Source: Vicinamibacterales bacterium
GTDB taxonomy: Bacteria > Acidobacteriota > Vicinamibacteria > Vicinamibacterales > UBA2999
Direction of reading: 5' to 3'
DNA length: 64,000 bases
Assembly (NCBI GenBank): GCA_035293405.1
Contig: DATDOE010000113.1
Coordinates: 28,263 to 92,262 of the forward strand
Part shown: in pieces, positions 1 through 64,000 of the stretch
How positions within the stretch are numbered: the first letter of the stretch is position 1
Layout of the letters: each line of letters opens with the position of its first letter
Made by a program: the position numbers and the translations under genes
Notes under the pieces: model-generated
What the model was told of the DNA's origin: nothing
Database searches by the model: none
What the model saw: only the letters and a program-made list of their open reading frames with translations

Positions 1-152
1 AGCCGACCGCATCCACGATTCCGGCACTCGTTGACGCCATTGCCGCGCACGTGGCCAGGGAGAAGGTGGCGAGCCCTTTGTGATCTGTGTGGCCTTTGTG
101 GCCAAGACTTTGTGAACTTCGTGGCCGAAGGGCTTCGTGGCAAGATCGGCGT

Positions 153-1151
153 ATGGCTGTCAGCACCCGCACAAAGCTGTCTCTCACCCGGCGCCCGAGG
201 CGGCTCCGCCGCACCGAAGCCATTCGGTCGCTCGTGCGCGAGACGCGACTCACACCCGACTGCTTCATCTACCCGCTGTTCGTCTGTGAAGGCCAGGGCG
301 TACGACGCGCTATCGGATCGATGCCTGGCGTGTATCAGCTGTCGGTGGACGAGGCGGTCAGGGAAGCGGCAGCGGCACAGGCCGACGGCGTGCCGGCCGT
401 GATCCTCTTCGGCCTTCCCGACGAGAAGGACCTGGAAGGCTCCGGCGCCGCCGATCCCGATGCGCCCGTGCAGTCGGCGGTCCGCGCGCTCAAGCGTGAG
501 GTCCGGGACCTCGTCGTGATGACCGATGTCTGCCTGTGCGAGTACACCTCCCACGGCCACTGCGGCATCGTCGACGGCGACGAGATCGTGAACGATGCCA
601 CGGTCGCCCAGCTCGCGCAGGCGGCGTTGTCTCATGCGGTCGCCGGCGCCGATTTCGTGGCACCGTCCGACATGATGGACGGGCGCGTCGCCGCGATCCG
701 CAAGACGCTCGACGACAAGGGCTTCGAGAACACCGGCATCCTGTCCTACGCGGCGAAGTACTGCTCGGGGTTCTACGGTCCGTTTCGTGAGGCTGCCGAC
801 TCGACGCCACAGTTCGGCGATCGGCGCAGCCACCAGATGGATCCGGCCAACGTCGAGGAAGCGCTGCGCGCGGTGGAGATCGACCTGGCGGAAGGCGCGG
901 ACATCGTGATGGTGAAACCGGCCCTCCCCTATCTCGACGTGCTGGCGAAGGTCAAAGAGCGCTTCGGTCAGCCAACCGCCGCGTATCACGTCAGCGGGGA
1001 ATACGCGATGCTCAAGGCCGCCGCCGAGCGCGGCTGGCTGGACGAGCCGCGGGTGATGATGGAGTCGCTGATCGGCATCAAGCGCGCCGGCGCCGACATG
1101 ATCGTCACCTACTATGCGCGAGAGGCTGCTCGTCTCCTCTCGCGCGTGTAA
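153..1151 (+). CDS. hemB: porphobilinogen synthase (delta-aminolevulinate dehydratase)
   Basis: ORF 87..1151. The ATG at 153 gives the N-terminus '[20 protein letters not shown]'. Cys-rich metal site '[14 protein letters not shown]' and '[12 protein letters not shown]' Lys context. hemL lies next door. Confidence 0.95.
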
Positions 1152-1241
1152 TTCAAAATGCGAAATGCAAAATGCAGGACGCGAGGGCCTTTGACTTGTC
1201 CGCCTGCCGTTTGTTTGCATTTTGAATTTTGAATTTTGAAT
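1151..1241. repeat. heptamer-array inverted repeat, ATGCAAA flavour (4+4 units)
   Basis: Left arm: attcaaa atgcgaa atgcaaa atgcagg (1151-1178). Right arm: tttgcat tttgaat tttgaat tttgaat (1214-1241). G+C-rich 35-nt spacer. Confidence 0.9.
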
Positions 1242-1254
1242 TGACTTCCCGTCC

Positions 1255-2550
1255 ATGAAGAGACCCGTTAACTCCCAGAAGCTCTTCGCCCGCGCGAGCC
1301 AGGTGCTCCCCGGCGGCGTCGACAGCCCGGTTCGCGCATTTCAGGCCGTCGGCGGCTCGCCGCTGTTCATCAAGCGCGCGTCGGGCGCGGTCATCGACGA
1401 CGTGGACGGCAACCGGTTCATCGACTATGTGATGTCGTGGGGGCCGCTGATTCATGGGCACGCGCCGCGCTCGCTGGTCCAGGCCATCGCGGGAGCCGCC
1501 CGCCGCGGCACCAGCTTCGGTGCACCATCGCCGCTCGAGCACGAGCTCGCCGAGCGCGTGCGTGCGCTGGTGCCATCGATGGAGCGCCTTCGCTTCGTCA
1601 GCTCCGGCACCGAAGCTGCGATGAGCGCGATCCGCGTCGCCCGCGCGTTCACGCGCCGCGACCTGATCGTGAAGTTCGAGGGCTGCTACCACGGACACGC
1701 GGATGCGTTCCTGGTGAAAGCAGGGTCAGGCGCGATGACGCTCGGTGTGCCCACCAGCCCCGGTGTTCCGGCGGCCGTCGCCGCGGGCACGCTGCTCGCG
1801 CGATACAACGACCTTCGTTCTGTCGACGCGCTGATCGGCGAGCAGGCGGCGGCGATCGCCGCGATCATCGTCGAGCCCATCGCGGGCAACATCGGCGTCG
1901 TGCCGCCGGCCGACGGATTCCTCGCCGGACTGCGCGAGCGGTGTACGCGCCACGGCATCCTGCTGATCTTCGACGAGGTCATCTCAGGATTCCGCGCATC
2001 CGCGGGAGGCGCCCAGGCGGTCTTCGACGTGCGGCCGGATCTGACCTGCCTCGGGAAGATCATCGGCGGCGGCCTGCCGGTGGGCGCGTATGGGGGCCGC
2101 GCCGCGATCATGGACATGATCGCGCCCGTCGGGCCGGTGTATCAGGCCGGAACGCTGTCGGGCAACCCGGTGGCGATGACCGCCGGCCTGTGGGCGCTCA
2201 GGCGCCTGGTCCCGAAGCTGTATAAGGATCTGGCGTCACGCGGATCGTTGCTGGCCGCCGGTCTGGCGGCGGCGGCGCGCGACGCCGGCGTGGCCGTACA
2301 GGTCAATGCCTTCGGATCGATCCTGACGCCATTCTTCACCGCCGCGCCGGTGCGCGACTACCAATCGGCGCTGGCCGCCAATACGACGGCCTACGCGACG
2401 TTCTTCAGAGGCATGCTGAAGCGGGGGGTCTATCCCCCGCCGTCACAGTTTGAGGCCTGGTTTCTCTCGGCCGCGCACACCGATGCGCACATCAAGAAGA
2501 CCATCGCTGCCGCGCGCGCGGCGATGAAGGACGTGGCCAAGGAAATCTAG
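1255..2550 (+). CDS. hemL: glutamate-1-semialdehyde 2,1-aminomutase
   Basis: 431-aa class III aminotransferase. Motifs 'FDEVISGFR' and 'LGKIIGGGLPVGAYGG'. Adjacent to hemB. Confidence 0.95.
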   Translation: MKRPVNSQKLFARASQVLPGGVDSPVRAFQAVGGSPLFIKRASGAVIDDVDGNRFIDYVMSWGPLIHGHAPRSLVQAIAGAARRGTSFGAPSPLEHELAERVRALVPSMERLRFVSSGTEAAMSAIRVARAFTRRDLIVKFEGCYHGHADAFLVKAGSGAMTLGVPTSPGVPAAVAAGTLLARYNDLRSVDALIGEQAAAIAAIIVEPIAGNIGVVPPADGFLAGLRERCTRHGILLIFDEVISGFRASAGGAQAVFDVRPDLTCLGKIIGGGLPVGAYGGRAAIMDMIAPVGPVYQAGTLSGNPVAMTAGLWALRRLVPKLYKDLASRGSLLAAGLAAAARDAGVAVQVNAFGSILTPFFTAAPVRDYQSALAANTTAYATFFRGMLKRGVYPPPSQFEAWFLSAAHTDAHIKKTIAAARAAMKDVAKEI

Positions 2551-2561
2551 CCACGCGCGTC

Positions 2562-2605
2562 AACTCCCAACTCCCAAAAAGCCAACTCCCAAATGAATCG
2601 GGAGT
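2562..2605. repeat. heptamer array, AACTCCC/GGGAGTT flavour (single arm + short hairpin)
   Basis: aactccc aactccc aaaaagcc aactccc, then ...gggagt. The reverse complement matches 17726-17756 at 30 of 31 nt. Confidence 0.9.
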
Positions 2606-3559
2606 CTACCGCGGTTGAATCTGTACCGGCGAGTCGAAGCGGACGCGCAGCACCGAACCCTGCGGCAGCTCGACTTCCTTGCCTTCCGTCGCGGCGATGG
2701 TGCCGCCGCCACCGATCAGGATCCCGGCGAGGGCGCCCTTGAAGCCGCCGAGGATGCCGCCGATGATCGCGCCGACGCCCGCTCCAGTGGCGGTGCGGCC
2801 GGCCTCTCCCTTGATGCCCTCGCCCTCGATCGCCTGCGTCACCGTGGCGCGGATCGGATACGCACGTCCGTTCACCGTGACCTGATCGAAGCTGATCGTC
2901 AGCTTCGAGGTGCGATTGGTCCGGGTGCCCGCCTCGACGCCGGTGACGATGCCGCGGAGCACTGCGCCAGCGGGGATGACCACGCGATTGCTGACACTGA
3001 CGTCCACGAGCGTCGTGGCCTCGAAGCGATCCTCGACCTGCGCGGTGCCCGAGTTGATGCTGTTCTGGAGGCGCGCGTCGAGCTCGGTACCGGTGGGGAT
3101 CTCCACGGTTCCAGACGCGGCCGTCGTGGTCGCCGGCCGTGATGGTGCCGGTGTCGATGTCGATGTCGATGCGGGTGGGCGCGACGCGGCAGCAGACGAC
3201 GACACTCCGGAAGCCGGCGTGTTCGAGCTCGTCGACTCGCCTCTCGCGCGGGAGCGCACATCGTCGATGCGGTCGCGGACGTCGGCATACTCACTACGAG
3301 CGAGGGTCCGCTCCTTCCGCAGCTTCACTTTCAGGTACACCACTTCGTCGCGCAGATCATCGAGCTCGGCCTGGAGCTGACTGGCGCGCGCCACATCGCG
3401 GCTCCGGAGCTGCGTCACATCACGATCCGCCAGGTAGACGTTGTCCTGGAGCCGTTGAACGTCGGCCTGGGTCACGGTCGTGCTCTGCTGCGCCGCCACA
3501 GGCGCGGCAAGACCGGCGATGACCACGCCCGCCAGCACGATGCGATGAATCACTTTCAT
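2606..3559 (-). CDS. secreted protein of unknown function with coiled-coil, S/T/P-rich linker and C-terminal glycine-zipper
   Basis: Signal-peptide-like N-terminus 'MKVIHRIVLAGVVIAGLAAPVAAQ'. Low-complexity 'PASTSTSTPAPSRPATTTA'. C-terminal 'GVGAIIGGILGGFKGALAGILIGGGG'. No family recognised. Confidence 0.6.
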   Translation of the reverse strand: MKVIHRIVLAGVVIAGLAAPVAAQQSTTVTQADVQRLQDNVYLADRDVTQLRSRDVARASQLQAELDDLRDEVVYLKVKLRKERTLARSEYADVRDRIDDVRSRARGESTSSNTPASGVSSSAAASRPPASTSTSTPAPSRPATTTAASGTVEIPTGTELDARLQNSINSGTAQVEDRFEATTLVDVSVSNRVVIPAGAVLRGIVTGVEAGTRTNRTSKLTISFDQVTVNGRAYPIRATVTQAIEGEGIKGEAGRTATGAGVGAIIGGILGGFKGALAGILIGGGGTIAATEGKEVELPQGSVLRVRFDSPVQIQPR

Positions 3560-3581
3560 AACTGTCTCCTCGCCTGAACTG

Positions 3582-4904
3582 CTAATTGCGCCACGGCATG
3601 AAGCGCTCGATCCAATTGACGCGGGTGAGGTCGTTGTAGATGACCGTCACCATCAACATCATCAACACGACAAAGCCGGCCAGGAGCATCTTCTCCTTGA
3701 CCTGCATGCTGAAGTCCCGCCGGGCGATGCCCTCGAGCGCCATGATGAGGATATGGCCGCCGTCGAGCACCGGCACGGGCATCAGGTTGAGGATGCCCAG
3801 GTTGATGCTGAGCATGGCCATCAGGGAGAGAAGCGAGATGAACCCTTCTTGCGCGGACTCGCCTGAGAGCTGGGCGATGCCCACCGGCCCCTGCAGCTGG
3901 CGCACCGAGGTCGCACCGGTGAACAGCCCGCCGAGCGTCCTGAAGATCAGCCCCGATGACTCGATGTTCTGCTCGACACTGAGCTTGAGAGCCTCGAGCG
4001 GACCCGGCTTGAACGACTTGGTCGGCTCCGAGATGTAGAAGCCCATCATGCCCCGCGCGCCGCGCTGTTCGGGCGTACCGGTCAGGGTCAGCTCCTGCTT
4101 CTCACGACTGATCTTCAACTGAATCGACTTGCCACCGTTGCGCGAAATCGCGTCGATGAGCTGCGCCCGGGTTGCCATGCGCTCGCCGTTCACGGCCAGG
4201 ACGATGTCCCCGGCCATCAGCCCGGCACGTTCCGCGTGATCGCCTGGAATGACCGAGGTGATAAACGGATTGGAATCGGGCAACACGCCGATCTCACTGC
4301 CCTCGTACTGACCCTGCGCCACCGGCCGCACAGTCGTGCTGATGGTCTTGCCGCCTCTGAGCACCGTGAGCTCGATGTCCCGATCGGGTCGGCGAATGCC
4401 GATGCCCAGCAGGAGATCCCGCCACGTGTTCACCTCGCGTCCGGCCACCGTGAGCACCCGGTCGCCTGGCACGAGCCCGACTTTTTCTGCCGGTGAGCCC
4501 GACACGATGGCTCCAATCACCGGAGGCCCGTCCCAGTACGCCGCCCTCTGCACTCCTTGCGCGAGAACGAACGCCAGCACGACGACGGCCAGGATGATAT
4601 TCATCGCCGGGCCGGCGAACAGAATCTGGAACCGCTGCCACTTGGTTTTCGAGAGGAACTCGTCGGGCTGCCCCGACCGTGGATCCTCGGGCGTCTCTCC
4701 GGCCATCTTGACGTAGCCGCCCAGCGGGATTGCGCTGATGCAGTACTCCGTGTCGCCGCGCTTGACCTTCAGGATCTTCGGCCCGAATCCGAGCGAAAAC
4801 GTGAGGACACGTACACCGTGACGCCGAGCCGCCAGGAAGTGCCCCAACTCATGAACGAAGATGAGGACGCCAAGAACGAAGAGGAACGCGAGGAGGGTCG
4901 TCAA
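3582..4904 (-). CDS. rseP: RIP (site-2) zinc metalloprotease RseP
   Basis: 'HELGHF' zinc motif in TM1, two PDZ-like segments and 'NLMPVPVLDGGH'. Sits in the conserved dxr-rseP neighbourhood. Confidence 0.93.
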   Translation of the reverse strand: MTTLLAFLFVLGVLIFVHELGHFLAARRHGVRVLTFSLGFGPKILKVKRGDTEYCISAIPLGGYVKMAGETPEDPRSGQPDEFLSKTKWQRFQILFAGPAMNIILAVVVLAFVLAQGVQRAAYWDGPPVIGAIVSGSPAEKVGLVPGDRVLTVAGREVNTWRDLLLGIGIRRPDRDIELTVLRGGKTISTTVRPVAQGQYEGSEIGVLPDSNPFITSVIPGDHAERAGLMAGDIVLAVNGERMATRAQLIDAISRNGGKSIQLKISREKQELTLTGTPEQRGARGMMGFYISEPTKSFKPGPLEALKLSVEQNIESSGLIFRTLGGLFTGATSVRQLQGPVGIAQLSGESAQEGFISLLSLMAMLSINLGILNLMPVPVLDGGHILIMALEGIARRDFSMQVKEKMLLAGFVVLMMLMVTVIYNDLTRVNWIERFMPWRN

Positions 4905-4914
4905 TACCAGAACC

Positions 4915-6084
4915 TCAGACTGTCAATTCTAACTCGCCGGCCATTGCGCGCGCGTAGGCTCGTCCCCACGCATCGATTCGCCGGACCACGTCTATCGTTG
5001 AGACGCCTTCAACGGTGTGCGCGTTCATCGAACGCTCGATCACGGCGGGAATCGATGTAAAGCCCAGTTTGCCGTCGAGAAAAGCGTCAACGGCCACTTC
5101 ATTGGCGGCGTTGAGCACGACGGCCAGCGAGCCTCCGGTCCGCAGCGCGCGGTAGGCCAGGCCAAGACAGGGGAAGCGATCGTGGTCGGGAGGATGGAAT
5201 TCGAGGCGTCCGGCTCTGTTCAGGTCGAGGGAGGGAAGCGAACCGTCCCATCGCTCTGGATAGGAACAGGCGTACTGAATCGGCAGCCGCATGTCGGTGA
5301 CCCCGAGCTGTGCGATCACCGACCCGTCGACGAGCTCCACCATCGAGTGGACGATCGACTGCGGGTGGATGACGACCTCAATCTGATCGGCCGTGACGCC
5401 GAACAGCCAGTGTGCCTCGATGACCTCGAGGCCCTTGTTCATCAGCGTCGCGGAGTCCACCGTGATCTTGCGGCCCATCTGCCAGGTCGGATGCCGGAGC
5501 GCCTGATCGGGACCGACCTGCTCGAGCGCTGCCGCTGTGAATTCTCGAAACGGGCCGCCAGATGCGGTGAGAATCAGCCGCCGGATCTCCGCACTCGTCC
5601 GGCCGTGCAGGCATTGGTGCACGGCATTGTGCTCGCTATCGACCGGGAGGATCGCGACGCCACGCCGGCGCGCGGCGTCGGTCACGAGCGCCCCCGCCAT
5701 CACGAGCACTTCCTTGTTGGCGAGCGCGATCGTCTTTCCGGCTTCAATCGCGGCGAGCACCGCCTCGAGACCGGCCGTACCGGCCGACGCGCAGATCACC
5801 ATGTCCACCGACGGGTGGGTAGCGACGGCGATCAGCCCCTCCGCGCCGCCGGTCATTTCGGCGCGGCTGTCGGCGCCGCACGCGGCGCGAAGGCGATCGA
5901 CGCCCTCGCTCGTGGCCATGGCGACGATCTCCGGCCGATACCGCCGCACCTGCTCCGCCAGCAGCGCCGCATTGTCACCGGCGGCGAGCGCGACGACCTC
6001 GAGCCGCGTCGGATGCGCCTCGACAACGGCCAGCGCACTGCGGCCGATCGATCCGGTCGAGCCGAGGATGGCCAGGCGCTTCAC
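4915..6084 (-). CDS. dxr: 1-deoxy-D-xylulose 5-phosphate reductoisomerase
   Basis: C-terminal 389 aa of ORF 4915..6750. The GTG at 6084..6082 gives 'VKRLAILGSTGSIGRS' and overlaps the cdsA stop as GTGA. The upstream part of the ORF is out-of-frame read-through over cdsA. Confidence 0.93.
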   Translation of the reverse strand: MKRLAILGSTGSIGRSALAVVEAHPTRLEVVALAAGDNAALLAEQVRRYRPEIVAMATSEGVDRLRAACGADSRAEMTGGAEGLIAVATHPSVDMVICASAGTAGLEAVLAAIEAGKTIALANKEVLVMAGALVTDAARRRGVAILPVDSEHNAVHQCLHGRTSAEIRRLILTASGGPFREFTAAALEQVGPDQALRHPTWQMGRKITVDSATLMNKGLEVIEAHWLFGVTADQIEVVIHPQSIVHSMVELVDGSVIAQLGVTDMRLPIQYACSYPERWDGSLPSLDLNRAGRLEFHPPDHDRFPCLGLAYRALRTGGSLAVVLNAANEVAVDAFLDGKLGFTSIPAVIERSMNAHTVEGVSTIDVVRRIDAWGRAYARAMAGELELTV

Positions 6085-6839
6085 GTCAGGTTTCGTACGT
6101 AGAGGTAGAAGGGCGCGGCCGCGAACAGGAGCGCATCGATCCGATCGAGCACGCCGCCGTGTCCGGGGATGAGCGCCGAGCTGTCTTTCACTCCGGCGGT
6201 TCGCTTGAGTCGCGATTCGAACAGATCGCCACAGATGCCCAGCCCGACGACCAGCACGCCGAGCGTGATCAGCGGGCCGAATCCGGCAAAGGGCAACACT
6301 CGCGCGCCAACAACGGTCATGAACGCGGTGCCGAAAATCACACCGCCAACTGCACCCTCGATCGTCTTCTTTGGACTGATTGCCGGAGCGAGCGGATGGC
6401 GGCCGAAGAGTCGCCCGGTGTAGTACTGCATGGAGTCGCTCACGGCGACCGTGCCGATCAGGAGCAGCGTCGCCGGCCAGTGCCACTGGCTGTGCACCGC
6501 GACCAGCATACCCAGCGGCATGCCAATGTAGACAGCGGCAAAGATGCCGGTGGAAGCCTGCTGGATCGTGTGGTTGGAGATCAAGACCTCGACCGCGACC
6601 CACAACAGGCCCATCGCGAACAGCACATAACTCGACGGCATCACGCCGCCGGACGCCATCCAGCAGAGGGCGACGACGAGCACCACGGCGCGGATCGGCG
6701 AGTCCGCGATCTCCAGGTACTCGCGCGCCGCCAGCGCCGCCACGACGCATGCCAGCACGCGCAGCGCCACGACTGGAAGGAAGAGAATGGCCGCCAGCGT
6801 CACGACAGCGAGGGCGACCCCGCTGATCACGCGCGTCAT
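6081..6839 (-). CDS. cdsA: phosphatidate cytidylyltransferase
   Basis: 252-aa polytopic membrane protein with the C-terminal CDS signature 'SRLKRTAGVKDSSALIPGHGGVLDRID'. Sits between uppS and dxr. Confidence 0.9.
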   Translation of the reverse strand: MTRVISGVALAVVTLAAILFLPVVALRVLACVVAALAAREYLEIADSPIRAVVLVVALCWMASGGVMPSSYVLFAMGLLWVAVEVLISNHTIQQASTGIFAAVYIGMPLGMLVAVHSQWHWPATLLLIGTVAVSDSMQYYTGRLFGRHPLAPAISPKKTIEGAVGGVIFGTAFMTVVGARVLPFAGFGPLITLGVLVVGLGICGDLFESRLKRTAGVKDSSALIPGHGGVLDRIDALLFAAAPFYLYVRNLT

Positions 6840-6882
6840 CCCTCGACTCCGCTCGGGATGACCCCGAGTGACAATCGAGGGG

Positions 6883-7671
6883 TCATTGCGCGCCGATGAC
6901 TGCCGGTGCGCCGATGCCGCCGTACCGCCGCTCGCGCTTCTGATAGGCGAGCACCGCTTCGATCAGGTGCCGGCGGCGGAAGTCCGGCCACAGCGTGTCG
7001 GTCACGTAGATCTCGGAGTACGCGATCTGCCAGAGCAGGTAGTTGCTGACCCGCATCTCGCCGCTCGTACGAATGAGCAGATCCGGATCCGGTTGGCCCG
7101 CCGTGTAGAGGAAGCTGGCGAAGCGCTGCTCGTCGAGATCCTCGGGACGGATGCCGGCCTCGATCGCGCGGCGTGCCGCATCCACGATCTCGGCGCGGCC
7201 GCCATAGTTGAGCGCGATGTTGAAGAGCATGCCGCGGCTCGCGCTGGTGCGCTCGATGGCGACGTTCAACTCGTCCTGAATATCAGGCGGCAGTTCCTCG
7301 ATGCGGCCGATCACGCGGAACCGGATGTCATTCCGCAGAAGGGTGTTCAACTCGGACCGCAGATAGCGCTTCAGCAGCCTCATCAGCGTGCCGACCTCGG
7401 TGGCCGGCCGCTTCCAGTTTTCGATGGAGAAGGCGTAAAGCGTCAGCACGCCAATGCCGAGGCGCGCGGCCGTCTCGACCGAGTCGCGCACGGCATCGAT
7501 GCCGGCCCGATGTCCCTCGACCCTGGGCAGGTGGCGCTGTGCCGCCCAGCGGCCGTTGCCGTCCATGATGATCGCGACGTGCGCCGGCAGCCGGTCGAAG
7601 TGAATCTCGCGGGCCAGCGTTTCATCGGCGTGCCCGGGCGGAATCCACGCCAGGAGATCCTCAAGCGGCAC
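6883..7671 (-). CDS. uppS: di-trans,poly-cis-undecaprenyl-diphosphate synthase
   Basis: 'HVAIIMDGNGRWA' and 'LLIRTSGEMRVSNYLLWQIAYSE' motifs of cis-prenyltransferases. Confidence 0.93.
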   Translation of the reverse strand: MPLEDLLAWIPPGHADETLAREIHFDRLPAHVAIIMDGNGRWAAQRHLPRVEGHRAGIDAVRDSVETAARLGIGVLTLYAFSIENWKRPATEVGTLMRLLKRYLRSELNTLLRNDIRFRVIGRIEELPPDIQDELNVAIERTSASRGMLFNIALNYGGRAEIVDAARRAIEAGIRPEDLDEQRFASFLYTAGQPDPDLLIRTSGEMRVSNYLLWQIAYSEIYVTDTLWPDFRRRHLIEAVLAYQKRERRYGGIGAPAVIGAQ

Positions 7672-7697
7672 GACTCAATCCCTCATTCGACAAGCAG

Positions 7698-8435
7698 TTA
7701 ATGATAATCCACACGGACCAGGAACAGGCCCTGCGGAGGCGCCGTCCTGCCCGCCTGCGCGCGCGTCGAACCCTGCAGCAGGGCGGCCATACCGTCTGCC
7801 TGGCGGAAGCCGCGCCCAACCTCGACGAGTGTGCCCACGACCGCCCGGACCATGTGACGCAGGAACCCGTCCCCCGTGATCTCATACGCGAGACGCCCGC
7901 CTCTATCGCGCAGCTCCGACTGGGTCATCGTCCGGACCGTCCCGCTGACGTGGCTGCCCGCGCTTTGAAACGCGGCGAAGTCGTGTGCACCGGTCAGAAC
8001 GGCGGCGGCCTGCCTCATCGCGTCCACATTCAGCCGCTCCGAAATATGCCAGACAAACGCCCGTTCGAACGGGTCGGCAATCACTCCATGCCGCAGCTCG
8101 TACCGGTAGGTCTTGGAGCGCGCGCTGAAGCGCGCATGGAAGTCCGCGGCCACTTCGTCCACAGCGAGGACGCGGATGTCGTCCGGCAACTGCGCGTTGA
8201 GCCCGCGAGCGAGCGTCACGACGTCGTGACCGCAATTCAGCTGGACGCTCGCCACCTGGCCAAGCGCGTGAACCCCCGCATCAGTTCGACCAGCGCCATG
8301 CACCGTCACCGTGCCGCCCTCGAAACGCGCGAGGGCTTCTTCGAGCAGCCCCTGCACGGACTCGCCATCGGCCTGACGCTGCCAGCCGACAAACCGCGTC
8401 CCGTCGTAGGCGAGGGTGATCTTGAGAGTGCGCAT
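7698..8435 (-). CDS. truA: tRNA pseudouridine(38-40) synthase
   Basis: 'LKITLAYDGTRFVGWQRQ' and the catalytic 'HGAGRTDAGVHA'. The ATG at 8435 is preferred over the TTG at 8444. Confidence 0.92.
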   Translation of the reverse strand: MRTLKITLAYDGTRFVGWQRQADGESVQGLLEEALARFEGGTVTVHGAGRTDAGVHALGQVASVQLNCGHDVVTLARGLNAQLPDDIRVLAVDEVAADFHARFSARSKTYRYELRHGVIADPFERAFVWHISERLNVDAMRQAAAVLTGAHDFAAFQSAGSHVSGTVRTMTQSELRDRGGRLAYEITGDGFLRHMVRAVVGTLVEVGRGFRQADGMAALLQGSTRAQAGRTAPPQGLFLVRVDYH

Positions 8436-8456
8436 CGTGATCAACGCTGATATCGC

Positions 8457-8523
8457 CGTAGGGGCCGGCTTCAGCCGGCCCGTCCACCGGTCCGCCTGAA
8501 GGCGCCTGAAGGCGGACCCTACG
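8457..8523. repeat. G+C-rich REP-like element bounded by CGTAGG/CCTACG
   Basis: cgtagg, then GGCCGGC-ttca-GCCGGCC, then GGTCCGCC-tgaaggcgcctgaa-GGCGGACC, then cctacg. Confidence 0.85.
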
Positions 8524-8580
8524 ACTCGCGTGAAGCCTGCTGGGCGCAGGGTGGGTCCTCTTCCATGGACCCGCCGGCGA

Positions 8581-9159
8581 TCACGTGCGCGAACCGGGTT
8601 TCACCACGGGCTGGCCCGCGGCGCACAGCGGGCACGACTCCGGCGGGTAGGTGGGCAGGGTCACCGTCGCGAGCGAGTGATACGGTACGTCGAGCGCCTG
8701 CTGCCCGCCACTGCGATCGATAATCGAGGCCGCGCCAATCACCTGCGCGCCCGCGGCACGAGCAACCTCGATGGTCTCGCGCGTCGACTTGCCCGTGGTC
8801 ACCACGTCCTCGACGACCAGCACCTTCTCGCCGGGCGCGAGTGAGAACCCGCGACGCAGCATCAGTGTCCCGTCCTGCCTCTCCGCGAAGATGGCGCGAA
8901 CACCCAGTGCCCGGCCGACCTCCTGACCGATGACGATGCCACCGAGTGCCGGCGACAGGACGACCTGGGCACCAAGGGCGCGCACGAGGTCCGCGATCTC
9001 TGCGCCACACGCCTCCGCATCCGCCGGGTGCTGCAGGACGAGGGCACACTGCATGAAGCCCGGGCTGTGCAGCCCGGAGGTCAGCCGGAAGTGCCCTTCG
9101 AGGAGGGCCCCGACGCGTCGGAAGCGATCGAGCACAGAATCCGCAGTAACTGAAGGCAT
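8581..9159 (-). CDS. pyrE: orotate phosphoribosyltransferase
   Basis: 192 aa. PRPP loop 'KVLVVEDVVTTGKST' and C-terminal 'CPLCAAGQPVVKPGSR', typical of the short PyrE type. Confidence 0.9.
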   Translation of the reverse strand: MPSVTADSVLDRFRRVGALLEGHFRLTSGLHSPGFMQCALVLQHPADAEACGAEIADLVRALGAQVVLSPALGGIVIGQEVGRALGVRAIFAERQDGTLMLRRGFSLAPGEKVLVVEDVVTTGKSTRETIEVARAAGAQVIGAASIIDRSGGQQALDVPYHSLATVTLPTYPPESCPLCAAGQPVVKPGSRT

Positions 9160-9256
9160 CTGGGCCGAGTATACCTTTTGCAGGTTGCGAACATCTGGCC
9201 TCGGCCATTCGTCATAGACAAGGCGTAACTGACCTTAAATATTGGAGTTCGGAGAG

Positions 9257-10930
9257 ATGCGTACGATTGTCATTCGGGCCGCCTGCCTCGTCGCCGCCGT
9301 CGCGGCCGCTTCTGGAACGCAGGTGTTCGTTTCCGCACAGGTCCTGTTCCCGGCAGGCGGTGGTATCCAGCAACAGGCCGCCAGAAGTCCTCAGGCTGCC
9401 GCGGCTCAACAGCCCGCAACCGCCGCGCCCCAGGTCAGGCGTCTGACCGCTGACGACGCGGTCAAGCTCGCCGTGGAAAACAACCTTGGCATTCAGATCT
9501 CGCGCTTTGATCCCCGGATCCAGGATTTGAACGTCCTGGGCGCCCGCGGGCTTTGGTCGCCGTCGTTCACCTCGACGTTGCAGACCAACAGCATCCAACG
9601 GCCGTCGGCCAACATCTTCACGGGAAGCCAGGAGACCAATTTCAAACAGGAGTCAGTCACCAGCAATTTCGGCCTGCAGCAGACGCTGCCCTGGGGCGGT
9701 GTGTACGATCTCGGGTGGGACAGCTCACGAACCGACAGCAACCAGGGCGGCAACACGTTCCGGCCGCAGCTCAATTCATCGTTGTCCTTGAACTACCAGC
9801 AGCCGCTGCTGCGTGGCTGGAGCATCGACAACATCCGTCAGCAGCTCCAGGTCAGTCTCAAGAATCGCGAGATCGCGGACGTCGGGCTTCGGCAGACGCT
9901 CGCGTCCACCACGCGCACAGTACGCAACTCGTATTGGAACCTGGCCTACGCCGTGGCCTCGCTGGCCGTGCAGCAGCAGTCGCTCGATCTGGCGCAGGAA
10001 TCGTTACGCAACACTCGCGCGCGCGTCGAGATCGGCACCACTCCCCCAATCGATATCGTCGAGGCCGAATCCGAAGTGGCGGCTCGTGAAGAAGCGGTCA
10101 TCGTCGCCCAGGCCAGCATCGCCACCGCGGAGGACACTCTCCGGGCACTCGTGTTCGACCCCGCGATGCCTGACTTCTGGACCATTCGCATCGAGCCGAC
10201 AGAGTTACCGCCGTTTCAGCCGACGATCGTCGATGTCGATGGCGCCGTTCGAAACGCGCTGGAGCGCAGGACCGATCTTCAGCAGACGGTGAAATCCATG
10301 GAAGCAACGGACGTGAACATCCGCTTCTTCCGGAACCAGACGCTGCCCGACGTGACCGCGAATCTCAACTACGGCCTGGCGGCGCTTGGCGGCACGCGGC
10401 TTCCGAGCTCCGGCGGATTCCCGGGCCTCCCGGTGGATCCGACATTGCCGACTGGTCCCCTGGAGAAGGGTTATCCGAGCGTGCTCCGCGACCTGCTGGG
10501 ACTCAACAGCCCGAGCTGGACGGCGTCCCTGAACATCACCTACCCGATTGGGGCCAGCCAGGCCGACGCCAACCTCGCGCGTGCGCGCTTGCAGCACAGT
10601 CAGGCACAGACACAGCTCAAGAATCAGCAGATGCAGGTGGGGACGCAAGTCCGTCTGCAAGCCCGCAACGTGACCACCAACCAACAACGTGTGCAAAGCA
10701 CTCGCGCCTCGAGAGGGCTCGCTGAGCGGCGGCTGGACGCCGAGCAGCGGAAGTTCCAGGCCGGCACGTCCACCAGCTTCCTGGTCTTCCAGGCGCAGCG
10801 CGATCTCTCCCAGGCCCGCAACAACGAGTTGAGGGCGATCCTCGATTACAACCAGTCGGTCGTCGATTTCGAGACCGTGCAGGAGATTCCGCTCGGAGGC
10901 GGCGGCGTCGCCACCGTCCCCACACAGTAA
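9257..10930 (+). CDS. TolC-family outer membrane efflux protein
   Basis: Signal peptide 'MRTIVIRAACLVAAVAAASG'. Two repeats of the OEP coiled-coil/beta pattern ('LTADDAVKLAVENNLG', 'AVRNALERRTDLQ'). The start at 9257 is chosen inside ORF 9242..10930. Confidence 0.85.
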   Translation: MRTIVIRAACLVAAVAAASGTQVFVSAQVLFPAGGGIQQQAARSPQAAAAQQPATAAPQVRRLTADDAVKLAVENNLGIQISRFDPRIQDLNVLGARGLWSPSFTSTLQTNSIQRPSANIFTGSQETNFKQESVTSNFGLQQTLPWGGVYDLGWDSSRTDSNQGGNTFRPQLNSSLSLNYQQPLLRGWSIDNIRQQLQVSLKNREIADVGLRQTLASTTRTVRNSYWNLAYAVASLAVQQQSLDLAQESLRNTRARVEIGTTPPIDIVEAESEVAAREEAVIVAQASIATAEDTLRALVFDPAMPDFWTIRIEPTELPPFQPTIVDVDGAVRNALERRTDLQQTVKSMEATDVNIRFFRNQTLPDVTANLNYGLAALGGTRLPSSGGFPGLPVDPTLPTGPLEKGYPSVLRDLLGLNSPSWTASLNITYPIGASQADANLARARLQHSQAQTQLKNQQMQVGTQVRLQARNVTTNQQRVQSTRASRGLAERRLDAEQRKFQAGTSTSFLVFQAQRDLSQARNNELRAILDYNQSVVDFETVQEIPLGGGGVATVPTQ

Positions 10931-10956
10931 GGAACCGCTCGGGTAAGATTCAGGCC

Positions 10957-11709
10957 GTGCCGCGCGTCACGGTCACCATCATCACGCTCAACGAAGCGGA
11001 CCACATCGCCGCCGCCATCGACAGCGCTTCCTGGGCCGACGAGATCGTCCTCGTCGACTCCGGGAGCAGCGACGATACTGTTGCCATTGCCCGCGGCAAA
11101 GGCGTTCGGATCGACACGCGCGCCTGGACCAGCTACGTCGATCAGAAGAACTTCGCCGCCGGCCTCGCCTCGAACGACTGGATCCTGTCCCTCGACGCCG
11201 ACGAGCGCATCACGCCACTACTGGCCGCGGAGGTCCGCTCCCTCCTGGGCACCGAACCTCAGTACCGTGGCTACCGTGTGCCTCGCGTCACCCACCACTT
11301 CGGACGATGGGTTCGCACAACGGACTTTTATCCGGACTACCAGACGCGGCTGTACGACCGGCGCGCGGGGCGGTGGAAAGGGCAATACGTGCACGAGTCG
11401 GTGTCGGTCGACGGCGAGACCGGCCGGCTCACCAACGAGCTCGAACACTATTCCTATCGCGACCTGCGCGATCACTTCGACCGCATCAATCACTACACGA
11501 CGCTCGCCGCGCGCCAGATGCACGAGAACGGCCGCCGCTCCGGGCCGCTCCACCTGCTGTTACACCCTCCCGCGGCCTTTCTGAGGAACTACGTACTGCG
11601 GCGCGGCTTTCTGGACGGCACCGCAGGGCTCACGCTCTCGATCGTGAACTCGTACGCCGTGTTCCTGAAGTTTGCGAAGCTTTGGGAGCTTCGCAAAACT
11701 CCCAATTGA
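10957..11709 (+). CDS. family 2 glycosyltransferase
   Basis: GTG start. 'VTVTIITLNEADHI', 'VLVDSGSSDDT' and 'ILSLDADE' (DxD) fit a GT-A fold. Confidence 0.85.
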   Translation: MPRVTVTIITLNEADHIAAAIDSASWADEIVLVDSGSSDDTVAIARGKGVRIDTRAWTSYVDQKNFAAGLASNDWILSLDADERITPLLAAEVRSLLGTEPQYRGYRVPRVTHHFGRWVRTTDFYPDYQTRLYDRRAGRWKGQYVHESVSVDGETGRLTNELEHYSYRDLRDHFDRINHYTTLAARQMHENGRRSGPLHLLLHPPAAFLRNYVLRRGFLDGTAGLTLSIVNSYAVFLKFAKLWELRKTPN

Positions 11710-11712
11710 AGG

Positions 11713-12819
11713 ATGTTCTCCCTCCACATCGACACCGCGCGTACCTGGCGTGGAGGCCAGAACCAGGTGATGCACACCGTCATGGGCCTGCGCGCGCTGA
11801 GGCAGCGGGCCGCCCTTGTCGCGCATCCAGAGGGAGAGCTTTTCCGCCGCATGTCGGAGGGCACCGATCTCATCCCGCTCGCCCCTCGCAACGAAATCGA
11901 CATCGCCGCGGCCTGGCGATTGTCACGTCTCCTCAAACGGCTGAAGCCCGACCTCCTCCACGCGCACGATCCGCATGCCGTCGCGATGGCCGCCACGGCG
12001 CTCTCCATCACGTCCCCCTCGCCGATGCCGGTGCTCGTCGCCTCGCGCCGCATCGAGTTCCGGATCGCCGTGAACTCGTTTTCACGATGGAAGTACGGGC
12101 AGGTGGACTGCTTCATCGCCATCAGCGAGGCGGTTCGTGACCGGCTGGTTGCCGACGGCATTCCCCGCTCCAAGACCACCGTCGTCAACGAAGGCGTCGA
12201 CGTCGAGCGCATCGTTCACCTCACGCCGGCGAACGTGCACGCGGCCTTCTTCCTGCCAACGCACGCACCGGTCGTCGGCAACGTCGGCGCGCTCGTCACG
12301 CAGAAGGGCCAGCATCACCTCATCGACGCGGCCGCGATCGTCGTCAAGCGGATCCCCGACGCGCGGTTCGTCATTCTCGGTGAGGGCGAGCTGCGCCCGC
12401 AGCTCGAAGAGCAGATCCGCCGCAAGCATCTCGAACGTCACGTGTTCCTGGCCGGCTTCCGCCCGGACGCGCTCGAGCTGATCAAGGGATTCGATCTGTT
12501 CGCGCTGAGCTCGCTGCACGAAGGCTTGTGCACGTCGCTGGTGGACGCGATGGCCGCTTCACGAGCCGCCGTCGCGACCGACGTCGGCGGCGTGCCCGAA
12601 GTCATGGTCGATGGCGAAACAGGATTCCTGGTGCCGGCCCGCAATCACGAGGCAATGGCCGAACGGATCGTGGACCTGCTCAAGGACGATGCCCTGCGTG
12701 CGCGGATGGGTGAGGCCGCGCTGCGCCGCGCGCGGGCGCGGTTCACCGTCGAGCGCATGGTGGCGGGCACGGCGGTGACGTATGAGGCGCTGATCTCAGC
12801 CAGGAGGCAGCTCGCGTAG
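11713..12819 (+). CDS. family 4 (GT-B) glycosyltransferase
   Basis: C-terminal 'SSLHEGLCTSLVDAMAASRAAVATDVGGVPEVMVDGETGFLV' (the E-x7-E region of GT4 enzymes). Confidence 0.85.
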   Translation: MFSLHIDTARTWRGGQNQVMHTVMGLRALRQRAALVAHPEGELFRRMSEGTDLIPLAPRNEIDIAAAWRLSRLLKRLKPDLLHAHDPHAVAMAATALSITSPSPMPVLVASRRIEFRIAVNSFSRWKYGQVDCFIAISEAVRDRLVADGIPRSKTTVVNEGVDVERIVHLTPANVHAAFFLPTHAPVVGNVGALVTQKGQHHLIDAAAIVVKRIPDARFVILGEGELRPQLEEQIRRKHLERHVFLAGFRPDALELIKGFDLFALSSLHEGLCTSLVDAMAASRAAVATDVGGVPEVMVDGETGFLVPARNHEAMAERIVDLLKDDALRARMGEAALRRARARFTVERMVAGTAVTYEALISARRQLA

Positions 12820-14067
12820 TCGCCGCTCGAGAAACCGGCGCTGCGGATCCTGCCTGGTGAGTCCGAGCGCACGGACGTACGACGCACGCGCGTCGGCCGT
12901 TCTTCCGAGCCGCCGGCACAGGTCCGCCCGCGCCGAGTGCGCCAGCTGGTAGTCTCCGAGGTCTCCGCGCGCCAGGATCGCATCGACCATCGCGAGGCCG
13001 GCCTCGGGTCCATCACGCATGGCCACTGCCGCCGCCCGGTTGAACTCCACCACGGGCGACGGATCCGCCCGCACGAGCACGTCGTAGAGACCGACGATCT
13101 GGGCCCAGTCGGTCGCGGCAGCGGTTGGGGCTTCGGCGTGGACGGCCGCGATCGCGGCCTGCAGCGTGTAGGGTCCGAACCGGTGTGTCGTGAGGGCGCG
13201 CTCGACCAGTCCACAGCCTTCGGCGATCTGATCGCGATTCCACAACGATCGATCCTGATCGTCGAGCAGGATCAATTCGCCCTGGTGCGTCGCGCGTGCG
13301 GTACGCCGCGACTCGTGGAGCAGCATCAGCGCCAGCAGGCCGATGACTTCGGCCTCCGACAACAGCTCGGCCAGTAAACGTCCCAGCCGGATCGCCTCGG
13401 CCGAGAGGTCGTGTCGAGTCAGTGACGCTCCAGACGAGGCCGAGTACCCCTCGTTGAACACCAGGTAGACGACCTGAAGCACCGAGTCGAGCCGGCCGGG
13501 CAGGTCGGAGCGCGAGGGCACTTGATAGGGAATCCGCGCGTCGCGGATCTTTGCCTTTGCACGCACAATCCGCTGGGCCACGGTGGGGGGCGCGCTGAGG
13601 AACGCGTGCGCGATCTCCTCGGTCGTGAGGCCGCACACTTCGCGCAGCGTGAGCGCGATCTGCGTGTCGGGTGTCAGGGCCGGATGGCAGCAAGTGAAGA
13701 TCAGCCGCAATCGATCGTCTTCCACGCCATCGTCGTCCCATTGCGTCGCGTCGCTGGTGGCCGTCTCGAGTTGCGCGGCGAGCTCCCCGAGGGCCGCGTC
13801 GAACCGGGCCCGCCGCCTCATGCCGTCGATGGCTTTGAAGCGGCCGGTCGAGACGAGCCAGGCCCGGGGATTCTCGGGTACACCGTCCCGTGGCCACCGC
13901 TCGACGGCCGCGATGAAGGCGTCGTGCAGCGCCTCCTCGGCGCGATCGAAGTCGCCGAGCAGGCGGATCAGCGTGGCGAGGACGCGACGCGACTCCGCCC
14001 GGTAGACGGCGTCAACCGTCTCTCGGGCGATGTCGCCTGTGTCGTCCCCGTCCCGTGATGGGCTCAC
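12796..14067 (-). CDS. ECF-type RNA polymerase sigma factor with long C-terminal extension
   Basis: Sigma region 2 ('AEEALHDAFIAAVERWP') and region 4 ('LTLREVCGLTTEEIAHAFLSAPPTVAQRIVRAK') are followed by about 230 aa of helical repeat. Paired with a YCII gene, as is usual for this sigma subgroup. Confidence 0.85.
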   Translation of the reverse strand: MSPSRDGDDTGDIARETVDAVYRAESRRVLATLIRLLGDFDRAEEALHDAFIAAVERWPRDGVPENPRAWLVSTGRFKAIDGMRRRARFDAALGELAAQLETATSDATQWDDDGVEDDRLRLIFTCCHPALTPDTQIALTLREVCGLTTEEIAHAFLSAPPTVAQRIVRAKAKIRDARIPYQVPSRSDLPGRLDSVLQVVYLVFNEGYSASSGASLTRHDLSAEAIRLGRLLAELLSEAEVIGLLALMLLHESRRTARATHQGELILLDDQDRSLWNRDQIAEGCGLVERALTTHRFGPYTLQAAIAAVHAEAPTAAATDWAQIVGLYDVLVRADPSPVVEFNRAAAVAMRDGPEAGLAMVDAILARGDLGDYQLAHSARADLCRRLGRTADARASYVRALGLTRQDPQRRFLERRLRELPPG

Positions 14068-14076
14068 GGTACCGGC

Positions 14077-14427
14077 TTAACCGAACACCTCGATTGGCCG
14101 CACTTCGACGCTGCCGGTGCGGGCCGACGGGATCTTCGAGGCCACTTGAATGGCGTCATTCAGGTCCCGGGCCTCAATGAGGTAGTACCCGCCCAGCTGT
14201 TCCTTGGTTTCCGCGAAGGGCCCGTCGGTCGTGGACAGCTTGCCGTTGCGCATCCGCACGGTCGTGGCCGTACTCACGGGCTTGAACGCTTCGCCGCCCA
14301 CGTAGTGGCCGCTCTTCTTGACGCCTTCGGTGAAGGCGAAATACTCGCCCATGAAGGCGTCGCCCTCCTCCTTGGACATCGTGGCCGCCTTCTTCTCGTC
14401 GTCATAAATCAGGCACAGATACTTCAT
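14077..14427 (-). CDS. YCII-related (DGPF) domain protein
   Basis: 116 aa. 'MKYLCLIY', 'TDGPFAETKEQLGGYYLIEA'. Confidence 0.85.
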   Translation of the reverse strand: MKYLCLIYDDEKKAATMSKEEGDAFMGEYFAFTEGVKKSGHYVGGEAFKPVSTATTVRMRNGKLSTTDGPFAETKEQLGGYYLIEARDLNDAIQVASKIPSARTGSVEVRPIEVFG

Positions 14428-14497
14428 GGCTCCTCCGAATCAGGGGTGAAAACTGCTTGAACAGCGGATAGTCGATCGGGGAGGCCCGAGATCGACA

Positions 14498-15373
14498 TCA
14501 CGTTTTGGCTCTGATTTTGTCGGCTTTGATTTTGGGGAAACACATTCCTCGTAGCGGGCACTGCGTGTCCCGCTGGGCCTTCCCGAACCCACAGGCGTTC
14601 ATCATGCCCACGTGGCAGAGGGCGAAGTCGTAGCGGACGGGGTCACGCGCATCCACGTCCCGCAGCGCGGCCGTAATCTCAGCGGCCATCTTCCATCCCG
14701 GGCTCGTGTAGCGGGTCAGCCGAAGGCAGCGACCCAGGCGAATCACATGTGTGTCCAGGGGGACGATCAGCCTGGATGGAGACACGCGCGTCCAGACGCC
14801 GAGATCGATTTCATCCTTTCTGACCATCCATCGCAGGAACAAATTGAGCCGCTTGCAGGCGCTGCCGGCCGAGGGCCTGGGAAAGAAGTACGACACGCCA
14901 CGCTGCTTTGGTACGTGGCGTCCGTACGCCGGCCGTAAATCGGTGGCGAGCGCGCGTGTGGAGAAGGCATCGAGGGCCGGGCCGACGTGCGACACGCCCG
15001 GATCATCACCCTCCAGGAAGAACGCTTCGATCGACCCGGATTCGCGCAGCATCCGGCGCAGCACCAACAGCAGGGCGACGAGATCGCGGCCGCGAATCCA
15101 GCGATGGACGAGCGGCGCGAGCCGGGCACCGTGACGTGCAGGATCGAAGCCGCGCACAAAGGCCGCCGGATGCGGGCCCATCACCTTCAGGAGCGCCTCG
15201 ATCGACTGCAGCACGCTGGCCACGCGGCCGAACGCCAGGCCGGCGGCGCAGAACCCGACGACCTCGCGATCGTCCGGCGCGGTGTACCGGCGAACGATGT
15301 GCACGGGGTCTGTCGCGGAGGTCACGTGGTCGAAGGACCTGTACAGACCTTCGAGTCGCTCGCCGGCGGTCAT
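14498..15373 (-). CDS. TIGR02757/DUF2400 family protein
   Basis: The ATG at 15373 gives 'MTAGERLEGLY'. Conserved 'SACKRLNLFLRWMVRKD' and 'VPLDTHV'. The rest of ORF 14498..15751 overlaps the upstream gene. Confidence 0.75.
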   Translation of the reverse strand: MTAGERLEGLYRSFDHVTSATDPVHIVRRYTAPDDREVVGFCAAGLAFGRVASVLQSIEALLKVMGPHPAAFVRGFDPARHGARLAPLVHRWIRGRDLVALLLVLRRMLRESGSIEAFFLEGDDPGVSHVGPALDAFSTRALATDLRPAYGRHVPKQRGVSYFFPRPSAGSACKRLNLFLRWMVRKDEIDLGVWTRVSPSRLIVPLDTHVIRLGRCLRLTRYTSPGWKMAAEITAALRDVDARDPVRYDFALCHVGMMNACGFGKAQRDTQCPLRGMCFPKIKADKIRAKT

Positions 15374-15384
15374 CACATCGATGA

Positions 15385-16470
15385 TTATCTGCCGGGCACG
15401 ACGCCGGCCAGCGCAACGAGGGCGAGCAGGCCGCCCACACCGGCCCAGAAGGCGGTCGCGCTCCAGAGATAGATGGGATACGGGTTCGCGGTGCTGACAT
15501 ACGAACGCGGGTCGCCGCCTACCCTGGCCGCCGTATTGGCGCGCTGTTCCGGCGGCCAGCGGGCACCGGACGGCGTCGAGTAGGTCGGGAACGCCAGCAC
15601 GGGGTCGAAGTAGTGCTCGAGGATCAGATTCTCCTTCCACGCGGTCCACGCGTCGCCCTCGTTGCGACGCTGGATGTGCCAGATCCCTTCCGCGAGGTAG
15701 TGATCCTCCATCGACACGCGCCGCAGCCCACGCGGCGGCTCGGCTCGCCACCTCACGGCCCGATCGACTGATGCGGCGGTCAGATCGTCCGCTGAATAGC
15801 GGGAGCGGAATGTCCCGAGGTCGGAGTCCCGTATTTCATGGCCGAGATGCACGGCATGAACGAACAGCGCCAGGGTGACGATGGTCATCGCGGCGAACAC
15901 GGCAAGCGCGCGCCGCCCGTTGCGATCCGGCAGCACGGTCGCACGCGCCGGAGGGTCGAGGCCAAGGCTGAACGTCAGGCCACACGCAATCGCGGCCCCG
16001 TTCAGCAGCACGTCGTGCAGCTCGCCCACGCGGGCCGGAATGAGCCACTGGAAGCCTTCATCGAGTATGCCGACGGTGATGCCGGCGAGAATCGGGAAGA
16101 CGAGCGCGGTGACGTCTCCTTGCGCGCGCCACGCCCGATAGAAGAGCCACGTCAGCACGCCGTACTCGACGAAGTGAAACCGCTCCACGACATCCACGTC
16201 GGCATTGCCGGTCGCGGTCAGGCCGGCGTAGATCACTCCGCCCCCCACAGCCGCAACCAGCGCACCGTACCGCAACAGCCGTCGCTCACGGATTCGCGCC
16301 AGCGCCGTCACCACCGCCGCGGCCACGGCAGCGATCACGATGCCGCCAACGATGTTGCGATACTGGCCGGGAAGAGCGGTCTGAATCGAGGCGCGGATCT
16401 GGCCGACGTACGGGGCGCCGAGGACGACCGTCAGCGATGCGAGGAGCGCGAGGAGCAACCGGGCGCGCAT
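15385..16470 (-). CDS. VanZ-like membrane protein with C-terminal extension
   Basis: 'ERFHFVEYGVLTWLF' and 'DEGFQWLIPARVGELHDVLLNGAAIACG' match the VanZ pattern. Several TM helices. Start taken at 'MRARLLLALL'. Confidence 0.65.
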   Translation of the reverse strand: MRARLLLALLASLTVVLGAPYVGQIRASIQTALPGQYRNIVGGIVIAAVAAAVVTALARIRERRLLRYGALVAAVGGGVIYAGLTATGNADVDVVERFHFVEYGVLTWLFYRAWRAQGDVTALVFPILAGITVGILDEGFQWLIPARVGELHDVLLNGAAIACGLTFSLGLDPPARATVLPDRNGRRALAVFAAMTIVTLALFVHAVHLGHEIRDSDLGTFRSRYSADDLTAASVDRAVRWRAEPPRGLRRVSMEDHYLAEGIWHIQRRNEGDAWTAWKENLILEHYFDPVLAFPTYSTPSGARWPPEQRANTAARVGGDPRSYVSTANPYPIYLWSATAFWAGVGGLLALVALAGVVPGR

Positions 16471-16471
16471 G

Positions 16472-16963
16472 TCATGCGCTGGGTGACGAGGCGGCGCGGT
16501 GGAGCGCATCGCCCGTGAGACGGCAGATCCGCCAGTCGTCCATCACCTGAGCACCCAGCCGCCGGTAGAACACGATGGCGGATTCGTTCCAGTCGAGGAC
16601 GCTCCATTCCATCCGGCCGCAGTGTCTCTGAACCGCGATCGCGGCCACGTGACCGAGCAACTGCCGGCCGACACCTTTGCCGCGCCAGTCCTGGACGACG
16701 AACAGATCCTCGAGGTAGAGACCGGGGCGGCCGAGGAACGTCGAGAAGTTGTGGAAGAAAAGCGCGAAGCCGACGGGCACCTTGCCGGCGTAGGCGAGCA
16801 CCACCTCGGCCGCCGGCTGCGGACCGAACAGGCTGACGCGAAGGTCCTCCTCGGTGGCGGTCACCTCGTGCGAGAGCTGCTCGTACTCGGCCAGGCCCTG
16901 GATCATCTGAAGGATGACCGCCACATCGCCTGCGTGCGCAGGAACGATTCGCACACTCTCCAT
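16472..16963 (-). CDS. GNAT family N-acetyltransferase
   Basis: 'LEDLFVVQDWRGKGVGRQLL' acetyl-CoA motif A. Start taken at 'MESVRIVPA'. Confidence 0.85.
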   Translation of the reverse strand: MESVRIVPAHAGDVAVILQMIQGLAEYEQLSHEVTATEEDLRVSLFGPQPAAEVVLAYAGKVPVGFALFFHNFSTFLGRPGLYLEDLFVVQDWRGKGVGRQLLGHVAAIAVQRHCGRMEWSVLDWNESAIVFYRRLGAQVMDDWRICRLTGDALHRAASSPSA

Positions 16964-17023
16964 TCGACTTTCCCCTCTCACGAGCCACGGAGGCACGAAG
17001 ACACGTTCGTGATCATGATCCTG

Positions 17024-17644
17024 CTAGAAGGTGTTGATGGGAACCCCTGCCTGGCACAACGGGCAGGCATCCGCCGGATGGTTCTCCGGTGCCTTGTACT
17101 CCGCCAGCGGAATGTTCGGCACGCCGACGTCGACGATCGCTTCCATGCGGTCGTAGATCTGCGCCGTCGCGATCACCGTTCCGCCGCCCTCGCGGACGAG
17201 CGCGGCGCATCGCACCAGCGTCTGACCCGTGTTGCGTACATCGTCAACGAGGAGGACGGTGCGTCCCTTGACCTGTGCCTGATAGAAGCGGCTCAGGACG
17301 GGCCCGCTGCCGGGATCGACGGCAAACGGCGCAAACAACGTCGGCTCACGCGTGATCTCGCGCTGGCTGTCGAGCAGCCCGGCGATCGTGTGCGCGAGCA
17401 GAGCGCCGCCGGTCACGGGTCCAGCCACGACCTCGGTCGCGTCGAGAATCGATCGCGGCAGCACGTCGAGCAGATCCTGTGCGAATCGCCAGATGGTCGA
17501 GGGATGCCTGAACAGCTGATGCGGATTCAGATAGACGCGCCCGTGGTAGCCATTGCCGAAGTCGAAATGCCCATTGAGCATCAGGACCGAGTGCTGCTGC
17601 AGGTCCCTCAGCGCCTTCTCGCGGATCTCGTCTCGTCGATTCAT
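17024..17644 (-). CDS. phosphoribosyltransferase-family protein (PyrE-like paralogue)
   Basis: PRPP loop 'TVLLVDDVRNTGQTL' and C-terminal 'CPLCQAGVP', as in the pyrE at 8581..9159. ATG at 17644 ('MNRRDEIREK'). Confidence 0.8.
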   Translation of the reverse strand: MNRRDEIREKALRDLQQHSVLMLNGHFDFGNGYHGRVYLNPHQLFRHPSTIWRFAQDLLDVLPRSILDATEVVAGPVTGGALLAHTIAGLLDSQREITREPTLFAPFAVDPGSGPVLSRFYQAQVKGRTVLLVDDVRNTGQTLVRCAALVREGGGTVIATAQIYDRMEAIVDVGVPNIPLAEYKAPENHPADACPLCQAGVPINTF

Positions 17645-17664
17645 GCTTTGGGTGCACTCATAAC

Positions 17665-17758
17665 AACTCCCAAATGCCCAACTCCCAACTCCCAACTCGG
17701 AATACCCAACTTCGTAGCGCCGATGTTTTGGGAGTTGGCTTTTTGGGAGTTGGTAGTT
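17665..17758. repeat. heptamer-array inverted repeat, GGGAGTT flavour
   Basis: The left arm has about 7 units of aactccc-like sequence (17665-17714). The right arm is 'gggagttggctttttgggagttggtagtt' (17730-17758). Confidence 0.9.
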
Positions 17759-17770
17759 GACAGCGTCATT

Positions 17771-19078
17771 TCAGAGCGCGATGTGGGCGTCAGGGTTCAC
17801 GAAGAGCGTGCGACCACCAACGATGGTCGCCGACACACCGCCACGCAGCTCCCAGCCGTCGAACGGCGTGTTCTTCGAACGCGAACGCAGGGAGGCCGCC
17901 TGGATACGCACGCGCAGGTCCGGGGCAATGACCGTGATGTCCGCCGGTGCTCCCTCAGACAGGGTCCCTCCGGGCACACGCAAGATCCGCGCGGGGTTCG
18001 TAGACATCAGCTCCACCAGCCTGGGCAGACGGATCAGGCCCGAGTGGACCAGCCGGTCGAGCGAGAGCGACACGGCTGTCTCCAGCCCGACGATCCCGAA
18101 CGGCGCGCGGTCGAACTCGACCTTCTTCTCGTCGTAGTGGTGCGGCGCGTGATCGGTGGCGATCGCATCGACCGCGCCGTCGGCGATGCCGGCCAGCATG
18201 GCGTCACGGTCGGCCGCCTCGCGCAGGGGAGGATTCATCTTCACGTTGGTGTCGTAGGGAATCGGCGCGCCCAGCGCCTCGTCGGTCAGCGTGAAGTGAT
18301 GCGGCGCCACCTCACAGGTCACCCGCACCCCGCTCTCCTTGCCCTTGCGCACGGCGCGCAGCGACGCGCGCGCGCTCATGTGCGCCACGTGAAAGGCCGA
18401 TCCGGTCAGCTCGGACAGCAGGACGCCGCGTTCCACGCCCAGCGCTTCGGCGGCCCCGGGCATACCGCGCAGCCCGAGCGACGCGGCGTGGAAACCCTCA
18501 TGGGCAACACCATCGGCCTTGAGCGACTGATCCTCGCAATGCTCGATGACGGGAATACCGAACATGCCCGCGTATTCGAGCGCGCGGCGCAGCAGCATCG
18601 CCGTCGCCACCGGATGCCCGTCGTCGGTAATCGCGACGCAGCCGGCATCCTTCAACTCGGCGATATCCGCGAGGAGCTCACCTCTGGATCCCTTCGACAC
18701 CGCACCAATCGGATACACGCGCGCGAGGCCGGCCTCGGCGGCCTTGGCCAGAATCAGCAACGTGACGTTGGCGTTGTCGTTGACCGGAGAGGTGTTGGGC
18801 ATGCACGCCACCGCCGTGAAACCACCGGCCACGGCCGACGCGGTCCCCGTGGCCACGGTTTCCTTGTGCTCCTGGCCAGGCTCGCGCAGGTGCACGTGCA
18901 TGTCGATGAAGCCCGGACAGATCACGAACCCGGCGGGAATCTCGACGACGGTCGCGCCGTTGACCGGCAGGTCACGGCCGACGCGAGCGATCCGATCGCC
19001 CTCGATCAGCACATCGTGGATGCCGTCGATCCCGTTGGCGGGATCGACCACTCGCCCGCCCTTAAGCAGCTTCTTCAT
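17771..19078 (-). CDS. pyrC: dihydroorotase
   Basis: '[13 protein letters not shown]' metal-binding HxH and 'ATDHAPH'. Overlaps the pyrB 3' end. Confidence 0.93.
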
Positions 19079-20042
19079 GTTCGGCTCCGCCCGCGAGGAG
19101 ATAGAGGACCGCCATCCGCACGGCGACGCCGTTGGCCACCTGGTCGAGAATCACCGAGTAAGGACCATCGGCCACTTCTGATGCGATCTCCACGCCGCGG
19201 TTCATCGGACCTGGGTGCATGATCATCACGTCCGGTTTCGCGAGACGCAGCCGCGCCTCGGTCATGCCGAACACACGAAAATACTCACGGAGCGACGGGA
19301 AGTACGCGCCTTCCATGCGCTCGAGCTGAATCCGCAACAGCATCACGACGTCCGCGCCGGCGACCGCCTCATCCACTGAGCTCGTCGGCGTGACGCCGAA
19401 GCGACGGATGTCGGTCGGGAAGAGCGTCGGCGGTCCACACACCCAGACATCGGCGCCCATCTTGGTCAGCAAATGAATGTTCGACCGGAGCACGCGGCTG
19501 TGCAGCAGGTCGCCGACAATGGCCACTTTCAGGCCGGCCAGCTGCTTCTTCCGCTCCCGGATCGTGAACGCGTCGAGCAGCGCCTGCGTCGGATGCTCGT
19601 GCATCCCGTCGCCGGCGTTGATGATGGCTGATCGGCAGATGCGCGAGAGCAGGTGACACGCACCCGAGGATGAGTGGCGCAACACGATCATGTCCGGGGA
19701 CATCGCCTCCAGATTGAGGGCCGTATCGGCCAGCGTCTCGCCCTTGACGACGCTCGAGGTGCCGATGGCGATGTTGAGCGTGTCGGCGCTGAGCCGCTTC
19801 TCGGCAATCTCGAACGAGGTGCGCGTGCGCGTGCTCGGCTCGTAGAACAGGTTGACGACCGTCTTGCCGCGCAAGGCCGGCACTTTCTTGATCGGCCGGG
19901 TCCCGACTTCCTTCATCGCCTCCGCCGTGTCGAGGATCAGGGCAATCTCGCCGGGCGTCAGGTCGGCGATGCCGAGCAGATCCTTGTGGCGCAGGGCCGT
20001 CACAGCCGGCTGCCGATCGATCTCAGTGCTGGCCGTCGTCAT
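19062..20042 (-). CDS. pyrB: aspartate carbamoyltransferase catalytic subunit
   Basis: '[13 protein letters not shown]', 'HPTQALLD', 'HPGPMNRG'. Confidence 0.95.
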
Positions 20043-20581
20043 GCGCTCCCTCCCTGCTCCACGATCACTTCGTCCTGGCCGTCGATCTCCAGCAAACGCA
20101 CCTGCACGCTCTGCTCGGGAGACGTCGGCAGGTTCTTGCCGACGTAGTCGGCCTTGATCGGCAGCTCCCGATGCCCGCGATCCACCAGCACGATGAGCTG
20201 GATGCCCTTCGGGCGGCCGAAGTCGATGAGCGCGTCGAGCGCGGCCCTCGTGGTTCGTCCCGTGTAGAGCACGTCATCCACGAGCAGAATCTTGCGGTTG
20301 TCGATGGAAAACTGAATCTCGGTCCGGCGCACCTGGGGCTGAAGGCCCACGGTGTGGCGCATCAGATCGTCGCGATACAGCGTGATGTCGAGCGCGCCCG
20401 TGGGCACGTCCTGACCGGTGATCTCGCGCAGCGCGCGGGCGAGACGCTTGGCGATCGGAACGCCGCGCGTGCGCACGCCGACCAGCGCGAGGTCGTCGAC
20501 GCCCTTGTTGCGCTCGACGATTTCGTGGGCGATGCGGGCCAGCGTACGGCCGATCCGATCCGCATCCATGACTACGGGCAT
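20039..20581 (-). CDS. pyrR: bifunctional pyrimidine operon regulator / uracil phosphoribosyltransferase
   Basis: 180 aa. '[21 protein letters not shown]'. First gene of pyrR-pyrB-pyrC, with an ATGA-type 4-nt overlap with pyrB. Confidence 0.93.
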
Positions 20582-20633
20582 GCGGACCTCTCGAGGGGGA
20601 TGTTGTGTGGGAAAACGCGTGTGGGCATGTTCA

Positions 20634-20667
20634 CCTCTTCGCGGCCTCGCGGGACCGCAGTTAAAGA
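20634..20667 (-). promoter_or_regulatory. PyrR-binding RNA leader motif
   Basis: The minus strand reads 'UCUUUAACUGCGGUCCCGCGAGGCCGCGAAGAGG'. This resembles the Bacillus-type binding loop (UUUAA ... GUCCAGAGAGGCU ... GAAGG as I remember it), with a GCGG/CCGC stem around 'UCCCGCGAGG'. Confidence 0.55.
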
Positions 20668-20675
20668 GTGAAGCG

Positions 20676-20684
20676 ATTATATCA
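20676..20684 (-). promoter_or_regulatory. extended -10 promoter element (TGATATAAT) for pyrR operon
   Basis: On the minus strand, 20684..20676 reads TGATATAAT, a perfect TGnTATAAT, about 95 nt upstream of the pyrR ATG and just upstream of the PyrR-binding motif. Confidence 0.6.
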
Positions 20685-20737
20685 GTTCAACAGGTTCGAT
20701 GGGTTCAACGGCTTCCAAAGGTTCAATCGGTTCCCAA
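20684..20737. repeat. six tandem imperfect 9-bp repeats (GGTTCAAYN)
   Basis: agttcaaca ggttcgatg ggttcaacg gcttccaaa ggttcaatc ggttcccaa. Followed by the hairpin CCAAGGGT-aggcga-ACCCTTGG (20734..20755). Confidence 0.85.
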
Positions 20738-21282
20738 GGGTAGGCGAACCCTTGGCGACTAACTCGAGAGTAATCCGATGGTGGGAACGTATCGGCCTCG
20801 CCGTCGATCGATTCCTCTGCGGCTCACCATCTTTTCATCAGCACTCACCTCGCGCCAATTACTTGAAAATGGCGCGGTTGCGGCGGTCCGATTAAATCGA
20901 TTTCCGTCGCAGGGACACCCTCAGGGAACAACAGCTGCTGCGGCCGCTGCTTCTGATTTAGAGACGCCTGCACACACAAGTCCGAGGCGCGAGGTCACAC
21001 CTTCTCAGCGAACGCCAACGATACCCTCTCACACCGAGTTCTTCGATCGAGTCGGCGTGATGGGTCGATCTGCGCAAGCGTCAGCTCCTCGCGGAGTTTA
21101 TCGCGCTACCGTTCAAAACTCGTCAGGTCGATGTCCTGCGCGTAGAGGAACAGTGACCTGTTCTGTCACGGAGCTGCGTTATTCTCTGTTCCTGAGTCGA
21201 TACATTGTCTTGGGGTGTCTCCCCAAGCCAATGCAATATCTTGTATCGAGGCGTCCAACCAGATTACCCTCAATCGATTTTC

Positions 21283-23406
21283 ATGGCTGTCTTGACCCAG
21301 GTCCCTTTTCCGTCGGCTTCTGCAAGGCCATTGACTGCGCACCGGCCTGGACGCTCCCTCGCCGGGGCCGTCCAGGCGCGACAGCAGCCGCTTGTTGAAG
21401 CCAGAGGACTGCTGGTGGATGCGTTGCGGGGCAGCCCGGAAAGTTCGGAAGCATTCGCTGCAATCTTCGCGGTCCGCTCGCCGAACCAATTCACCGACAC
21501 AAATCCAGACTCCATTCCCGAACGGGCAGCGTGGGCACTCGTGAATATGTACTTGCTCGGTGCTGATGCTGGAGCACTGATCTCGGATTCACTGCGCTCC
21601 GCCGAGGCGTGGTTCCTCGGATCTCGGGCGCAGTATCTTCCGTCACTAGCAGAGTGCGTCGATGTCCCAACCGATCGCGCTTGTGCGATGTTGCTGTCCG
21701 TCGTGACGATCGACCGCGAGTTCCGGGGACTTCTTCCGTACGTCCTGGAGCCGTTCGACTTCGCGCACCGTATGAGCGCAATGCGGTGCGCGGAATCAGG
21801 AAAGCAGCGTAGACAAAAGCGCTCGTCAGGTACTTTCTACACGCCTGGCGACGTAGCCACGAGCATCGCGCAGCACGCGGTCGGATCGGTCCTGACAGGC
21901 GGACGGGCGATCGATCCCGCGTGCGGAACCGGTGTCTTCTTGTTGGCGCTCTTGCGCGAGTTACGGAAGGGGGGCGATGCTCGCACGCCCTTCCAGATCT
22001 GCGGTAACAGCCTCTACGGGATCGACGTCTCGGACCTTGCCGTCGAGTCATGCGCGTTCGTCCTTGCGCATGAATGCCTTGACGAGATCGAGCACGTCGA
22101 CCCATGGGCAGTGTGGCAGACGATCCGCCTGAATCTGTGGGCGACCGACACGACACGGATTCGGTTATCGATCAATTCGCCCGATGGGACGGAGAGAGAA
22201 TGCGCCAGAAATGCTCTGTCGGCAAACAATTCAACTCCGGCAGGCTTCGTTGGAAAGAACGACACTGGGGCATCGCTCTGGCGAGAATCTGATCCCACGG
22301 ACCTCTGGAGCGTGTTTCCTGAAGCCGCGGGCGGATTCGAGGCGATCGTCGCTAATCCTCCTTACGTTCGAACCACATCTGAACCTGGCAACCTGTATAT
22401 TCGCTTCGTTGAGCAGATGATCAGGCTTGCGCGACCCGCGCGCAGCTTCATCGGAGCCGTTTTGCCGCTCTCTGTCGCGTTTTCTTCTGACGACGAGACG
22501 AGAAACCTCCGGCTGGCATTGACTCACGCTTCAGGCACTTGTCGTTTCGCTTTTTTTGACCGCGAGCCTCACGGCCTATTCGGGGAGGAAGTGAAGACTC
22601 GATCGGCAATTCTGTTCCGTCAGATCGAGCCGGGTGCTGGGCCCGCGGTTGTCCAAACGACTTCATTGCTACGACTCACAAGTCGATCGCGCGCCACGCT
22701 TCTTGAATGCCTGCCGGCTGTCAGCTTGGGACATCAAGACATTCGCGATGGCGTACCCAAACTCGGAAGCGACGTTGAAGTTGATGCATACAACCGGCTG
22801 ATCACCAGGCGGTTCCGGAACAGCGACCTCAGGTTCTCCGCGGCCCCCTTCACGTCTTGCCTTGGTGACCAGGGCGAGGATTGCATTTACGTGGGTCCGG
22901 TTGCTTACAACTTCATCAACGTCGTCAGACGCCTGGAGCTTGTCCCTCGTCCGGAGGGTACACCGACGAGTTCGAATTTCTTGAGATGCGAATTGACGGA
23001 TTCCGTGACCGCGGACGCCATTTTCGGGCTGTTCTCCAGTAGAGTTTCGTACTGGCTGTGGAATGTTCGCGGAGACGGATTCCACGTGTCCAAACGGTTC
23101 GTTGAAAACATCTCGACCTTCTGGGGCGATTTCCCCGCGAGCGCCCGGGCGACCTTGGCCGGAAAAGGCAAGGAACTATGGGCGGCTGTGTCCCGATCGC
23201 CGATCGTCAGCCGAAACGCGGGTGCATGGAGTGTCGCGTTTTCACCTTTGCCATATCAAACTCTCTTAACTGAGATCGACGCTATCGTATCGACGCACCT
23301 TGAGCTGCCGGAAGACTTCTCGGCTTTGCTGCGACGCGCTGCGGTAGAAAGAATCGTTGTGAATCCAGATGAAAAGAAGAGACGCGAACTTGTCGGCCAC
23401 GAGTAA
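21283..23406 (+). CDS. gamma-class N6-adenine DNA methyltransferase (Eco57I/TaqI-like) with long N- and C-terminal regions
   Basis: Motif X 'GTFYTPGDVA', motif I 'IDPACGTGVFLLALL' and motif IV 'IVANPPYVR', in gamma order. The start is uncertain: TTG 21205 or ATG 21283. Confidence 0.85.
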   Translation: MAVLTQVPFPSASARPLTAHRPGRSLAGAVQARQQPLVEARGLLVDALRGSPESSEAFAAIFAVRSPNQFTDTNPDSIPERAAWALVNMYLLGADAGALISDSLRSAEAWFLGSRAQYLPSLAECVDVPTDRACAMLLSVVTIDREFRGLLPYVLEPFDFAHRMSAMRCAESGKQRRQKRSSGTFYTPGDVATSIAQHAVGSVLTGGRAIDPACGTGVFLLALLRELRKGGDARTPFQICGNSLYGIDVSDLAVESCAFVLAHECLDEIEHVDPWAVWQTIRLNLWATDTTRIRLSINSPDGTERECARNALSANNSTPAGFVGKNDTGASLWRESDPTDLWSVFPEAAGGFEAIVANPPYVRTTSEPGNLYIRFVEQMIRLARPARSFIGAVLPLSVAFSSDDETRNLRLALTHASGTCRFAFFDREPHGLFGEEVKTRSAILFRQIEPGAGPAVVQTTSLLRLTSRSRATLLECLPAVSLGHQDIRDGVPKLGSDVEVDAYNRLITRRFRNSDLRFSAAPFTSCLGDQGEDCIYVGPVAYNFINVVRRLELVPRPEGTPTSSNFLRCELTDSVTADAIFGLFSSRVSYWLWNVRGDGFHVSKRFVENISTFWGDFPASARATLAGKGKELWAAVSRSPIVSRNAGAWSVAFSPLPYQTLLTEIDAIVSTHLELPEDFSALLRRAAVERIVVNPDEKKRRELVGHE

Positions 23407-23440
23407 TGCTGTGAAGAAACCCAAGGGGATGAAGGCTGAG

Positions 23441-24340
23441 ATGACGGACCCGATCCCCAAGGCGATCAAAGCGAAGAGCATCGTCTCCAAAGAGGAATGG
23501 CGAGAGTACACAAAGACCGTCTGGCATATCGCGAATGTCTCAGACCCTGATCACCCAGCCGTGTTTCCGGTTGAGATTCCGCACAGACTGATCAAGCTTT
23601 TTAGCTTTTATGGTGAGGTGGTCTTGGACCCGTTTGCGGGCGTGGGTACCACAGCTCGCGCCGCCATTCCCCTCGGCAGGAGAGTGGTGTGCGTTGACCA
23701 GAATCCGCAGTACATCAGCGCAATCAAGACGCGGTGTGCCGCGTTGAGTAACGGAAGGCCAGCCTCGGAGCTTCTGACTGCGGTGAGAGGCGACAGCAGA
23801 TCATTGTCAGCTCTCGCAGACAATTCCGTCGGGTTGGTTGTAACAAGTCCCCCGTATTGGGACAAGGCAGACTACGGCGACAGTCACTCGAACCTCGGCA
23901 GCATCGGGAACTATTCAGATTTCCTGGGCATGACGAAGCGAGTGTTCGCCGAATGCCTGCGAGTGCTGAGTCCTGGCCGGAAACTCTGCATCGTCACCGC
24001 CAACGTGAACCAGCATACGGATCACGGCCTGCTCACTTTCCCTTTGGCCGCGGATTTTCTTCTGCAGGCCCGAGAACTTGGGTTCGTTCTGATCAACGAA
24101 ATCATTTGGTCGAAAGATGGGACAGGTGGGAAATGGGGATCGTGGGGTTCGCAGCGGCCGATTTTTGGAAGCTACCCCTATCCGCCGAACTTCTTGTTCA
24201 AGAACGTGCATGAGTACGTATTGATTTTAGCCAAGCCGCCACAGAAACGAATCTCTGGCAAGAAGGTTCGGTCCTATTCAGACCTAATGACCTCTGTGAT
24301 CCCGCCTGTTGCTGAAAGGCATCGACGGCGAATGCAGTGA
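23441..24340 (+). CDS. N4/N6 DNA methyltransferase (PF01555-like) with permuted motif order
   Basis: 'HPAVFPVEIPHRLIKLFSFYGEVVLDPFAGVGTTARAA' (motifs X and I) lies N-terminal to 'LVVTSPPYW' (motif IV) and 'IIWSK'. The ATG at 23441 has 'GAAGG' 5 nt upstream. Alternative starts are 23429 and 23369. Confidence 0.85.
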   Translation: MTDPIPKAIKAKSIVSKEEWREYTKTVWHIANVSDPDHPAVFPVEIPHRLIKLFSFYGEVVLDPFAGVGTTARAAIPLGRRVVCVDQNPQYISAIKTRCAALSNGRPASELLTAVRGDSRSLSALADNSVGLVVTSPPYWDKADYGDSHSNLGSIGNYSDFLGMTKRVFAECLRVLSPGRKLCIVTANVNQHTDHGLLTFPLAADFLLQARELGFVLINEIIWSKDGTGGKWGSWGSQRPIFGSYPYPPNFLFKNVHEYVLILAKPPQKRISGKKVRSYSDLMTSVIPPVAERHRRRMQ

Positions 24341-25416
24341 GCTTCCACGTCCAGCCTGACCGGGTCAGATTTTTCGAAGTACTGTCCGTTGGCCTCGAAC
24401 AGGGACCGTGGACCGACTTTGCGATCGCAGTGGCGTGGGCTAGGGAAAACGCGGTCGCCTCAATGACTCCTGTGTTGAGTCAATTCCTTCAGGCCGGGGG
24501 CCGGTTCAAGATTACGGTTGGAATCGAATTGCTGGGCACGTCCCGCGAAGCCCTTGAAAGCCTTCTTGCCTTGGAGAGGTATGGCTTTGCAGAAACATTC
24601 ATCTACCATAATGAAGCGCCCGAGGAAACGTTTCACCCCAAGATCTACCTGTTAAGTGGACGCGGTCGAGCGAGACTCATCGTTGGTTCCAGTAACCTCA
24701 CCGGCGGTGGGCTGGCGACCAACGTAGAAGCTGCACTCGAACTGGAGTCACCGGTCGATGGACCAGCCATCGTAGAGGCCGTTCGCTGCCTCGCAGGGCT
24801 GCGAGATTTGCAAGATCCGAGAGTCAAACGTTTGGACGCGGCCTTTCTCGCTGAACTCGTTGCATCTGGGTACGTGATCTCCGAGGCCGAGATCAGGACG
24901 CGCCGGGCAACGCAAACACGCGCACGGGCGGCAAACGCGCGACCGCGGAACAGACTATTCGGCACGGTTCGTCGTGCGCGTCTCCCAGGCGCGAGGCGGC
25001 CGCAAGTGCAAGTCGTCGAGGCTGCCGTCTTGCTACTGCGACCTCGCCGAGCATCAGCGACCGCGCGTAGAACGCAGGTGCAGGTTCCCATTCGACTGAC
25101 TCGCACACCGTTCTTCACGGGTGTCGCGTCGGTCGTCAGCGCACATGACAACCGTAGGCATGGGCTACGGCGGGCGCGGGCTCGCGGCGGCCTCAACACT
25201 GTGAAGCTCGAACTGCCGGAGACTGACGCAATCGAGAATTTCGTCCTGCGTCTCACGAAACGTGGCGATCGAGTGACCTACGAAGCGTTTTCGACAGACT
25301 CGGAACTGGGGCGGCCGATCGCTGACGCGCTCCAGGCCGGACTGGAAACAGATCCACCGACAACAACTGCCACGATTCCGAACCTCGACCGCGCGACCCT
25401 GTATCGATTCGTCTGA
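24337..25416 (+). CDS. PLD-family (HKD) nuclease, putative BfiI/NgoFVII-like restriction endonuclease
   Basis: A single HKD-type motif 'FHPKIYLLSGRGRARLIVGSSNLTGGG' in the N-terminal half, an Arg-rich linker and a separate C-terminal domain. The GTG start overlaps the methyltransferase stop as GTGA. Confidence 0.75.
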   Translation: MSFHVQPDRVRFFEVLSVGLEQGPWTDFAIAVAWARENAVASMTPVLSQFLQAGGRFKITVGIELLGTSREALESLLALERYGFAETFIYHNEAPEETFHPKIYLLSGRGRARLIVGSSNLTGGGLATNVEAALELESPVDGPAIVEAVRCLAGLRDLQDPRVKRLDAAFLAELVASGYVISEAEIRTRRATQTRARAANARPRNRLFGTVRRARLPGARRPQVQVVEAAVLLLRPRRASATARRTQVQVPIRLTRTPFFTGVASVVSAHDNRRHGLRRARARGGLNTVKLELPETDAIENFVLRLTKRGDRVTYEAFSTDSELGRPIADALQAGLETDPPTTTATIPNLDRATLYRFV

Positions 25417-25490
25417 TTTCGAGAGTCCTGCCGACCTGCTGTGGGGCGCTGTCCACAGCCGGAACGGCGGAGTTACAAGCGGTCTTTCGT

Positions 25491-25997
25491 ATGGACTACG
25501 AGTTCCATGTTCAGGATCCGACGTCGCCAGACACGGTATACCTGTTTGAGGCGATCATCGATGCGGCACAACTCGCCACCGAGTTGCGTGGCATCTTCGC
25601 CTTCGCCAGCCAGTCGCGGCTATCGAAAGGGTTCTCGCCGCACAGGTTCCTGCGGCGGGTGGGCGGTGGCACCAGGTACACTTCAAGGTACATGTTCACC
25701 CAGCGCACGCGCGAGATCGGCGTCCGCATGGCGCTCGGTGCGCGGAACGCCGCGTTGAAGCGAATGTTGCTGAGTCAGATACTGCTGGTCACTGTCATCG
25801 GTGTGACTCTGGGTCTCGCCGGAGCGGCGCTGCTGACGCGGCTCATGGAAACGCTGTTGTTCGGCGTTGGCGCACTCGACGCAACGACCTACGTGACCGT
25901 CTCCGCGATCCTCGTCATCACGGCAGCGCTCGCAGCCTATCTGCCGGCCCGGCGCGTGACACGCATCGACTCGATGCAGGCGCTGCGCGCGGAGTAG
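25491..25997 (+). pseudogene. chimeric remnant: unrelated 5' segment fused to the last FtsX/MacB-type permease segment
   Basis: From about aa 75, 'QRTREIGVRMALGARNAALKRML...LFGVGALDATTY...PARRVTRIDSMQALRAE' is the typical C-terminus of a much longer FtsX-domain permease. The N-terminal 70 aa are unrelated. Confidence 0.7.
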
Positions 25998-26130
25998 GGC
26001 CCTCCGTGGGAAGCCCGATCCGTGGTGTTCTGCCGGTCGTACGTCTTCACTCATCACCAACGCGGTCAGCATCGAGTTACGCGCCAGCGCGGGTTGTTAC
26101 GCACTCTTCGAACCTTTCGAACTGTGAAAC

Positions 26131-27882
26131 CTATGGAACCCCATATGAGGGAATAAAGGTGATCGTGCGTTGTTCGTTGAATGCACGTGTGAAGAGATCG
26201 GTGCGTGCGAAGCCGTCGATGTCGCGGGCCACGGGAAGGCCAAGGAAATACAGGAGCGTGGGCGCCACGTCGACGACCGCGCCGCGCGCCTGCCGCGCCG
26301 GCGCCACGGCCGATCCGTAGGCGATGAGGAAACCGTCGGGCGCGCGCTCATGGGTGCCGGTGAACCGCTCATCGCCCACCGCGCGCTCGAGCAGTCGCTT
26401 GCCGAAGGTCAGCGGCTCCATGCCGAAGCCAGACACGACGAGCAGGAGGTCGTCTTCATCAAGCGTCGCCAGCGCGTCGCCGACGAGCGAATCGACGTAC
26501 GCGTAGTAGTCGTCCAGCACGCGCCCGAACTGTCGGCGCTCCTCGTCGGACACATCACCATAGGCATCGGGCATCGCATAGCGAAGGTAGTAGTGGCCAA
26601 CCGCGTCGAGCCCCGCATACCGCACGGCGAGCAGCCGTACGTGCTCGGCCGGGCCGAGCTGCTGGGCGAGCAGATGATGGAGATGGTCGGCCTCGACCGT
26701 CGAACCGCTTTCACCGGTGCGTGGCAGCAGCTCCAGACGAGCGCGACGCTGGCCAGGCGACTGCACCTGCTCCGCGGCCAGTACTGCACGTGCCACCTCG
26801 TCGAGCCTGGGCGGCGACACGGCCGGCAGCGCATCGAGGACGGCCATGCCGTCGGTCCGGCGATGGAACTGGTCGCTGACGATGAATCCTGCCGGCGAAT
26901 CCGCGGGATGCGTGAGCGGCAGGCCGATGAGACCCGTACGGACGCCGTACCGACTGGCGACACGCCACAACGGCATGGACGCGAGACTCGTGGACGAATA
27001 GGGCTCCTCGATCAGGAGGCCGACACGGATCAAGGCCTGTGAGAACAGGTAGTCGGGCAGCACCTCCAACGCGACATCGCCGTTGAAGGGCCGGTACCGC
27101 GCGGCGCCCCGAACGCCGTGCCGTGACGGCCACGTGCCGGTCATGACCGAGGCCCACACCGGCTCAGGCTGCGTCGGCCGCGTCGTGGCCAGGTGCATCG
27201 ATGCGCCGCGATCGAGCAAACGGCCGAAGTTTGGGAGGCGCCCGGCCGCGACCGCCGGGGAGATCACGTCGAGCGAGGCACCATCGAGGCAGAGGAGCAG
27301 CACGCGTGGTCCGTCAACGGGATCGGCGTCAGCCGGCGCCGCTGCCAGGGCTCTCGCCGGCGGGCGCGCAGCCGGCCCCCTCAACCACACGGGCACGACG
27401 ATCGACCCGATTGTCGCCAGGGTGAACAGGATCGCGACCGTCGCCCGGTGCCGCCGGCGCGCGGCCACCTGAGCGAACCCGAGCAGCAGAAAGACCAGCA
27501 TCGCCGCCGCGAACACCGTCGCCGCGTAGGTAATGGCTGGCATCGCGCGCGGATCGAGTGCGGTGCGCAACCCCGAGGCGTGGAGCCAGGTGACGACGGC
27601 CGCTGTGCCGCTCAGCACGGCCGCGCTCCACGTCAGAAGGCGCAGGCTGATCCAGCCAGGTGACGAGGGCTCGACGATCGCGATCTGACGCAGCACATAC
27701 AACGCATACGACACGACGGCGATGTGGAGGCCGTAAGACAGCATCGCCACCGTGAACACCGGACCAGCGGCATGCGTGGTCAACGCCACCGACGGATTCA
27801 GATGCAGCAGCAGAAGCGTGAGGTACACGGCAGCGAGCAGCCCCGCGAACACCGAGTTGCTGAGCATGCGGAGGTATCTCAT
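26131..27882 (-). CDS. membrane-anchored alkaline phosphatase/phosphodiesterase-superfamily protein
   Basis: About 5 N-terminal TM helices, then 'VLLLCLDGASLDV...TTRPTQPEPVWASVMTGTWPSRHGV' (AlkP-core metal/nucleophile region). Confidence 0.8.
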   Translation of the reverse strand: MRYLRMLSNSVFAGLLAAVYLTLLLLHLNPSVALTTHAAGPVFTVAMLSYGLHIAVVSYALYVLRQIAIVEPSSPGWISLRLLTWSAAVLSGTAAVVTWLHASGLRTALDPRAMPAITYAATVFAAAMLVFLLLGFAQVAARRRHRATVAILFTLATIGSIVVPVWLRGPAARPPARALAAAPADADPVDGPRVLLLCLDGASLDVISPAVAAGRLPNFGRLLDRGASMHLATTRPTQPEPVWASVMTGTWPSRHGVRGAARYRPFNGDVALEVLPDYLFSQALIRVGLLIEEPYSSTSLASMPLWRVASRYGVRTGLIGLPLTHPADSPAGFIVSDQFHRRTDGMAVLDALPAVSPPRLDEVARAVLAAEQVQSPGQRRARLELLPRTGESGSTVEADHLHHLLAQQLGPAEHVRLLAVRYAGLDAVGHYYLRYAMPDAYGDVSDEERRQFGRVLDDYYAYVDSLVGDALATLDEDDLLLVVSGFGMEPLTFGKRLLERAVGDERFTGTHERAPDGFLIAYGSAVAPARQARGAVVDVAPTLLYFLGLPVARDIDGFARTDLFTRAFNEQRTITFIPSYGVP

Positions 27883-27885
27883 GCT

Positions 27886-27966
27886 GGTTCTTGGTTCCTG
27901 GTTGGTGGTTCCTGGAAGATGGTTTGCGTATTTCCTCTACGAACCATGAACCACGAACCACGAACC
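27886..27966. repeat. heptamer-array inverted repeat, GGTTCST flavour
   Basis: Left: ggttctt ggttcct ggttggt ggttcct (27886-27913). Right: acgaacc atgaacc acgaacc acgaacc (27939-27966). Fills the divergent intergenic region. Confidence 0.9.
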
Positions 27967-27985
27967 AACAGGTATACTCACAAGA

Positions 27986-28795
27986 ATGCCCGTCGATGTC
28001 GAGGCAAAGGTCATTCGCAACACGCGCCTCTCCGCTGACTACAACGTCATCGCCCTCGCTGCTCCCGAGATTGCCGCCGCGGTTGCTCCTGGCCAATTCG
28101 TGATGGTCAAGCCGGGCCGCGGCAACGATCCGCTGCTGCGCCGCCCGTTCTCCGTGTTCGAGATCCTGCGCACCAACGGCGGCGTCGAGGGCCTGACACT
28201 GCTCAGCAAGCGCGTCGGCGTGACGACCCGCATGCTGCTTGACGCCGTCGAAGGCGACATCGTGTCCTGCCTGGGCCCATTGGGAAGACCGTTCGTGCCG
28301 GTCGATCCGCCAGAGGAGGCGTGGATAGTGGCGGGAGGCGTGGGGCTCGCTCCGTTTGCGACACTCGCCGAGGCGTTGCGCGAGCGCGGCACACCAACCA
28401 CCTTGTTCTATGGTGCACGGTCGGGACGCGAGCTCTTCTACCTCGATTGGTTTTCGTCCCGCGGTGTCCGGCTGGTACTGGCCACCGAGGATGGAAGCTC
28501 AGGTGAACGCGGGCGTATCACCGTGCCGCTCGAGCGCGCCCTGCAGCAGACAAAGGGCAGCGCCATGATCTACGCCTGCGGTCCTGAACCGATGCTCGAA
28601 GCCGTCGCGCACATCTCAGGCAAGTACGGCCGGCGATCGCAGGTCTCGGTCGAGCGCGTGATGGGATGCGGAATGGGCGGGTGCTATAGCTGCGTCATTC
28701 CGATGAAGGACACCGGGGGCGGCCATCACTACGTCCGTTCGTGCATCGCTGGCCCGGTCTTCAGCGGTACAGATCTGGTATGGGAACATGACTAA
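27986..28795 (+). CDS. pyrK: dihydroorotate dehydrogenase (NAD+) electron-transfer subunit
   Basis: FAD/NAD-binding fold ('RPFSV', 'GGVGLAPF') and a C-terminal 2Fe-2S Cys cluster 'CGMGGCYSCV...VRSCIAGPVF'. Confidence 0.92.
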   Translation: MPVDVEAKVIRNTRLSADYNVIALAAPEIAAAVAPGQFVMVKPGRGNDPLLRRPFSVFEILRTNGGVEGLTLLSKRVGVTTRMLLDAVEGDIVSCLGPLGRPFVPVDPPEEAWIVAGGVGLAPFATLAEALRERGTPTTLFYGARSGRELFYLDWFSSRGVRLVLATEDGSSGERGRITVPLERALQQTKGSAMIYACGPEPMLEAVAHISGKYGRRSQVSVERVMGCGMGGCYSCVIPMKDTGGGHHYVRSCIAGPVFSGTDLVWEHD

Positions 28796-28936
28796 ACTCC
28801 CAACTCCCAATCCCGCTTCGCGCGCGAGCCAACTCCCAAGAAAGACGCAAGAAGGACAATTGGGAATCGGGAATTGGGAGTTGGCCCGGGTTCGGGTTGG
28901 GAGTTGGGAGTTAGATGGGGTTGGGAGTTGGGAATT
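28795..28936. repeat. heptamer-array inverted repeat, GGGAGTT/GGGAATT flavour
   Basis: Left: aactccc aactccc aatcccg ... aactccc. The long right arm is gggaatc gggaatt gggagtt ... gggagtt gggagtt ... gggagtt gggaatt (28862-28936). Confidence 0.9.
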
Positions 28937-28939
28937 GAC

Positions 28940-29878
28940 ATGGATCTCTCGGTAGAGATCGGATCCCTCCGGCTGAATAATCCGCTGATCGCGGCGAGCG
29001 GCTGCTACGGATACGGCGTTGAATACGCAGAGGCCGTCGATCTGTCCTCGCTGGGCGCGATCGTCTCGAAGGGCCTGTTCCTCGAGCCTCGCGAAGGCCA
29101 CCCGCCCGAGCGCATCGTCGAAACGCCGTCGGGGATGCTCAATGCGATCGGCCTGCAAGGCATCGGTGTCCGGCGATACATCAGCGAGAAGCTGCCCGAG
29201 CTGCGCCGCCTCGGCGCGACCAACATCATCAACATCTGCGGCAGCACGCTCGACGAGTACGTGGAGCTGGCCAGGATCCTCTCCGATGAGGAGGGTGTGC
29301 ACGCGCTCGAGCTGAACATCTCGTGCCCCAACATCAAAGAGGGTGGCATCACGTTCGGCTGCAGTCTGCACGGCACCTTCGACGTGGTCAGTGCGGTGAA
29401 GAAGGTCACTCGACTGCCGGTGATTCCCAAGCTGACGCCGAACGTGACCGATGTGGCAGCCATCGCCAAGGCGGCCGAGGAGGCCGGCGCCGATGCGGTC
29501 TCGCTCGTCAACACGTTCCTGGCCATGGCGATCGACGTCGAAACGCGGCGGCCCAGGCTGTCCAACATCGTCGGCGGCCTGAGCGGCCCGGCGATCCGGC
29601 CCATTGCGGTGCGCATGGTGTACGAGTGCCGGCGCGCGGTGAAGATTCCAGTCATCGGCATGGGTGGCATCGCCTGTGCGACCGATGCGCTGGAGTTCAT
29701 GATTGCCGGCGCCGCCGCCGTGCAGGTGGGCACGGCCAACTTCGTTGACCCGTTTATCTGGTCCAAGCTGCTGGACGGCATCCACGACTACATGGAACGG
29801 CATCGCATCACCCGGCTCGCCGACCTGGTTGGTACGATTGACACCACTTCGCGTGACAAGCAGTGGGTAAGCTCCTAG
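28940..29878 (+). CDS. pyrD: dihydroorotate dehydrogenase 1B catalytic subunit
   Basis: The ATG at 28940 gives 'MDLSVEIGSLRLNNPLIAASGCYGYG'. 'LELNISCPN' and 'GGLSGPAIRPIA'. The upstream part of ORF 28874.. is translated repeat. Confidence 0.93.
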   Translation: MDLSVEIGSLRLNNPLIAASGCYGYGVEYAEAVDLSSLGAIVSKGLFLEPREGHPPERIVETPSGMLNAIGLQGIGVRRYISEKLPELRRLGATNIINICGSTLDEYVELARILSDEEGVHALELNISCPNIKEGGITFGCSLHGTFDVVSAVKKVTRLPVIPKLTPNVTDVAAIAKAAEEAGADAVSLVNTFLAMAIDVETRRPRLSNIVGGLSGPAIRPIAVRMVYECRRAVKIPVIGMGGIACATDALEFMIAGAAAVQVGTANFVDPFIWSKLLDGIHDYMERHRITRLADLVGTIDTTSRDKQWVSS

Positions 29879-30576
29879 TCGCGCTCGACGTCGACTCGGG
29901 CGCGCGGGCGCTGGAGCTGGCGACCGAGCTCCGCGGCATCGCCGGCGGGTTCAAGGTCGGCAGCCGGCTGTTCACGCTCGAAGGGCCGGCGCTCGTCAGA
30001 CGGCTCGTCGACGCGGGCGTCAGCGTCTTTCTGGATCTGAAGTATCACGACATCCCGAACACGGTGGCGCAGGCGGTGGACGCCGCCGTGAGCACCGGCG
30101 CCTGGATGGTCAACGTTCACGCATCGGGCGGCGTGCCGATGATGCAGGCCGCGGCGCGCGCGGGCGCCGAGGCCGCCGATCGATTGGGCCGGCCGCGGCC
30201 GATCGTGATCGCGGTAACCGTGCTGACGAGCATGGACGAACCCACGCTGAAGGATCTGGGTGTGCAGCGGCCGCTGCTCGATCAGGTCACGACACTCGCC
30301 CGAATGGCGCAGACCGCGGGACTTGACGGGGTTGTGGCGTCGCCGCAGGAAACCGCCGCAATCCGAGCGGCGTGCGGAGCTGACTTTGCGATCGTGACGC
30401 CCGGGATTCGCGGCGCATCCGCCGCCGCCGACAAGAATGACCAATCGCGGACGATGGGACCGGCTGAGGCCGTCCTGGCCGGCGCGACCTACATCGTCGT
30501 CGGCAGGCCGATTATCGCGGCCGCCAACCCGAAGGCGGCGGCCGCGTCGATTGCCGAGGAATTGGGGGCCGCCTGA
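29863..30576 (+). CDS. pyrF: orotidine 5'-phosphate decarboxylase
   Basis: GTG start. 'LLVALDV', 'VFLDLKYHDIPNTV', 'YIVVGRPI'. Overlaps pyrD by 16 nt. Confidence 0.92.
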   Translation: MGKLLVALDVDSGARALELATELRGIAGGFKVGSRLFTLEGPALVRRLVDAGVSVFLDLKYHDIPNTVAQAVDAAVSTGAWMVNVHASGGVPMMQAAARAGAEAADRLGRPRPIVIAVTVLTSMDEPTLKDLGVQRPLLDQVTTLARMAQTAGLDGVVASPQETAAIRAACGADFAIVTPGIRGASAAADKNDQSRTMGPAEAVLAGATYIVVGRPIIAAANPKAAAASIAEELGAA

Positions 30577-30590
30577 AGGCGGCCCCTACG
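30565..30590. repeat. REP-like hairpin (GGGGCCGCC-tgaa-GGCGGCCCC) + TACG
   Basis: 9-bp perfect stem. The pyrF stop codon TGA sits in the loop. Lies between convergent pyrF and pal. Confidence 0.85.
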
Positions 30591-30592
30591 TG

Positions 30593-31171
30593 TTACTTCG
30601 CGGTGATGATGAAGTGCCCGCGGCGGTTTCTCGCGTAGCACGCCTCGGTCATCTCGGTGCAGAGAGGGCTTTCTTCGCCCTTGCTGATCACCGACATGCG
30701 ATCGGCGGCGATGCCCAGCGTCACGAGGTAGTCCTTCACCACGTTTCCGCGCTTCTCGCCCAGAGCCAGGTTGTATTCGTTCGTGCCGCGAGCGTCCGCG
30801 TGTCCCTCGATGGTGACCCGCGTCGATGACCAGCGGCGGAGCCAGTCCGCGTTCTTCTGCAATCCGGCTCGCTGATCCTCACGGACGGCGGCCTGGTCGT
30901 AGTCGAACATCACGTCGCCCAGCGGCATTTCCGCGTTCAGCTGGTCGAGCGTTTTGCGCGCGAAGGTCTCCTCTTCCGTCAGCGGCTTCGGTGCCGCCGG
31001 TGGAGCAGGCGCGGGAGCGGGCGCTGGTGGAGGTGGAGGCGGCGGAGCAGGCGCCGCTGGAGGCGCTGGCGGAGGCGGTGGAGGCGGCGGGATCTTCTTG
31101 GCGCACGCCGACACCGTCAACACGACCAGTAACACGATCGCGATCAACCAGACGCACCGGCGCAGATTCAT
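30593..31171 (-). CDS. pal: peptidoglycan-associated lipoprotein (OmpA-family C-terminal domain)
   Basis: Lipobox-like 'LTVSAC', an approximately 45-aa Pro/Ala linker, and the OmpA_C region 'VTIEGHADARGTNEYNLALGEKRGNVVKDYL'. Confidence 0.85.
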   Translation of the reverse strand: MNLRRCVWLIAIVLLVVLTVSACAKKIPPPPPPPPAPPAAPAPPPPPPPAPAPAPAPPAAPKPLTEEETFARKTLDQLNAEMPLGDVMFDYDQAAVREDQRAGLQKNADWLRRWSSTRVTIEGHADARGTNEYNLALGEKRGNVVKDYLVTLGIAADRMSVISKGEESPLCTEMTEACYARNRRGHFIITAK

Positions 31172-31244
31172 CGGCACATTCTCCTGCATAGACTTGCCTT
31201 CCGGATACCGGGTCGAGCTTAGCGTCCGATCGATCCCGTGTCAA

Positions 31245-33551
31245 TCAAGGCGCGACAGGATGCACGCGGATCTCGAACAGCCTGAGACCAAGGCGACGGC
31301 GATCCGCAGTACCCTCGGCCTGTCCAGGCATGTAGATCCGATCCGTCTCGATCACGATCGCTCCGCCCCCGTTCCGTACCGCATCGGCGGGCACGGTGAC
31401 ACGTCTCTCGAAATCGGCGTCAGGGCGGAACTCGTCAACGACGCGGCTGTCGGCGCTGACCCGTACTATCGGCGGAACGTCGAAGTACTTCAGGGGCGAT
31501 TCACCACGAAGAGTCACGATCACCGCCTCCGGGGGGGACACCCGAAGCACGGATCGCCCGCTGGTCCAGCGCCACCGGACGCCGGTCACGTTGTCGTATT
31601 CCTCCTCGTGCCACCCTTCTCCGAAGCCGAAAATGAGCGTCCCGGCTGGCTGTATGTCGAACTGACGGATGGCGATCTGCGGCGTGGGACGAGCCGCCGG
31701 CTCGGCCCGCGCGGTGACCGTCAGTCGCGCGTACTCCTCGCTGCCTGGTGGAAGACCCGCCGCAAGATCGGCAAGGCGCAGGAAGCTCGCGCCCCCTGGC
31801 CCCGGGTCAACCTTCCAGGTCTCGATCGCCGTCCCGTCGATCGCAAGCTCGACGATGGCTGGAGGGTCACCGGCGGCGCTGAAATGGCGTCCGCCGATCA
31901 GCAGGTGCAGGGGACCGGATCGGCGCCGCACCCAGGCCTCGATGGGACGGCGATCGACGCCGGTTCCTGAGGCGTGGGCGATGCCGCCGGTTTCCGGGGT
32001 GAGTGCCCACCCCTCTCCCGCGAACCAGCCTGGCCGGTCGAAGCGGTACCAGTCCACGTCCGCAGGCCGCGTGCCGCTCAACTCGGGGCGGTCGACGACG
32101 CTCCAATGGAAGTGCGTCACGTCCCGGCGGCTTTGGGGATCGATCAGCGCAAGATCGGTTCGGCGGGGATCAGCCAGAAACCAGATCGGCGCACGGCCTC
32201 CGCCCCGCCAGTAGTCCACGAGCCCGAGCCACTCGTAGTTCCGGCGCGGCTCGACGACCCGTAGCGATCCGAGGTCAGCAGCCTGCAGCGGCCGGCGCAC
32301 GGCGTAATGAGAGTACACAGCGGCGGGCGGAGCCGCCGTCGCGGAGGTCCGCATCGCATCGATCGCGCGAAACGCGGGATGTGGTTCGCGTCCGTAGGCG
32401 ATGCCCACTGGCACCGCGAGCACGAGGGTGACGAGGACCACGAGACCGTTGATCACCGGCGACAACCGGCCCGCGAGTGACGTGGCACACACCGCGAGCC
32501 ACACCATCGCAGGCAGCGTCGGCACGGCGTATCTCGTGTGAATCGTTTCCTGAAACAGAAGATGGAACACCACGTACGGTGCAAACGCCAGCGTGATCAG
32601 CAGCGCCGCGCGCCGATGCCGAAGGAGCGCCACCACCGCGCCGGCCACTGCCAACCCACCCACGACAATACCCAACACACTCGCATCCCAGGGAAGGACG
32701 AAGGTGTCCCACAACGCAAACACCAGTCGGCGCGGGGTCGGGCTGGTCCACAGCATTCCTGCCCACGCGAAATCTTCGCCGGCCTGCGAACCCAACGCGC
32801 GCAGGTATCCATCCAGGCCACCTGACAGGACAAGCATGGGCACCACCCATGCGACTCCGCCGACAGCCAGAGCCGCCAACGGGCGCGACACCAGCCACCA
32901 CACACCGGCGCGCCGTTCCTCGATCAACGCCAGCACGAGCAGGGGCAGGGTCAGGCAGGCGGTCTGCACGCGAACGCCAGCGGCCAGGCCAGCCACGAGG
33001 GCTCCGGCGACAAGCGACGACCGCTTCGTCGAGCTCCGAAGGATCAGGGCCTGCGCCACCATCGCGATCGCGAGCCCGGGTATGTCGCTCATGGGCCGCG
33101 CGCCTGCGACCCAGAACAACGGGGCCGCTGCAAGGAGCACCGTGGCCCACATCGCCGTCGAACGGAAGCCGGTCATCTGCGCGGCGTCCGACGCGGGCCC
33201 TGCCCGATCGAGCGAGGAGAAAATAGAGAAGGCCGCGAGGAGCGCGATCCCGCCTCCGATCGCAGACCAGATCGCCAGCGCGACGGCTTCGACGCGAATC
33301 ATCCCGAGCGACGGCGCGAGTACCCCGACGACGGCTTTTGAGAGGCGTCCGAGCGCGATGTAGATCGGATATCCCGGCGGGTGCGGCTGATGGCTGGCGA
33401 CGTCGAAGTGGCGAAGACCGAGCGCGAAATTGATCGAGTCGATGTCTTCGAGCGATGGGGCGAGAAACGCGAGGTGCGCCGCGCAATACACAGCGGCGAT
33501 CCCGAGGACCAGGCTCGGGATGCCGGGCTCAGACCGCACGGAGGGGAACAC
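31245..33551 (-). CDS. polytopic ArnT/PMT-like (GT-C, DUF2723-type) glycosyltransferase with large C-terminal soluble domain
   Basis: 'LEDIDSINFALGLRHFDVASHQPHPPGYPIY' in the first loop, more than 10 TM segments, and about 330 aa of non-membrane C-terminus. The exact start is uncertain because it overlaps larE by 23 nt. Confidence 0.7.
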   Translation of the reverse strand: MFPSVRSEPGIPSLVLGIAAVYCAAHLAFLAPSLEDIDSINFALGLRHFDVASHQPHPPGYPIYIALGRLSKAVVGVLAPSLGMIRVEAVALAIWSAIGGGIALLAAFSIFSSLDRAGPASDAAQMTGFRSTAMWATVLLAAAPLFWVAGARPMSDIPGLAIAMVAQALILRSSTKRSSLVAGALVAGLAAGVRVQTACLTLPLLVLALIEERRAGVWWLVSRPLAALAVGGVAWVVPMLVLSGGLDGYLRALGSQAGEDFAWAGMLWTSPTPRRLVFALWDTFVLPWDASVLGIVVGGLAVAGAVVALLRHRRAALLITLAFAPYVVFHLLFQETIHTRYAVPTLPAMVWLAVCATSLAGRLSPVINGLVVLVTLVLAVPVGIAYGREPHPAFRAIDAMRTSATAAPPAAVYSHYAVRRPLQAADLGSLRVVEPRRNYEWLGLVDYWRGGGRAPIWFLADPRRTDLALIDPQSRRDVTHFHWSVVDRPELSGTRPADVDWYRFDRPGWFAGEGWALTPETGGIAHASGTGVDRRPIEAWVRRRSGPLHLLIGGRHFSAAGDPPAIVELAIDGTAIETWKVDPGPGGASFLRLADLAAGLPPGSEEYARLTVTARAEPAARPTPQIAIRQFDIQPAGTLIFGFGEGWHEEEYDNVTGVRWRWTSGRSVLRVSPPEAVIVTLRGESPLKYFDVPPIVRVSADSRVVDEFRPDADFERRVTVPADAVRNGGGAIVIETDRIYMPGQAEGTADRRRLGLRLFEIRVHPVAP

Positions 33552-34416
33552 CTTCGTTCAGGCTGCCCATCCGATACCCCTGTAAATCAATGGTGACGTG
33601 CTGGTACCCGATCGCGCGCAACTCGCGCACGATCTGCTCGCGGATCTCCGGTTCGAGCGCACGCGGCAACTCGTCACGGCCGATCTCGAGGCGGGCCAGC
33701 GCCGTCAGCGGCCCGTTCGAGCCAGATGTTCCCAGATCGTGGTGCCTGACACGGCACACGCGGAATCCGAGAGAGCGAACCGCATCTTCGGCCAGCTCGA
33801 TGATTCGCAACTTCTGCGGTGTCACTTCCGAATGGTAGGGAATGCGCGATGACAGGCACGCTGACGCCGGCTCGTCCCATGTAGGCAGCCCGGCCATGCG
33901 TGACAGCTCGCGGATTTCCTCTTTCGTCAGCCCGGTCTCATCGAGCGGACTGCGGACGCCGAACTCACGCGCCGCCTGCCGGCCGGGGCGATAGTCGCCT
34001 CGATCGTCGGCATTGCTGCCATCAGCAATCACCGCGAAGCCCCGTTCCTCTCCCAGCTTCGTGAGAACGGTATAGAGCTCGTGCTTGCAGTAGTAACAGC
34101 GGTTCGTCGGGTTGGCTCGATACTCGGTGCGATCGAGCTCCGACGTGTGAATGATTTCGTGTCGGAGGCCAAACTCGCGGGCGATGCGAAGCGCGAGCTG
34201 ACGATGATGATCCGGGTAGCTCGGGCTGTCCGCCGTCACGCAGAGAACGGCGGGACCGAGCACTGACGTCGCGGCCCATGCGAGGTACGCGCTGTCGGCG
34301 CCGCCGCTGAACGCCACCAGCAGCGAGTCGTAACCGCCGAGCACGCCCTGCAGCCGTCGCGCTTTTTCCTGCAGACCCGCCTCCACGCCGCCAGGCGGAG
34401 GCGTCGTCTCAATCAA
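33529..34416 (-). CDS. larE: PP-loop ATP-utilising enzyme, LarE-type (TIGR00268) sulfur transferase
   Basis: 'LVAFSGGADSAYLA' PP-loop and 'ASACLSSRIPY' conserved Cys region. The apparent TTG start overlaps the stop of the upstream ORF (TTGA). Confidence 0.8.
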   Translation of the reverse strand: MIETTPPPGGVEAGLQEKARRLQGVLGGYDSLLVAFSGGADSAYLAWAATSVLGPAVLCVTADSPSYPDHHRQLALRIAREFGLRHEIIHTSELDRTEYRANPTNRCYYCKHELYTVLTKLGEERGFAVIADGSNADDRGDYRPGRQAAREFGVRSPLDETGLTKEEIRELSRMAGLPTWDEPASACLSSRIPYHSEVTPQKLRIIELAEDAVRSLGFRVCRVRHHDLGTSGSNGPLTALARLEIGRDELPRALEPEIREQIVRELRAIGYQHVTIDLQGYRMGSLNEGVPLRAV

Positions 34417-34655
34417 TCGTCGAGGTCCTCCTCGTCCTCGACCTCATCCTCGTCATCGAGGTCGTCCTCGTCGTCTTCTTCCTCTTCGTCTTCGAGGTCA
34501 TCGTCATCGAGATCATCGTCGTCGCCGGCGACCTCGACTTCGTCGTTGCTAATCATGACCAGGCTTTTCCCGCACTCCGGACAGCTCAATGTATCCCCCT
34601 CCTCGAAGTCCTCGGTATCAATCTCGTCGAATTCGCACTCAGGGCAGGTCGCCAT
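34413..34655 (-). CDS. LysW-like zinc-ribbon protein with ~45-residue polyacidic tail
   Basis: The ATG at 34655 gives 'MATCPECEFDEIDTEDFEEGDTLSCPECGKSLV' (CxxC...CxxC), followed by an almost pure D/E tail ending 'DEEDLDD'. Translationally coupled to larE. Confidence 0.6.
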   Translation of the reverse strand: MATCPECEFDEIDTEDFEEGDTLSCPECGKSLVMISNDEVEVAGDDDDLDDDDLEDEEEEDDEDDLDDEDEVEDEEDLDD

Positions 34656-34821
34656 ACGGGCTCCATGCAGCGGATCGGCCGCGCTCGAACGTTCCGGGAA
34701 CCGAGCCGCCCCGCCAGCGGACCTGGCACTTCCCGGGCCAAGATTCGAATTATATCGAGCCCCCCCGGATTTGGGCAATGAACCCTACCGCCACTATCCG
34801 CCAGTTCCGATACAGATTTCG

Positions 34822-35544
34822 ATGACCGCCACTCCCAGGGTTGCCGCGAAGACGGTGCTCGTCGCTGACGACACCGCGTTCGTGCGAGACCGCTTCAAGG
34901 TGGCGATCGAGGGTGCGGGTCACAAGGCCGTGACCGTCCAGAACGGCCCAGAACTGCTCGTCCAGGTCCGGTTGACCAGGGCCGCGATCGACCTCATCGT
35001 ACTGGACCTTCGCCTGCCGCAAGGAAACGGCGTGGCTCTGCTGCGTGCGATCCGCAAGATCGACCAGGAGCATCCGCCGATCATGGTCTTCAGCGGAACG
35101 ATCGCCAGCGCGGATGAGGTTCGTGCGCTGGGCACTCTTGGCGTCCGCGGCTACGTGAACGAGTACATGTCGGTCCAGCACATCGTCCCGTCACTCGTGC
35201 CGCATCTCTTTCCCGACAACTCCAACCGGCGGTCGAGCCCGCGCGTGGTGCTGGGGATTCCGGTGGCCTATCGCTTCGGCAACACCATCGCCGCCGCGCT
35301 CACGCTCAACATCAGCCGCGGCGGCCTCGCCATTCGGACGACCAGTCCTCTGGCAGTCGGCACGGCGGTCAAGGTCCGCTTTCGTCTGCCTACCGGCAAG
35401 AGAGAGATCGATACCGAGGCGCTGATCGCCTGGACCGATCGCCGCGTGGGCATGGGACTCCAGTTCACCAAGCTGGCCGCGCCTGATCAGGCCACGATCG
35501 ACGACTACATCCAGGGCCACTTCTTCTCGAACCGGAAAGCGTAG
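34822..35544 (+). CDS. response-regulator receiver domain fused to PilZ domain
   Basis: REC region 'KTVLVADD...IDLIVLDLRLPQGNG'. PilZ region 'RRSSPRV...NISRGGLAI'. Confidence 0.85.
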   Translation: MTATPRVAAKTVLVADDTAFVRDRFKVAIEGAGHKAVTVQNGPELLVQVRLTRAAIDLIVLDLRLPQGNGVALLRAIRKIDQEHPPIMVFSGTIASADEVRALGTLGVRGYVNEYMSVQHIVPSLVPHLFPDNSNRRSSPRVVLGIPVAYRFGNTIAAALTLNISRGGLAIRTTSPLAVGTAVKVRFRLPTGKREIDTEALIAWTDRRVGMGLQFTKLAAPDQATIDDYIQGHFFSNRKA

Positions 35545-35626
35545 GCCCGTCCGCGGGCCGTAGGGCGGGTCTTGCTCGTCAGACCCGCCTGGCCAGCCGG
35601 GTCCACAGAACAGGACCCGGCCTACG
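35540..35626. repeat. composite REP-like element bounded by CGTAGG/CCTACG
   Basis: Contains GGGCGGGTCT-tgctcgtc-AGACCCGCC and CCGGGTCC-acagaaca-GGACCCGG. Confidence 0.85.
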
Positions 35627-35637
35627 CTCTCTGATTT

Positions 35638-37773
35638 CTAACGGGCGCGGAGCAGGCGCAGCGCATTCGCCACGACGATGACCGACGCGCCCGTATCGGC
35701 GAGGACAGCCATCCACAGCGTGGCCGAGCCGGTGATGGCCAGCACCAGAAACGCCGCCTTGAGCAGGAGTGAGACGACGACGTTCGTCTTGACGTTGCGG
35801 ACGGTGGCACGCGACAGGCGCAGCGCGTACGGGATCTTCAAGAGCTCGTCGGACATGAGCGCGACGTCGGCAGTCTCGAGCGCCGCGTCCGATCCGGCGG
35901 CGCCCATCGCCACGCCCACGTCGGCCGCCGCAAGCGCCGGCGCGTCGTTGACGCCGTCCCCGACCATCATCACGGCACCGTTCGGCCCACGCATCGCCAG
36001 GACGCGCGCGTGCTTCTGCTCCGGCAGCAACCCGGAATGGTGCTCGTCCAGAGAGAGCGCGGCCGCAACCGCACTCGCGCTCTCGGCGTGATCACCGGTG
36101 AGCATGGCGACATGCCGGACGCCGTGCGAACGCAGCAGCTCGATCGTTTCGGCCGCGGTCTCGCGAAGCGGATCGGCCACGGCGATTGCGCCGAGCAGCA
36201 CGCGATCGACAGCCACGAACACGAGCGAATGACCCGCGCGCCGAAGAGCGGCCCGATCGAGCTCCTGAGGAATCACGACACTGCGCGAGGCGAGAAGCGC
36301 CTCGTTGCCGATCACGACGGATCGACCATCCACGATCGCCTCGGCACCCATTCCCGGCGCCGAGATGAACGAGGTGACCGCCGGAATGTCGAGGCTCGCT
36401 CGACGGGCGTGGTCGGTGATCGCTCGGGCTATGGGATGCTCGGAGCGCGTCTCCGCGGCGGCGGCATAGCGCAGTACGTCCGCCGAAGACGCCGTGCCGA
36501 CGGGAATCACTTCGCTGACACGAGGCTCACCCCGCGTCAACGTTCCGGTCTTGTCGAACACCACCACACGCACCGCCGCCAGACGCTCCAGATGGGCGCC
36601 GCCTTTGATGAGCACACCGTTGCGGGCGGCGGCCGACAGCGCCGCCACGATGGACACCGGCGTCGAGATGACCAGCGCGCACGGGCACGAGATGACCAGC
36701 AGTACGAGGGACCGGTACAGCCAGGTCGGCACATCGCCACCGGCAACGAGCGGCGGGACGATGGCAACCAGTGCTGCCAATCCGATCACGGCCGGCGTGT
36801 AGATGCGCGCGAAGCGATCGACGAATGACTGCACCGGCGCACGTTTGGATTGTGCCGCCTCGACCAGGTGAATGATGCGCGCCAGGCGCGTGTCCGGGCC
36901 AATGCGCGACACCTGGAGCTCGAGTGCTCCCCGCCCGTTGATCGTGCCGGCGTAGACCTCGTCGCCAGGCTCTTTGTCGACGGGCAGCGATTCGCCGGTC
37001 ATCGGCGCTTCGTTCACGTCGCTGTGCCCAGCCACGATGCGCCCATCCAGCGGCACTTTGTCCCCTGGCCGGACGATGACGATGTCCCCCACGGCAATCG
37101 CCTCGACCGGCAACCGGACTTCCCGGCCGTCTCGCTTGACGATGGCATCACGAGGGGTGAGATCGACAAGCGCCCGAATCGCCTGTCGCGCACGCTCGAG
37201 GGTCCGCGCCTCGAGCCACTGCGCCAGCGCAAATAGAAAGACGACACTCGCGGCCTCGAGCCATTCGCCGAGGGCGAGGGCACCGGCGACGGCGATGACC
37301 ATCAGCACGTTGATGTCGACGGTCCCCGTCCGGAGGGCGGTAACCGCGCGGCGGGCGGGAAAGACGCCGCCGACGAGGGCACCGGCCACGAAGGACAGGG
37401 CCGCGGTCAGGGGGTGCGCGAGGGCACTGGAGACAAGACCCGCCGTCAGGGCGGCACCCGAGGCCACGGTCAGCCAGAGCCGGGCGCGCACGTCGGGGCC
37501 GGACGCGCGGGGTTCCTCATGCTCGAGCCACATGCGCATGCCGGTCTGCCCAACCGCGTCGACCATGGCGGCCGTGGTCAGCTTTGCCGCGTCATATTTC
37601 ACGTGCAGCCGCTGCCCGATGACGTCGGCGGCCACAGCTTCCATGCCGGTCAAAGGCTTCAACCGACGCTCCAGGATGACCACTTCCTCGTGGCAATCCA
37701 TGCCTTCCACGCGGAAGACGGCTTCCGCATGGAGCTCGCACGTCGGGCACGCGACCTTGGCTGGAGTGGCCAT
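35638..37773 (-). CDS. P1B-type heavy-metal (Zn/Cd/Pb-type) translocating ATPase
   Basis: N-terminal HMA-like 'FRVEGMDCHEEV', TM 'SCPCALV' (CPC), 'FDKTGTLT', 'MVGDGVNDAPAL'. Confidence 0.93.
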   Translation of the reverse strand: MATPAKVACPTCELHAEAVFRVEGMDCHEEVVILERRLKPLTGMEAVAADVIGQRLHVKYDAAKLTTAAMVDAVGQTGMRMWLEHEEPRASGPDVRARLWLTVASGAALTAGLVSSALAHPLTAALSFVAGALVGGVFPARRAVTALRTGTVDINVLMVIAVAGALALGEWLEAASVVFLFALAQWLEARTLERARQAIRALVDLTPRDAIVKRDGREVRLPVEAIAVGDIVIVRPGDKVPLDGRIVAGHSDVNEAPMTGESLPVDKEPGDEVYAGTINGRGALELQVSRIGPDTRLARIIHLVEAAQSKRAPVQSFVDRFARIYTPAVIGLAALVAIVPPLVAGGDVPTWLYRSLVLLVISCPCALVISTPVSIVAALSAAARNGVLIKGGAHLERLAAVRVVVFDKTGTLTRGEPRVSEVIPVGTASSADVLRYAAAAETRSEHPIARAITDHARRASLDIPAVTSFISAPGMGAEAIVDGRSVVIGNEALLASRSVVIPQELDRAALRRAGHSLVFVAVDRVLLGAIAVADPLRETAAETIELLRSHGVRHVAMLTGDHAESASAVAAALSLDEHHSGLLPEQKHARVLAMRGPNGAVMMVGDGVNDAPALAAADVGVAMGAAGSDAALETADVALMSDELLKIPYALRLSRATVRNVKTNVVVSLLLKAAFLVLAITGSATLWMAVLADTGASVIVVANALRLLRAR

Positions 37774-37783
37774 GACGGGCGGC

Positions 37784-38083
37784 TTACCGGCCGGCCTCCT
37801 GGACGTGCCTCAGGCCCTGGCGAAACAATGCCAGCACGTGCTTGTCGTCGAGGGCGTAGAAGATCATGCGCCCCTCTCGCCGGGCGCGGACGATGCGGGT
37901 GTTGCGCAGCAGGCGGAGTTGATGCGAAACCGCGGATTCGGTGACCGAGAGCTGACTCGCCAGATCACCGACACAGAGCTCGGACCGCGACAGGGCGTCG
38001 AGAATGCGGACGCGCGTCGGGTCACCGAGCACCCGGAAGATTTCGGTCAGGCCGTCGACGACGTGGGCGTCAAGTTGTGACAT
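37784..38083 (-). CDS. ArsR/SmtB-family metal-responsive repressor
   Basis: 99 aa. 'LGDPTRVRILDAL...ELCVGDLA...SAVSHQLRLLR'. Directly upstream of the ATPase. Confidence 0.9.
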   Translation of the reverse strand: MSQLDAHVVDGLTEIFRVLGDPTRVRILDALSRSELCVGDLASQLSVTESAVSHQLRLLRNTRIVRARREGRMIFYALDDKHVLALFRQGLRHVQEAGR

Positions 38084-38102
38084 ATGAACAACTGTTCATA
38101 TG
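38081..38102. promoter_or_regulatory. ArsR/SmtB-type operator (10-2-10 inverted repeat)
   Basis: 'CATATGAACA ac TGTTCATATG' has perfect 10-bp arms. The TGAACA/TGTTCA core is typical of SmtB/CzrA-type operators. It includes the repressor's own ATG. Confidence 0.7.
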
Positions 38103-38211
38103 TTAACACAATGACTTGCCGATCCCGGCAGCCTTCACGTACTATCGCCGGTTGTGCACCCAGAAGACGTGCCCGCTCTATTAATGACCCGTTAATGATG
38201 GAGGAACCGCG

Positions 38212-39183
38212 GTGATTGAAGTCCAGCATCTCACCAAGCGATACGGTCCGGTGACCGCCGTCGACGACGTCAGCTTCAAGGCTGAGCGCGGGGAGATTCT
38301 CGGGTTCCTCGGGCCCAACGGCGCCGGCAAGACCACCACGATGCGGGTGCTGACCGGCTACATGCCGCCGACCGACGGCAAGGCCATCGTCGCCGGCTAC
38401 GACGTGCTCGAACAGCCGATCGAGGCCAAGCGCCGCACCGGCTATCTGCCCGAGACGCCTCCGCTCTATCCCGACATGACCGTGATCGACTACCTGAGCT
38501 TCTGCGCCCGCATCAAGGGCGTGCCGCGCGCGGAGCGGACGGCGCGGGTGAAAGCCACGATGGAGCGGACGCGTATTGCCGATATGGCCAGGCGCCACTG
38601 CGGAAAGCTGTCCAAGGGGTACCGTCAACGAGTCGGGCTGGCGCAGGCCCTTCTGCACAACCCCGACGTCCTCATTCTCGACGAGCCGACGGCGGGGCTC
38701 GACCCGAAACAGATCATCGAGACCCGACGCCTGATCAAGGAGCTCGGCGGCGACCACACGGTCATCCTGAGCACGCACATCCTGCCCGAAGTCAGCCAGA
38801 CCTGCCATCGTGTGGTCATCATCAACAAAGGACACGTCGTGGCGGTCGATACTCCCGAGAATCTCACGGCGCGACTTGGAGGATCGGGAGCGCTCTATAT
38901 CGAGGTCGACAGCATGGGCGCCGATGCCGGCACGGTTCTCGGTGCCATTCCGGGTGTCACCAGCGTCGCTGTGTCGCAGGCCCGCGGCACCATCTCAGGG
39001 TACGAGGTGGCCGCTGAGGCGGGCCGCGACGTGCGCCGCGAGCTCGCGTCCACCGTGGTCGGCCGCGGCTGGGGCCTGCTCGAGCTGCGGCCCGTGCGTA
39101 TGAGTCTGGAAGAGATCTTCCTGACCTTGACCACCGAAGACGCTGCGGCCTCTGACGCCGCGGGGGAGGCCGCCCATGAATAA
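38212..39183 (+). CDS. ABC transporter ATP-binding protein (ABC-2/GldA-like)
   Basis: Walker A 'GPNGAGKTT', signature 'LSKGYRQRV', Walker B 'ILILDEPT'. GTG start preceded by GGAGGA. Confidence 0.9.
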   Translation: MIEVQHLTKRYGPVTAVDDVSFKAERGEILGFLGPNGAGKTTTMRVLTGYMPPTDGKAIVAGYDVLEQPIEAKRRTGYLPETPPLYPDMTVIDYLSFCARIKGVPRAERTARVKATMERTRIADMARRHCGKLSKGYRQRVGLAQALLHNPDVLILDEPTAGLDPKQIIETRRLIKELGGDHTVILSTHILPEVSQTCHRVVIINKGHVVAVDTPENLTARLGGSGALYIEVDSMGADAGTVLGAIPGVTSVAVSQARGTISGYEVAAEAGRDVRRELASTVVGRGWGLLELRPVRMSLEEIFLTLTTEDAAASDAAGEAAHE

Positions 39184-39946
39184 CATCCTCGCCATCGCGC
39201 AGAAAGAGTTGAAAGGGTACTTCGCGTCGCCGATCGCCTACGTGGTGATCGGCCTGTATGTCTTGCCGTTCGGCTTGATGTTCTATTCGATCGTCTCCTA
39301 CTTCGATCGACAGAGCATGCAGATGGCGAGCATGGGCGCGGGCGTGCCACCGGTCAACATCAACGAGCAGCTCATTCGTCCGGCATTCTTGAACGTCATG
39401 GTCATTTTCCTGTTCGTGCTGCCGATGATCACCATGCGGACCTACTCGGAGGAAAAGCGCTCGGGCACGATCGAGCTGCTGCTGACCTCCCCGCTCACGG
39501 ACTTCCAGATCATCATGGGCAAGTTCCTGGGCGCGATGGGTCTGTACACCGCGATGCTGGCCGTCACGCTCGTGCACGTCGGCCTGCTCTTCTGGGTGGG
39601 CAACCCGGAGTGGATTCCGATCGTCACCACCTATCTCGGCCTCCTGTTGATGGGCGGCTGCTTCATCTCGGTCGGCCTGCTCATCTCGAGTCTCACGAAA
39701 AACCAGATCGTGGCCGTCATGGGGACGTTCACCGTGTTCCTGATGCTGTGGGTGATCAACTGGATCGCCTCGTTCATGGGCCCGACGGCACAGGCGGTGC
39801 TGAACTACCTGTCGATCACCGATCACCTCGACGACTTCACCAGGGGCGTCATCGACACCAAGCACCTCGTCTACTACTTCAGCTTCATCGCCTTCGGCCT
39901 GTTCCTCACGGCCCGGTCGGTGGATACCGAAAGGTGGAGGGGCTGA
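39176..39946 (+). CDS. ABC-2 type permease (GldF-like)
   Basis: Six predicted TM helices and 'EEKRSGTIELLLTSPL'. 8-nt overlap with the ATPase gene. Confidence 0.85.
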   Translation: MNNILAIAQKELKGYFASPIAYVVIGLYVLPFGLMFYSIVSYFDRQSMQMASMGAGVPPVNINEQLIRPAFLNVMVIFLFVLPMITMRTYSEEKRSGTIELLLTSPLTDFQIIMGKFLGAMGLYTAMLAVTLVHVGLLFWVGNPEWIPIVTTYLGLLLMGGCFISVGLLISSLTKNQIVAVMGTFTVFLMLWVINWIASFMGPTAQAVLNYLSITDHLDDFTRGVIDTKHLVYYFSFIAFGLFLTARSVDTERWRG

Positions 39947-39948
39947 GT

Positions 39949-41526
39949 ATGGTGCAGCGGATTCTCGGCATCCTCAGTTGGGTCGGCGTCGCCCTGGTCT
40001 TCGGGGCGCTCGGGGTGAGGTTCGTCAAGCCGGAGTGGGATCAGTACGCGATCTATGCCGCCTGGGCAGGGCTCGCGCTCGTCCTGCTCTACACCATCGG
40101 ACAGTGGCGTGAGATCGTCGCCCACTTCCAGCGGCGGAACACCCGCTACGGCACGATCGCCAGCGTCAGCGTGATCGTCGTGCTCGGCATCGTGGTTGCC
40201 GCGAACTATCTGTCCGTGCGCCGCAACAAGCGGTGGGACCTGACGGAGAACAGGCAATACAGCCTTTCGGATCAGTCCACGAAGCTGTTGCAGGGCCTCC
40301 AGTCGCCGGTGAAGTTCATCGTCTTCGATCAGGATGTGAACTTCGACCGCTTCAGATCGCGGCTCGGCGCCTATCAATACGGCTCGGACAGAGTCGCGAT
40401 CGAGTACATCGACCCGGAGAAGGATCCCTCGAAGGCCGGCCCGTACAAGATCGAGGCGATCCCCACGATCGTGATCGAGTACATGGGCCGGACGCAGCGC
40501 TCGAACACGGACACCGAGCAGGATCTGACGAACGCGCTCATCAAACTGATCAATCCCCAGGAACGGAAGATCTACTTCCTCAGCGGGCATGGCGAGAAGG
40601 ATCCGGCCAACTCGGAGCGCACCGGCTACAGCGGGATCGCAGACGCGCTGAAGCAGGACAACTACCAGTTCGACAAGCTGGTGCTGGCGCAGACCAACGA
40701 GATTCCCAAGGACGCGAGCGTGCTCGTGATCGCCGGGCCGAAAACCGATCTGCTCGAATCGGAGGTGCCGATCCTCACGGAGTACCTGACGTCGCGCACG
40801 GGCAAGCTCCTCGTACTGCTGGACCCGACCGAAGACTTCAAGCCCGTGCCCATGCCGCGCATTATGGGACTGCTGAACGAATGGGGCATCAAAGCGACCG
40901 AGTCGGTGGTCGTCGATCTGAGCGGCCTCACACAGGTGGCCACGGTGCCCGTGGCGGGTCCACCGTACCCGGAGCACGCGATCACCAGGAACTTCGCGCT
41001 CTTCACGATGTTCCCGATGGCGCGTGCCATAACCGCGGAAACGGCCCCTCAGAAGCGGTCCGGTCAGACGTTCCTGCAGACGGCGCAGCGTAGCTGGGGG
41101 GAGATGTCGCTCGACGCACTCGCGAAGAGCCAGGCCACGCCTGAACCGGAGAAGGGCGACGTCCCTGGACCGGTGTCGATTGGCGTCGCCACGGCGGTGC
41201 CGGCGCCCACACCGGAGCCCGCGGCCAGCACGCAGAAGCCGGCGGACGAGGCGCCGAAGCCCGAAACACGTGTCGCGGCCATCGGCGACTCCGACTTCGC
41301 CGCCAACAACTACCTCGGCGTCCAGGGCAACCGCGATCTGTTCATGAACACGATGAACTGGCTGGCGCAGCAGGAAAACCTGATCGCCATCCGGCCACGC
41401 GACGCCTCCGACCGGCGGCTCACGCTCACTGCGAACAAGACTGCCGCCATCTTCTGGATGTCCATCTTCATCATCCCGGCGGCCGTCCTCAGTGCCGGCG
41501 CCTACACCTGGTGGCGGAGGCGATAG
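39949..41526 (+). CDS. GldG-like ABC-transporter auxiliary protein
   Basis: The ATG at 39949 gives 'MVQRILGILSWVG'. 'RWDLTENRQYSLSDQS' and a C-terminal TM. Follows the ABC-2 permease. Confidence 0.8.
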   Translation: MVQRILGILSWVGVALVFGALGVRFVKPEWDQYAIYAAWAGLALVLLYTIGQWREIVAHFQRRNTRYGTIASVSVIVVLGIVVAANYLSVRRNKRWDLTENRQYSLSDQSTKLLQGLQSPVKFIVFDQDVNFDRFRSRLGAYQYGSDRVAIEYIDPEKDPSKAGPYKIEAIPTIVIEYMGRTQRSNTDTEQDLTNALIKLINPQERKIYFLSGHGEKDPANSERTGYSGIADALKQDNYQFDKLVLAQTNEIPKDASVLVIAGPKTDLLESEVPILTEYLTSRTGKLLVLLDPTEDFKPVPMPRIMGLLNEWGIKATESVVVDLSGLTQVATVPVAGPPYPEHAITRNFALFTMFPMARAITAETAPQKRSGQTFLQTAQRSWGEMSLDALAKSQATPEPEKGDVPGPVSIGVATAVPAPTPEPAASTQKPADEAPKPETRVAAIGDSDFAANNYLGVQGNRDLFMNTMNWLAQQENLIAIRPRDASDRRLTLTANKTAAIFWMSIFIIPAAVLSAGAYTWWRRR

Positions 41527-41528
41527 CC

Positions 41529-42848
41529 ATGCGCGGGCTGTGGTCCACTCTCGGCATGGTCGTCGTGCTGGCCGGCCTGGTCGGCTACATCTACTTCGTC
41601 GATTCGAAAGGCGAACCAGGTACGCCCGAGGCCAAGGAGAAGGTTTTCGGCGGCACTCTCTCGACGACCGACATCGAAGAGGTGCAGATCACGCTGGCGA
41701 GCGGCGAGAACAGCCGTCTCCAGAAGATCGACGGCACCTGGCGACTCGTGGCGCCCTCTCCGGCGCCCGCCGACGAGAGCGAGTTGACGTCGATCACGAG
41801 CGGGCTCGCGTCCCTCGAGATGCAGCGCGTGGTCGCCGAGAACGCGAGCGACATGAAGCAGTACGGTCTCGACCCGCCCCGCGTCGACGTGTCCTTCAGG
41901 AGCAAAGGGCAGAAAGAGCTGCGACGAATCGCACTCGGCACGAAGACGCCGACCAGCGGAGACATGTACGCGCGCATTCCCGATCAGCAACGTGTGTTCC
42001 TGGTCTCGTCCTTCCTCGATACGACCCTCAACAAGACGCCGTTCGCGCTGCGCGACAAGACGATCCTGAAATTCGATCGCGAGAAGGTCGATGGCCTCGA
42101 GCTCGCTGCCGGGTCGACGGTCATTCAGCTGGCCAAGCGCGGGCAGGACTGGACGATCGTCAAACCGTTTGCCGCACGCGCGGAGTATGCGGCCGTCGAA
42201 GGCTCGCTCGAGCGACTCGGCTCCGCGCAGATGGTCGGGATCGTCGAGCCAGAAGCCACCGACCTCGCGAAGTACGGGCTGGACAAGCCTGCCGTGACGA
42301 TGACTGTGGCGACGGGCAGCTCGCGCGCGTCGTTGACGCTCGGCAAGACCGACAATGCGCTGGTATTCGCGAAGGACTCGTCGCGACCGATGGTGTTCAC
42401 CGTCGCGCCGACGCTGCGAGAGGACGTCTTCAAGCTGGGCTCGGAGTTCCGCCGCAAGGATCTGTTCGACGGGCGTTCGTTTACGGCCAATCGCGTCGAG
42501 CTCCGGCGCGGCAGTGAAACGATCGTGCTGGACAAGAGCAAGGGCAAGGACGGGAAAGACGTCTGGCGCAACGGGGCCGGCAAGGATGTCGAGGCCATGA
42601 AGGCCGACGACCTGCTGACGAAGCTGACCGGCCTTCGCGCCTCGTCATTCGAAGACCAGCCGCACGCATCGCTCAAGATGCCCGCGCTCGTCGTCACTCT
42701 GCGGTTCAACGACAACCGGATGGAGACGGTGACCTTCGGCCGTGCGGGAACCGATGCGTTCGCCAGCCGCGCGGACGAAACCGGATCGGCGACGATCGAA
42801 GGACCCGGGCTCGACGAGGCGATGAAGGCACTCGATGCCGTAAAGTAA
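41529..42848 (+). CDS. DUF4340-like protein
   Basis: N-terminal TM 'LWSTLGMVVVLAGLVGYIYF' followed by repeated beta-rich modules. This is the position normally held by DUF4340 after GldG-like genes. Confidence 0.7.
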   Translation: MRGLWSTLGMVVVLAGLVGYIYFVDSKGEPGTPEAKEKVFGGTLSTTDIEEVQITLASGENSRLQKIDGTWRLVAPSPAPADESELTSITSGLASLEMQRVVAENASDMKQYGLDPPRVDVSFRSKGQKELRRIALGTKTPTSGDMYARIPDQQRVFLVSSFLDTTLNKTPFALRDKTILKFDREKVDGLELAAGSTVIQLAKRGQDWTIVKPFAARAEYAAVEGSLERLGSAQMVGIVEPEATDLAKYGLDKPAVTMTVATGSSRASLTLGKTDNALVFAKDSSRPMVFTVAPTLREDVFKLGSEFRRKDLFDGRSFTANRVELRRGSETIVLDKSKGKDGKDVWRNGAGKDVEAMKADDLLTKLTGLRASSFEDQPHASLKMPALVVTLRFNDNRMETVTFGRAGTDAFASRADETGSATIEGPGLDEAMKALDAVK

Positions 42849-42946
42849 TGCAAGATTCAAAATGCAAAATGCAAAACGTCAACGTGCAGGCGTCGCGTCG
42901 CCGCGATGGCATGCCGTGTTTGCATTTTGCATTTTGCATTTCGCAT
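42848..42946. repeat. heptamer-array inverted repeat, ATGCAAA flavour (4+4 units)
   Basis: Left: atgcaag attcaaa atgcaaa atgcaaa (42848-42875). Right: tttgcat x3, then ttcgcat (42919-42946). 43-nt G+C-rich spacer. Confidence 0.9.
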
Positions 42947-44403
42947 TACTGAGTTGCGCTAAGGGACCTCCGCGCGTTCCCTCTCCCTCGGCGCGCGGGC
43001 CTTCAGAAGCACGCGCGGATCCTGTCACGCAACTTCAGCGACACATCCTGAGCGCAACGCGAATGGCGGGCGTGACCCGCGCCGCGTGGGGCATCGTGGT
43101 GCAGTCGCTCGATCGGAACGAGCGGCTCTTCGAGTTGAATCCACGAACGCTGCTGGTGCCGGCGTCGTCGGCCAAGCTCGTGGGCGTGGCAACCGCGGCC
43201 GAGGCGGTCGGATGGGACTACCGCTACGTGACGACACTCCTGGCCGCGGGCCCGGTCACAGACGGTGTCCTTCATGGAGATCTCATTGCCGTCGGCTCTG
43301 GCGATCCGTCGATCGGTGGACGGGGCGGTGACGATCTCTCCAGTTGGGTTGAGGCGCTCAGGTCGGCGGGCATCCAGAGGATCGAGGGCCGCATCATCGG
43401 CGACGACGATGCGCTCGAGGAGCCACGACCGCAGCTCTCGTGGGCATGGGACGACCTGGGGTACACGACTGGGGTGCTGTTCGGGGCGCTGAACGTTGCC
43501 GAGAACCGCACGGTGGCTACGATTGCACCCGGCGCGTCCGAGGGCACGCCGGCGACACTCCTCGCGGAGGCGCGGGCGGCCTATCGCGGATTGACGAGTC
43601 GCGTGCTGACCGGCCCGCGAGGCTCGACGCAACTCCTGTGGCCGGAACAGCGGCCCGGCGAGCCGGCCCTCACACTGGCGGGCTCGATCCCGACTGGCGC
43701 CCCGCCGGCTCAGATCGATATCTCGGTCGGCAATCCCACACTCTGGTTTGCGAGCGTGTTGCGGGACCGGCTCGTCCGCGATGGCATCGTGGTCACGGGC
43801 GACGCCTTTGACATCGATGATGTCGCGCCAACACCGGATCGTGCGAGCGCGACGGTGCTCTTCACGCACCGCTCACGCCCGCTGTCGGAGATCGTGCGAG
43901 CCCTGCTCAAGGACAGCATCAACCTGTACGGCGAGGCTGTCATGCGGCTCAATGCCCCACGCGACACGCTCGCGACCAACGATGCCGCGCTCGAGGGCCT
44001 GGGGAAACGGCTGGAATCGTGGGGCATTCCAACCGACAGCATCCAACTCGTCGATGGGTCCGGCCTGTCCCGCCGCGATGCGATCTCTCCGGACGCGCTT
44101 CTGCTGGTGCTTCGGCGGATGCACGATCCCACCGGCAAGTCGCCTTTCATGACCGGCCTGCCGATCGCCGGCGTTGACGGTTCGCTCAGCGGGCGGATGA
44201 ACGGCACGCCCGCGGACGCCAACGTCCGCGCGAAAACCGGCACCATGTCCAATATCCGCTCCCTCGCCGGCTACGCGACAACACGCGACGGGGAGCGGCT
44301 GGCGTTCGTGATCATGGTGAACAATTTCGAGGGGACCGGGCCCAGCGCCAACACCGCAATCGATGCGATCGCCGTGCGCCTTGCCTCATTTAGTCGAGAG
44401 TAG
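42862..44403 (+). CDS. dacB: D-alanyl-D-alanine carboxypeptidase/endopeptidase (PBP4, S13)
   Basis: 'LVPASSAKL' (SxxK), 'DGSGLSR' (SxN-like), 'KTGTM' (KTG). The N-terminus is encoded by the heptamer repeat. An alternative GTG start is at 42916. Confidence 0.85.
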   Translation: MQNAKRQRAGVASPRWHAVFAFCILHFALLSCAKGPPRVPSPSARGPSEARADPVTQLQRHILSATRMAGVTRAAWGIVVQSLDRNERLFELNPRTLLVPASSAKLVGVATAAEAVGWDYRYVTTLLAAGPVTDGVLHGDLIAVGSGDPSIGGRGGDDLSSWVEALRSAGIQRIEGRIIGDDDALEEPRPQLSWAWDDLGYTTGVLFGALNVAENRTVATIAPGASEGTPATLLAEARAAYRGLTSRVLTGPRGSTQLLWPEQRPGEPALTLAGSIPTGAPPAQIDISVGNPTLWFASVLRDRLVRDGIVVTGDAFDIDDVAPTPDRASATVLFTHRSRPLSEIVRALLKDSINLYGEAVMRLNAPRDTLATNDAALEGLGKRLESWGIPTDSIQLVDGSGLSRRDAISPDALLLVLRRMHDPTGKSPFMTGLPIAGVDGSLSGRMNGTPADANVRAKTGTMSNIRSLAGYATTRDGERLAFVIMVNNFEGTGPSANTAIDAIAVRLASFSRE

Positions 44404-44425
44404 CCACGGAGACGATCGGCCAAGG

Positions 44426-44451
44426 CGTACGGAGTGTCCGGCCCGCCTACG
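44426..44451. repeat. REP-like element fragment (CGTAC..GTGTCCGGC..CGCCTACG)
   Basis: Resembles the reverse complement of 44997-45021 ('cgtaggcgggaagccggacactacg'). Confidence 0.6.
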
Positions 44452-44470
44452 CCGAAGGCTCCGGCGAGGA

Positions 44471-44890
44471 CTAGAGTGGCGTCCGAAAATGGTAGGCGTT
44501 GATGGTCAGACCCTCGCGAAAGTAGAAACGATGCGTCTGCTCGCGTTGCACGCCTGAATCGAGATGGAGCTCCCGACAGTCCCTGGCCTTCGCTGCGCGC
44601 TTCAACCAGTCCAACACGGCCTTTCCATGACCCTGTGAACGGAAGGCCTCGTCTGTATTGAGATCGTCGACGTAGAGGGTCCGGCCAGCGTAGAGCGTCT
44701 CCATGAACCGATAGCCGGCAACCGCCCGAACCGTCTCCCCCTCGAAGGCGGCCGCCAGATGATAGCCGTCGGTGCGCATCATCCGTCGCACGGTGTCCAG
44801 ATACGCGTCGGCCGGGATGCCGGGGCGCAGCTGGCGCATGACGTCTCGCGTCGCCAGAATCTCTTCGTCGGTGGTGATCGTACGAACCAC
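44471..44890 (-). CDS. GNAT family N-acetyltransferase
   Basis: 139 aa. 'VDDLNTDEAFRSQGHGKAVLDWL'. Confidence 0.8.
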   Translation of the reverse strand: MVRTITTDEEILATRDVMRQLRPGIPADAYLDTVRRMMRTDGYHLAAAFEGETVRAVAGYRFMETLYAGRTLYVDDLNTDEAFRSQGHGKAVLDWLKRAAKARDCRELHLDSGVQREQTHRFYFREGLTINAYHFRTPL

Positions 44891-44904
44891 GTTGGCTCCC
44901 TCTG

Positions 44905-45022
44905 GTCCGGCCGAAGCCGGAGCGACGTACTCGTCTGGTCCGGCTGCCGCCTTCGCGCGCGAAGCGCGCTACGGCGAGCCTCGCCGTAGCCTTTGGCGTA
45001 GGCGGGAAGCCGGACACTACGT
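44905..45022. repeat. cluster of REP-like hairpins
   Basis: TCCGGC-cgaa-GCCGGA, GCGCGC-gaa-GCGCGC, CTACGGCGAG-cc-TCGCCGTAG, and cgtaggcgggaagccggacactacg. Confidence 0.75.
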
Positions 45023-46213
45023 ACTGAGACTGCGCTCGATGTACGAGCGCGCGGCCGCGAGAATCTCGTTCGAATCGCCTGTCAGTCCTGCACCCTGCGC
45101 CAGATCGGCTTTCCCTCCTCCGCGTCCGCCGTAGCGCGAGAGGAGCTGTTGCAGCACGGCGTTCGCATTGATCGCGGCGTCAGCCGAACGAGCAATGACC
45201 ACCGCCATCGGCGGAGCCGACGAGAAGAGCGCCGCGGCGACCTTCTCCTGAGCAGTCATCGCGGTGGCAACCGCCTTCAACCCCGGCGCATCCCACCCGT
45301 CGAGCACGTGCGCCACCAGACGAATCCCTTCGACCTCTGGCGCTTCAGAGAGCAGGCGCGAGGCCTCGTGCACCGCGAGTGACGCCTGCATCCGGCTGAT
45401 CGTCTTGCGGGCCTGCTTGAAGTCGGCCTGCAGACGGTCAACGGCGGCCGGTAGTTCGTGCGGCAGTACCGACAGCGATCGCACGCTGCCCGCCACCGCA
45501 TCGCGGTAAGTGCGGAAGGCGCGAATGGCCCGGCCACCACAGACGAATGTCAGCCGCGAGCCGCCTTTGAAACGCTCGGCTCCGATCACGACAATCGTGC
45601 CGATCTCGCCGGTTCTCGCGACGTGCGTGCCGCCGCACGCGGACAGGTCGAAATCGCTGACCTCGATCAACCGCAGCGGTCCCTGACGAACCGGTTCTTT
45701 CCGCAACGGCAGCTGCGCGGCTTCCTCCGGCGACGCAAAGCGAATCGTCACCGGCCGGTCCTCCCACACAACTCGGTTCGCCTCATCGACGCACCGCTCG
45801 AGATCGGCCGGTGACACATCGCGTGCGAGATCGATCGTCGCGGTTTCGGCCCCCATGTGAAAGCTCATCGTGCGGTTGTCGAGCAGACGATCAAAGGCTG
45901 CCGACAATATGTGCTGCCCGGTGTGCTGCTGCATGTGATCGAATCGTCTTGTCCAATCGACCTCTCCGTGCAGCCGGGAGCCCTCTGGAATCGGCGCGCT
46001 CACGACGTGCCAGATCTCATCGTCCCGATCGATGGTCTCGAGGACGTCGTACGGACCGAGGCGTCCGGTGTCGAAGGGCTGCCCACCCGACGTCGGGTAA
46101 AACGCCGTGCGATCGAGCAGCACGGCTGGCCGGCCCTCGTCCTGGACGAGGCGGGTCACCACTGCGTCAAAGGCGCGGCAGGCCGGCTCGAGGTAGTAGA
46201 TGCGATCGGTCAT
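45017..46213 (-). CDS. alaX: alanyl-tRNA editing protein (AlaX-L type: editing domain + DHHA1)
   Basis: The ATG at 46213 gives '[10 protein letters not shown]'. '[10 protein letters not shown]', 'CGGTHV' and C-terminal '[15 protein letters not shown]'. The start overlaps the queC stop (ATGA). Confidence 0.85.
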
Positions 46214-46908
46214 GGATGTCGCGCGGGATCGACGATGCCGACTTCGGCGAAGCCAGCCGCGCGCAGGACGCAGCTGTCGCAGCGGCCACATGCCGCTCCG
46301 CCGGGCCCTGGATCGTAGCAACTGTGTGTCAGGCCGTAGTCGAGACCGAGATCGATGCCGCGCTTGATGATGTCGGCCTTGGTCATCATCTGCAGCGGCG
46401 CGTGAATCCGAAACCGTTCGCCCTGCACGCCTCTAGCCGTCGCCAGTGAGGCCAGCTCCTCGAAGGCCCGAATGAACTCCGGCCGGCAGTCCGGGTATCC
46501 CGAGTAATCCAGCGCGTTCACGCCGATGACGATGTCGTGAGCGCCGAGCACCTCGGCCCAGCCGAGTGCCAGCGCCAGGAAGATGGTGTTTCTGGCAGGA
46601 ACGTACGTCGACGGGATCTCCGAGTCCCGAGTCCCGAGTCCCGAGTCCCGAGCCATGGGCCGGTCCTTCGGCACCGGCGCGTCCGTCGTCAGAGAAGAGC
46701 CGCCAAACGCCGACAGGTCGACGTCGAGCTCGATGTGCCGCGCGGTGCCCAGCCGCTTCGCAAGGACACGGGCGGCCTCGATTTCAGCCGCATGCCGTTG
46801 CCCATAGCGGATGGTCAGGGCGAAGAGACGGAATCCCTCCTCGCGCACGATGGCCGCGGCCGTGTAGGAATCGAGCCCTCCGCTCAATAGGACCACTGCG
46901 TCAGACAT
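46210..46908 (-). CDS. queC: 7-cyano-7-deazaguanine synthase
   Basis: PP-loop 'VLLSGGLDS', '[10 protein letters not shown]', and the Zn site '[21 protein letters not shown]'. Contains an in-frame heptamer array. Confidence 0.92.
46621..46648. repeat. four perfect tandem heptamers (CGAGTCC) inside queC coding sequence
   Basis: cgagtcc x4 followed by cgagcca. It is translated in frame as '[12 protein letters not shown]'. Confidence 0.9.
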
Positions 46909-46981
46909 ACGGATTGGTGACTAGAGATTATGGACTATCGATTGGTTGGCGATTGCTGACGTGTGATCGGCGGTTGCTGGG

Positions 46982-47623
46982 TCAGACACCGCGTGCGGTG
47001 GGACTCCAGATGTACTTGTGGAGTTGGAGCTGCACGCGCACGGGAAGGCTGTCGGCCAGGACCCACTCGGACAGGGTCTTCGGATCGAGTACGCCGTGCA
47101 CCGGAGAGAAGTGGATGGCGGCTGCCCGGCCAGGCAGCTCGTGTCGGGTGATCACGTCGCGGGCGAAGTCGTAGTCGGTGCGATCCGCGATGACGAACTT
47201 GACCTCGTCGTGCGGCCGGAGCCGGCTCAGGTTGTCCCAGTCGTTGTGTGCGACCTCTCCGCTGCCTGGACACTTGACGTCGAGGATGGTCACCACGTCC
47301 GCGGGCACGCGCGCGGTGCTGCGATGCCCTCCGGTTTCGAGCAGCACGGTCTTGCCGCGCTCGAGCAGCCCGTGCATCAGCGGATAGACGTCCTCCTGCA
47401 GGAGCGGTTCACCGCCCGTGACCTCGACCAGGGGACAGCCGAACCGATCGACCTCACCGAGCACCTCCTCGAGCGACCGCTTGCTGCCCTCGTGAAACGC
47501 GTACGGGGTATCACACCAGGTGCAGCGCAGATCGCAGGCGGTCAACCGCACGAACACGCACGGCCGGCCCGCGTAGGTCGACTCTCCCTGCACTGAGTAG
47601 AAGATCTCGTTGATGGTGATCAT
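46982..47623 (-). CDS. queE: 7-carboxy-7-deazaguanine synthase (radical SAM)
   Basis: The ATG at 47623 gives 'MITINEIFYSVQGESTYAGRPCVFVRLTACDLRCTWCDT'. The rest of the 520-aa ORF is antisense to the DUF72 gene. Confidence 0.92.
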   Translation of the reverse strand: MITINEIFYSVQGESTYAGRPCVFVRLTACDLRCTWCDTPYAFHEGSKRSLEEVLGEVDRFGCPLVEVTGGEPLLQEDVYPLMHGLLERGKTVLLETGGHRSTARVPADVVTILDVKCPGSGEVAHNDWDNLSRLRPHDEVKFVIADRTDYDFARDVITRHELPGRAAAIHFSPVHGVLDPKTLSEWVLADSLPVRVQLQLHKYIWSPTARGV

Positions 47624-47626
47624 TTC

Positions 47627-47709
47627 CGGGATTCGGGATCCGGGACTCGGGATCCGGCGGATTCGGTCGTTCACATTTCGAATCCCGAATCCCGAATCCC
47701 GAGTCCCGG
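47627..47709. repeat. heptamer-array inverted repeat, CGGGATT flavour
   Basis: Left: cgggatt cgggatc cgggact cgggatc cggcggatt cgg. Right: cgaatcc x3, then cgagtcc (47679-47706). Loop of about 12 nt. Confidence 0.9.
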
Positions 47710-47722
47710 CTATTGTACCGGC

Positions 47723-48703
47723 GTGGGCCTTCACATCGGCACGTCCGGGTGGAACTACCCGTCCGGCAAGGGCACATGGAACGGCCTCTTCTACCCGGCC
47801 ACCCGCTCCAAGCGGGCTGGGACCGCCGACTTCGACGAATTGCGCTTCTACGCCGAGCACTTCCGCACAGTGGAAGTGAACTCGACTTTCTACGGTCAGC
47901 CACGGCCTGAGGTGTCGCGCACGTGGGTCGAACGCACGCCTCCGGGATTCGAGCTCTCGCTGAAGCTCTATCAGAAATTCTCCCACCCGAAGATGTTCCG
48001 GGAGACCGCGCTGAAGCGGGCGCCAGGATCGGAGGGACCCCTGCTCGACCTGCTCGCCGAGGTCACACAGAGCGATATCGACGAGTTCCGCGCCGGCATC
48101 GAGCCGCTGGCATCGTCGGGCCGGCTCGGCGCGCTGCTCGCGCAGTTTCCCGCCAGCTTCAAGGACAGCCCGGCGTCCCGCGATTACCTCGCGCAACTCC
48201 TGCGCGCGTTCGGCGACTACCCGACCGCCGTGGAGCTGCGGCACAAGAGCTGGAGCGATGCCATCGGCGACACGCTGGCGATGCTGAACGCCTTCGGCAC
48301 GGCCTGGGTCCAGATCGACGAGCCGAAGTTTCGTTTCTCGATTCGGCAGAACTATCTGCCCAACGTGACCGGCTTCTACTACATGCGCCTCCACGGCCGG
48401 AACGCAGCGCAGTGGTGGCGGCACGACGCGAGTGAAGACCGCTACAACTATCTCTATTCGGGACGGGAGTTGAAGGAGTTCTCCGACATTGCCGGGGCCG
48501 CGAAGGCGCTCGTGAAGAAATCGTATCTCTACACGAACAACCACTTCGCCGCGAAGTCAGTGGTGAACGCCGTGATGATCAAAGCGCAGCTCGGAGAACC
48601 GATTGAAGGGGAGTATCCGCCCGAGCTCGTCGAACGCTATCCGGATATCGCCGACCTCGTGACTACTTCGCCGCGGTCTCCTTCACGGTTGCCCGTCGAA
48701 TGA
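47723..48703 (+). CDS. DUF72 (YecE/UPF0759) family protein
   Basis: GTG start. 'IGTSGWNYPSGKGTWNGLFYP', 'FRTVEVNSTFY'. Confidence 0.85.
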   Translation: MGLHIGTSGWNYPSGKGTWNGLFYPATRSKRAGTADFDELRFYAEHFRTVEVNSTFYGQPRPEVSRTWVERTPPGFELSLKLYQKFSHPKMFRETALKRAPGSEGPLLDLLAEVTQSDIDEFRAGIEPLASSGRLGALLAQFPASFKDSPASRDYLAQLLRAFGDYPTAVELRHKSWSDAIGDTLAMLNAFGTAWVQIDEPKFRFSIRQNYLPNVTGFYYMRLHGRNAAQWWRHDASEDRYNYLYSGRELKEFSDIAGAAKALVKKSYLYTNNHFAAKSVVNAVMIKAQLGEPIEGEYPPELVERYPDIADLVTTSPRSPSRLPVE

Positions 48704-49307
48704 CGTCGTTGATGCGCAGCTTCTCGACCACGTCCATCCCGGAGATCACCTGGCCGAGGACGGTGTAGCGGCTATTGAGCTGCGGCTGCGGTGAGAGCAC
48801 CACGTAGATCTGACTGTCTGCGGTCTTGGGATCGTTGGCCCAGGCCGCGGCCACAGCGCCGGTCTTGTGCGGACGCTTCGGATTGACTTCGGACACGCCG
48901 ATCACGCGGCCACTGCCGCCTGTTCCCCAATCCGCCTTCTTCGTCATGTCGCGCGTCTGCGGATCGCCAAACTGCACAACGAACCCCGGTTCGAAGCGAT
49001 GAACGCGAAGGCCGTTATAGAAGTTTCTCTTCACGAGCGCGAGGATCTGCGCCACGGTCTTCGGCGCTTCGTTCGGATACGTTTCGATCTCGAACGTACC
49101 CTTGACGGTCTCGAACACGATGACCGGGCCCGCGCCGGGAGACCGCCTCGGTGCCGTGGCGGCAGGAGCCGCCGGAGCCGGCTTCGGCGGCACGGTTCCT
49201 CTTGCACGCTGGCCCGTCCCGGTTTGCCCGGCCGATGCCCCCGAAGCCACAGTCGCCATCTCGAGCGCCATCACGAACGTCGTCACCAGAGCCCACTGAA
49301 CCCTCAT
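48663..49307 (-). CDS. secreted cyclophilin-type peptidyl-prolyl isomerase
   Basis: Signal peptide 'MRVQWALVTTFVMALEMATVASGASA'. 'VHRFEPGFVVQFGDP'. The start overlaps the nth stop (ATGA). Confidence 0.88.
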   Translation of the reverse strand: MRVQWALVTTFVMALEMATVASGASAGQTGTGQRARGTVPPKPAPAAPAATAPRRSPGAGPVIVFETVKGTFEIETYPNEAPKTVAQILALVKRNFYNGLRVHRFEPGFVVQFGDPQTRDMTKKADWGTGGSGRVIGVSEVNPKRPHKTGAVAAAWANDPKTADSQIYVVLSPQPQLNSRYTVLGQVISGMDVVEKLRINDVIRRATVKETAAK

Positions 49308-49978
49308 CGCGCCCTCCCGGGAACTCCAATTCTTCGACAATCATCGGCGATGACGCAATCCCCGCAGCGCGGATAGACCGGTCGGCACACGTTCTGTCCC
49401 CACGTGACGAGGTACAGATTGATGTATGGCCACCAGCGCCGATCGGTTGACTGGTACAGCGCCTGCTCGGTCTCGTCCGGCTCTCTGGTCCGGACCCATC
49501 CGAGCCGGTTCGAAATCCGGTGCACATGCGTGTCCACGCAGATGTTCTGAAGGCTCTTGAACGCGAGGATCAGCACGAGATTGGCCGTCTTGCGCCCCAC
49601 GCCCGGCAGCGTCACCAACTCCTCCATCGTCGATGGCACCCGTCCTCTGAAGCGCTCAACGAGCATCTGGCAGCAGGCTTGGACGTGCTCGGCCTTGTTG
49701 CGATAGAAGCTGACCGGATAGATCAGCTTTTCGATCTCCCGGACCGACAGGCGGGCCATCGTGCGCGGCGTCCGGGCGCGCTTGAACAGCCGGGTCGAGG
49801 CCGCGTGCGTGGTGGCATCCTGAGTCCGGGCCGACAGCAGCGTAGCAATGAGGATCTGGAACGGGTCTTCTGCTTGCGATTCCGAGATCTTCTCGACCGC
49901 GGGAAGCTCCATGCCGGTAATGGCCTGCGCCAGCTGGCGCATGACCTTCTCGACCTTCTGGTGACCGGGCTGCCTCAT
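49304..49978 (-). CDS. nth: endonuclease III
   Basis: HhH-GPD 'LPGVGRKTANLVL', 'VDTHVHRISNRLG', and the 4Fe-4S cluster 'CRPVYPRCGDCVIADDC'. Confidence 0.92.
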   Translation of the reverse strand: MRQPGHQKVEKVMRQLAQAITGMELPAVEKISESQAEDPFQILIATLLSARTQDATTHAASTRLFKRARTPRTMARLSVREIEKLIYPVSFYRNKAEHVQACCQMLVERFRGRVPSTMEELVTLPGVGRKTANLVLILAFKSLQNICVDTHVHRISNRLGWVRTREPDETEQALYQSTDRRWWPYINLYLVTWGQNVCRPVYPRCGDCVIADDCRRIGVPGRAR

Positions 49979-50008
49979 AGTGCTATCCGCAGCCTGATGC
50001 TAGCATTC

Positions 50009-50029
50009 CGGGATTCGGGATTCGGGATT
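50009..50029. repeat. three tandem heptamers (CGGGATT), single arm
   Basis: cgggatt cgggatt cgggatt, between nth and the M28 peptidase gene. Confidence 0.85.
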
Positions 50030-50043
50030 CGCCAGAGCGAAAC

Positions 50044-51426
50044 ATGAAAAAGGCATCCGCCTTACTGCTCCTTGCAGTCGTCACGTGTCCGCTCGGCGCC
50101 CGGGCGCAGTCGACGGTCCGACCCGATGCGGACCCTCGGGTCGAGGCGCTCGTGGCGAGCGTCTCCGAGGAGCGACTGGCGAAGATCGTGGAAACGCTGG
50201 CAGGGTTTCGCACCCGGAACACGCTGTCGGACACGACCTCGCCCACGCGCGGCATCGGCGCCGCGCGCCAATGGATCTTCAACGAGCTCTCGGCGTCGAG
50301 CCCGAAGCTTCAGGTCAGCTTCGAGACGTTCCATCTGGCGCAACAGGGCCGCATCACGCGCCCCGTCGAGCTGCGCAACGTCATCGCCGTGCTTCCGGGC
50401 CGGAGCCCGCGCCGGATCTACATCACGGCTCACTACGACACGGTGAACATCGGATCGGGTGGCCAGATCGGAGCGAATACACGGGCGCCAGGCACGACGA
50501 CGCCGCCCGACGTGCAGCTCCGTGCGGACCAGGACTACAACGTGGATGCTCCAGGCGCCAACGACAACGGCAGCGGCTCGGCACTGACGATCGAGCTGGC
50601 CCGGGTGTTTGCGGCCAGCGGCCTGGATTTCGACGCCACGATCGTCTTCGCGCTGTGGGCAGGAGAAGAACAAGGGCTGGTCGGGTCGCGCGCGCACGCT
50701 GCCGCGCTCGTCAAGAACAAGACCCCGGTCGATGCGGACTTCAACAACGACATCGTCGGCAACTCACGCGGAGGCAACGGCGTCGTGGACGCCGAGTCCG
50801 TACGGCTCTACTCCGAAGGGCCCGAGGATTCGCTGTCGCGCTCGCTGGCGCGATACACCGCGCGTGTGGCAGCGCTCTATGTGCCTTCGCATCACGTCCG
50901 GCTCCTGGCACGGCCGGATCGATTCAGCCGCGGCAGCGACCACAGCGGGTTCACGCAGCATGGCTTCCCTGCCGTCGCATTCCGTGAGTCCAACGAGAAC
51001 TTCAGCAAGCAGCACGAAGCCACCGATACGGTGGATGGCGTGGACTTCCGGTATCTGGCGCAGAACACGCGCGTGAATGCAGCCGGCGTCGCCTCGCTCG
51101 CCCTCGCGCCGGCGGCGCCAGTGGTGGTGGCCGGCGAGCGTGCCCTGGCCACGATCGGCAGGCAGCCGTCCGGCTACGACGCCAATCTCAGATGGACACG
51201 CGCGGCCGGTGCCGTCGCCTATCGCATCTACTGGCGAACAGCCTGGACCAACGACTGGGAGCACACGCAGCTGGTCGGCGACGTGACTCAGTTCGTTCTC
51301 GCCGGCGTGTCCATCGACGACTTCGTGTTCGGTGTGGCCACCGTGGGGCCCGACGGTCACGAAAGCCTCGTCAGCGCATACGTCGTGGCCGTGCGGCGTG
51401 ATCCCGAGGTCAAGCTCTTACCGTAA
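50044..51426 (+). CDS. M28-family metallopeptidase with C-terminal beta-sandwich domain
   Basis: Signal peptide. 'ITAHYDTV', 'GANDNGSGSALTIELARVF', 'FALWAGEEQGLVGS'. Confidence 0.85.
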   Translation: MKKASALLLLAVVTCPLGARAQSTVRPDADPRVEALVASVSEERLAKIVETLAGFRTRNTLSDTTSPTRGIGAARQWIFNELSASSPKLQVSFETFHLAQQGRITRPVELRNVIAVLPGRSPRRIYITAHYDTVNIGSGGQIGANTRAPGTTTPPDVQLRADQDYNVDAPGANDNGSGSALTIELARVFAASGLDFDATIVFALWAGEEQGLVGSRAHAAALVKNKTPVDADFNNDIVGNSRGGNGVVDAESVRLYSEGPEDSLSRSLARYTARVAALYVPSHHVRLLARPDRFSRGSDHSGFTQHGFPAVAFRESNENFSKQHEATDTVDGVDFRYLAQNTRVNAAGVASLALAPAAPVVVAGERALATIGRQPSGYDANLRWTRAAGAVAYRIYWRTAWTNDWEHTQLVGDVTQFVLAGVSIDDFVFGVATVGPDGHESLVSAYVVAVRRDPEVKLLP

Positions 51427-51644
51427 CGGTCACTCCGGATCCCGGTGCACCGTCTCCATCGAAAACGCCGGTAGACACACCGCGATGTATTCTGCGCCGC
51501 CCAGAGGCGTGCTGTAGCGCACCCATTCTCCAGCCGCGGTCAACTACTGCCTGACCGGCGACCTGCGTATTCCTCGATGCGCTTCGGAGGCGTACCCGCA
51601 GCCTGAACAATGGTCGGAGTTTGAATAAGTCGGGGCATTCTTCT

Positions 51645-51722
51645 GGTTCCTGGTTCGTGGTTCGTGGTTGAAAAGTCGGGAGTTGGGAGTTGGGAGTTGG
51701 CTCGGAGATCGAGTTGGGAGTT
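51645..51722. repeat. two adjacent heptamer arrays of different flavour (GGTTCGT then GGGAGTT)
   Basis: ggttcct ggttcgt ggttcgt ggttgaa, then gggagtt x3, ggctcggagatcga, gttgggagtt. Confidence 0.9.
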
Positions 51723-51724
51723 GA

Positions 51725-52108
51725 TCAGTGCACTCCAGCGCGACGCGGTGCCGCGACGATCGTGCCGGCCGCGTGGCCCCGTGACAGGTGCATCCGGCCC
51801 CAGCGCCACAACGACTCGAACACATTGCTGAGGGTGCGGCCGTACGGCGTGAGCTGATACCGCACGCCCAGGTGGGCTGGCGTCAGCTCCCGGCGGGCGA
51901 TCAAGTCATCCGCAATCATCTGACGAAGCTGCTCGCGCAGGACTTTCGTCGTCACGCTCGGCATGGCGCGGCGCAGGTCACCAAAACCGTGCGGGCGGCT
52001 CGCGAGGCGCTGATAGATCATCGGCTTCCATCGCCCGTCGATGACCGCGATTGCGGTGTACAGCGGGCACCCGGCGCGCTCGTCGTAGCTGTCTCGTGGC
52101 TTGCGCAT
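51725..52108 (-). CDS. HxlR-family winged-helix transcriptional regulator
   Basis: The ATG at 52108. 'CPLYTAIAVIDGRWKPMIYQRL' and 'FGDLRRAMPSVTTKVLREQLRQM'. Divergent from a VOC gene. Confidence 0.85.
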   Translation of the reverse strand: MRKPRDSYDERAGCPLYTAIAVIDGRWKPMIYQRLASRPHGFGDLRRAMPSVTTKVLREQLRQMIADDLIARRELTPAHLGVRYQLTPYGRTLSNVFESLWRWGRMHLSRGHAAGTIVAAPRRAGVH

Positions 52109-52183
52109 GATCTGACCCTCGGCGGGCAGGGTACTTCGAAGTGCCGTCTTGCCGGCGCCATGGCGGCCGACTACAGTGCGGCA

Positions 52184-52564
52184 ATGGCTCAATTGTTTCG
52201 AGTGATTCTACCGGTCGGCAACATCGAGCGCGCCAGGGACTTCTACGGCGCCCTGCTCGAGGCAAAGGGAGTGCAGGTGTCGCCGGGACGCCACTATTTC
52301 GGGTGCGGAGGCGTCATCCTCGCCTGCTTCGATCCGCGTGCCGATGGCGACCCGTGGGACGCCAAGCCCAATCCGGGCCACGTCTACTTCGCGGTGCCCG
52401 ATCTCGAAGGCGCGCTGCGGCGCGCCGAGACCGCTGGAGCAGAGATTTCGAAGCCCATCGAAACTCAACCCTGGGGCGAGCGCAGCTTCTACTGCGCCGA
52501 TCCGTTCGGCAACAAGATCTGTTTCGTCGACGACAAGACGCTCTTCACGGCCGGACTGATTTAG
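52184..52564 (+). CDS. VOC/glyoxalase-family protein
   Basis: 'FRVILPVGNIERARDFY...HVYFAVPDLE...PWGERSFYCADPFGNKICF'. An alternative ATG is at 52160. Confidence 0.8.
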   Translation: MAQLFRVILPVGNIERARDFYGALLEAKGVQVSPGRHYFGCGGVILACFDPRADGDPWDAKPNPGHVYFAVPDLEGALRRAETAGAEISKPIETQPWGERSFYCADPFGNKICFVDDKTLFTAGLI

Positions 52565-52570
52565 GCTCTC

Positions 52571-52673
52571 GGCTTTGGGCCTTGGGGAGTTGGCGAAGCC
52601 GCGCCGAAGCGCGCTGGACTCATGCGCGAAGGCGGGGGAGTTGGCTAGGAGATCTGGTTGGGAGTTGGGAGTT
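52571..52673. repeat. heptamer arrays, GGGAGTT flavour, flanking a G+C-rich hairpin
   Basis: 'ggctttg ggccttg gggagtt ggcgaag', then GCGCGC-cgaa-GCGCGC, then 'gggagttggctaggagatctggttgggagttgggagtt'. About 30 nt are shared with 51692-51722. Confidence 0.85.
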
Positions 52674-53618
52674 TCAGGCGATGGGCGTGAGCGGGGGCTC
52701 GCCCGACAGTACGGCCACGACGTTCTGCACCGCGAGTTGAATCATCGTTGTTCGCGTCTCGATCGCGGAGCTGCCGAGATGCGGCGAGAGCACGACGTTC
52801 TCCAGCGAGAGCAAACCCTTCTGAATCTCCGGCTCACGTTCGTACACGTCGAGCGCGGCGCCGGCGAGGATGCGGTTCTCGAGCGCCCAGACGAGGGCGG
52901 CCTCGTCGACGATTGGACCGCGGGCGGCGCTGATCAAATACGCGCTCCGCTTCATCCTCATGAGCGTCGTCTGGTTGATGAGATGTTTCGTCTCGGGTGT
53001 CAGCGGACAGTGGAGTGACACGACGTCCGATGTCGACAGCAGCCGATCGAGCGGCATGAACTCGCCGGCGACACCCGATTGCGCGCTGCGCCCGGTATAG
53101 GCCAGCCGCATCCCGAAGGCTGGCGCCCGAGCCGCGACGGCCTTGCCGATCCGCCCAAGCCCGACGATCCCGAGCTGCTTGCCGCGGAGATCGCTCCCCA
53201 GCATGAAGTCGAGGGTAAATCCCTTCCACTGACCTCGGCGCACGAGGCGATCGCCCTCGACGATGCGACGCGTGATGCCCAGGATCAGCGCCCACGTGAG
53301 GTCGGCCGTCGACTCTGTCAACACGTCCGGCGTGTTGGTGACGACGACTCCGCGCTCGCGAGCCGCGGGAACGTCGATGTTGTTGTAGCCAACGGCGATC
53401 GTGGAGATCACCCTGAGATCGGTCCCGGCGTCGAGGACGGCACGATCAATCGCGTCGGTGACCACGGACACGAGCCCCTGTTTTCCCACGATGCGTTTCA
53501 ACAGCTCGTCATGCGGGAGATCGCCGCGATCGTAGAGCTCGACGTCGCAGGCAGCCTCGAGGCGAGTGAGCGCGGACGAAGGGATTCGGCGGGTGACCAG
53601 GACTAGGGGTTTAGACAC
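52674..53618 (-). CDS. D-isomer-specific 2-hydroxyacid dehydrogenase (glyoxylate/hydroxypyruvate reductase-like)
   Basis: GTG start. NAD fold 'LGIVGLGRIGKAVA', with catalytic-region signatures 'ISAARG' and 'SPHLGS'. Confidence 0.88.
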   Translation of the reverse strand: MSKPLVLVTRRIPSSALTRLEAACDVELYDRGDLPHDELLKRIVGKQGLVSVVTDAIDRAVLDAGTDLRVISTIAVGYNNIDVPAARERGVVVTNTPDVLTESTADLTWALILGITRRIVEGDRLVRRGQWKGFTLDFMLGSDLRGKQLGIVGLGRIGKAVAARAPAFGMRLAYTGRSAQSGVAGEFMPLDRLLSTSDVVSLHCPLTPETKHLINQTTLMRMKRSAYLISAARGPIVDEAALVWALENRILAGAALDVYEREPEIQKGLLSLENVVLSPHLGSSAIETRTTMIQLAVQNVVAVLSGEPPLTPIA

Positions 53619-53622
53619 ACCA

Positions 53623-53657
53623 ACTTTCTACTTTACACTTCGCACTTTGCACTTGTT
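53623..53657. repeat. five tandem heptamers (ACTTNNN), single arm
   Basis: actttct actttac acttcgc actttgc acttgtt. Fills the gap between the small Cys protein gene and the dehydrogenase gene. Confidence 0.85.
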
Positions 53658-53879
53658 CTAGTGTCCAAGCGATTTGCAGTATCCGCAGTGATTGCACGTC
53701 ACGGCGGGCTCGATGATGCACAGGCCCTCGCCCTCGGCGCCAGCGGGCACTGAGAACGTCGAGTGGCTCGCATGCATGCGCGCGGACGCGACGGGGGTCG
53801 TGGAGGGCTCGCTGAACCGCCCCGCGCCCTGCCGGGCGATGACATCTCGCACGAGCGCGCGCAGTTCCTGTTCCGTCAT
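53658..53879 (-). CDS. small BMC-associated protein: N-terminal amphipathic helix + C-terminal 4-Cys motif
   Basis: 73 aa. 'MTEQELRALVRDVIARQ' is followed by a linker and 'CIIEPAVTCNHCGYCKSLGH'. ATGA overlap with the upstream BMC-P gene. Confidence 0.55.
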   Translation of the reverse strand: MTEQELRALVRDVIARQGAGRFSEPSTTPVASARMHASHSTFSVPAGAEGEGLCIIEPAVTCNHCGYCKSLGH

Positions 53880-54148
53880 TCGACTGTGTCCACCTGATCG
53901 ACGATGCCGATGATGGCGGCATCCACCGGCGCCGCTTTCCGCCCGAGCGCCTCGCCGGCGGCGCGGCCTTCGATGACGACCAGCACCTTCTCGTCGATTC
54001 CGGCGCCGACGGAGTCAACTGCCAGCAGCACGGTGCCCCTCGGGGCGTCGTCCAGGCCGATCGGCTGGACGAGCAGCAGCTTCGCGCCTTCGAACTTGGC
54101 GTGCTTCTGTGTCGAGACGACGGTGCCGACAACGCGTGCGAGTTGCAT
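53876..54148 (-). CDS. BMC-P (EutN/CcmL pentamer) shell vertex protein, paralogue 3
   Basis: 'MQLARVVGTVVSTQKHAKFEGAKLLLVQP...AVDSVGAG...VDAAIIGIVD'. Confidence 0.9.
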   Translation of the reverse strand: MQLARVVGTVVSTQKHAKFEGAKLLLVQPIGLDDAPRGTVLLAVDSVGAGIDEKVLVVIEGRAAGEALGRKAAPVDAAIIGIVDQVDTVE

Positions 54149-54156
54149 GGTCCTCT

Positions 54157-54205
54157 GGGCCGCCTAAAGGCGGCCCCTACGTGACGACTGAAGGCGGCTC
54201 CTACG
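54157..54205. repeat. REP-like hairpin + half copy inside BMC operon
   Basis: GGGCCGCC-taaa-GGCGGCCC ctacg, then tgaaggcggctcctacg. Confidence 0.85.
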
Positions 54206-54467
54206 CGACATCGATCTCGTCGACGATGCCGACGATGCCGGCGTCGGTTGGCACTTCCGTCGGGTAGAACGGAAACGAGGCTTCCTTGCCGCGCACGAAA
54301 AACACCGTTTCACCCACACCCGCTCCAACCGCGTCGACGGCGACCAGCGTTCGGCCGACGGCGCGGCCGTCAGGCGCCAGCGGCTGCAGCACCATCAGCT
54401 TGAGGCCGTGCAGATTGTCGTCCTTGATGGTGACGACGACGTCGCCGATGACCCTGGCCAGTTGCAC
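54201..54467 (-). CDS. BMC-P (EutN/CcmL) shell vertex protein, paralogue 2
   Basis: The GTG at 54467 gives 'VQLARVIGDVVVTIKDDNLHGLKLMVLQP...AVDAVGAG...DAGIVGIVD'. Confidence 0.85.
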   Translation of the reverse strand: MQLARVIGDVVVTIKDDNLHGLKLMVLQPLAPDGRAVGRTLVAVDAVGAGVGETVFFVRGKEASFPFYPTEVPTDAGIVGIVDEIDVA

Positions 54468-54471
54468 GAGA

Positions 54472-54747
54472 TCAGTCGCCCGCGGCGACCTCCACGTGGT
54501 CGACGATCCCGACAATGGCGGCATCGACCGGACAATCTTTCAGACCCGACGCCATGCGCGCCGAGCTGCCACTCACAATCAACACGGTCTCGCCAACGCC
54601 GGCGTCGACGGTGTCGATGGCCACGAGATAGTTGCCTTCGGCCTTGCCGTGGGGATCCATGGGGCGGGCGACGAGCAGCTTGCTGCTGACCAGACGCGGG
54701 TCCTTCCGCGTAGCGACAACCGTCCCGACGATGCGGGCCAGGATCAT
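54472..54747 (-). CDS. BMC-P (EutN/CcmL) shell vertex protein, paralogue 1
   Basis: 'MILARIVGTVVATRKDPRLVSSKLLVARP...AIDTVDAG...VDAAIVGIVD'. Confidence 0.9.
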   Translation of the reverse strand: MILARIVGTVVATRKDPRLVSSKLLVARPMDPHGKAEGNYLVAIDTVDAGVGETVLIVSGSSARMASGLKDCPVDAAIVGIVDHVEVAAGD

Positions 54748-54762
54748 GCGGGGTACGACAGG

Positions 54763-55059
54763 TTATGCCTTTATGCCGGCGGTAGACTTGCCAATCGGGA
54801 GCGCGTCCTCGAGGTTGGCATGAGGCCGTGGGATGACGTGCACGGACACCAGCTCGCCCACGCGGCGAGCCGCCGCCGCGCCAGCATCAGTGGCGGCCTT
54901 GACCGCGGCCACGTCGCCACGGACGATCGCCGTCACGTACCCGGCGCCGATCTTCTCCCAGCCGACCAGCGTGACCTTCGCGGCTTTGACCATGGCGTCG
55001 GCCGCTTCGATCATCGCGACCAGGCCCTTGGTCTCCACCATTCCGAGCGCCTCTCCCAT
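54763..55059 (-). CDS. BMC-H (PduA/CcmK-type hexamer) shell protein
   Basis: '[54 protein letters not shown]'. Confidence 0.92.
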
Positions 55060-55078
55060 TCGCTGTCTCCACTAACAC

Positions 55079-55151
55079 GGCGGGTCCACAAACCAGGACC
55101 CGCCCTACGTAACTTGCGTTCGTAGGCCGGGTCTTGTTCTTCAGACCCGGC
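55079..55151. repeat. pair of REP-like hairpins inside BMC operon
   Basis: GGCGGGTCC-acaaacca-GGACCCGCC ctacg ... cgtag GCCGGGTCT-tgttcttc-AGACCCGGC. These are the same two hairpin types as 35540-35626, in swapped order. Confidence 0.85.
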
Positions 55152-55157
55152 GGGTCC

Positions 55158-56018
55158 TCAATCCCGAAGGTTCTTCACGGCGTCGGTGATGAGCGCCGTG
55201 AGCTCGCCGTATGTTAGCCGAATTTCCCCGTCTCTGCTCGCCTGTCGCAGCGCACTCGAGACGTCGGGCACCAGCCGCGCGGTGCTCGACTCCGGCGCTT
55301 CGAGCACCTGGCACAGCACCTGATCGTCGGACGCCGGATCAGAGGGATCGGCACAGAGCGGCGCCGGCGACGCGATGCCGTACATGCCGCGAAGCCCCTG
55401 CAATCGCCCCACTTCCTCACGCGAAATCAGGTTCTCGCCTCCGAGCAGCCGGGCCACGAGACTGATTTTGGCGAAGTGCTCGATCGTTTCCATCTTGTAG
55501 TACGCCGACATGACCGTTCGGCAGCAGGTCACCGCGCCATGGTTGGCGAGCAGCAGACCGTCATGCGCCTTGATGTACTTGCGGACGGCGGCGGGCAGTT
55601 CGGCCGTGGACGGCGTGCCGTATTCCGCGATCGGGATGCTGCCGAGCGTGGTGACAACCTCGGCGAGCACGGCTCTCGTGAGCGGAATCCCGGCCACCGC
55701 GAACCCGGTGGCGTTCGGCGGATGCGCATGGACGACGGCGTTGACGTCCGGCCGATTGCTGTAGATCTCGAGGTGCATCGGCAGTTCGGAGGACGGATCC
55801 CGATCGCCCGACACCTTCTTCCCCTGGTAGTCCACGACGACCATCATGTCGGGCGTCATGAACCCCTTGGACACGCTCTTCGGCGTGGTCAGGATCCGCG
55901 TGTCGTCGAGCCGCGCGCTGATGTTGCCGTCATTGGAGGCGACGAACCCGCGCGCGTACATGCGCCGCCCGGCTTCGACGATCTCGGCACGCGTCTGCTC
56001 TTCGAGGCGTGTGCTCAT
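55158..56018 (-). CDS. class II (FucA/RhaD-type) aldolase with ~70-aa C-terminal extension
   Basis: The ATG at 56018 gives 'MSTRLEEQ'. 'SNDGNISAR' and 'VHAHPPNATGFA' (Zn His). The extension ends 'EIRLTYGELTALITDAVKNLRD'. Confidence 0.88.
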   Translation of the reverse strand: MSTRLEEQTRAEIVEAGRRMYARGFVASNDGNISARLDDTRILTTPKSVSKGFMTPDMMVVVDYQGKKVSGDRDPSSELPMHLEIYSNRPDVNAVVHAHPPNATGFAVAGIPLTRAVLAEVVTTLGSIPIAEYGTPSTAELPAAVRKYIKAHDGLLLANHGAVTCCRTVMSAYYKMETIEHFAKISLVARLLGGENLISREEVGRLQGLRGMYGIASPAPLCADPSDPASDDQVLCQVLEAPESSTARLVPDVSSALRQASRDGEIRLTYGELTALITDAVKNLRD

Positions 56019-56269
56019 CAACGGTTCTTTCGAAACTGATCCCGGCACCGATCCGAACAGAAATAGTGGGTAACGCTGCCGGCGCGCAGTCCGAGGGATT
56101 CGTGCGGGGACACCCAGGTGCCACAGACCGGATCGCGCACGAGCTTCACGGCCGCTTTCGACCGCTTGCTCGGCAGCCCGCCAAACGATTCGATGATCCC
56201 GTCAACGAGTCGCCAGAACGCCCATGCGACCATGAGCAGCAGCAGCGCAATGAGGACGAGCCGTGTCAC
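56018..56269 (-). CDS. membrane-anchored YHS/TRASH-domain protein
   Basis: GTG start overlapping the upstream stop (GTGA). TM 'LVLIALLLLMVAWAFW'. 'DPVCGTWVSPHE...HYFCSDRCRDQF'. Confidence 0.7.
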   Translation of the reverse strand: MTRLVLIALLLLMVAWAFWRLVDGIIESFGGLPSKRSKAAVKLVRDPVCGTWVSPHESLGLRAGSVTHYFCSDRCRDQFRKNR

Positions 56270-56889
56270 TGATTGCTCGTCGCGGCGCCACCACCGGCGT
56301 GAGCCGCCGCGATCCCTTCAAGCGCGCGTCGCGCCGCCTGGCCTTCGGGACTGTCAGGCGCGAGCGTCACCACCTTCTCCCACTCAGCCGCGGCGGCACG
56401 CAGGTCCTGCTTCCCGAAGGCGAGGACGATCCCTTTGTTCAGCAGCGTCTTCGTGTGATTCGGGCTGATCGCCAGCGAGTGCTCGAACTGCTTGAGCGCC
56501 TCGTCGGCTTTGTTGCTGTAGTACAGGCTCACCCCAAGATCGGTACTGGCGTCGGCGTTCTTCGGGTCGATCTGAACCGCCCGCGTGTACCACTGAATCG
56601 CGTCATCCCACTGCTCGGCATCGAAGTAGGTGTTGCCGAGCTGAATGACGGCGTCGAGGTTCTTCGGGTCGCTCTTGAGGATCGTCGTCAGCGCCTGCAC
56701 GCGGCCCTGGTCGAGCGCGGGCGCCTGTCGTGCGGTGTTACCGGCACCGGCGGCCTGTCCGTCGGTCGCAGCGGCCTGCGCAGCGGGTGCCGGGGCCTGG
56801 CGGCGAGCCTGCTGGGTGCCGATCACCCAGCCCAGGATCACGCCGAAACACATACCGGCGATGACGTACGCGATGGAGTCTGATTTCAT
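56266..56889 (-). CDS. membrane-anchored TPR-repeat protein
   Basis: N-terminal TM 'IAYVIAGMCFGVILGWVIG', an Ala/Gln-rich linker, and 3-4 TPR units ('LGNTYFDAEQWDDAIQWYTRAVQIDPKN'). Confidence 0.75.
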   Translation of the reverse strand: MKSDSIAYVIAGMCFGVILGWVIGTQQARRQAPAPAAQAAATDGQAAGAGNTARQAPALDQGRVQALTTILKSDPKNLDAVIQLGNTYFDAEQWDDAIQWYTRAVQIDPKNADASTDLGVSLYYSNKADEALKQFEHSLAISPNHTKTLLNKGIVLAFGKQDLRAAAAEWEKVVTLAPDSPEGQAARRALEGIAAAHAGGGAATSNQ

Positions 56890-56905
56890 CCCTGAAAACC
56901 CGATC

Positions 56906-57646
56906 TTAGTTCACCCCCAGGACATCCAGGTAGTCACGGACGCTGCGATCGAGGCCCACAAACAGCGCGTGGCTGACCAGCGCATGACCGATCGACACCT
57001 CGTCCAGGTAGGGAAGGTCACGGAACATGACGAGATTCTCGAGGTCGAGGTCGTGGCCCGCGTTGACACCGAGGCCAAGCGATTTCGCCAGCGTCGCCGA
57101 GCGCCCGTAGTTGGCAAAGGAGTCGCGGGCCCGGGTCTCGCCGCGTTCGAAGGCTCGGGCGAACGGCTCCGTGTAGAGCTCCACTCTGTCGGCGCCGATC
57201 GCGGCGGCCCAGCGAATCGCGTCGTCTTCGGGGTCCACGAACAGGCTGACGCGGATACCACCGGCGCGCAGGCCGTGGACCGCATGCTCGAGCCCGTCGT
57301 GCGGGACATAGGGAGACCAGCCGGCCTGGCTGGTAATCTCTCCCACCCGCACCGGGACGAGCGTGCATTGGGTGGGTTTCACCTCACGAACGAGCGCGAG
57401 CAGGTCCGGTCGCGGATCGCCCTCGATGTTGAACTCGACGCGGCTGCCCAGCGTTCGCAGCCACACCGCGACATCCCGTACGTCAGCGGCCGTAATGTGG
57501 CGCTCATCAGCGCGAGGATGCACGGTGATCCCTGGCGCGCCGGCGGCGACACACACCCGCACGGCGTCGAGCACCGACGGAATCCTGCCGCCTCGCGAGT
57601 TGCGAACGGTCGCGATCTTGTTGACGTTGACGGAGAGGCGGACCAT
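56906..57646 (-). CDS. pdxJ: pyridoxine 5'-phosphate synthase
   Basis: The ATG at 57646 gives 'MVRLSVNVNKIATVRNSRGG'. 'ITVHPRADERHI' and 'EVSIGHALV'. Confidence 0.92.
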   Translation of the reverse strand: MVRLSVNVNKIATVRNSRGGRIPSVLDAVRVCVAAGAPGITVHPRADERHITAADVRDVAVWLRTLGSRVEFNIEGDPRPDLLALVREVKPTQCTLVPVRVGEITSQAGWSPYVPHDGLEHAVHGLRAGGIRVSLFVDPEDDAIRWAAAIGADRVELYTEPFARAFERGETRARDSFANYGRSATLAKSLGLGVNAGHDLDLENLVMFRDLPYLDEVSIGHALVSHALFVGLDRSVRDYLDVLGVN

Positions 57647-57657
57647 GAACCTCTGAA

Positions 57658-57783
57658 ATTCAAAATGCAAAATGCAAAATGCAAACATCACGTCGTCGGC
57701 AGCAACGAGGCACAAGCGGATCGCTTGTCACACAAATGCTGCGAATGACTTTCTGTTTGAATTTTGAATTTTGCATTTTGAAT
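57658..57783. repeat. heptamer-array inverted repeat, ATGCAAA flavour (4+4 units)
   Basis: Left: attcaaa, then atgcaaa x3 (57658-57685). Right: tttgaat tttgaat tttgcat tttgaat (57756-57783). The 70-nt spacer holds its own hairpin, ACAAGCG-gat-CGCTTGT. Confidence 0.9.
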
Positions 57784-59144
57784 TACCCCATGGTCTCTTT
57801 GACCGCGTCGATAATCTCCTGGCCCCATCGTCGAATCTCGCCTTCGTCCTGGCCTTCGAGCATCACCCGGAGCAGAGGCTCGGTGCCGGAGTAGCGAACC
57901 AGCAGTCGTCCGCTCCCCGCCAGCCGCGCCTCGACCGATGACATCACGGCGGCGACTCTGGGGATGGTCTGGAGATCGACCTTCTGCGGCACGCGCAGGT
58001 TCATCAGTACCTGCGGGTAGGTCGTGAGGTCCGACGCCAGGTCGGCGAGCTCGCGGCCGGTCGCAGCCATGGTCCTCAGGACGTTCAGAGAGGTGGCCAG
58101 ACCGTCGCCGGTGAACAGGTAGTCCGAGAAGATGATGTGTCCCGATTGCTCGCCGCCGAGCGAGAGATCGCGGCGCATCATTTCTTCCATCACGTACTTG
58201 TCGCCGACGGACGTACGAAGCATTGCGATACCGGCCTTGTGCAGCGCGAGCTCCAGGCCGATGTTGCTCATGACCGTGGCCACGATGGCGTTGCCCTTCA
58301 GTCGTCCCTCGGCCTTCATGCGCAAGGCGCACATGAGCATCACGGCATCGCCGTCCACGACCGCGCCGTTCGCGTCGATGAAGATCGCGCGATCGCCATC
58401 TCCGTCGAACGCCACGCCGAGCGGGTACCGACCCTCGACGACAACTTTCGAGAGCAGCGTGGGATCGGTCGAGCCACAGCCCAGGTTGATGTTCCGGCCG
58501 TCCGGCTGACTCCCGATGTGATGCACGTCGAACCCGAGATCCTGGAACAGTCGCGGCGCCACCGTGGTGGTGGCGCCGTTGGCGCAGTCCACGGCGATGC
58601 GCATGCTGGCGGTCCGTGCGCCCTGGGGCAGGATCTCGCGCAAGTGTCCGATGTACTCGGACCGCAGATCGACTTGCTCGACCGCATCCGCGTCGCCGGC
58701 GGCAACGCTCCACGACCCGTCAGCGACGATCGCTTCGACACGCTGCTCGAGGGTTTCGGTGAACTTTTCGCCGGCGCCCGAGAACACTTTGATGCCGTTG
58801 TCCTCGAACGGATTGTGTGACGCCGAGAGGACCACGCCAGCCGTATAGCCCATGCGCGGTGTGAGGTAGGCGACGGCGGGCGTCGGAATGATCCCGGCGC
58901 TCGTGAGCGTTCCGCCCTGGCTCCGGATTCCAACGGCCAACTCGCGCTCGATCCACGTGCCGGACTCGCGCGTGTCACGGCCGGCCAGAAGCCTGATGAC
59001 GGGACGTGCACCGTCTCCTGAAGGCACCTCGTCATGCCGCAGCACGCGCACGAGCGCGGCGCCAAGCCGCCGGATGGTTGGAACATCCAGCGGAGGGTCT
59101 CCCGCCCTGCCGCGCACTCCGTCCGTGCCGAACAACCGCGCCAT
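57783..59144 (-). CDS. glmM: phosphoglucosamine mutase
   Basis: 'LFGTDGVRG', 'GVVLSASHNPFEDNGIK', 'AFDGDGDR', 'GGEQSGH'. Confidence 0.95.
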   Translation of the reverse strand: MARLFGTDGVRGRAGDPPLDVPTIRRLGAALVRVLRHDEVPSGDGARPVIRLLAGRDTRESGTWIERELAVGIRSQGGTLTSAGIIPTPAVAYLTPRMGYTAGVVLSASHNPFEDNGIKVFSGAGEKFTETLEQRVEAIVADGSWSVAAGDADAVEQVDLRSEYIGHLREILPQGARTASMRIAVDCANGATTTVAPRLFQDLGFDVHHIGSQPDGRNINLGCGSTDPTLLSKVVVEGRYPLGVAFDGDGDRAIFIDANGAVVDGDAVMLMCALRMKAEGRLKGNAIVATVMSNIGLELALHKAGIAMLRTSVGDKYVMEEMMRRDLSLGGEQSGHIIFSDYLFTGDGLATSLNVLRTMAATGRELADLASDLTTYPQVLMNLRVPQKVDLQTIPRVAAVMSSVEARLAGSGRLLVRYSGTEPLLRVMLEGQDEGEIRRWGQEIIDAVKETMG

Positions 59145-59153
59145 CTCTCGATT

Positions 59154-59801
59154 CTACTGGGCGCGGACGATGGCGACGCTGACCCGCACGGTCTGCTGGC
59201 CACGAAGTCGGACTGTCGGGTCGGCGACGCCGACGGTGACCGTCTCGGTGACGGTGCTGGTGGCCCCCGCCACCGACACCGCCTCGGTCACGGCCTTGGT
59301 GAGCCCCTTGAGCGCGCTGGCCGGACCGGCAATCTCCACGCGGGCCGGATCGGCCGTCACTTTCCCCACGACGAAGCCGTCCGCGGGCCGACCTTCCACC
59401 TCCGGCTCCACCGGCACGGACTTCGCCGACGACAACTCGAACAGCAGGGACAACGACGTCGGCGTCACTTGTACGACCTCGACGCCAAATGGTGCACGCA
59501 CTTCCGTTCCGGTCAGGTGAAACAGTCGCGTCCCGGTGCGGGCTTGCCGGACATCCAGCACGGCGACCAGCTCGCCGGCGGCAATGCGACTGAGCGCGCC
59601 GGAGGAGCCTCTCACGCGCACATCAACAACGGTGGGCGGCTCGCCCACCAGTTCGAGCTGGGTCGGGATGTTGGTGAACTCCAGCGGGATACGAAGCGCC
59701 CGTTCCACCGTCTGCTCACCGGACACGATCAGCCAGAGCAGCGCCGCCAATATCACCGACACGATCTTGAGGCCGGGATGACGAAGGAGCCGGACGGCCA
59801 T
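59154..59801 (-). CDS. cdaR: YbbR-domain protein (CdaR-like regulator of diadenylate cyclase)
   Basis: N-terminal TM followed by YbbR-like repeats. Sits between cdaA and glmM. Confidence 0.8.
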   Translation of the reverse strand: MAVRLLRHPGLKIVSVILAALLWLIVSGEQTVERALRIPLEFTNIPTQLELVGEPPTVVDVRVRGSSGALSRIAAGELVAVLDVRQARTGTRLFHLTGTEVRAPFGVEVVQVTPTSLSLLFELSSAKSVPVEPEVEGRPADGFVVGKVTADPARVEIAGPASALKGLTKAVTEAVSVAGATSTVTETVTVGVADPTVRLRGQQTVRVSVAIVRAQ

Positions 59802-60619
59802 CAGGCAACCGAGCTCCGCGCCTCGGGTCGCCGCGTCTGTGCCCGTCCTCGTACGCCGAGCAGCGCTTGCAGCCGCACCTGGAGCGCGCTGGCGTCGAGC
59901 CCCCGCTCCAGGTCGCCCCCAATCGCCAGCGAGATCGATCCGGTCTCCTCTGACACGACGATCGCCACCGCGTCGTTCTCTTCCGTCAGTCCGAGCGCGG
60001 CACGATGCCGCGTACCCAGATCGCGGCTCACGCGCGGGCTCACGGACAAGGGAAGAAAGCAGGCCGCGGCGGCGATGCGGTCACCCTGCACGATGACGGC
60101 GCCGTCATGGAGAGGCGAGCCGGTGTGAAAAATGCTGGCCAGCAGGTCGTAGGTCACCATCGCATCGAGCGGTATCCCACCCTCGATATAGTTGCGAAGC
60201 CCGATCTGCCGCTCGATCGCGATGATCGCGCCGATGCGGCGCGCGGACAGCGTGGTGGCGGCGATGACCAGCTCCTCGAGGGTCTCATCGTCGCTCGACG
60301 CCCGCTCGAAGTACTTGAAGAACTGTGCGCGGCCGAAGTGCGCCAGGGCGCGGCGGATGTCAGCCTGAAACAGCACGATGATCGCAAACACGACGTAGGT
60401 CGCGAGGTTGCGGATCACCCAGTTGACCGTCTCCAACCCGAGCCACTGCGAGACGAAGAAGAGTCCGATCAGGAAGCCGCCGCTGAGCGCCATCTGCATC
60501 GCGCGTGTGCCGCGGATGAGGAGCAGCAGCTCGTAGACGAGAATCGAGACGAGCGCGATGTCGAGCAGGTCCCACCACGACACCGCGGGCCGACGCAGCA
60601 GTTCCGAGAGGTATTCCAT
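59801..60619 (-). CDS. cdaA: diadenylate cyclase
   Basis: Three N-terminal TM helices. DAC domain 'GAIIAIER', 'PLHDGAVIV', 'GTRHRAALGLTEE'. Confidence 0.9.
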   Translation of the reverse strand: MEYLSELLRRPAVSWWDLLDIALVSILVYELLLLIRGTRAMQMALSGGFLIGLFFVSQWLGLETVNWVIRNLATYVVFAIIVLFQADIRRALAHFGRAQFFKYFERASSDDETLEELVIAATTLSARRIGAIIAIERQIGLRNYIEGGIPLDAMVTYDLLASIFHTGSPLHDGAVIVQGDRIAAAACFLPLSVSPRVSRDLGTRHRAALGLTEENDAVAIVVSEETGSISLAIGGDLERGLDASALQVRLQALLGVRGRAQTRRPEARSSVA

Positions 60620-60628
60620 GCAGCGGGC

Positions 60629-61510
60629 TCACTCGACCGATGCGCGATGATACTTCCGAATCTCATCGGCGACGCGCACGACCTCCGCCATCTCCCGGAC
60701 GGCGTGCACGCGGACGATATGAGCGCCGGACAGGACCGCCGCCGTGACGGCAGCCGTGGTCGGCCAGTCTCGCGCGGCAGCCTGTACGTCGCGGCGCGCG
60801 AGAGGGCGGGTCAGGAAAGTTTTTCGCGACGGCCCGACGACCACAGGGCGTCCAAGCTCGCTGAACTGCTGAAGGCGCGCGAGGACCTCGAAGCTGTGGG
60901 GCGCCTCCTTGGCGAACCCGAGCCCAGGGTCGACGAGCATGAGCTCCTTGGCGATACCGGCGCCGCCGGCAAATGCCATGCTCTCGCGGAGCTCGTCGAG
61001 CACTTCATCCACCACCTCCGAGTAGACCGCCTGCCGATACATGTCGCGCGAGCGTCCACGGGTGTGCATCAGCACGATCGGGACGCCGTGCCTGGCGACG
61101 ACCGCCGCGAGGTCCGGCTCGTATCTGAGGCCGCTGACGTCGTTGACGAGCGACGCGCCAGACTTGAGCGCGGCGTCGGCCGTGGAGGCTTTGTAGGTGT
61201 CGATGGATATTGGCACCTGCACACGCGCGGCCAGTGCTTCAATCACCGGCAGCACACGGCGGAGCTCTTCAGCCGCGGGGGTCGGCTGCGCTCCGGGCCT
61301 GGTTGACTCGCCGCCGATGTCGAGCAGATCGGCGCCCTCGTCCACCATCCTCACCCCGGCATCGATCGCCTGCCGCGCATCGAGCAGCTCGCCGCCGTCG
61401 GAGAACGAGTCGGGCGTGACGTTGATGATCCCCATCACCAACGTGCGATCTCCCAACGCGAGCGACCGGCCGCCAGGGAGCGACAGGACAAAGCGACGAC
61501 GGGGGAACAC
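60629..61510 (-). CDS. folP: dihydropteroate synthase
   Basis: GTG start. 'MGIINVTPDSFSDGG', 'DIGGESTRPG', 'VNDVSG'. Confidence 0.92.
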   Translation of the reverse strand: MFPRRRFVLSLPGGRSLALGDRTLVMGIINVTPDSFSDGGELLDARQAIDAGVRMVDEGADLLDIGGESTRPGAQPTPAAEELRRVLPVIEALAARVQVPISIDTYKASTADAALKSGASLVNDVSGLRYEPDLAAVVARHGVPIVLMHTRGRSRDMYRQAVYSEVVDEVLDELRESMAFAGGAGIAKELMLVDPGLGFAKEAPHSFEVLARLQQFSELGRPVVVGPSRKTFLTRPLARRDVQAAARDWPTTAAVTAAVLSGAHIVRVHAVREMAEVVRVADEIRKYHRASVE

Positions 61511-61528
61511 GAAGGAACACTACACCAA

Positions 61529-61632
61529 GTGCAAAGTGCAAAGTGGAAAGTGCAAAGTCCGTGAAAAGTCAAAAGTGCGAAGCAAGTGAGTACTTCTCAC
61601 TTACTTCGCACTTCACACTTCGTACTTCAAAC
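61529..61632. repeat. heptamer-array inverted repeat, GTGCAAA/TTCGCAC flavour
   Basis: Left: gtgcaaa gtgcaaa gtggaaa gtgcaaa (gtcc) gtgaaaa gtcaaaa gtgcgaa gcaagtgag. Loop: tact. Right: tctcac ttac ttcgcac ttcacac ttcgtac ttcaaac. Confidence 0.9.
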
Positions 61633-63564
<1,932 letters not shown>

Positions 63565-63608
63565 CCCAGTCGTTTCCGGGAAAAAACCGGGCCTGCTTTA
63601 CAAGAGTA

Positions 63609-64000
63609 TCACTTCGTCGACGGTCCCTGCTCTAGTAAGACCAGTTTTCCGCGCCGAAGTTCCGCGCGTCCTCCGGGGAGGTCGGCACCCCCCGACAGCC
63701 CCGCTGCTACCCCGAGCGCGGCCTCCACATGGTCGAGGCCGATTTCCCGGTCAGTGGCCAGCATCCGGAGGGCTTTCAACAGAATGCGGCGCTGAATGGG
63801 CGCCGGCTCGTCGTCGAGAGCCGCGGCATCGATCTCGAGCCCATGTGCACACGGCCGCACCAGCGCCTCGAACCGGCTCTTGCTCAACTCGTCCAGCCAC
63901 TGACCGTCCTCGCGCACAAGCCCGGCCGCGCGGGCAATGGCAGAACTCGTATCGGCACCAGCGGCCAGGTTCAGCTCAGGCAAAACGCGGTGACGGATCC
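63609..64000 (-). CDS. tilS: probable tRNA(Ile)-lysidine synthase, C-terminal part (5' end outside window)
   Basis: The reading frame is open to the window edge. The helical substrate-binding-like region 'PAPIQRRILLKALRML' and the position upstream of ftsH fit tilS. The N-terminal PP-loop is not visible. Confidence 0.55.
   Translation of the reverse strand, partial: IRHRVLPELNLAAGADTSSAIARAAGLVREDGQWLDELSKSRFEALVRPCAHGLEIDAAALDDEPAPIQRRILLKALRMLATDREIGLDHVEAALGVAAGLSGGADLPGGRAELRRGKLVLLEQGPSTK

Follow-up and report, generated by a model that had tools for sequence, protein, structure and literature searches.

A heptamer-repeat hairpin as the probable lipoprotein export signal of a dacB gene in Vicinamibacterales

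Translated palindromic repeats are already known. Heptameric SSRs of the types GGGAATC (Xanthomonas) and GGGGAYT (Nostoc) often occur as two convergent arrays capable of forming a stem-loop and are found genome-wide, mostly in non-coding DNA, in front of ORFs or near a stop codon (Rehm et al. 2015, PMC4692102). Coding-region copies were treated in that study as under-represented and were left out of the transcript analysis, and it describes neither translated copies nor signal peptides (PMC4692102). Rickettsia palindromic elements (RPEs) or intragenic MITEs are dispersed palindromes lying in frame in genes (Ogata et al. 2000; review PMC10969869). The enterobacterial RU-2 repeat is part of a SignalP-predicted signal peptide in Y. 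pestis YPO1552, a protein whose counterparts in other genera carry unrelated signal sequences (Delihas 2007, PMC2759123). Coding repeats of CTCTT lie in the leader-peptide DNA of Neisseria opa and are translated as the hydrophobic part (PMC3960869). Literature searches found no case of a heptamer hairpin that acts as a whole export signal and is conserved in numerous genomes of one order.

The window (the whole stretch of 64,000 nucleotides that was analysed) contained a hairpin of 107 bases (42844–42950) in which two heptamer arrays, (AAAATGC)n and (GCATTTT)n, stood in inverted orientation. Its beginning fell on the stop of a DUF4340 gene (41511–42848, + strand, as are all features given here; an ORF of 445 aa; Pfam PF14238, E = 4.1e-58), and it overlapped codons 1–32 of a Peptidase_S13 (PBP4/DacB) gene. 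A DUF4340 gene also precedes dacB in relatives. The A-rich left arm (42844–42875, AGTAATGCAAGATTCAAAATGCAAAATGCAAA) was made up of the units AGTAATGC, AAGATTC, AAAATGC, AAAATGC and AAA, and the TAA stop of the DUF4340 gene (42846–42848) lay inside its outer unit. The T-rich right arm (42919–42950, TTTGCATTTTGCATTTTGCATTTCGCATTACT) comprised three TTTGCAT, one TTCGCAT and TACT. These arms, 32 nt each and 91% complementary, were separated by a unique, GC-rich spacer of 43 nt (42876–42918) with a small stem of its own, and TRF gave a period of 7 with 4.3 and 4.1 copies. With at most one mismatch, AAAATGCAAAATGC was counted nine times in the window; shuffled sequence gave an expectation of 0.00. 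The RNA fold of the region had an energy of -57.1 kcal/mol (z = -5.0). A scan of 42600–43100 for promoters and intrinsic terminators found no consensus for either, and an Rfam scan of the hairpin found no family, only sub-threshold miRNA-precursor look-alikes, i.e. generic hairpins. Complementarity of the arms was higher in cis than in trans (22.9 vs 21.8 of 28 paired bases, permutation p = 0.0004), a modest sign of arm co-evolution that is insufficient for claiming selection on the stem itself.

The downstream gene (42862–44403) was predicted to encode a dacB-type D-Ala-D-Ala carboxypeptidase/endopeptidase as a 513-aa precursor. Its product matched PF02113 over residues 71–506 (profile positions 14–440 of 444, E = 6.5e-90), and SxxK (SSAK) and KTG motifs were visible in the translation, as in the S13 family. 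The 513-aa ORF was opened by the ATG at 42862–42864 (MQNAKRQRAGVASPRWHAVFAFCILHFALLSCAKGPP...), 13 nt past the upstream stop and paired in the predicted hairpin. Read from this codon, the left arm would give M-Q-N-A-K, the start and the beginning of a charged n-region; the spacer, reading (K)RQRAGVASPRWHA(V), would supply the remainder of the n-region with three Arg and zero acidic residues; and the right arm would give FAFCILHFAL(L), a hydrophobic h-region with a His within it. The Arg-rich charge of the spacer-encoded part was left out of the evidence, since the translation of GC-rich DNA is Arg-rich whatever the frame. The stretch VFAFCILHFAL was followed by a lipobox, L-L-S-C (codons TTA CTG AGT TGC, 42946–42957), with a conserved Cys32. 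The first four bases of these codons (TTA and the C of CTG) belonged to the GCATTAC end of the element, and the remainder was flanking sequence. A preliminary description of this DNA had assigned both the h-region and the lipobox to the element; this held for the h-region and the first part of the lipobox, while the Ser and Cys32 codons (42952–42957) lay in the flank. It had also taken the gene to have no in-frame ATG besides 42862, which was incorrect: Met68 (ATG 43063), three residues ahead of the Pfam S13 domain, is in frame too and is the sole in-frame start downstream of a GTG at 42916. Met68 was rejected as the dacB start, as no signal peptide would result. A start of the ancestral TAATG type at 42848 was also rejected; it does not share the dacB frame and opens a 34-aa ORF ending at TGA 42950–42952.

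A lipoprotein (SPase II) signal has a positive n-region, an uncharged hydrophobic h-region and a lipobox [LVI][ASTVI][GAS]C, with its Cys at about position 15–35. By a PROSITE-type lipoprotein rule, MQNAKRQRAGVASPRWHAVFAFCILHFALLSC qualified as such a signal, having Cys32, K5/R6 and a stretch of six residues free of D, E, R and K ahead of the lipobox. The processing machinery was encoded in the genome, with two above-cut-off matches each for LspA (PF01252) and Lgt (PF01790). On sequence grounds the right arm must be coding, because the other in-frame starts would leave an enzyme with an extracytoplasmic role without an export signal, and because the Cys-Ala-Lys/Arg junction after the arm is kept in relatives with and without the element.

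At least 23 Vicinamibacterales genomes had the same hairpin at the same dacB junction. In these orthologues the right arm read (F/S)AFC(I/V)LHFA(L/F)L, and the Cys-Ala-Lys/Arg junction was conserved in element-bearing and element-free orthologues, including those of other families of the order. The spacers could not be aligned between species, yet their length changes preserved the frame; the ATG-to-Cys distance ranged from 63 to 138 nt and was a multiple of three in every case. The left-arm ATG was open and in frame in 22 of the 23 element-bearing loci, against 12.7 expected, a count drawn from related genomes, so that p-values overstate independence. In one genome (G014), this ATG was the sole in-frame ATG, GTG or TTG ahead of the Cys. 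Two congeners had lost the left arm to another repeat and kept the right-arm-derived h-region (GFCILHIAFAGC and SCIFQIAFTGC). A sister clade carried AAAGGTC-type heptamers, with the ancestral ATGA/GTGA stop-start overlap in frame and the entire hairpin read through, and outgroup families and some congeners had ordinary lipoprotein signals of 17–20 aa and a stop/start overlap at the same junction. This comparison of dacB 5′ ends, which the preliminary description had proposed, gave a common Cys junction and an in-frame left-arm ATG in nearly all orthologues with the hairpin. The proposal that a repeat encodes the start, basic n-region and h-region of the dacB signal agreed with the sequence and was supported by the orthologues, and the ordinary signals kept in outgroup families and some congeners were as expected if a repeat had been exapted for export.

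Translation of dacB most likely starts at ATG 42862, as first suggested, in view of its open frame in nearly all orthologues and its being the sole candidate in G014. An unlikely alternative is a start at the in-frame GTG 42916–42918, in which case the right arm alone would be coding and the left arm and spacer would form a 5′ UTR or an intercistronic hairpin. It would agree with the sequestration of the left-arm ATG in a very stable stem with no Shine-Dalgarno-like sequence upstream, and with equivalent GTG/TTG codons in several orthologues (G008, G009, G006, G010 and G017). Several orthologues indeed offer a plausible GTG, TTG or ATG start in the spacer, e.g. MSALRRTSVFAFC... in G008 and G009, so the left-arm ATG is not needed in every species. 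However, GTG 42916 is likewise paired in the fold, G014 and a relative (L061) have no codon equivalent to it, and such a start leaves the preservation of the upstream frame (22/23 vs 12.7 expected, with spacer changes in threes) unexplained. Its product, MFAFCILHFALLSC, would keep the repeat-derived h-region and lose the n-region, as had been foreseen; the resulting signal of 14 residues has no Lys or Arg and has its Cys at position 14, failing two of the three PROSITE-type conditions, and of both start models only ATG 42862 obeys the rule.

Codon-level selection was seen in the arms. The 12 proposed signal-coding arms of the genome contained TGCAT and TGAAT at 42:1, against 260:223 in 132 other arms (Fisher p = 5e-10); the choice of the 12 arms required an open frame, which removes some TGAAT (TGA in one frame of three), but by estimate this requirement alone would bring TGAAT from 46% down to about 36%, not 2%. 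In the dacB orthologues the counts were 61:2 in the right arm and 50:25 in the left arm (p = 3e-6, a value that overstates independence because the genomes are related). This asymmetry offers a simple sequence test for translated repeat copies.

The 7.6-Mb Vicinamibacterales genome, that of a soil acidobacterium, contained 978 period-7 arrays, 144 arrays of the dacB-hairpin family and 63 pairs (hairpins). These 63 copies, at unrelated sites, had arms of ~29 nt (four units) with gtAAT...ATTac ends, following the pattern gtAAT[G/T]CA[A/G]... / ...T[G/T][C/A]ATTac around a spacer of 5–80 nt that was unique to each copy; only the heptamer arms were common to them. The majority were untranslated and lay in front of or behind genes. 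As read from their sequences, at least 10 other exported proteins of the genome use a heptamer hairpin as signal; the users include BamA, a cytochrome c, SBP_bac_5, SCO1/CusF and PSCyt/PSD proteins and an amidase. BamA was an independent case: element-bearing congeners read the entire hairpin from a start shared with element-free ones, and in the latter a conserved TGATG/TAGATG junction is followed by an ordinary signal. The predicted use of the hairpin as a signal is thus not a one-off, being conserved across many Vicinamibacterales genomes and recurring in BamA and other exported proteins.

Among the 63 copies, no conserved internal sequence and no evident flanking target-site duplication were found. 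Classical transposition is therefore not evident, and the heptamers could have arisen in place from an ancestral signal sequence by slippage and template switching, i.e. by birth of a repeat and not by exaptation. The unique spacers and the missing interior and duplications would agree with this, as would the variation of the heptamer type at the dacB site between clades and the likeness of a short form, MTCRSCVLALCLLTFDLLGC (in L032), to the long hairpin forms of that clade. We consider such an origin quite improbable, as identical heptamers, four-unit arms and gtAAT...ATTac ends recur at 63 unrelated sites, the signals of outgroups and some congeners are non-periodic, and the BamA locus has a matching pattern of presence and absence.

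It is very improbable that the hairpin is purely non-coding (a terminator, attenuator or protein-binding site) with dacB starting at Met68 and the open frame an accident: most family copies are indeed untranslated and a hairpin directly after a stop codon is usual for such repeats, but this start would strip a periplasmic penicillin-binding protein of its export signal, conserved lipobox Cys and conserved linker, and it is at odds with an open frame conserved through the element in dozens of species, with the right arm's avoidance of variants giving Glu or stop, and with the lack of a terminator or promoter consensus and of an Rfam family.

The heptamer hairpin thus probably serves whole as the dacB lipoprotein signal, started at ATG 42862, as judged from sequence comparison. 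We infer that the 107-bp element between the DUF4340 stop and the dacB lipobox is translated in full, beginning at the left-arm ATG. The A-rich arm and GC-rich spacer would give a Lys/Arg-rich n-region, MQNAKRQRAGVASPRWHA, the complementary T-rich arm the hydrophobic core VFAFCILHFAL, and the element end plus flank the lipobox L-L-S-C. The precursor would be exported, Lgt would lipidate Cys32 and LspA would cut the signal, to yield a lipid-anchored periplasmic PBP4. Initiation is probably coupled to translation of the upstream gene, because the start codon lies in a -57 kcal/mol stem 13 nt past the stop. The hairpin would have replaced ordinary signal-peptide codons, still present in relatives, and its inheritance would predate the diversification of the genus.

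It is possible, if doubtful, that A-rich/T-rich heptamer hairpins are self-contained, strand-symmetric signal-peptide cassettes, with the stem as a coupling device. Complementary codons have opposite hydropathy, so the arms would fit on either strand: the first arm would read as Met plus Lys/Asn/Gln and the second as Phe/Ala/Cys/Ile/Leu in all three frames. If so, spread of the hairpins into tight stop/start junctions would repeatedly rewrite export signals, even that of the essential BamA, and could also create export signals from nothing, while the stem would tie translation of the exported protein to ribosomes arriving from the upstream gene. As read from the dacB sequence, one generic non-coding repeat can provide the whole front of an export signal, from start codon and charged head to hydrophobic core. 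The hairpin signals have been retained in cell-envelope proteins, PBP4 and BamA among them, while many genomes of the order diverged, and are a natural experiment that shows how small the sequence requirements of an export signal are and how new N-termini arise. Gene-calling software that steers clear of repeats or strong hairpins will place such starts wrongly and overlook the signal peptides, and this would bias secretome and lipoprotein predictions in Acidobacteriota and other phyla with heptamer hairpins.

The 63 inverted pairs, their ~29-nt four-unit arms and the position of the element at a stop codon resembled the Xanthomonas and Nostoc SSRs. Unlike those, the units here (AAAATGC/GCATTTT) were AT-rich and without G-tracts, and a G-quadruplex therefore cannot be the rationale. 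Like RPEs, the element is a dispersed palindromic repeat lying in frame in coding genes (dacB, BamA) and tolerated in a permissive part of the protein; RPEs are ~150 bp with a conserved interior, whereas the dacB family shares heptamer arms only, around a unique middle. Peptides encoded by RPEs sit as passengers in surface loops, while the dacB hairpin peptide would form the n- and h-regions of a predicted export signal. As in opa, short tandem repeats lie in signal-encoding DNA and are read as a hydrophobic stretch; the opa repeats are direct pentamers whose copy number changes at a high rate, switching the frame and causing phase variation, whereas here an inverted pair was held at about four units per arm, with 22 of 23 orthologues in frame and no sign of switching. 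As in RU-2/YPO1552, an intergenic mobile repeat joined to an ORF would provide part of a predicted signal. The RU-2 case concerns one hypothetical protein, among closely related strains, and involved no selection test; the hosts here (PBP4, BamA, cytochrome c) are well defined, one of them being essential, and numerous genomes of the order have kept the arrangement, with signatures of selection on the frame and on codon variants.

An inverted repeat was found at positions 42844–42950 of the window, with 32-nt arms (91% complementarity) separated by 43 nt. Both arms consisted of about four tandem heptamers (TRF), of the AATGCAA type in the left arm and the TTTGCAT type in the right; the heptamer motif had nine matches in the window vs. 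0.00 in shuffled sequences, far above chance, confirming the element that a preliminary description had placed at the dacB 5′ end. The predicted RNA fold of the region had −57.1 kcal/mol (z = −5.0). No Rfam family matched it, and a scan of 42600–43100 detected no sigma-70-like promoter or intrinsic terminator. The last codons of the upstream DUF4340 gene (41511–42848, + strand; PF14238, E = 4e-58) overlapped the beginning of the left arm, and its TAA stop (42846–42848) belonged to the AGTAATGC end of the element. The 513-aa dacB ORF (42862–44403, + strand) matched Peptidase_S13 (PBP4/DacB) from residue 71 onward (E = 6.5e-90). Its codons 1–32 were translated as MQNAKRQRAGVASPRWHAVFAFCILHFALLSC: the left arm supplied MQNAK, the spacer the 13 residues after it, and the right arm VFAFCILHFAL. 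The lipobox (L-L-S-C), earlier ascribed to the element, was only partly so, the element end being completed by flanking sequence. Loops of these hairpins (42876–42918; spacers of orthologue loci L029 and L030) often held their own small GC-rich palindrome (e.g. tccgcc-ttac-ggcgga in relatives G008 and G009).

Two further in-frame starts were available, GTG 42916 and Met68 (ATG 43063); ATG 42862 was thus the only in-frame ATG, as had been claimed, upstream of the catalytic domain but not in the whole gene. Translation of the dacB copy of the element is supported by the extracytoplasmic action of PBP4, which would have no signal if Met68 were the start. Initiation at GTG 42916 would give MFAFCILHFALLSC, losing the n-region but keeping the right-arm h-region, as anticipated, and failing two of three conditions of a PROSITE-type lipoprotein rule. 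The precursor from ATG 42862 agreed with that rule, having Cys32, K5/R6 and no charge in the stretch preceding the lipobox, and a charged n-region was obtained in the window from this start only. In relative G014, the left-arm ATG was the sole in-frame ATG, GTG or TTG before the Cys (26-aa predicted signal, MQNSGTALRLWLAASAFCILLAAPGC), and in G017 and G010 any Lys or Arg was obtained only by starting there. Against a left-arm start, G008, G009, G006 and G013 had good spacer starts as well, and ATG 42862 was without a Shine-Dalgarno sequence and was paired in the stem of the predicted fold. On the reading of these sequences, dacB translation probably starts at ATG 42862. The DUF4340 stop was only 13 nt upstream, and in element-free relatives stop and start codons overlapped (TAATG, ATGA), suggesting translational coupling; ribosomes ending DUF4340 translation may open the stem and allow dacB initiation. 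An ancestral-type TAATG at 42848 was rejected as a dacB start, being out of frame and opening a 34-aa ORF that ended at 42952.

Orthologous dacB loci were read from same-genus or same-order genomes (19) and from public Vicinamibacterales MAGs (72). An AAAATGC or AGAATGC hairpin occupied the dacB junction at at least 23 loci, where the right arm was read as h-region, (F/S)AFC(I/V)LHFA(L/F)L. All element-bearing orthologues had a Cys-Ala-Lys/Arg junction directly after the right arm, and it was also present in element-free relatives, e.g. MTSRPYILALVVLAIDIAGC|AKT and, in another family of the order, MRRAWLPIACLVAAAAC|AQQ. In the DacB tree, every main clade of the genus included element-bearing genomes and element-free G018 was nested among them, indicating that the element is older than the genus and that a few lines later lost it or had it replaced. 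In G011 and G007, left arm and spacer were replaced by another repeat (caccgggtgtgatttcc...), but the right-arm-derived h-regions (GFCILHIAFAGC and SCIFQIAFTGC) were kept; the coding constraint thus outlasts loss of the hairpin.

In congeners, the palindromic repeat caccgggtgtgatttcc...ggaaatcacacccggtg and a GC-rich REP-like unit (gaggccgacc...ggtcggcct) were read through in the dacB n-region, one REP-like unit being nested within the loop of a heptamer hairpin. Loci with such other palindromes were L010 (G011) and L008 (G007), ~100 nt before the lipobox, L007 (G015) and L012 (G006). The dacB signal-peptide n-region seems to be a permissive landing site. A sister Vicinamibacterales clade carried AAAGGTC/AAAGGCA-type heptamers at the same site (loci L031, L040, L045, L047, L057, L063, L067 and L080), with the ancestral stop-start overlap (ATGA or GTGA) in frame and the complete hairpin read through, e.g. 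MTGSKVKGQGSKVRPRGLRAFALCLLTFDLLGC. These arms read KVKGQGS... and ...FALCLLTFDL and retained an Asp 3–4 positions ahead of the lipobox Cys, an unusual feature in an h-region. dacB was apparently split into two or three frames at L016 (G004) and L017/L085 (G016, where the left-arm ATG was out of frame); both cases are either pseudogenes or errors of assembly within the repeat.

At 22 of 23 loci a left-arm ATG shared the dacB frame, which stayed open as far as the right arm, vs. 12.7 expected from the number of frames carrying such an ATG. ATG-to-Cys distances took many values (63–138 nt), all of them divisible by three, and the spacers were unalignable. The variable part of the heptamer reads TGCAT or TGAAT, the latter giving Glu, Asn or a TGA stop according to frame. 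In the source genome, TGCAT:TGAAT was 42:1 in 12 proposed signal-coding arms vs. 260:223 in 132 other arms (Fisher p = 5e-10); an open frame alone would, by our estimate, reduce TGAAT only to roughly 36%. In dacB orthologues the ratio was 61:2 in right arms vs. 50:25 in left arms of the same hairpins (p = 3e-6), these counts not being phylogenetically independent. Together with the ORF reading and the conserved Cys, frame and TGCAT bias support the proposal that the element supplies the dacB start, n-region and h-region; translation of the right arm as h-region, judged from sequence, is very likely.

The source genome was scanned for T-rich arms of the family with open frames leading into long, high-GC3 ORFs. 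About a dozen cases had no possible start after the arm, and by Pfam they belonged to families that are obligately exported: cytochrome c (MQSAKAHLRIAVLLASCIFIFAFCILHFALPVVVYAQ|HE), an SBP_bac_5 lipoprotein (MQNSEFRIRTLSAFCILHFALLTSLTAC), two SCO1 proteins (one of them SCO1/CusF, MTRAVCILHFAFCMTTMAFA|AD), a PSCyt/PSD protein, an amidase and BamA/Omp85. In BamA/Omp85 (locus L100, contig C98:106559–109513, + strand, of the source genome, G000), the hairpin-built signal was MSNAEFRIQNAKGRGIFVAFVLHFAFCILHSDVSAQA|QV. Besides BamA, about ten exported or probably exported proteins with no start after the arm had N-termini from AAAATGC-family arms (cytochrome c, SBP_bac_5, two SCO1, PSCyt/PSD, a HEAT/cyclophilin lipoprotein, an amidase, a lipoprotein and two ankyrin proteins), at G000 C112:57459–57569(−), C122:59176–59238(−), C123:71617–71687(−), C63:120–217(+), C67:89549–89644(−), C67:85559–85645(−), C92:21348(+), C93:140433(+), C102:17627–17718(+) and C103:21512–21625(−). 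Among relatives' BamA loci (L101–L120), element-free congeners and other families had an ordinary signal right after a conserved TGATG/TAGATG junction (e.g. MLRRMLPVCWLLAVCLLSYPGVANA|QVG), and at least seven congeners read a complete heptamer hairpin, starting at or near this junction. The predicted BamA signal independently replicates the dacB case, here in an essential gene. Both Lgt and LspA were encoded by the source genome.

The source genome (7.58 Mb, GC 65%) contained 1,296 period-7 arrays (TRF), 978 with at least 2.8 copies. The AAAATGC family and its variants AAAATTC, AATGCAG and AATTCAG accounted for 144 arrays forming 63 hairpins, all of one build: gtAAT[G/T]CA... x4 (~29 nt), a unique spacer of 5–80 nt, then ...T[G/T][C/A]ATT x4 with a terminal 'ac'. 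Among these 63, no common internal sequence was found and no target duplication was evident, so the family is not a classical MITE. Acquisition of the dacB element as a repeat is likely, rather than growth in place. Two further family hairpins lay in the window (1150–1242 and 57656–57784), with hairpins of other heptamers (CTGGTTC, AACTCCC, TCCGGGA, AAGTGCA) at 27884–27967, 28795–28937, 47625–47708, 51643–51700 and 61527–61634. Since 7 and 3 share no factor, (TTTGCAT)n is translated in every frame into one cyclic peptide, FAFCILH; (AAAATGC)n gives KMQNAKC. The hairpin being symmetric, the ATG/Lys arm comes first and the hydrophobic arm second whichever strand is read, as illustrated by a minus-strand 77-aa ORF (42706–42939, MQNAKCKHG...FCILHFESC). 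The 34-aa ORF (42848–42952, + strand) crossed the hairpin in another frame (MQDSKCKMQNVNVQASRRRDGMPCLHFAFCISHY); both are probably spurious by-products of this symmetric coding potential. Arms were slightly more complementary to their own partners than to those of other species (22.9 vs. 21.8 of 28, permutation p = 0.0004), a weak indication that either the stem or a concerted turnover of the two arms is important. Non-coding copies showed no matching between arms at the G/T position of each heptamer.

Literature searches found no heptamer hairpin supplying a whole export signal, nor one that showed order-wide conservation, recurred in many exported proteins or bore selection signatures on its coding arm. 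The broad class, translated dispersed repeats, is already known: Rickettsia RPEs are translated palindromic repeats (PMC10969869). In Neisseria opa genes, CTCTT repeats in the leader-peptide region serve phase variation (PMC3960869). Convergent pairs of four-unit heptameric arrays have been described as intergenic repeats (PMC4692102); like those of Xanthomonas, the AAAATGC hairpins are convergent pairs preferring four units, but they do not share the G-richness of the Xanthomonas heptameric SSRs (PMC4692102).

What the first reader, a model, noticed from the sequence alone, without database searches (positions are those of the whole stretch)
46618..46654. Four perfect heptamers embedded in frame inside queC
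'cgagtcc' occurs four times (46621-46648), with degenerate flanks, inside an essential-looking biosynthetic gene. It encodes '[12 protein letters not shown]' in the variable loop between the conserved '...[10 protein letters not shown]' and '[10 protein letters not shown]' segments. The unit is the same flavour as the intergenic arrays 0.7-3 kb away (47627, 50009). Because 7 is not a multiple of 3, gain or loss of one or two units would frameshift queC. That would make it a potential slipped-strand on/off switch for queuosine synthesis. Otherwise the array is evidence that these repeats can invade and be tolerated in coding loops.
Basis: seen in the sequence. Interest (0 to 1): 0.65.

Follow-up and report, generated by a model that had tools for sequence, protein, structure and literature searches.

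The report
Heptamer-repeat insertion inside queC loop
A short run of 7-base repeats, of a kind that fills the gaps between genes in this soil acidobacterium, sits in frame in a flexible loop of the tRNA-modification enzyme QueC; relatives carry longer versions or none, nearly always in three-repeat steps that keep the gene readable, so it looks like tolerated repeat DNA rather than a genetic switch.

Summary
Window 46620-46652 is a perfect 7-nt tandem array (4.7 units). It lies inside queC (minus strand, 46210-46908) of a Vicinamibacterales MAG.

About 90% of close QueC relatives (124 of 138) have a short native loop (PIDPNE, 18 nt). One small clade has that 18 nt replaced by heptamer arrays. 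Five alleles are exactly 6 (window), 9, 12, 15 and 15 heptamers long, which are the unit counts that keep the frame.

The longer alleles have two complementary arms and fold into hairpins of -45 to -77 kcal/mol. The window allele keeps only the G-rich arm and has no special fold.

The same kind of array fills about 13 intergenic spacers in the window. queC is the only clearly intragenic case.

queC is under strong purifying selection (dN/dS 0.04-0.17). Array length is identical within clusters of at least 90% identity. No out-of-frame allele was seen.

Best reading: a tolerated, in-frame, one-armed remnant of a lineage-typical heptamer-array element. It changes by whole-unit slippage or deletion, filtered by the reading frame.

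The on/off-switch idea is arithmetically correct but has no supporting evidence. This is a known kind of thing with a clean new example.

The parts
46620..46652 (-). Perfect heptamer tract, 4.7 units (CTCGGGA / GGGACTC on the coding strand; CCGAGTC on the + strand)
   Evidence: TRF: 100% matches, score 66. Exact 28-mer match against 0 expected in shuffles.
46618..46659 (-). 42-nt segment of exactly 6 heptamers (CCCATGG, CTCGGGA x4, CTCGGAG). It replaces the native 18-nt loop (CCGATCGATCCCAACGAG, PIDPNE) and encodes P84-E97 ([14 protein letters not shown]), a net gain of 24 nt or 8 aa.
   Evidence: Heptamer-register decomposition and comparison with the native allele L008.
46210..46908 (-). queC (7-cyano-7-deazaguanine synthase), 232 aa, intact, with all catalytic and Zn-ligand residues conserved
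   Evidence: TIGR00364 at 192.5 bits. PDB 2PG3/3BL5 at E=1e-34. Invariant SGGLDS and Cys columns. dN/dS 0.035-0.17.
46626..46649 (-). Canonical G-quadruplex consensus (G3N4)3G3 on the coding strand, created by the array
   Evidence: Regex scan. ViennaRNA with the G-quadruplex option does not prefer it over an ordinary hairpin fold.
47625..47708 (.). Two-armed heptamer-array element of the same flavour in the queE/DUF72 divergent spacer: (YYCGGGA)x4, a 21-nt spacer, then (CGARTCC)x4. It abuts the queE start codon.
   Evidence: RNA fold -52.6 kcal/mol, z=-3.9, 0 of 200 shuffles as stable.
50009..50031 (.). One-armed array (CGGGATT x3.3) of the same flavour, between divergent genes (HhH-GPD glycosylase and M28 peptidase)
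46909..46981 (-). queE-queC spacer made of degenerate CAATCNC-type heptamers. It is absent in L002/L003/L004, where queE and queC overlap.
46982..47623 (-). queE (7-carboxy-7-deazaguanine synthase), upstream gene of the same operon
   Evidence: TIGR04349 at 264 bits. Gene order conserved in L001-L008.
45017..46213 (-). AlaX-like tRNA-editing gene. Its start overlaps the queC stop (ATGA), so a queC frameshift would probably also disturb translational coupling.

Best explanation
The tract is the one-armed remnant of a two-armed heptamer-array element. Such elements (array, short turn, complementary array) occupy most short intergenic spacers in this Vicinamibacterales lineage. In one sub-clade an element replaced the 18-nt tip of a flexible loop of QueC. 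It is translated as a low-complexity (GTRDSGL)n peptide and tolerated there. It has no dedicated function. Its length changes by gain or loss of whole heptamers, through replication slippage or deletion across the hairpin. Selection for an intact QueC lets only frame-preserving totals survive, which are multiples of three units (21 nt). The window allele (6 units) most likely arose from an L002-like 15-unit allele by a 63-nt (9-unit) deletion. That deletion removed the turn and the C-rich arm, and with them the mRNA/DNA hairpin. SHOWN: the tract and its position; its absence from most orthologues; the 6/9/12/15/15-unit series; hairpins in relatives but not in the window; purifying selection; length stability among near-identical strains; the intergenic family. 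INFERRED: the direction of change (two arms ancestral); slippage as the mutational mechanism; purging of out-of-frame variants; neutrality at the protein level; how the element first got into the site.
For: 1. Insertion status. 124 of 138 close relatives have the 15-residue native loop. The native GGSSLT-to-IPSTYVP distance of 63 nt is seen in 43 of 57 loci.
2. Allelic series. The replaced segment is 42, 63, 84, 105 and 105 nt in window, L003, L005, L002 and L004. That is exactly 6, 9, 12, 15 and 15 heptamers in one continuous 7-nt register. The chance that 4 of 5 distinct in-frame lengths share one residue mod 21 is about 0.013. L006 has 8 units plus 1 nt, a frame restored by a different route.
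3. Structure. The two-armed alleles fold at -45 to -77 kcal/mol (z -3.6 to -5.9; L006 weaker at -35.8 kcal/mol, z -2.6). The window allele folds at -23 kcal/mol (z +0.43).
4. Family. There are 14 stringent period-7 arrays in the window against 0 in shuffles. All the others lie in or abut intergenic spacers. Intergenic pairs fold with z -3.7 to -7.8. Fetched loci of Vicinamibacterales and other Acidobacteriota carry 1.1 such arrays per 10 kb, against 0.25 in other phyla.
5. Gene kept functional. dN/dS is 0.035-0.17, the same range as against the insertion-free allele L008. Catalytic columns are invariant.
6. Tolerant site. Residues 69-105 have pLDDT below 50 and no secondary structure. The insertion aligns to a gap in 2PG3. 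Other lineages carry unrelated insertions in the same loop, including P0009 with that clade's own GGGGATC flavour.
7. No hypervariability. P0002/P0265 (one of them seen on 4 contigs), P0003/P0266 and P0009/P0267/P0268 have identical loop lengths.
Against: - The insertion-free alleles L008/L009 nest inside the insertion clade, as sister to L004 at 91% DNA identity. No insertion allele retains the native 18 nt. A single gain followed only by slippage is therefore not enough; repeated gains at one site or short-patch recombination must also have occurred.
- The window tract is perfectly homogeneous, whereas the arms of L002 are not. That suggests recent slippage or homogenisation, so the tract is mutationally active.
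- Retention of an insertion across a clade with dS up to about 0.7 could also mean it is useful rather than merely tolerated.
- All sequences are metagenome consensus contigs, which hide minority length variants.
- The mechanism of spread of the heptamer families is unknown.
Confidence: 0.75

Rival explanations
1. Contingency (phase-variation) locus. The heptamer tract slips by single units at high frequency. This reversibly frameshifts queC, so queuosine synthesis is switched on and off within the population.
For: The unit length is not a multiple of 3, and the tract is perfect and 33 nt long. Changes of +/-1 or +/-2 units give truncated, Zn-site-less products of 127-160 aa. Unit number has clearly changed during evolution of the clade. 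The L006 allele (8 units + 1 nt) could be read as a compensated out-of-frame state.
Against: - The tract has only 4.7 units. In the validated heptamer phase-variable tract of H. influenzae hmw, natural alleles have 11-63 units and fewer than 10 are rare. Hypervariability there also needs a hairpin partner and RNase III (PMC12721329). The window allele has lost its partner arm.
- No out-of-frame allele was found among 57 loci checked in all frames, or among the full-length relatives examined from the 5.8-billion-protein database.
- Length is identical in near-identical strains from different contigs.
- dN/dS downstream of the tract is as low as upstream.
- queC is a housekeeping tRNA-modification gene placed mid-operon and overlapping the downstream start codon. 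It is not a surface or restriction-modification gene (established knowledge of contingency loci).
Confidence: 0.06
2. The insertion is functional. Either the extra peptide modifies the mobile active-site lid of QueC, or the RNA/DNA structure it forms (a hairpin in relatives, a G-quadruplex in the window allele) regulates translation or mRNA processing of the queE-queC-alaX operon.
For: The insertion is kept in frame across a clade with dS up to about 0.7. It is flanked by the most conserved motifs of the enzyme. Relatives carry very stable intragenic hairpins. The window allele has a canonical (G3N4)3G3 motif on the mRNA strand. Four-unit G-rich heptamer arrays form G4 in vitro in Xanthomonas and Nostoc (PMC4692102).
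Against: - Neither peptide length nor peptide sequence is conserved (8 to 29 extra residues).
- The structure is not conserved: there is a hairpin in relatives and none in the window.
- L008/L009 within the clade, and about 90% of relatives, manage with the native loop.
- pLDDT is below 50 across the region.
- ViennaRNA with G-quadruplex energies does not favour the G4.
- The same arrays occur in every intergenic context: divergent, convergent and tandem.
Confidence: 0.1
3. Origin in situ. The arrays were not copied in from an intergenic element but grew locally by slippage from the native sequence. That sequence already contains heptamer-like seeds (GGACCGG on the left, CGATCGATCCC on the right).
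For: The native site AAGGACCGGCCGATCGATCCCAAC resembles both arm units (GGGACTC and CGATCCC/GGATCCC). The right arm of L006 is (GATCCCC)n, very close to native GATCCC. Heptamer slippage is a general bacterial tendency (Mrazek 2007, as summarised in PMC4692102 and PMC4679880).
Against: - The units in queC are the same limited flavour found at other loci of the same genome (47625-47708, 50009-50031).
- The independent L007 insertion uses the GGGGATC flavour seen in the intergenic arrays of its sister contigs L016/L019.
- The orthologous spacer upstream of queE carries different flavours in close relatives, which implies copying between loci.
- Local slippage does not easily create a complementary second arm.
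Confidence: 0.2
4. Chance similarity or an assembly artefact.
For: Short repeats can be mis-assembled, and the window and L001 are the same assembly.
Against: No match occurred in 100 shuffles. The tract is shorter than a sequencing read. The frame is intact. Related arrays at the identical site occur in six other metagenome assemblies from different samples.
Confidence: 0.01

Closest known systems
Over-represented heptameric SSRs of large high-GC and cyanobacterial genomes: GGGAATC in Xanthomonas, GGGGA(C/T)T in Nostoc (Rehm et al. 2015, PMC4692102; Mrazek et al. 2007 as cited there)
   Same: Both are tandem 7-nt G-rich units dispersed over the chromosome and mostly intergenic. Arrays cluster around four units here (3.3-4.9 copies), as in the four-unit preference reported there. 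Both sit close to start and stop codons. A minority are intragenic (7-11% in Xanthomonas, about 32% in Nostoc). Both match the G4 consensus. GGGACTC arrays themselves occur in Xanthomonas translucens.
   Different: Here there are several unrelated unit flavours, including AT-rich ones that cannot form G4. Arrays mostly come as complementary pairs that form long hairpins. The present case also has an orthologue series showing the insertion and its change in 21-nt steps.
Geobacter metallireducens 'four tandem heptanucleotide repeat' elements (GGACCGG consensus, 49 copies, inside and between genes; PMC2700814)
   Same: Both have four tandem G-rich heptamers in many copies, and both are explicitly found within genes as well as between them. 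The native queC site even contains one GGACCGG.
   Different: In Geobacter they were proposed to be regulatory RNA elements. No two-armed architecture or allelic series has been described. The phylum is different.
Cyanobacterial STRR (short tandemly repeated repetitive) heptanucleotides (Calothrix/Nostoc; own knowledge, cited in PMC4692102) and TAACTGA repeats of Beggiatoaceae (PMC4679880)
   Same: These are lineage-typical families with a few heptamer flavours, 2-6 copies per set, found in intergenic spacers next to start codons. Their function and mode of spread are unknown.
   Different: TAACTGA contains stop codons in the forward orientation and is almost never inverted (1 of 170 sets). 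The flavours here are stop-free in all six frames and are usually paired with a complementary arm.
Rickettsia palindromic elements (RPE) inserted in frame in protein-coding genes (Ogata et al. 2000; reviewed in PMC10969869)
   Same: Both are dispersed palindromic repeats found in frame inside conserved housekeeping genes. Both are absent from orthologues, sit at positions compatible with the fold, and are translated.
   Different: RPEs are conserved elements of about 100-150 bp that encode a conserved peptide. Here the element is built from variable numbers of 7-nt units, has no conserved peptide beyond the repeat, and the window copy is no longer palindromic.
SSR contingency loci, e.g. the ATCTTTC heptamer tract of H. 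influenzae hmw1/2 (PMC12721329)
   Same: Both are heptamer tracts capable of slipped-strand change. In hmw the tract also pairs with a complementary G-rich arm in a long hairpin.
   Different: The hmw tract has 11-63 units, lies in a 5'-UTR of an adhesin gene, and varies between isolates and between passages. The queC tract has 4.7 units, lies mid-ORF in a housekeeping gene, has no partner arm, and shows no variation among near-identical strains.

Membership tests
Heptameric simple-sequence-repeat families (Mrazek 2007 / Rehm 2015 type) | Head-to-tail repeats of a 7-nt unit, at least 3 copies, near-perfect | tested here: met
   4.7 copies at 100% identity.
Heptameric simple-sequence-repeat families (Mrazek 2007 / Rehm 2015 type) | Genome-wide over-representation of period 7 relative to other periods, mainly intergenic | tested here: met
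   Tested on the window only. There are 14 period-7 arrays, against 0-4 for periods 5, 6 and 8-11 and 0 in shuffles. All but queC lie in or abut spacers.
Heptameric simple-sequence-repeat families (Mrazek 2007 / Rehm 2015 type) | Preference for about four units; G4 formation for the G-rich classes | tested here: inconclusive
   Arrays have 3.3-4.9 units, and the queC tract fits (G3N4)3G3. AT-rich flavours cannot form G4, however, and ViennaRNA does not favour the G4. Biophysical testing is not possible with these tools.
SSR contingency (phase-variable) locus | Repeat in an ORF or promoter whose unit-number change alters expression | tested here: met
   A change of +/-1 or +/-2 units truncates QueC to 127-160 aa.
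SSR contingency (phase-variable) locus | Unit-number polymorphism, including OFF alleles, among closely related strains or within a population | tested here: not met
   No out-of-frame loop was found in 57 loci. Lengths are identical within clusters of at least 90% identity. Only frame-preserving differences were seen between lineages. Read-level heterogeneity was not testable.
SSR contingency (phase-variable) locus | Tract long enough for high slippage rates | not testable with these tools
   The tract has 4.7 units. The validated heptamer tract in hmw has at least 11 units in nature (PMC12721329).
In-frame palindromic repeat insertions (RPE-like) | Member of a dispersed repeat family inserted in frame in a conserved gene and absent from orthologues | tested here: met
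In-frame palindromic repeat insertions (RPE-like) | Insertion at a surface or loop position compatible with the fold | tested here: met
   The model has pLDDT below 50 and no secondary structure for residues 69-105. The insertion aligns to a gap in the 2PG3 sequence. This rests on prediction only, not on solvent-exposure analysis.
In-frame palindromic repeat insertions (RPE-like) | Conserved element sequence of about 100-150 bp encoding a conserved peptide; palindromic | tested here: not met
   Alleles are 42-105 nt, built from variable heptamers. The window copy has one arm only and folds with z=+0.43.
MITE / REP-REPIN type mobile elements | Terminal inverted repeats with target-site duplication, or an associated transposase (RAYT / IS200-IS605 TnpA) | tested here: inconclusive
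   Arms are inverted repeats in the relatives, but no target-site duplication is recognisable because the junctions lie within repeat-like sequence. No transposase domain was found among about 60 ORFs of the window scanned against Pfam or NCBIfam. A 64-kb window cannot exclude one elsewhere in the genome.

The most novel reading that the evidence does not exclude
The tract is a working contingency switch. Single-unit slippage of the perfect heptamer run generates reversible queC-OFF cells, so a soil acidobacterial population is heterogeneous for queuosine-modified tRNA and hence for decoding. The 6/9/12/15-unit series would then be the in-frame 'ON' states sampled by consensus assemblies. A less dramatic but likelier novelty (about 0.3) is that the two-armed heptamer arrays form a distinct, actively copying element class. 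On that view they repeatedly target this GATC-containing site and turn over between flavours at orthologous spacers.
Probability: 0.06. Interest if true: 0.7.

Novelty: new member of a known kind. Interest (0 to 1): 0.4.

Why it matters
It is a clean natural experiment on what happens when a non-triplet repeat lands in an essential part of a coding sequence. Five independently sampled alleles differ by exact multiples of three heptamers (21 nt), which shows the reading frame acting as a filter on slippage. It shows that the active-site-proximal loop of QueC tolerates 8 to 29 extra low-complexity residues. It adds Vicinamibacterales to the lineages whose intergenic DNA is saturated with heptamer arrays; the others are Xanthomonas, Nostoc, Geobacter and Beggiatoaceae. 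Here the arrays take an unusual paired, hairpin-forming arrangement whose origin and role are unknown. For annotation, it is a warning that such arrays create long spurious ORFs and inflated N-termini. Examples are the 520-aa 'QueE' ORF in the window and the GTRDSGL-repeat 'hypothetical proteins' in databases.

Tried and rejected
1. A search of the 5.8-billion-protein set with the loop peptide plus flanks returned mostly short spurious ORFs over GGGACTC arrays (Xanthomonas translucens, Exilibacterium) and QueC fragments. It gave no additional insertion alleles. Some fragments are frameshifted QueC from error-prone assemblies, with the shifts outside the loop, so they are not evidence of switching.
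2. A re-search with the 253-aa allele P0002 found no further GGGACTC-type alleles. Only six exist in the database, plus one of another flavour.
3. The metagenome and GTDB scans gave few members of the insertion clade. The source species is not among the GTDB representatives (best hit 80%).
4. Rfam at gathering thresholds found nothing in the window. The promoter/terminator scan around the locus was at background.
5. On the G-quadruplex idea, the motif is present but is not preferred in ViennaRNA folding.
6. A protein NJ tree was too poorly resolved, so I replaced it with a DNA tree. Even that leaves single gain versus repeated gain undecided.
7. My first guess at the start codon of the ORF at 17024 was out of frame (error). 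Whether the array at 17664-17711 overlaps that gene's 5' end remains open.
8. Chance and assembly artefact were both rejected.
Full report
OBSERVATION. Window 46620-46652 is a perfect tandem array of a 7-nt unit: CCGAGTC on the + strand and GGGACTC/CTCGGGA on the coding minus strand. It has 4.7 copies, 100% matches and a TRF score of 66. The 28-mer (CGAGTCC)x4 matches exactly at 46621-46648, and no match occurred in 100 dinucleotide-preserving shuffles. The array lies inside ORF 46210-46908(-), which is QueC. The ORF scores 192.5 bits against TIGR00364 (cutoff 150.3) and E=1e-34 against the QueC structures 2PG3 and 3BL5. The tract encodes ...[25 protein letters not shown].... The identical protein is annotated in NCBI as QueC of a Vicinamibacterales MAG (Acidobacteriota). 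The neighbours are queE upstream (46982-47623) and an AlaX-like gene whose start overlaps the queC stop.

IT IS AN INSERTION. Among 138 full-length relatives (roughly 73% identity or more), 124 have a 15-residue stretch between SSLT and IPSTYVP, typically [15 protein letters not shown]. The other 14 have something longer. At DNA level the GGSSLT-to-IPSTYVP distance is 63 nt in 43 of the 57 loci where both motifs could be located in any frame. None of those 57 loci is out of frame. The closest relatives of the window protein (P0002, P0003, P0005, P0007, P0008) carry longer insertions at exactly this place.

THE ALLELIC SERIES. I fetched the contigs for these alleles and wrote each loop in heptamer register. 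The native 18 nt (CCGATCGATCCCAACGAG) is replaced as follows:
- 42 nt in the window: CCCATGG, CTCGGGA x4, CTCGGAG.
- 63 nt in L003.
- 84 nt in L005.
- 105 nt in L002.
- 105 nt in L004.
These are exactly 6, 9, 12, 15 and 15 heptamers, each in one continuous 7-nt register. Because 18 is divisible by 3, only unit numbers divisible by 3 keep the frame, and those are the numbers seen. The chance that 4 of 5 distinct in-frame lengths share one residue mod 21 is about 0.013. L006 has 8 units plus one extra base (57 nt), so its frame is preserved by a different route. L007 belongs to another clade and has 51 nt built from GGGGAGC/GGGGATC units. Its sister contigs L016 and L019 have the native loop but carry GGGATCG arrays in a nearby spacer. 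L007 is therefore an independent event that uses that lineage's own flavour.

TWO ARMS IN THE RELATIVES, ONE IN THE WINDOW. L002-L006 consist of a G-rich arm (CTCGGGA)n, a one-unit turn (CTCGACC or similar), and a C-rich arm (CCCGGAT/CCCGAAT/CCCGAGT)n. As RNA they fold into long hairpins:
- L003: -45.4 kcal/mol.
- L005: -60.5 kcal/mol.
- L004: -77.3 kcal/mol.
- L002: -77.5 kcal/mol.
These four have z-scores of -3.6 to -5.9, and none of 200 shuffles folds as well. L006 is weaker, at -35.8 kcal/mol (z -2.6, 3 of 200 shuffles as stable). The stems are 6-bp helices interrupted by a 1-nt mismatch every 7 nt. The window allele folds no better than shuffles (-23 kcal/mol, z +0.43). It shares its left junction (CCCATGG) with its nearest relative L002 (94.3% DNA identity outside the loop) and is exactly nine units (63 nt) shorter. 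The simplest reading is a deletion that removed half of the G-rich arm, the turn and the C-rich arm. This direction of change is inferred, not shown.

THE SAME ELEMENTS FILL THE INTERGENIC SPACERS. A stringent period-7 scan finds 14 arrays in the window. It finds none in 20 shuffles and 0-4 arrays for periods 5, 6 and 8-11. TRF lists still more arrays. I made crude GC3-based gene calls and checked about 60 ORFs against Pfam or NCBIfam. On that basis the arrays lie in about 13 spacers of every type: tandem, convergent and divergent. They often start at a stop codon or end at a start codon. One array, at 17664-17711, may overlap an uncertain 5' gene end. queC is the only clearly internal case. 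Five unit flavours recur: AAATGCA, CAACTCC, GGTTCCT, GGGAYTC and AAGTGCA. Most loci are arranged as arm, spacer, complementary arm, and fold at -34 to -56 kcal/mol with z -3.7 to -7.8. The orthologous spacer upstream of queE has GGGAYTC arrays in the window and L004, but GGGAGTT/CAACTCC arrays in L003 and L008. Flavours therefore turn over at a fixed site, which argues for copying between loci rather than purely local slippage. Fetched loci of Vicinamibacterales and other Acidobacteriota have 1.1 such arrays per 10 kb, against 0.25 in other phyla.

IS IT A SWITCH? The arithmetic holds. Changes of -2, -1, +1 or +2 units give products of 153, 127, 160 or 134 aa without the C-terminal Zn site, whereas +/-3 units give 225 or 239 aa. 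The comparative data point the other way:
- No out-of-frame allele was seen.
- P0002/P0265 (one of them seen on four contigs), P0003/P0266 and P0009/P0267/P0268 have identical loop lengths despite substitutions elsewhere.
- Fixed length changes appear only at dS of about 0.2 or more.
- dN/dS across both halves of the gene is 0.035-0.17, the same range as against the insertion-free L008.
- In the best-studied heptamer phase-variable tract (H. influenzae hmw), natural alleles have 11-63 units and fewer than 10 are rare. Hypervariability there requires the tract's hairpin partner and RNase III (PMC12721329). The window tract has 4.7 units and no partner.
These are consensus contigs and gene-call-based databases, so low-frequency OFF variants cannot be excluded. 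I put the switch reading at about 0.06.

WHY THE SITE TOLERATES IT. An AlphaFold2 model (27-sequence alignment, mean pLDDT 72.6, pTM 0.74) gives pLDDT below 50 and no secondary structure for residues 69-105. That stretch covers the whole loop, including its conserved flanks. The insertion aligns to a gap in the 2PG3 sequence. Several other lineages have unrelated insertions here: P0054, P0060, P0076, P0088, P0241, P0261, and P0195 with an EIPKSxNx duplication. The conserved flanks suggest a mobile lid near the active site. 'Tolerated' is therefore an inference from purifying selection and persistence, not from an assay.

OPEN POINT. In the DNA tree the insertion alleles form one clade, but the native-loop alleles L008/L009 nest inside it as sister to L004 at 91% identity. 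No insertion allele retains the native 18 nt, so deletion alone cannot regenerate it. Either the site was hit more than once, or short-patch recombination moved one allele type between lineages. The first option is plausible because the native sequence contains the unit-like GGACCGG and CGATCCC, and because L007 shows an independent hit. How the heptamer flavours spread is unknown. No transposase domain occurs among the window ORFs I scanned, but 64 kb cannot settle that.

COMPARISON WITH WHAT IS KNOWN. Over-represented heptamer SSRs are documented in several groups:
- GGGAATC in Xanthomonas and GGGGAYT in Nostoc. They prefer four units, are mostly intergenic with 7-32% intragenic, and form G4 in vitro (PMC4692102).
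- Four tandem GGACCGG units at 49 intergenic and intragenic sites in Geobacter metallireducens (PMC2700814).
- TAACTGA in Beggiatoaceae (PMC4679880).
- Cyanobacterial STRR (own knowledge).
In-frame palindromic repeats inside housekeeping genes are known from Rickettsia RPEs (PMC10969869). The queC tract is a new member of the first kind and behaves like the RPEs. It is not an RPE, because it has no conserved 100-150-bp element or peptide. It also fails the polymorphism criterion for a contingency locus. What goes beyond the literature I could find is the paired, 6+1-periodic hairpin arrangement, the multiple flavours, and the orthologue series in 21-nt steps.

VERDICT. This is a moderately interesting, well-documented example of a known phenomenon. 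The more intriguing question is the lineage-wide two-armed heptamer arrays around it.

Noticed in passing
window 1150-1243, 2561-2600, 17664-17755, 27884-27968, 28795-28937, 42847-42947, 47625-47708, 51643-51720, 52580-52673, 53630-53654, 57656-57784, 61527-61634: Almost every short intergenic spacer holds heptamer arrays, usually arranged as arm, spacer, complementary arm. Five unit flavours recur. The elements fold into long hairpins (z -3.7 to -7.8) whose stems are 6-bp helices separated by a 1-nt mismatch every 7 nt. Their function and mode of spread are unknown.
   Followed up: partly
window 46909-46981; L008 2518-2597; L007 672-740: The queE-queC spacer is itself a degenerate CAATCNC heptamer tract. 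In L002, L003 and L004 the two genes overlap and have no spacer, so this tract is also an insertion.
   Followed up: partly
window 47625-47708 compared with L003 1685-1780, L004 435-531, L008 1759-1875: The orthologous spacer upstream of queE carries GGGAYTC arrays in the window and L004, but GGGAGTT/CAACTCC arrays in L003 and L008. L008 is only 9% diverged from L004 in queC. Flavours therefore turn over at a fixed site.
   Followed up: partly
all heptamer flavours in the window: AAATGCA, AAGTGCA, CAACTCC, GGTTCCT, GGGAYTC, GGATCCC and ACGAACC are all free of stop codons in all six frames. For their GC classes the expectation is 18-85% each, giving a joint probability of roughly 0.02. The degenerate CAATCAC flavour is not stop-free.
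   Followed up: partly
window 46982-48544 (-) and similar ORFs: Because the arrays contain no stop codons, mechanical ORFs run through them. The QueE ORF extends to 520 aa, although the real protein is 213 aa. Public databases contain 'hypothetical proteins' made of GTRDSGL repeats, from Xanthomonas translucens and Exilibacterium tricleocarpae among others. These are translations of GGGACTC arrays.
   Followed up: partly
window ~20600-25500: A lower-GC island (57-61% against about 65%) encodes an Eco57I-like/N6 DNA methylase, an N6_N4 methylase and a PLD-like nuclease. It is probably a horizontally acquired restriction-modification cassette, inserted between the pyrimidine-biosynthesis genes and an FtsX-like gene.
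   Followed up: partly
P0195, P0054, P0060, P0076, P0088, P0241, P0261 (QueC of other lineages): The same QueC loop carries unrelated insertions in other lineages. One example is the tandem EIPKSPNP/EIPKSLNA duplication in P0195. The loop is a general hot spot for length change.
   Followed up: no
window 53876-55059: This is a cluster of three EutN/CcmL pentamer genes and a BMC-domain shell gene, next to a class II aldolase. It is a bacterial microcompartment locus in an acidobacterium.
   Followed up: no
window 30993-31091 and 34420-34524: TRF reports triplet-multiple low-complexity repeats with periods of 6-42. The first lies inside the OmpA-family ORF 30593-31189(-). The second lies in a stretch where I called no gene. 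They differ in kind from the heptamer arrays.
   Followed up: no

Follow-up and report, generated by a model that had tools for sequence, protein, structure and literature searches.

Among the bacterial microcompartment (BMC) types catalogued in 2021 (Sutter, Melnicki, Schulz, Woyke, and Kerfeld, Nat Commun 12:3809; PMC8217296), the ACI type comprises 125 loci, all of them from Acidobacteria. Its gene set includes an aldolase with a C-terminal encapsulation peptide (EP), a hydroxyacid dehydrogenase, a triplet of BMC-P shell proteins, a BMC-H shell protein, and a protein of ~80 amino acids (aa) with an N-terminal EP and conserved cysteines (PMC8217296). The aldehyde dehydrogenase (AldDh) of this type is reported to be always encoded on a separate satellite locus (PMC8217296), which was found in "most," not all, ACI genomes; the gene set itself is labeled a main locus, always the sole locus type in its genome, and metal binding is said to be possibly important for the type (PMC8217296, Supplementary Data 2).

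According to the same supplementary data, the ACI aldolase is "quite distinct" and closest to those of the HO and MIC3 types, the ACI AldDh is closest to the MIC3 AldDh, and type I HO systems carry the aldolase and two BMC-P genes in a separate locus. In loci of the Planctomycetes-Verrucomicrobia (PVM) fucose/rhamnose type, which occur in other phyla, AldDh, phosphotransacylase, acetate kinase, and lactaldehyde reductase are encoded beside the shell genes, as described by Erbilgin et al. (2014) in the form cited in PMC8217296.

Gene content and type assignment

The window analyzed here, a 64-kb stretch of DNA from a Vicinamibacterales bacterium (Acidobacteria subdivision 6), contains nine minus-strand genes at positions 52674 to 56889, as established by open reading frame (ORF) calls and Pfam matches; an independent gene call on an identical JGI contig gave the same nine. 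Composition and gene order agree exactly with a preliminary description of the locus, and the overlapping start/stop junctions mentioned there were seen at three places: between the TPR and TRASH genes (4 nucleotides [nt], GTGA), between the TRASH and aldolase genes (1 nt, TGATG), and between the BMC-P3 and 73-aa genes (4 nt, ATGA). In transcriptional order, the features are as follows:

56266-56889, minus strand: TPR protein, 207 aa, with an N-terminal transmembrane (TM) helix (TPR Pfam families, E values down to 3e-16)
56018-56269, minus strand: 83-aa TRASH/YHS-type putative metal-binding protein, membrane anchored (Pfam YHS, E = 2e-4, below the gathering score)
55158-56018, minus strand: class II (FucA-like) aldolase, 286 aa (PF00596, E = 6e-51, residues 22 to 196 of a 296-aa ORF)
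55161-55226, minus strand: predicted C-terminal EP of the aldolase, EIRLTYGELTALITDAVKNLRD (in 70 orthologues, a near-invariant end follows a linker that is poorly conserved and rich in indels)
55060-55157, minus strand: hairpin-rich spacer of 98 nt at the aldolase/BMC-H junction (RNA fold, -54.3 kcal/mol, z = -4.6)
54763-55059, minus strand: BMC-H hexamer shell protein, 98 aa (PF00936, E = 3e-30)
54472-54747, minus strand: BMC-P pentamer paralogue 1, 91 aa (PF03319, EutN/CcmL, E = 7e-32)
54201-54467, minus strand: BMC-P pentamer paralogue 2, 88 aa (PF03319, EutN/CcmL, E = 3e-26)
54149-54200, minus strand: two tandem REP-like hairpins in the BMC-P2/BMC-P3 gap, GGGCCGCC-TNAA-GGCGGCCC-CTACGTG (RNA fold)
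53876-54148, minus strand: BMC-P pentamer paralogue 3, 90 aa (PF03319, EutN/CcmL, E = 3e-29)
53658-53879, minus strand: 73-aa Cys protein with a predicted N-terminal EP (residues 2 to 19), a variable linker, and a C-terminal Cys4/His motif
52674-53618, minus strand: D-2-hydroxyacid dehydrogenase of the glyoxylate/hydroxypyruvate reductase group, 314 aa (PF02826, E = 1e-56; PF00389, E = 1e-30)

Matched against the catalogue description, this cluster is very probably the main locus of an ACI-type metabolosome. Besides the host phylum (Acidobacteria, subdivision 6), the two share a PF00596 aldolase with a C-terminal EP, a PF00389/PF02826 dehydrogenase, an adjacent BMC-P triplet, a BMC-H with standard motifs, a main locus without AldDh, and a protein of ~80 aa with an N-terminal EP and conserved cysteines; four cysteines are invariant in the small protein found here, whereas the catalogue names three. 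An ACI protein with three conserved histidines, also listed in the catalogue, was looked for in this locus and was not identified. The locus is therefore not new, since the ACI type was already catalogued for Acidobacteria in 2021, and the earlier hunch that an Acidobacteria-specific type might be involved was correct (PMC8217296, main text and Supplementary Data 2). Its match is to a catalogued type and not to one with an experimentally defined function; a full-text literature search turned up no functional work on ACI published since.

The class II aldolase as signature enzyme and the multiple BMC-P paralogues do recall the PVM type, as had been noted, and in both systems the intermediate confined by the shell is presumed to be a short hydroxy-aldehyde; however, the AldDh, phosphotransacylase, acetate kinase, and lactaldehyde reductase of PVM loci are all absent from the locus and from the window. 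The uncharacterized HO and MIC3 types, likened to this locus through the catalogue description, occur in other host phyla, and HO additionally has BMC-T proteins and more shell paralogues.

Absent enzymes and conservation of the locus

Pfam scans covering each GC3-supported gene and all intergenic gaps detected no AldDh (PF00171), PF06130 phosphotransacylase, or acetate kinase anywhere in the 64-kb window, and Pfam scans combined with tblastn searches using the shell genes detected no further BMC or EutN shell gene there, in agreement with the reported lack of BMC-T. The three enzymes had been described as missing for more than 10 kb on either side; their absence stands, but the distance does not on the high-coordinate side, where 7.1 kb of the window and 2.56 kb from an identical overlapping contig (containing TilS, an ArgZ-like gene, and a 221-aa ORF) amount to about 9.7 kb. 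Similarly, no BMC-type AldDh was found within ±10 kb of the locus in any of 80 relatives (the best 80 genome loci, from species-representative genomes). The catalogue reports that the ACI AldDh gene is consistently placed on a satellite locus of its own, so a cluster without it conforms to the type and has not been reduced; for this reason, we regard the locus as a main locus and neither as a satellite nor as the minimal or reduced organelle suggested in the preliminary description.

The 80 loci belong to Vicinamibacterales/Acidobacteriota, "gp6" metagenome-assembled genomes among them, and the aldolase has thousands of homologues at 85 to 98% identity, of which those with names are from Vicinamibacterales. 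Across the 80 species representatives, the locus sits in the same housekeeping neighborhood, and the order TPR-TRASH-aldolase-H-P-P-P-Cys73 is unchanged, followed in most by the 2-hydroxyacid dehydrogenase; the exceptions are truncated contigs, one locus without a BMC-P2 match, and about 8 loci that lack the dehydrogenase gene. Three of the related loci contain a phosphosugar-mutase or transketolase-like insertion, which is consistent with a sugar-phosphate substrate.

Both proteins encoded upstream of the BMC genes are membrane anchored, and their linkage to these genes is invariable in Vicinamibacterales. Of the related loci, 77 extend far enough to show the TPR gene, which lies directly upstream in every one of them, and the 83-aa protein gene occupies the same position in all related loci. 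The latter protein, with an N-terminal TM helix and no NCBIfam match, has a TRASH cysteine pattern (C49-x21-C71-x3-C75) and a conserved DPxCG; DPxCG and FCSxxC (giving C-x21-C-x3-C) are kept across 77 orthologues.

Cargo and shell components

With M11 (window position 56018) as its most likely start, the aldolase would have 286 aa, as nearly all homologues do. Its nearest solved relatives are L-fuculose-phosphate aldolases (FucA; PDB 4c24, E = 4e-23, and 1fua), with which it aligns at the metal and catalytic positions (SSE...HAH...NHG), but it has an extra C-terminal region of ~90 aa, consisting of a linker with two conserved cysteines (C222 and C236) followed by the EP. AlphaFold places a helix at residues 270 to 285, with low pLDDT and within a C-terminal half that is modeled at low confidence. 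A variable linker followed by a conserved amphipathic helix at the C terminus is, as predicted from the alignment, an encapsulation-peptide architecture.

The 73-aa protein matched no Pfam or NCBIfam family. An exhaustive search gave 217 clusters at 50% identity, and the 150 listed were all short (49 to 183 aa). The C-terminal motif (SH...C-x7-C-x2-C-x2-C...GH) includes the invariant residues C54, C62, C65, C68, H39, and H73. In the AlphaFold model, a helix spans residues 3 to 19 at a pLDDT of ~91, while the remainder, including the Cys domain, is of low confidence (~50).

The dehydrogenase has no terminal extension and hence no EP. Glyoxylate reductases are its nearest solved relatives (PDB 6bii, 2cuk, and 2dbq; E = 1e-80 to 5e-84), but it scores below the cut-off of the NCBIfam glyoxylate reductase model (334 versus 455 bits).

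For the shell, the locus encodes a single BMC-H, which would form the facet hexamers, and three BMC-P paralogues of old divergence, which would form the vertex pentamers. BMC-H contains K25, the pore segment KIGAGY, and PRPH at residues 77 to 80 and is 91 to 99% identical among 77 species. The three BMC-P proteins are 44 to 51% identical to one another, whereas identity within the BMC-P1 orthogroup is 58 to 97% between species. BMC-P2 most likely starts at the GTG at 54467; the resulting 88 aa would be in line with the orthologues, mostly of 88 to 89 aa. The aldolase/BMC-H junction measures only 3 to 6 nt in two relatives, and the 98-nt spacer is, by this comparison of sequences, a lineage-specific insertion. 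The hairpins in the BMC-P2/BMC-P3 gap belong to a repeat family with further copies at 8499 and 30566.

Proposed chemistry and alternative explanations

For the compartment encoded here, we propose a specific chemistry tentatively, as possible rather than probable. The two peptide-tagged proteins (the aldolase and the 73-aa protein) would be packed into the shell, where the aldolase would cleave a ketose phosphate, such as a fuculose-, rhamnulose-, or pentulose-1-phosphate, to give dihydroxyacetone phosphate (DHAP) and either lactaldehyde or glycolaldehyde, a short 2-hydroxy-aldehyde that the shell would confine. An EP-bearing AldDh from a distant satellite locus, a component taken from the catalogue and not from this genome, would then oxidize the aldehyde. 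The dehydrogenase, which carries no targeting peptide and which some relatives can do without, most likely resides outside the shell; there, it may act on the resulting hydroxy- or oxo-acid or serve as a sink for nicotinamide cofactors. For the Cys4 mini-protein, metal binding at a Zn(Cys)4 or Fe-S site is probable, as is a role in the lumen as scaffold or redox partner.

Aldol cleavage can be assigned to a fuculose-like substrate only tentatively, because the aldolase stays below all NCBIfam equivalog cut-offs and its best partial match, 3-oxo-tetronate-4-phosphate decarboxylase (OtnC; 133 bits versus a cut-off of 250), scores slightly above FucA (114 versus 264). Together with the lack of AldDh, phosphotransacylase, and acetate kinase in 64 kb, the lack of these enzymes (of a BMC-type enzyme in the case of AldDh) within ±10 kb of the 80 related loci, the assignment of the dehydrogenase to the glyoxylate/hydroxypyruvate reductase group, and the detection of a satellite AldDh in "most" rather than all genomes (PMC8217296), this ranking would suit a self-contained, AldDh-independent organelle. 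The complete pathway would then consist of the aldolase-superfamily enzyme and the Cys4 mini-protein, possibly joined by the dehydrogenase, with the aldolase-fold enzyme acting as a 3-oxo-tetronate-4-phosphate-type decarboxylase or on glycolaldehyde/glyoxylate-type intermediates, without a CoA-acylating step. We consider this unlikely: the OtnC score is far below its cut-off, and the dehydrogenase is untagged and absent from the locus of about 8 of the 80 species, which also weakens the earlier idea of an aldolase-plus-hydroxyacid-dehydrogenase core.

Very improbable is a compartment whose main role is metal sequestration or delivery, with the aldolase secondary, even though the conserved TRASH motif, the invariant cysteines and histidines of the 73-aa protein, the two linker cysteines of the aldolase, a weak, nonsignificant similarity of the Cys motif to the structural-zinc lobe of alcohol dehydrogenase (E = 0.16), and the catalogue's remark on metal binding (PMC8217296) point in that direction. 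This support is at the level of motifs, and the aldolase is the best-conserved cargo and the bearer of the canonical peptide. Class II aldolases need a metal in any case, and BMC shells are not known to act as metal stores. Least probable of all is the satellite or fragmentary shell locus considered in the preliminary description, which would add shell proteins to a main BMC locus with the real enzyme core elsewhere: BMC-T and core metabolosome enzymes are indeed absent, but a complete minimal shell set (BMC-H plus BMC-P) is accompanied by two EP-tagged cargo proteins, the signature aldolase among them, the locus occupies a fixed place in the core genomes of 80 species, and the catalogue calls exactly this gene set the main ACI locus, always the sole type in its genome (PMC8217296).

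Taken as a whole, the locus is likely best explained as an ACI-type main locus with the proposed peptide-tagged cargo and aldehyde chemistry.

Gene content and surroundings of the microcompartment locus

ORF listing and Pfam searches placed nine co-directional genes on the minus strand, between window positions 52674 and 56889, in the composition given by the preliminary description, and independent gene calls gave the same nine on contig C687J26631_10000232 of JGI metagenome 3300002124, which matches the window at 100% identity along 18.8 kb.

Genes of the microcompartment (BMC) locus, in order
Minus strand, TPR protein, 207 aa
Minus strand, 83-aa protein with a sub-threshold YHS match
Minus strand, class II aldolase (PF00596, E = 6e-51)
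Minus strand, BMC-H, one copy (PF00936, E = 3e-30)
Minus strand, BMC-P, three adjacent copies (PF03319, E = 1e-26 to 1e-32)
Minus strand, 73-aa protein without any family
Minus strand, D-2-hydroxyacid dehydrogenase (PF02826 and PF00389)

Two start codons were corrected: the aldolase almost certainly starts at M11 (window position 56018), as in nearly all homologues, which gives a protein of 286 aa, and the second BMC-P most likely starts at GTG 54467, which gives 88 aa and matches its orthologues. The overlapping start and stop codons that had been claimed were indeed present at three junctions, namely, TPR/83-aa protein (4 nt), 83-aa protein/aldolase (1 nt) and BMC-P3/73-aa protein (4 nt). 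BMC-H carries the usual motifs, as read from the sequence (K25, RGD, the pore loop and PRPH at residues 77 to 80), the BMC-P paralogues are 44 to 51% identical among themselves, and no further BMC or EutN sequence was found in the 64-kb window. BMC-H proteins tile the facets of a shell, BMC-P proteins cap its vertices and amphipathic terminal helices recruit cargo; the locus represents a complete minimal shell set plus two cargo proteins with encapsulation-type helices.

Window genes were called by third-position GC, and all genes, followed by the intergenic gaps, were scanned against Pfam. Neither in genes nor in gaps of the 64-kb window did we find an aldehyde dehydrogenase (PF00171), a phosphotransacylase (PF06130), an acetate kinase or a BMC-T protein. 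The absence of these components, as previously described, therefore held across the window, while its stated extent of over 10 kb in both directions was slightly overstated: beyond the TPR gene, the window continues for only 7.1 kb, and the identical contig adds 2.56 kb, holding TilS, an ArgZ-like gene and a 221-aa ORF. Housekeeping genes of the window include hemB/hemL, dxr, rseP, cdsA, uppS, pyr genes, queC/E, nth, pdxJ, glmM, cdaA, folP and ftsH. No Rfam families were found in the window, and a promoter and terminator scan of it showed no enrichment over shuffles.

Several repeats and other elements were observed in the window. A REP-like hairpin element, GGGCCGCC-TNAA-GGCGGCCC-CTACGTG (family D5), recurs both within the BMC operon, where such hairpins might tune relative shell-gene expression, and outside it. 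Tandem repeats of 7 nt (TTTTGAA/TTTTGCA, GGGAGTT and CGAATCC/CGAGTCC; families D1, D2, D6 and D10) form short intergenic arrays, with one GGGAGTT array immediately past the stop codon of the hydroxyacid dehydrogenase. A low-GC island (0.57 to 0.61, versus ~0.65 elsewhere) adjoins pyrR and is probably a horizontally acquired restriction-modification cassette.

Repeats and other elements in the window
54149-54207, REP-like element, two tandem copies between BMC-P2 and BMC-P3, inside the BMC operon
8499-8525 and 30566-30592, REP-like element, further copies, intergenic
1151-1242, 42855-42947 and 57658-57784, arrays of 7-nt repeats
28866-28938, 51682-51724 and 52633-52675, arrays of 7-nt repeats
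46621-46664 and 47668-47708, arrays of 7-nt repeats
21205-25416, plus strand, low-GC island with co-directional genes for an Eco57I/N6-type methylase (733 aa), an N6/N4 DNA methylase (323 aa) and a PLD-like nuclease-type protein (359 aa)
35638-38083, heavy-metal P-type ATPase (711 aa) and ArsR-family regulator, about 15 kb from the locus

Conservation of the locus among Vicinamibacterales

Homologues of the aldolase number in the thousands at 85 to 98% identity, and the named ones, at 85 to 90%, come from Vicinamibacterales. Searching the GTDB species representatives for the motif of the 73-aa protein returned 261 genomes; the best 80 of these are almost all MAGs of Vicinamibacterales or Acidobacteriota, some labelled gp6, and the nearest species representatives are 75 to 79% identical in DNA. 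The class Vicinamibacteria we take to be Acidobacteria subdivision 6. The Acidobacterial locus, together with the neighbours it normally has, also occurs in two MAGs (L070 and L072) titled "uncultured Bifidobacterium" and "Bifidobacteriaceae"; these bins are most likely mislabelled or contaminated.

The related loci of the best 80 genomes were labelled by tblastn with the window proteins. Apart from contigs ending within the locus and one relative without a BMC-P2 match (L049), the order TPR, TRASH (the 83-aa protein), aldolase, BMC-H, BMC-P1, P2, P3 and Cys protein (the 73-aa protein) was constant across the 80 loci, and the flanking genes were always ftsH-folP-cdaA-ybbR-glmM-pdxJ at one end and nth-PPIase-DUF72-queE-queC at the opposite end. 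The main locus is therefore a fixed component of the core genome that the order inherits vertically. Across species, BMC-H is 91 to 99% identical, the aldolase 65 to 92% and each BMC-P orthogroup 58 to 97%, the last of these ranges indicating that the triplication is old. The membrane-anchored TPR and TRASH proteins and the small Cys protein are constant companions of the locus; its least constant member is the hydroxyacid dehydrogenase, which is absent in about 8 of the 80 relatives, with nth directly following the Cys protein gene in six of them (L028, L040, L047, L061, L071 and L072) and the gene also missing in L029 and L051. The hydroxyacid dehydrogenase is thus dispensable in the locus. 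No BMC-type aldehyde dehydrogenase was found within ±10 kb at the 80 related loci (the best 80 of 261 genomes); the sole PF00171 protein found near them is a generic 484-aa enzyme without extension, located 6 kb from the locus in L049, of which a homologue, itself unscanned, is carried by another relative, L083.

Between the Cys protein and the dehydrogenase, two Vicinamibacteria MAGs carry two genes of the phosphoglucomutase/phosphomannomutase (phosphohexomutase) family, and a third carries a transketolase-like gene, insertions that hint at a sugar-phosphate substrate.

Sugar-phosphate gene insertions, with positions in the respective related locus
L037, 10369-13120
L048, 10323-13160
L084, 10225-12765

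Two noncoding or variable stretches differ among species. The 98-nt spacer between aldolase and BMC-H (window positions 55060 to 55157) can form three or four strong hairpins (-54 kcal/mol; z = -4.6); since the same junction measures only 3 to 6 nt in two relatives (L002 and L004), the spacer is a lineage-specific insertion. The stretch between the dehydrogenase and an M28 peptidase (51540 to 52564) is variable as well, several relatives carrying a 120-aa cupin in place of the two genes found in the window, where the ORF at 51540 to 51809 retains a readable remnant of the cupin N terminus.

Genes of the variable stretch in the window
52178-52564, plus strand, glyoxalase/VOC gene
51725-52192, minus strand, HxlR regulator

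Cargo and companion proteins

The PF00596 domain ends about 90 aa short of the aldolase C terminus. Across 70 orthologues, the 22 C-terminal residues (EIRLTYxELxALIxDAVxxL) hardly vary and are preceded by an indel-rich linker, so that the tail has the usual layout of a predicted encapsulation peptide. AlphaFold placed a terminal helix at residues 270 to 285 with low confidence and modelled the C-terminal half poorly, which we attribute to a shallow alignment; a hydrophobic-moment calculation failed to single out encapsulation peptides. The catalytic domain aligns with L-fuculose-phosphate aldolases, including the metal and catalytic positions in SSE, HAH and NHG. No NCBIfam equivalog cut-off was reached, the best partial NCBIfam match being the 3-oxo-tetronate-4-phosphate decarboxylase model. 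In the variable region between domain and encapsulation peptide, two cysteines, C222 and C236 (window positions about 55311 to 55355), are invariant in 44 close homologues (at least 84% identical) and present in ~98% or more of 70 species-level orthologues; a disulfide between them is conceivable, as is a metal site shared with the small Cys protein.

The 73-aa protein belongs to a family of 217 clusters at 50% identity (exhaustive HMMER), the best 150 of which are all short (49 to 183 aa). Its N terminus, MTEQELRALVRDxIAR, is modelled as a helix (residues 3 to 19; AlphaFold pLDDT ~91), the only part of the protein modelled with high confidence, and its C terminus holds an invariant C-x7-C-x2-C-x2-C arrangement (C54, C62, C65 and C68), a conserved SH and a terminal GH. 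A profile search of a 5.8-billion-sequence set returned only hypothetical proteins of ~73 aa, and one of the PDB only a nonsignificant resemblance (E = 0.16) to an alcohol dehydrogenase in its structural-zinc lobe. This resemblance is the sole hint as to the ligand of the Cys4 protein, which is probably zinc or an iron-sulfur cluster. The 83-aa protein combines a transmembrane helix with a conserved TRASH signature, DPxCG ... FCSxxC (C-x21-C-x3-C), and has only one well-conserved histidine. The dehydrogenase is closest to glyoxylate and hydroxypyruvate reductases and has no terminal extension.

Assignment to the ACI type and proposed function

The 2021 catalogue of BMC loci contains an Acidobacterial (ACI) type of 125 loci, restricted to Acidobacteria and chiefly from subdivisions 4 and 6 (Sutter et al., PMC8217296). 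[quoted passage not shown] The ACI aldehyde dehydrogenase, in which an encapsulation peptide near the C terminus is followed by a domain of ~50 aa, lies outside the main locus on a satellite locus, i.e., one that is distal from the main locus of the same genome and holds shell proteins only or shell proteins with a few enzymes (PMC8217296).

The locus described here likewise has an Acidobacterial host (on the basis of Vicinamibacterales homologues and genome loci), an aldolase of family PF00596 whose C terminus bears an encapsulation peptide, a dehydrogenase with PF00389 and PF02826 domains within the main locus, an adjacent BMC-P triplet (each orthogroup conserved across 74 to 78 species), a BMC-H with standard motifs, a small Cys protein with an N-terminal encapsulation-type helix (the 73-aa ORF) and no aldehyde dehydrogenase in the main locus. 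Its small protein has four invariant cysteines, versus three in the catalogue, and the catalogued protein with three conserved histidines was not found here; small ORFs downstream of the locus in relatives are lineage specific and absent from the window. A homology between the ~50-aa tail of the aldehyde dehydrogenase and the 73-aa protein was considered and rejected, no aldehyde dehydrogenase fusion occurring among the best 150 of the 217 clusters. The Planctomycetes-Verrucomicrobia (PVM) type, in contrast, has an aldehyde dehydrogenase, a phosphotransacylase, an acetate kinase and a lactaldehyde reductase in its locus, none of which is present in this window, and occurs in Planctomycetes or Verrucomicrobia, whereas the host here belongs to the Acidobacteriota. 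The ACI type is published, and the locus fits it and very probably belongs to it. The Acidobacteria-specific BMC type that the preliminary description expected in catalogues does exist (PMC8217296), and the match to a known type holds at the level of the catalogue; full-text literature searches turned up no subsequent work on the function of the ACI type.

In the most likely reading, the aldolase would act inside the shell and split a ketose phosphate into DHAP and either lactaldehyde or glycolaldehyde, the resulting aldehyde would be oxidised by the satellite-encoded dehydrogenase, and the glyoxylate/hydroxypyruvate-type reductase, outside the shell, would act on the acid product or serve as a cofactor sink. 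For this pathway, we infer the substrate and every catalytic step. An organelle operating independently of aldehyde dehydrogenase is improbable and conflicts with what the catalogue states about this enzyme (PMC8217296), and a metal-handling role, suggested only by the motifs described, is unlikely. It is also unlikely that the genes form a satellite shell locus, as proposed earlier: the catalogue lists precisely this combination, signature enzyme and both classes of essential shell protein included, as a main locus (PMC8217296).

We also considered, as a rather improbable extension of the ACI assignment, that the Vicinamibacterales organelle is a vertically inherited part of the core genome, unlike most metabolosomes, which are accessory and horizontally traded; that its partners comprise an encapsulated metalloprotein of the Cys4 kind and the membrane-anchored pair of TPR and TRASH; and that it would perform chemistry other than that of fucose or rhamnose, e.g., a glycolaldehyde/glyoxylate or tetronate-phosphate route, possibly free of aldehyde dehydrogenase in some lineages. 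The core-organelle part of this proposition rests on a position that stays fixed between pdxJ and nth throughout the 80 species, and on the 91 to 99% identity of BMC-H.

The locus adds no new kind of system. To our knowledge, ACI ranks among the larger BMC types for which no substrate is known, and Acidobacteria subdivision 6 is among the most abundant groups of soil bacteria. What the present comparison adds is modest, namely, fixation in the core genome, a dispensable dehydrogenase, constant TPR and TRASH partners and four rather than three invariant cysteines, and these points could guide work on Luteitalea, Vicinamibacter or other relatives available in culture.
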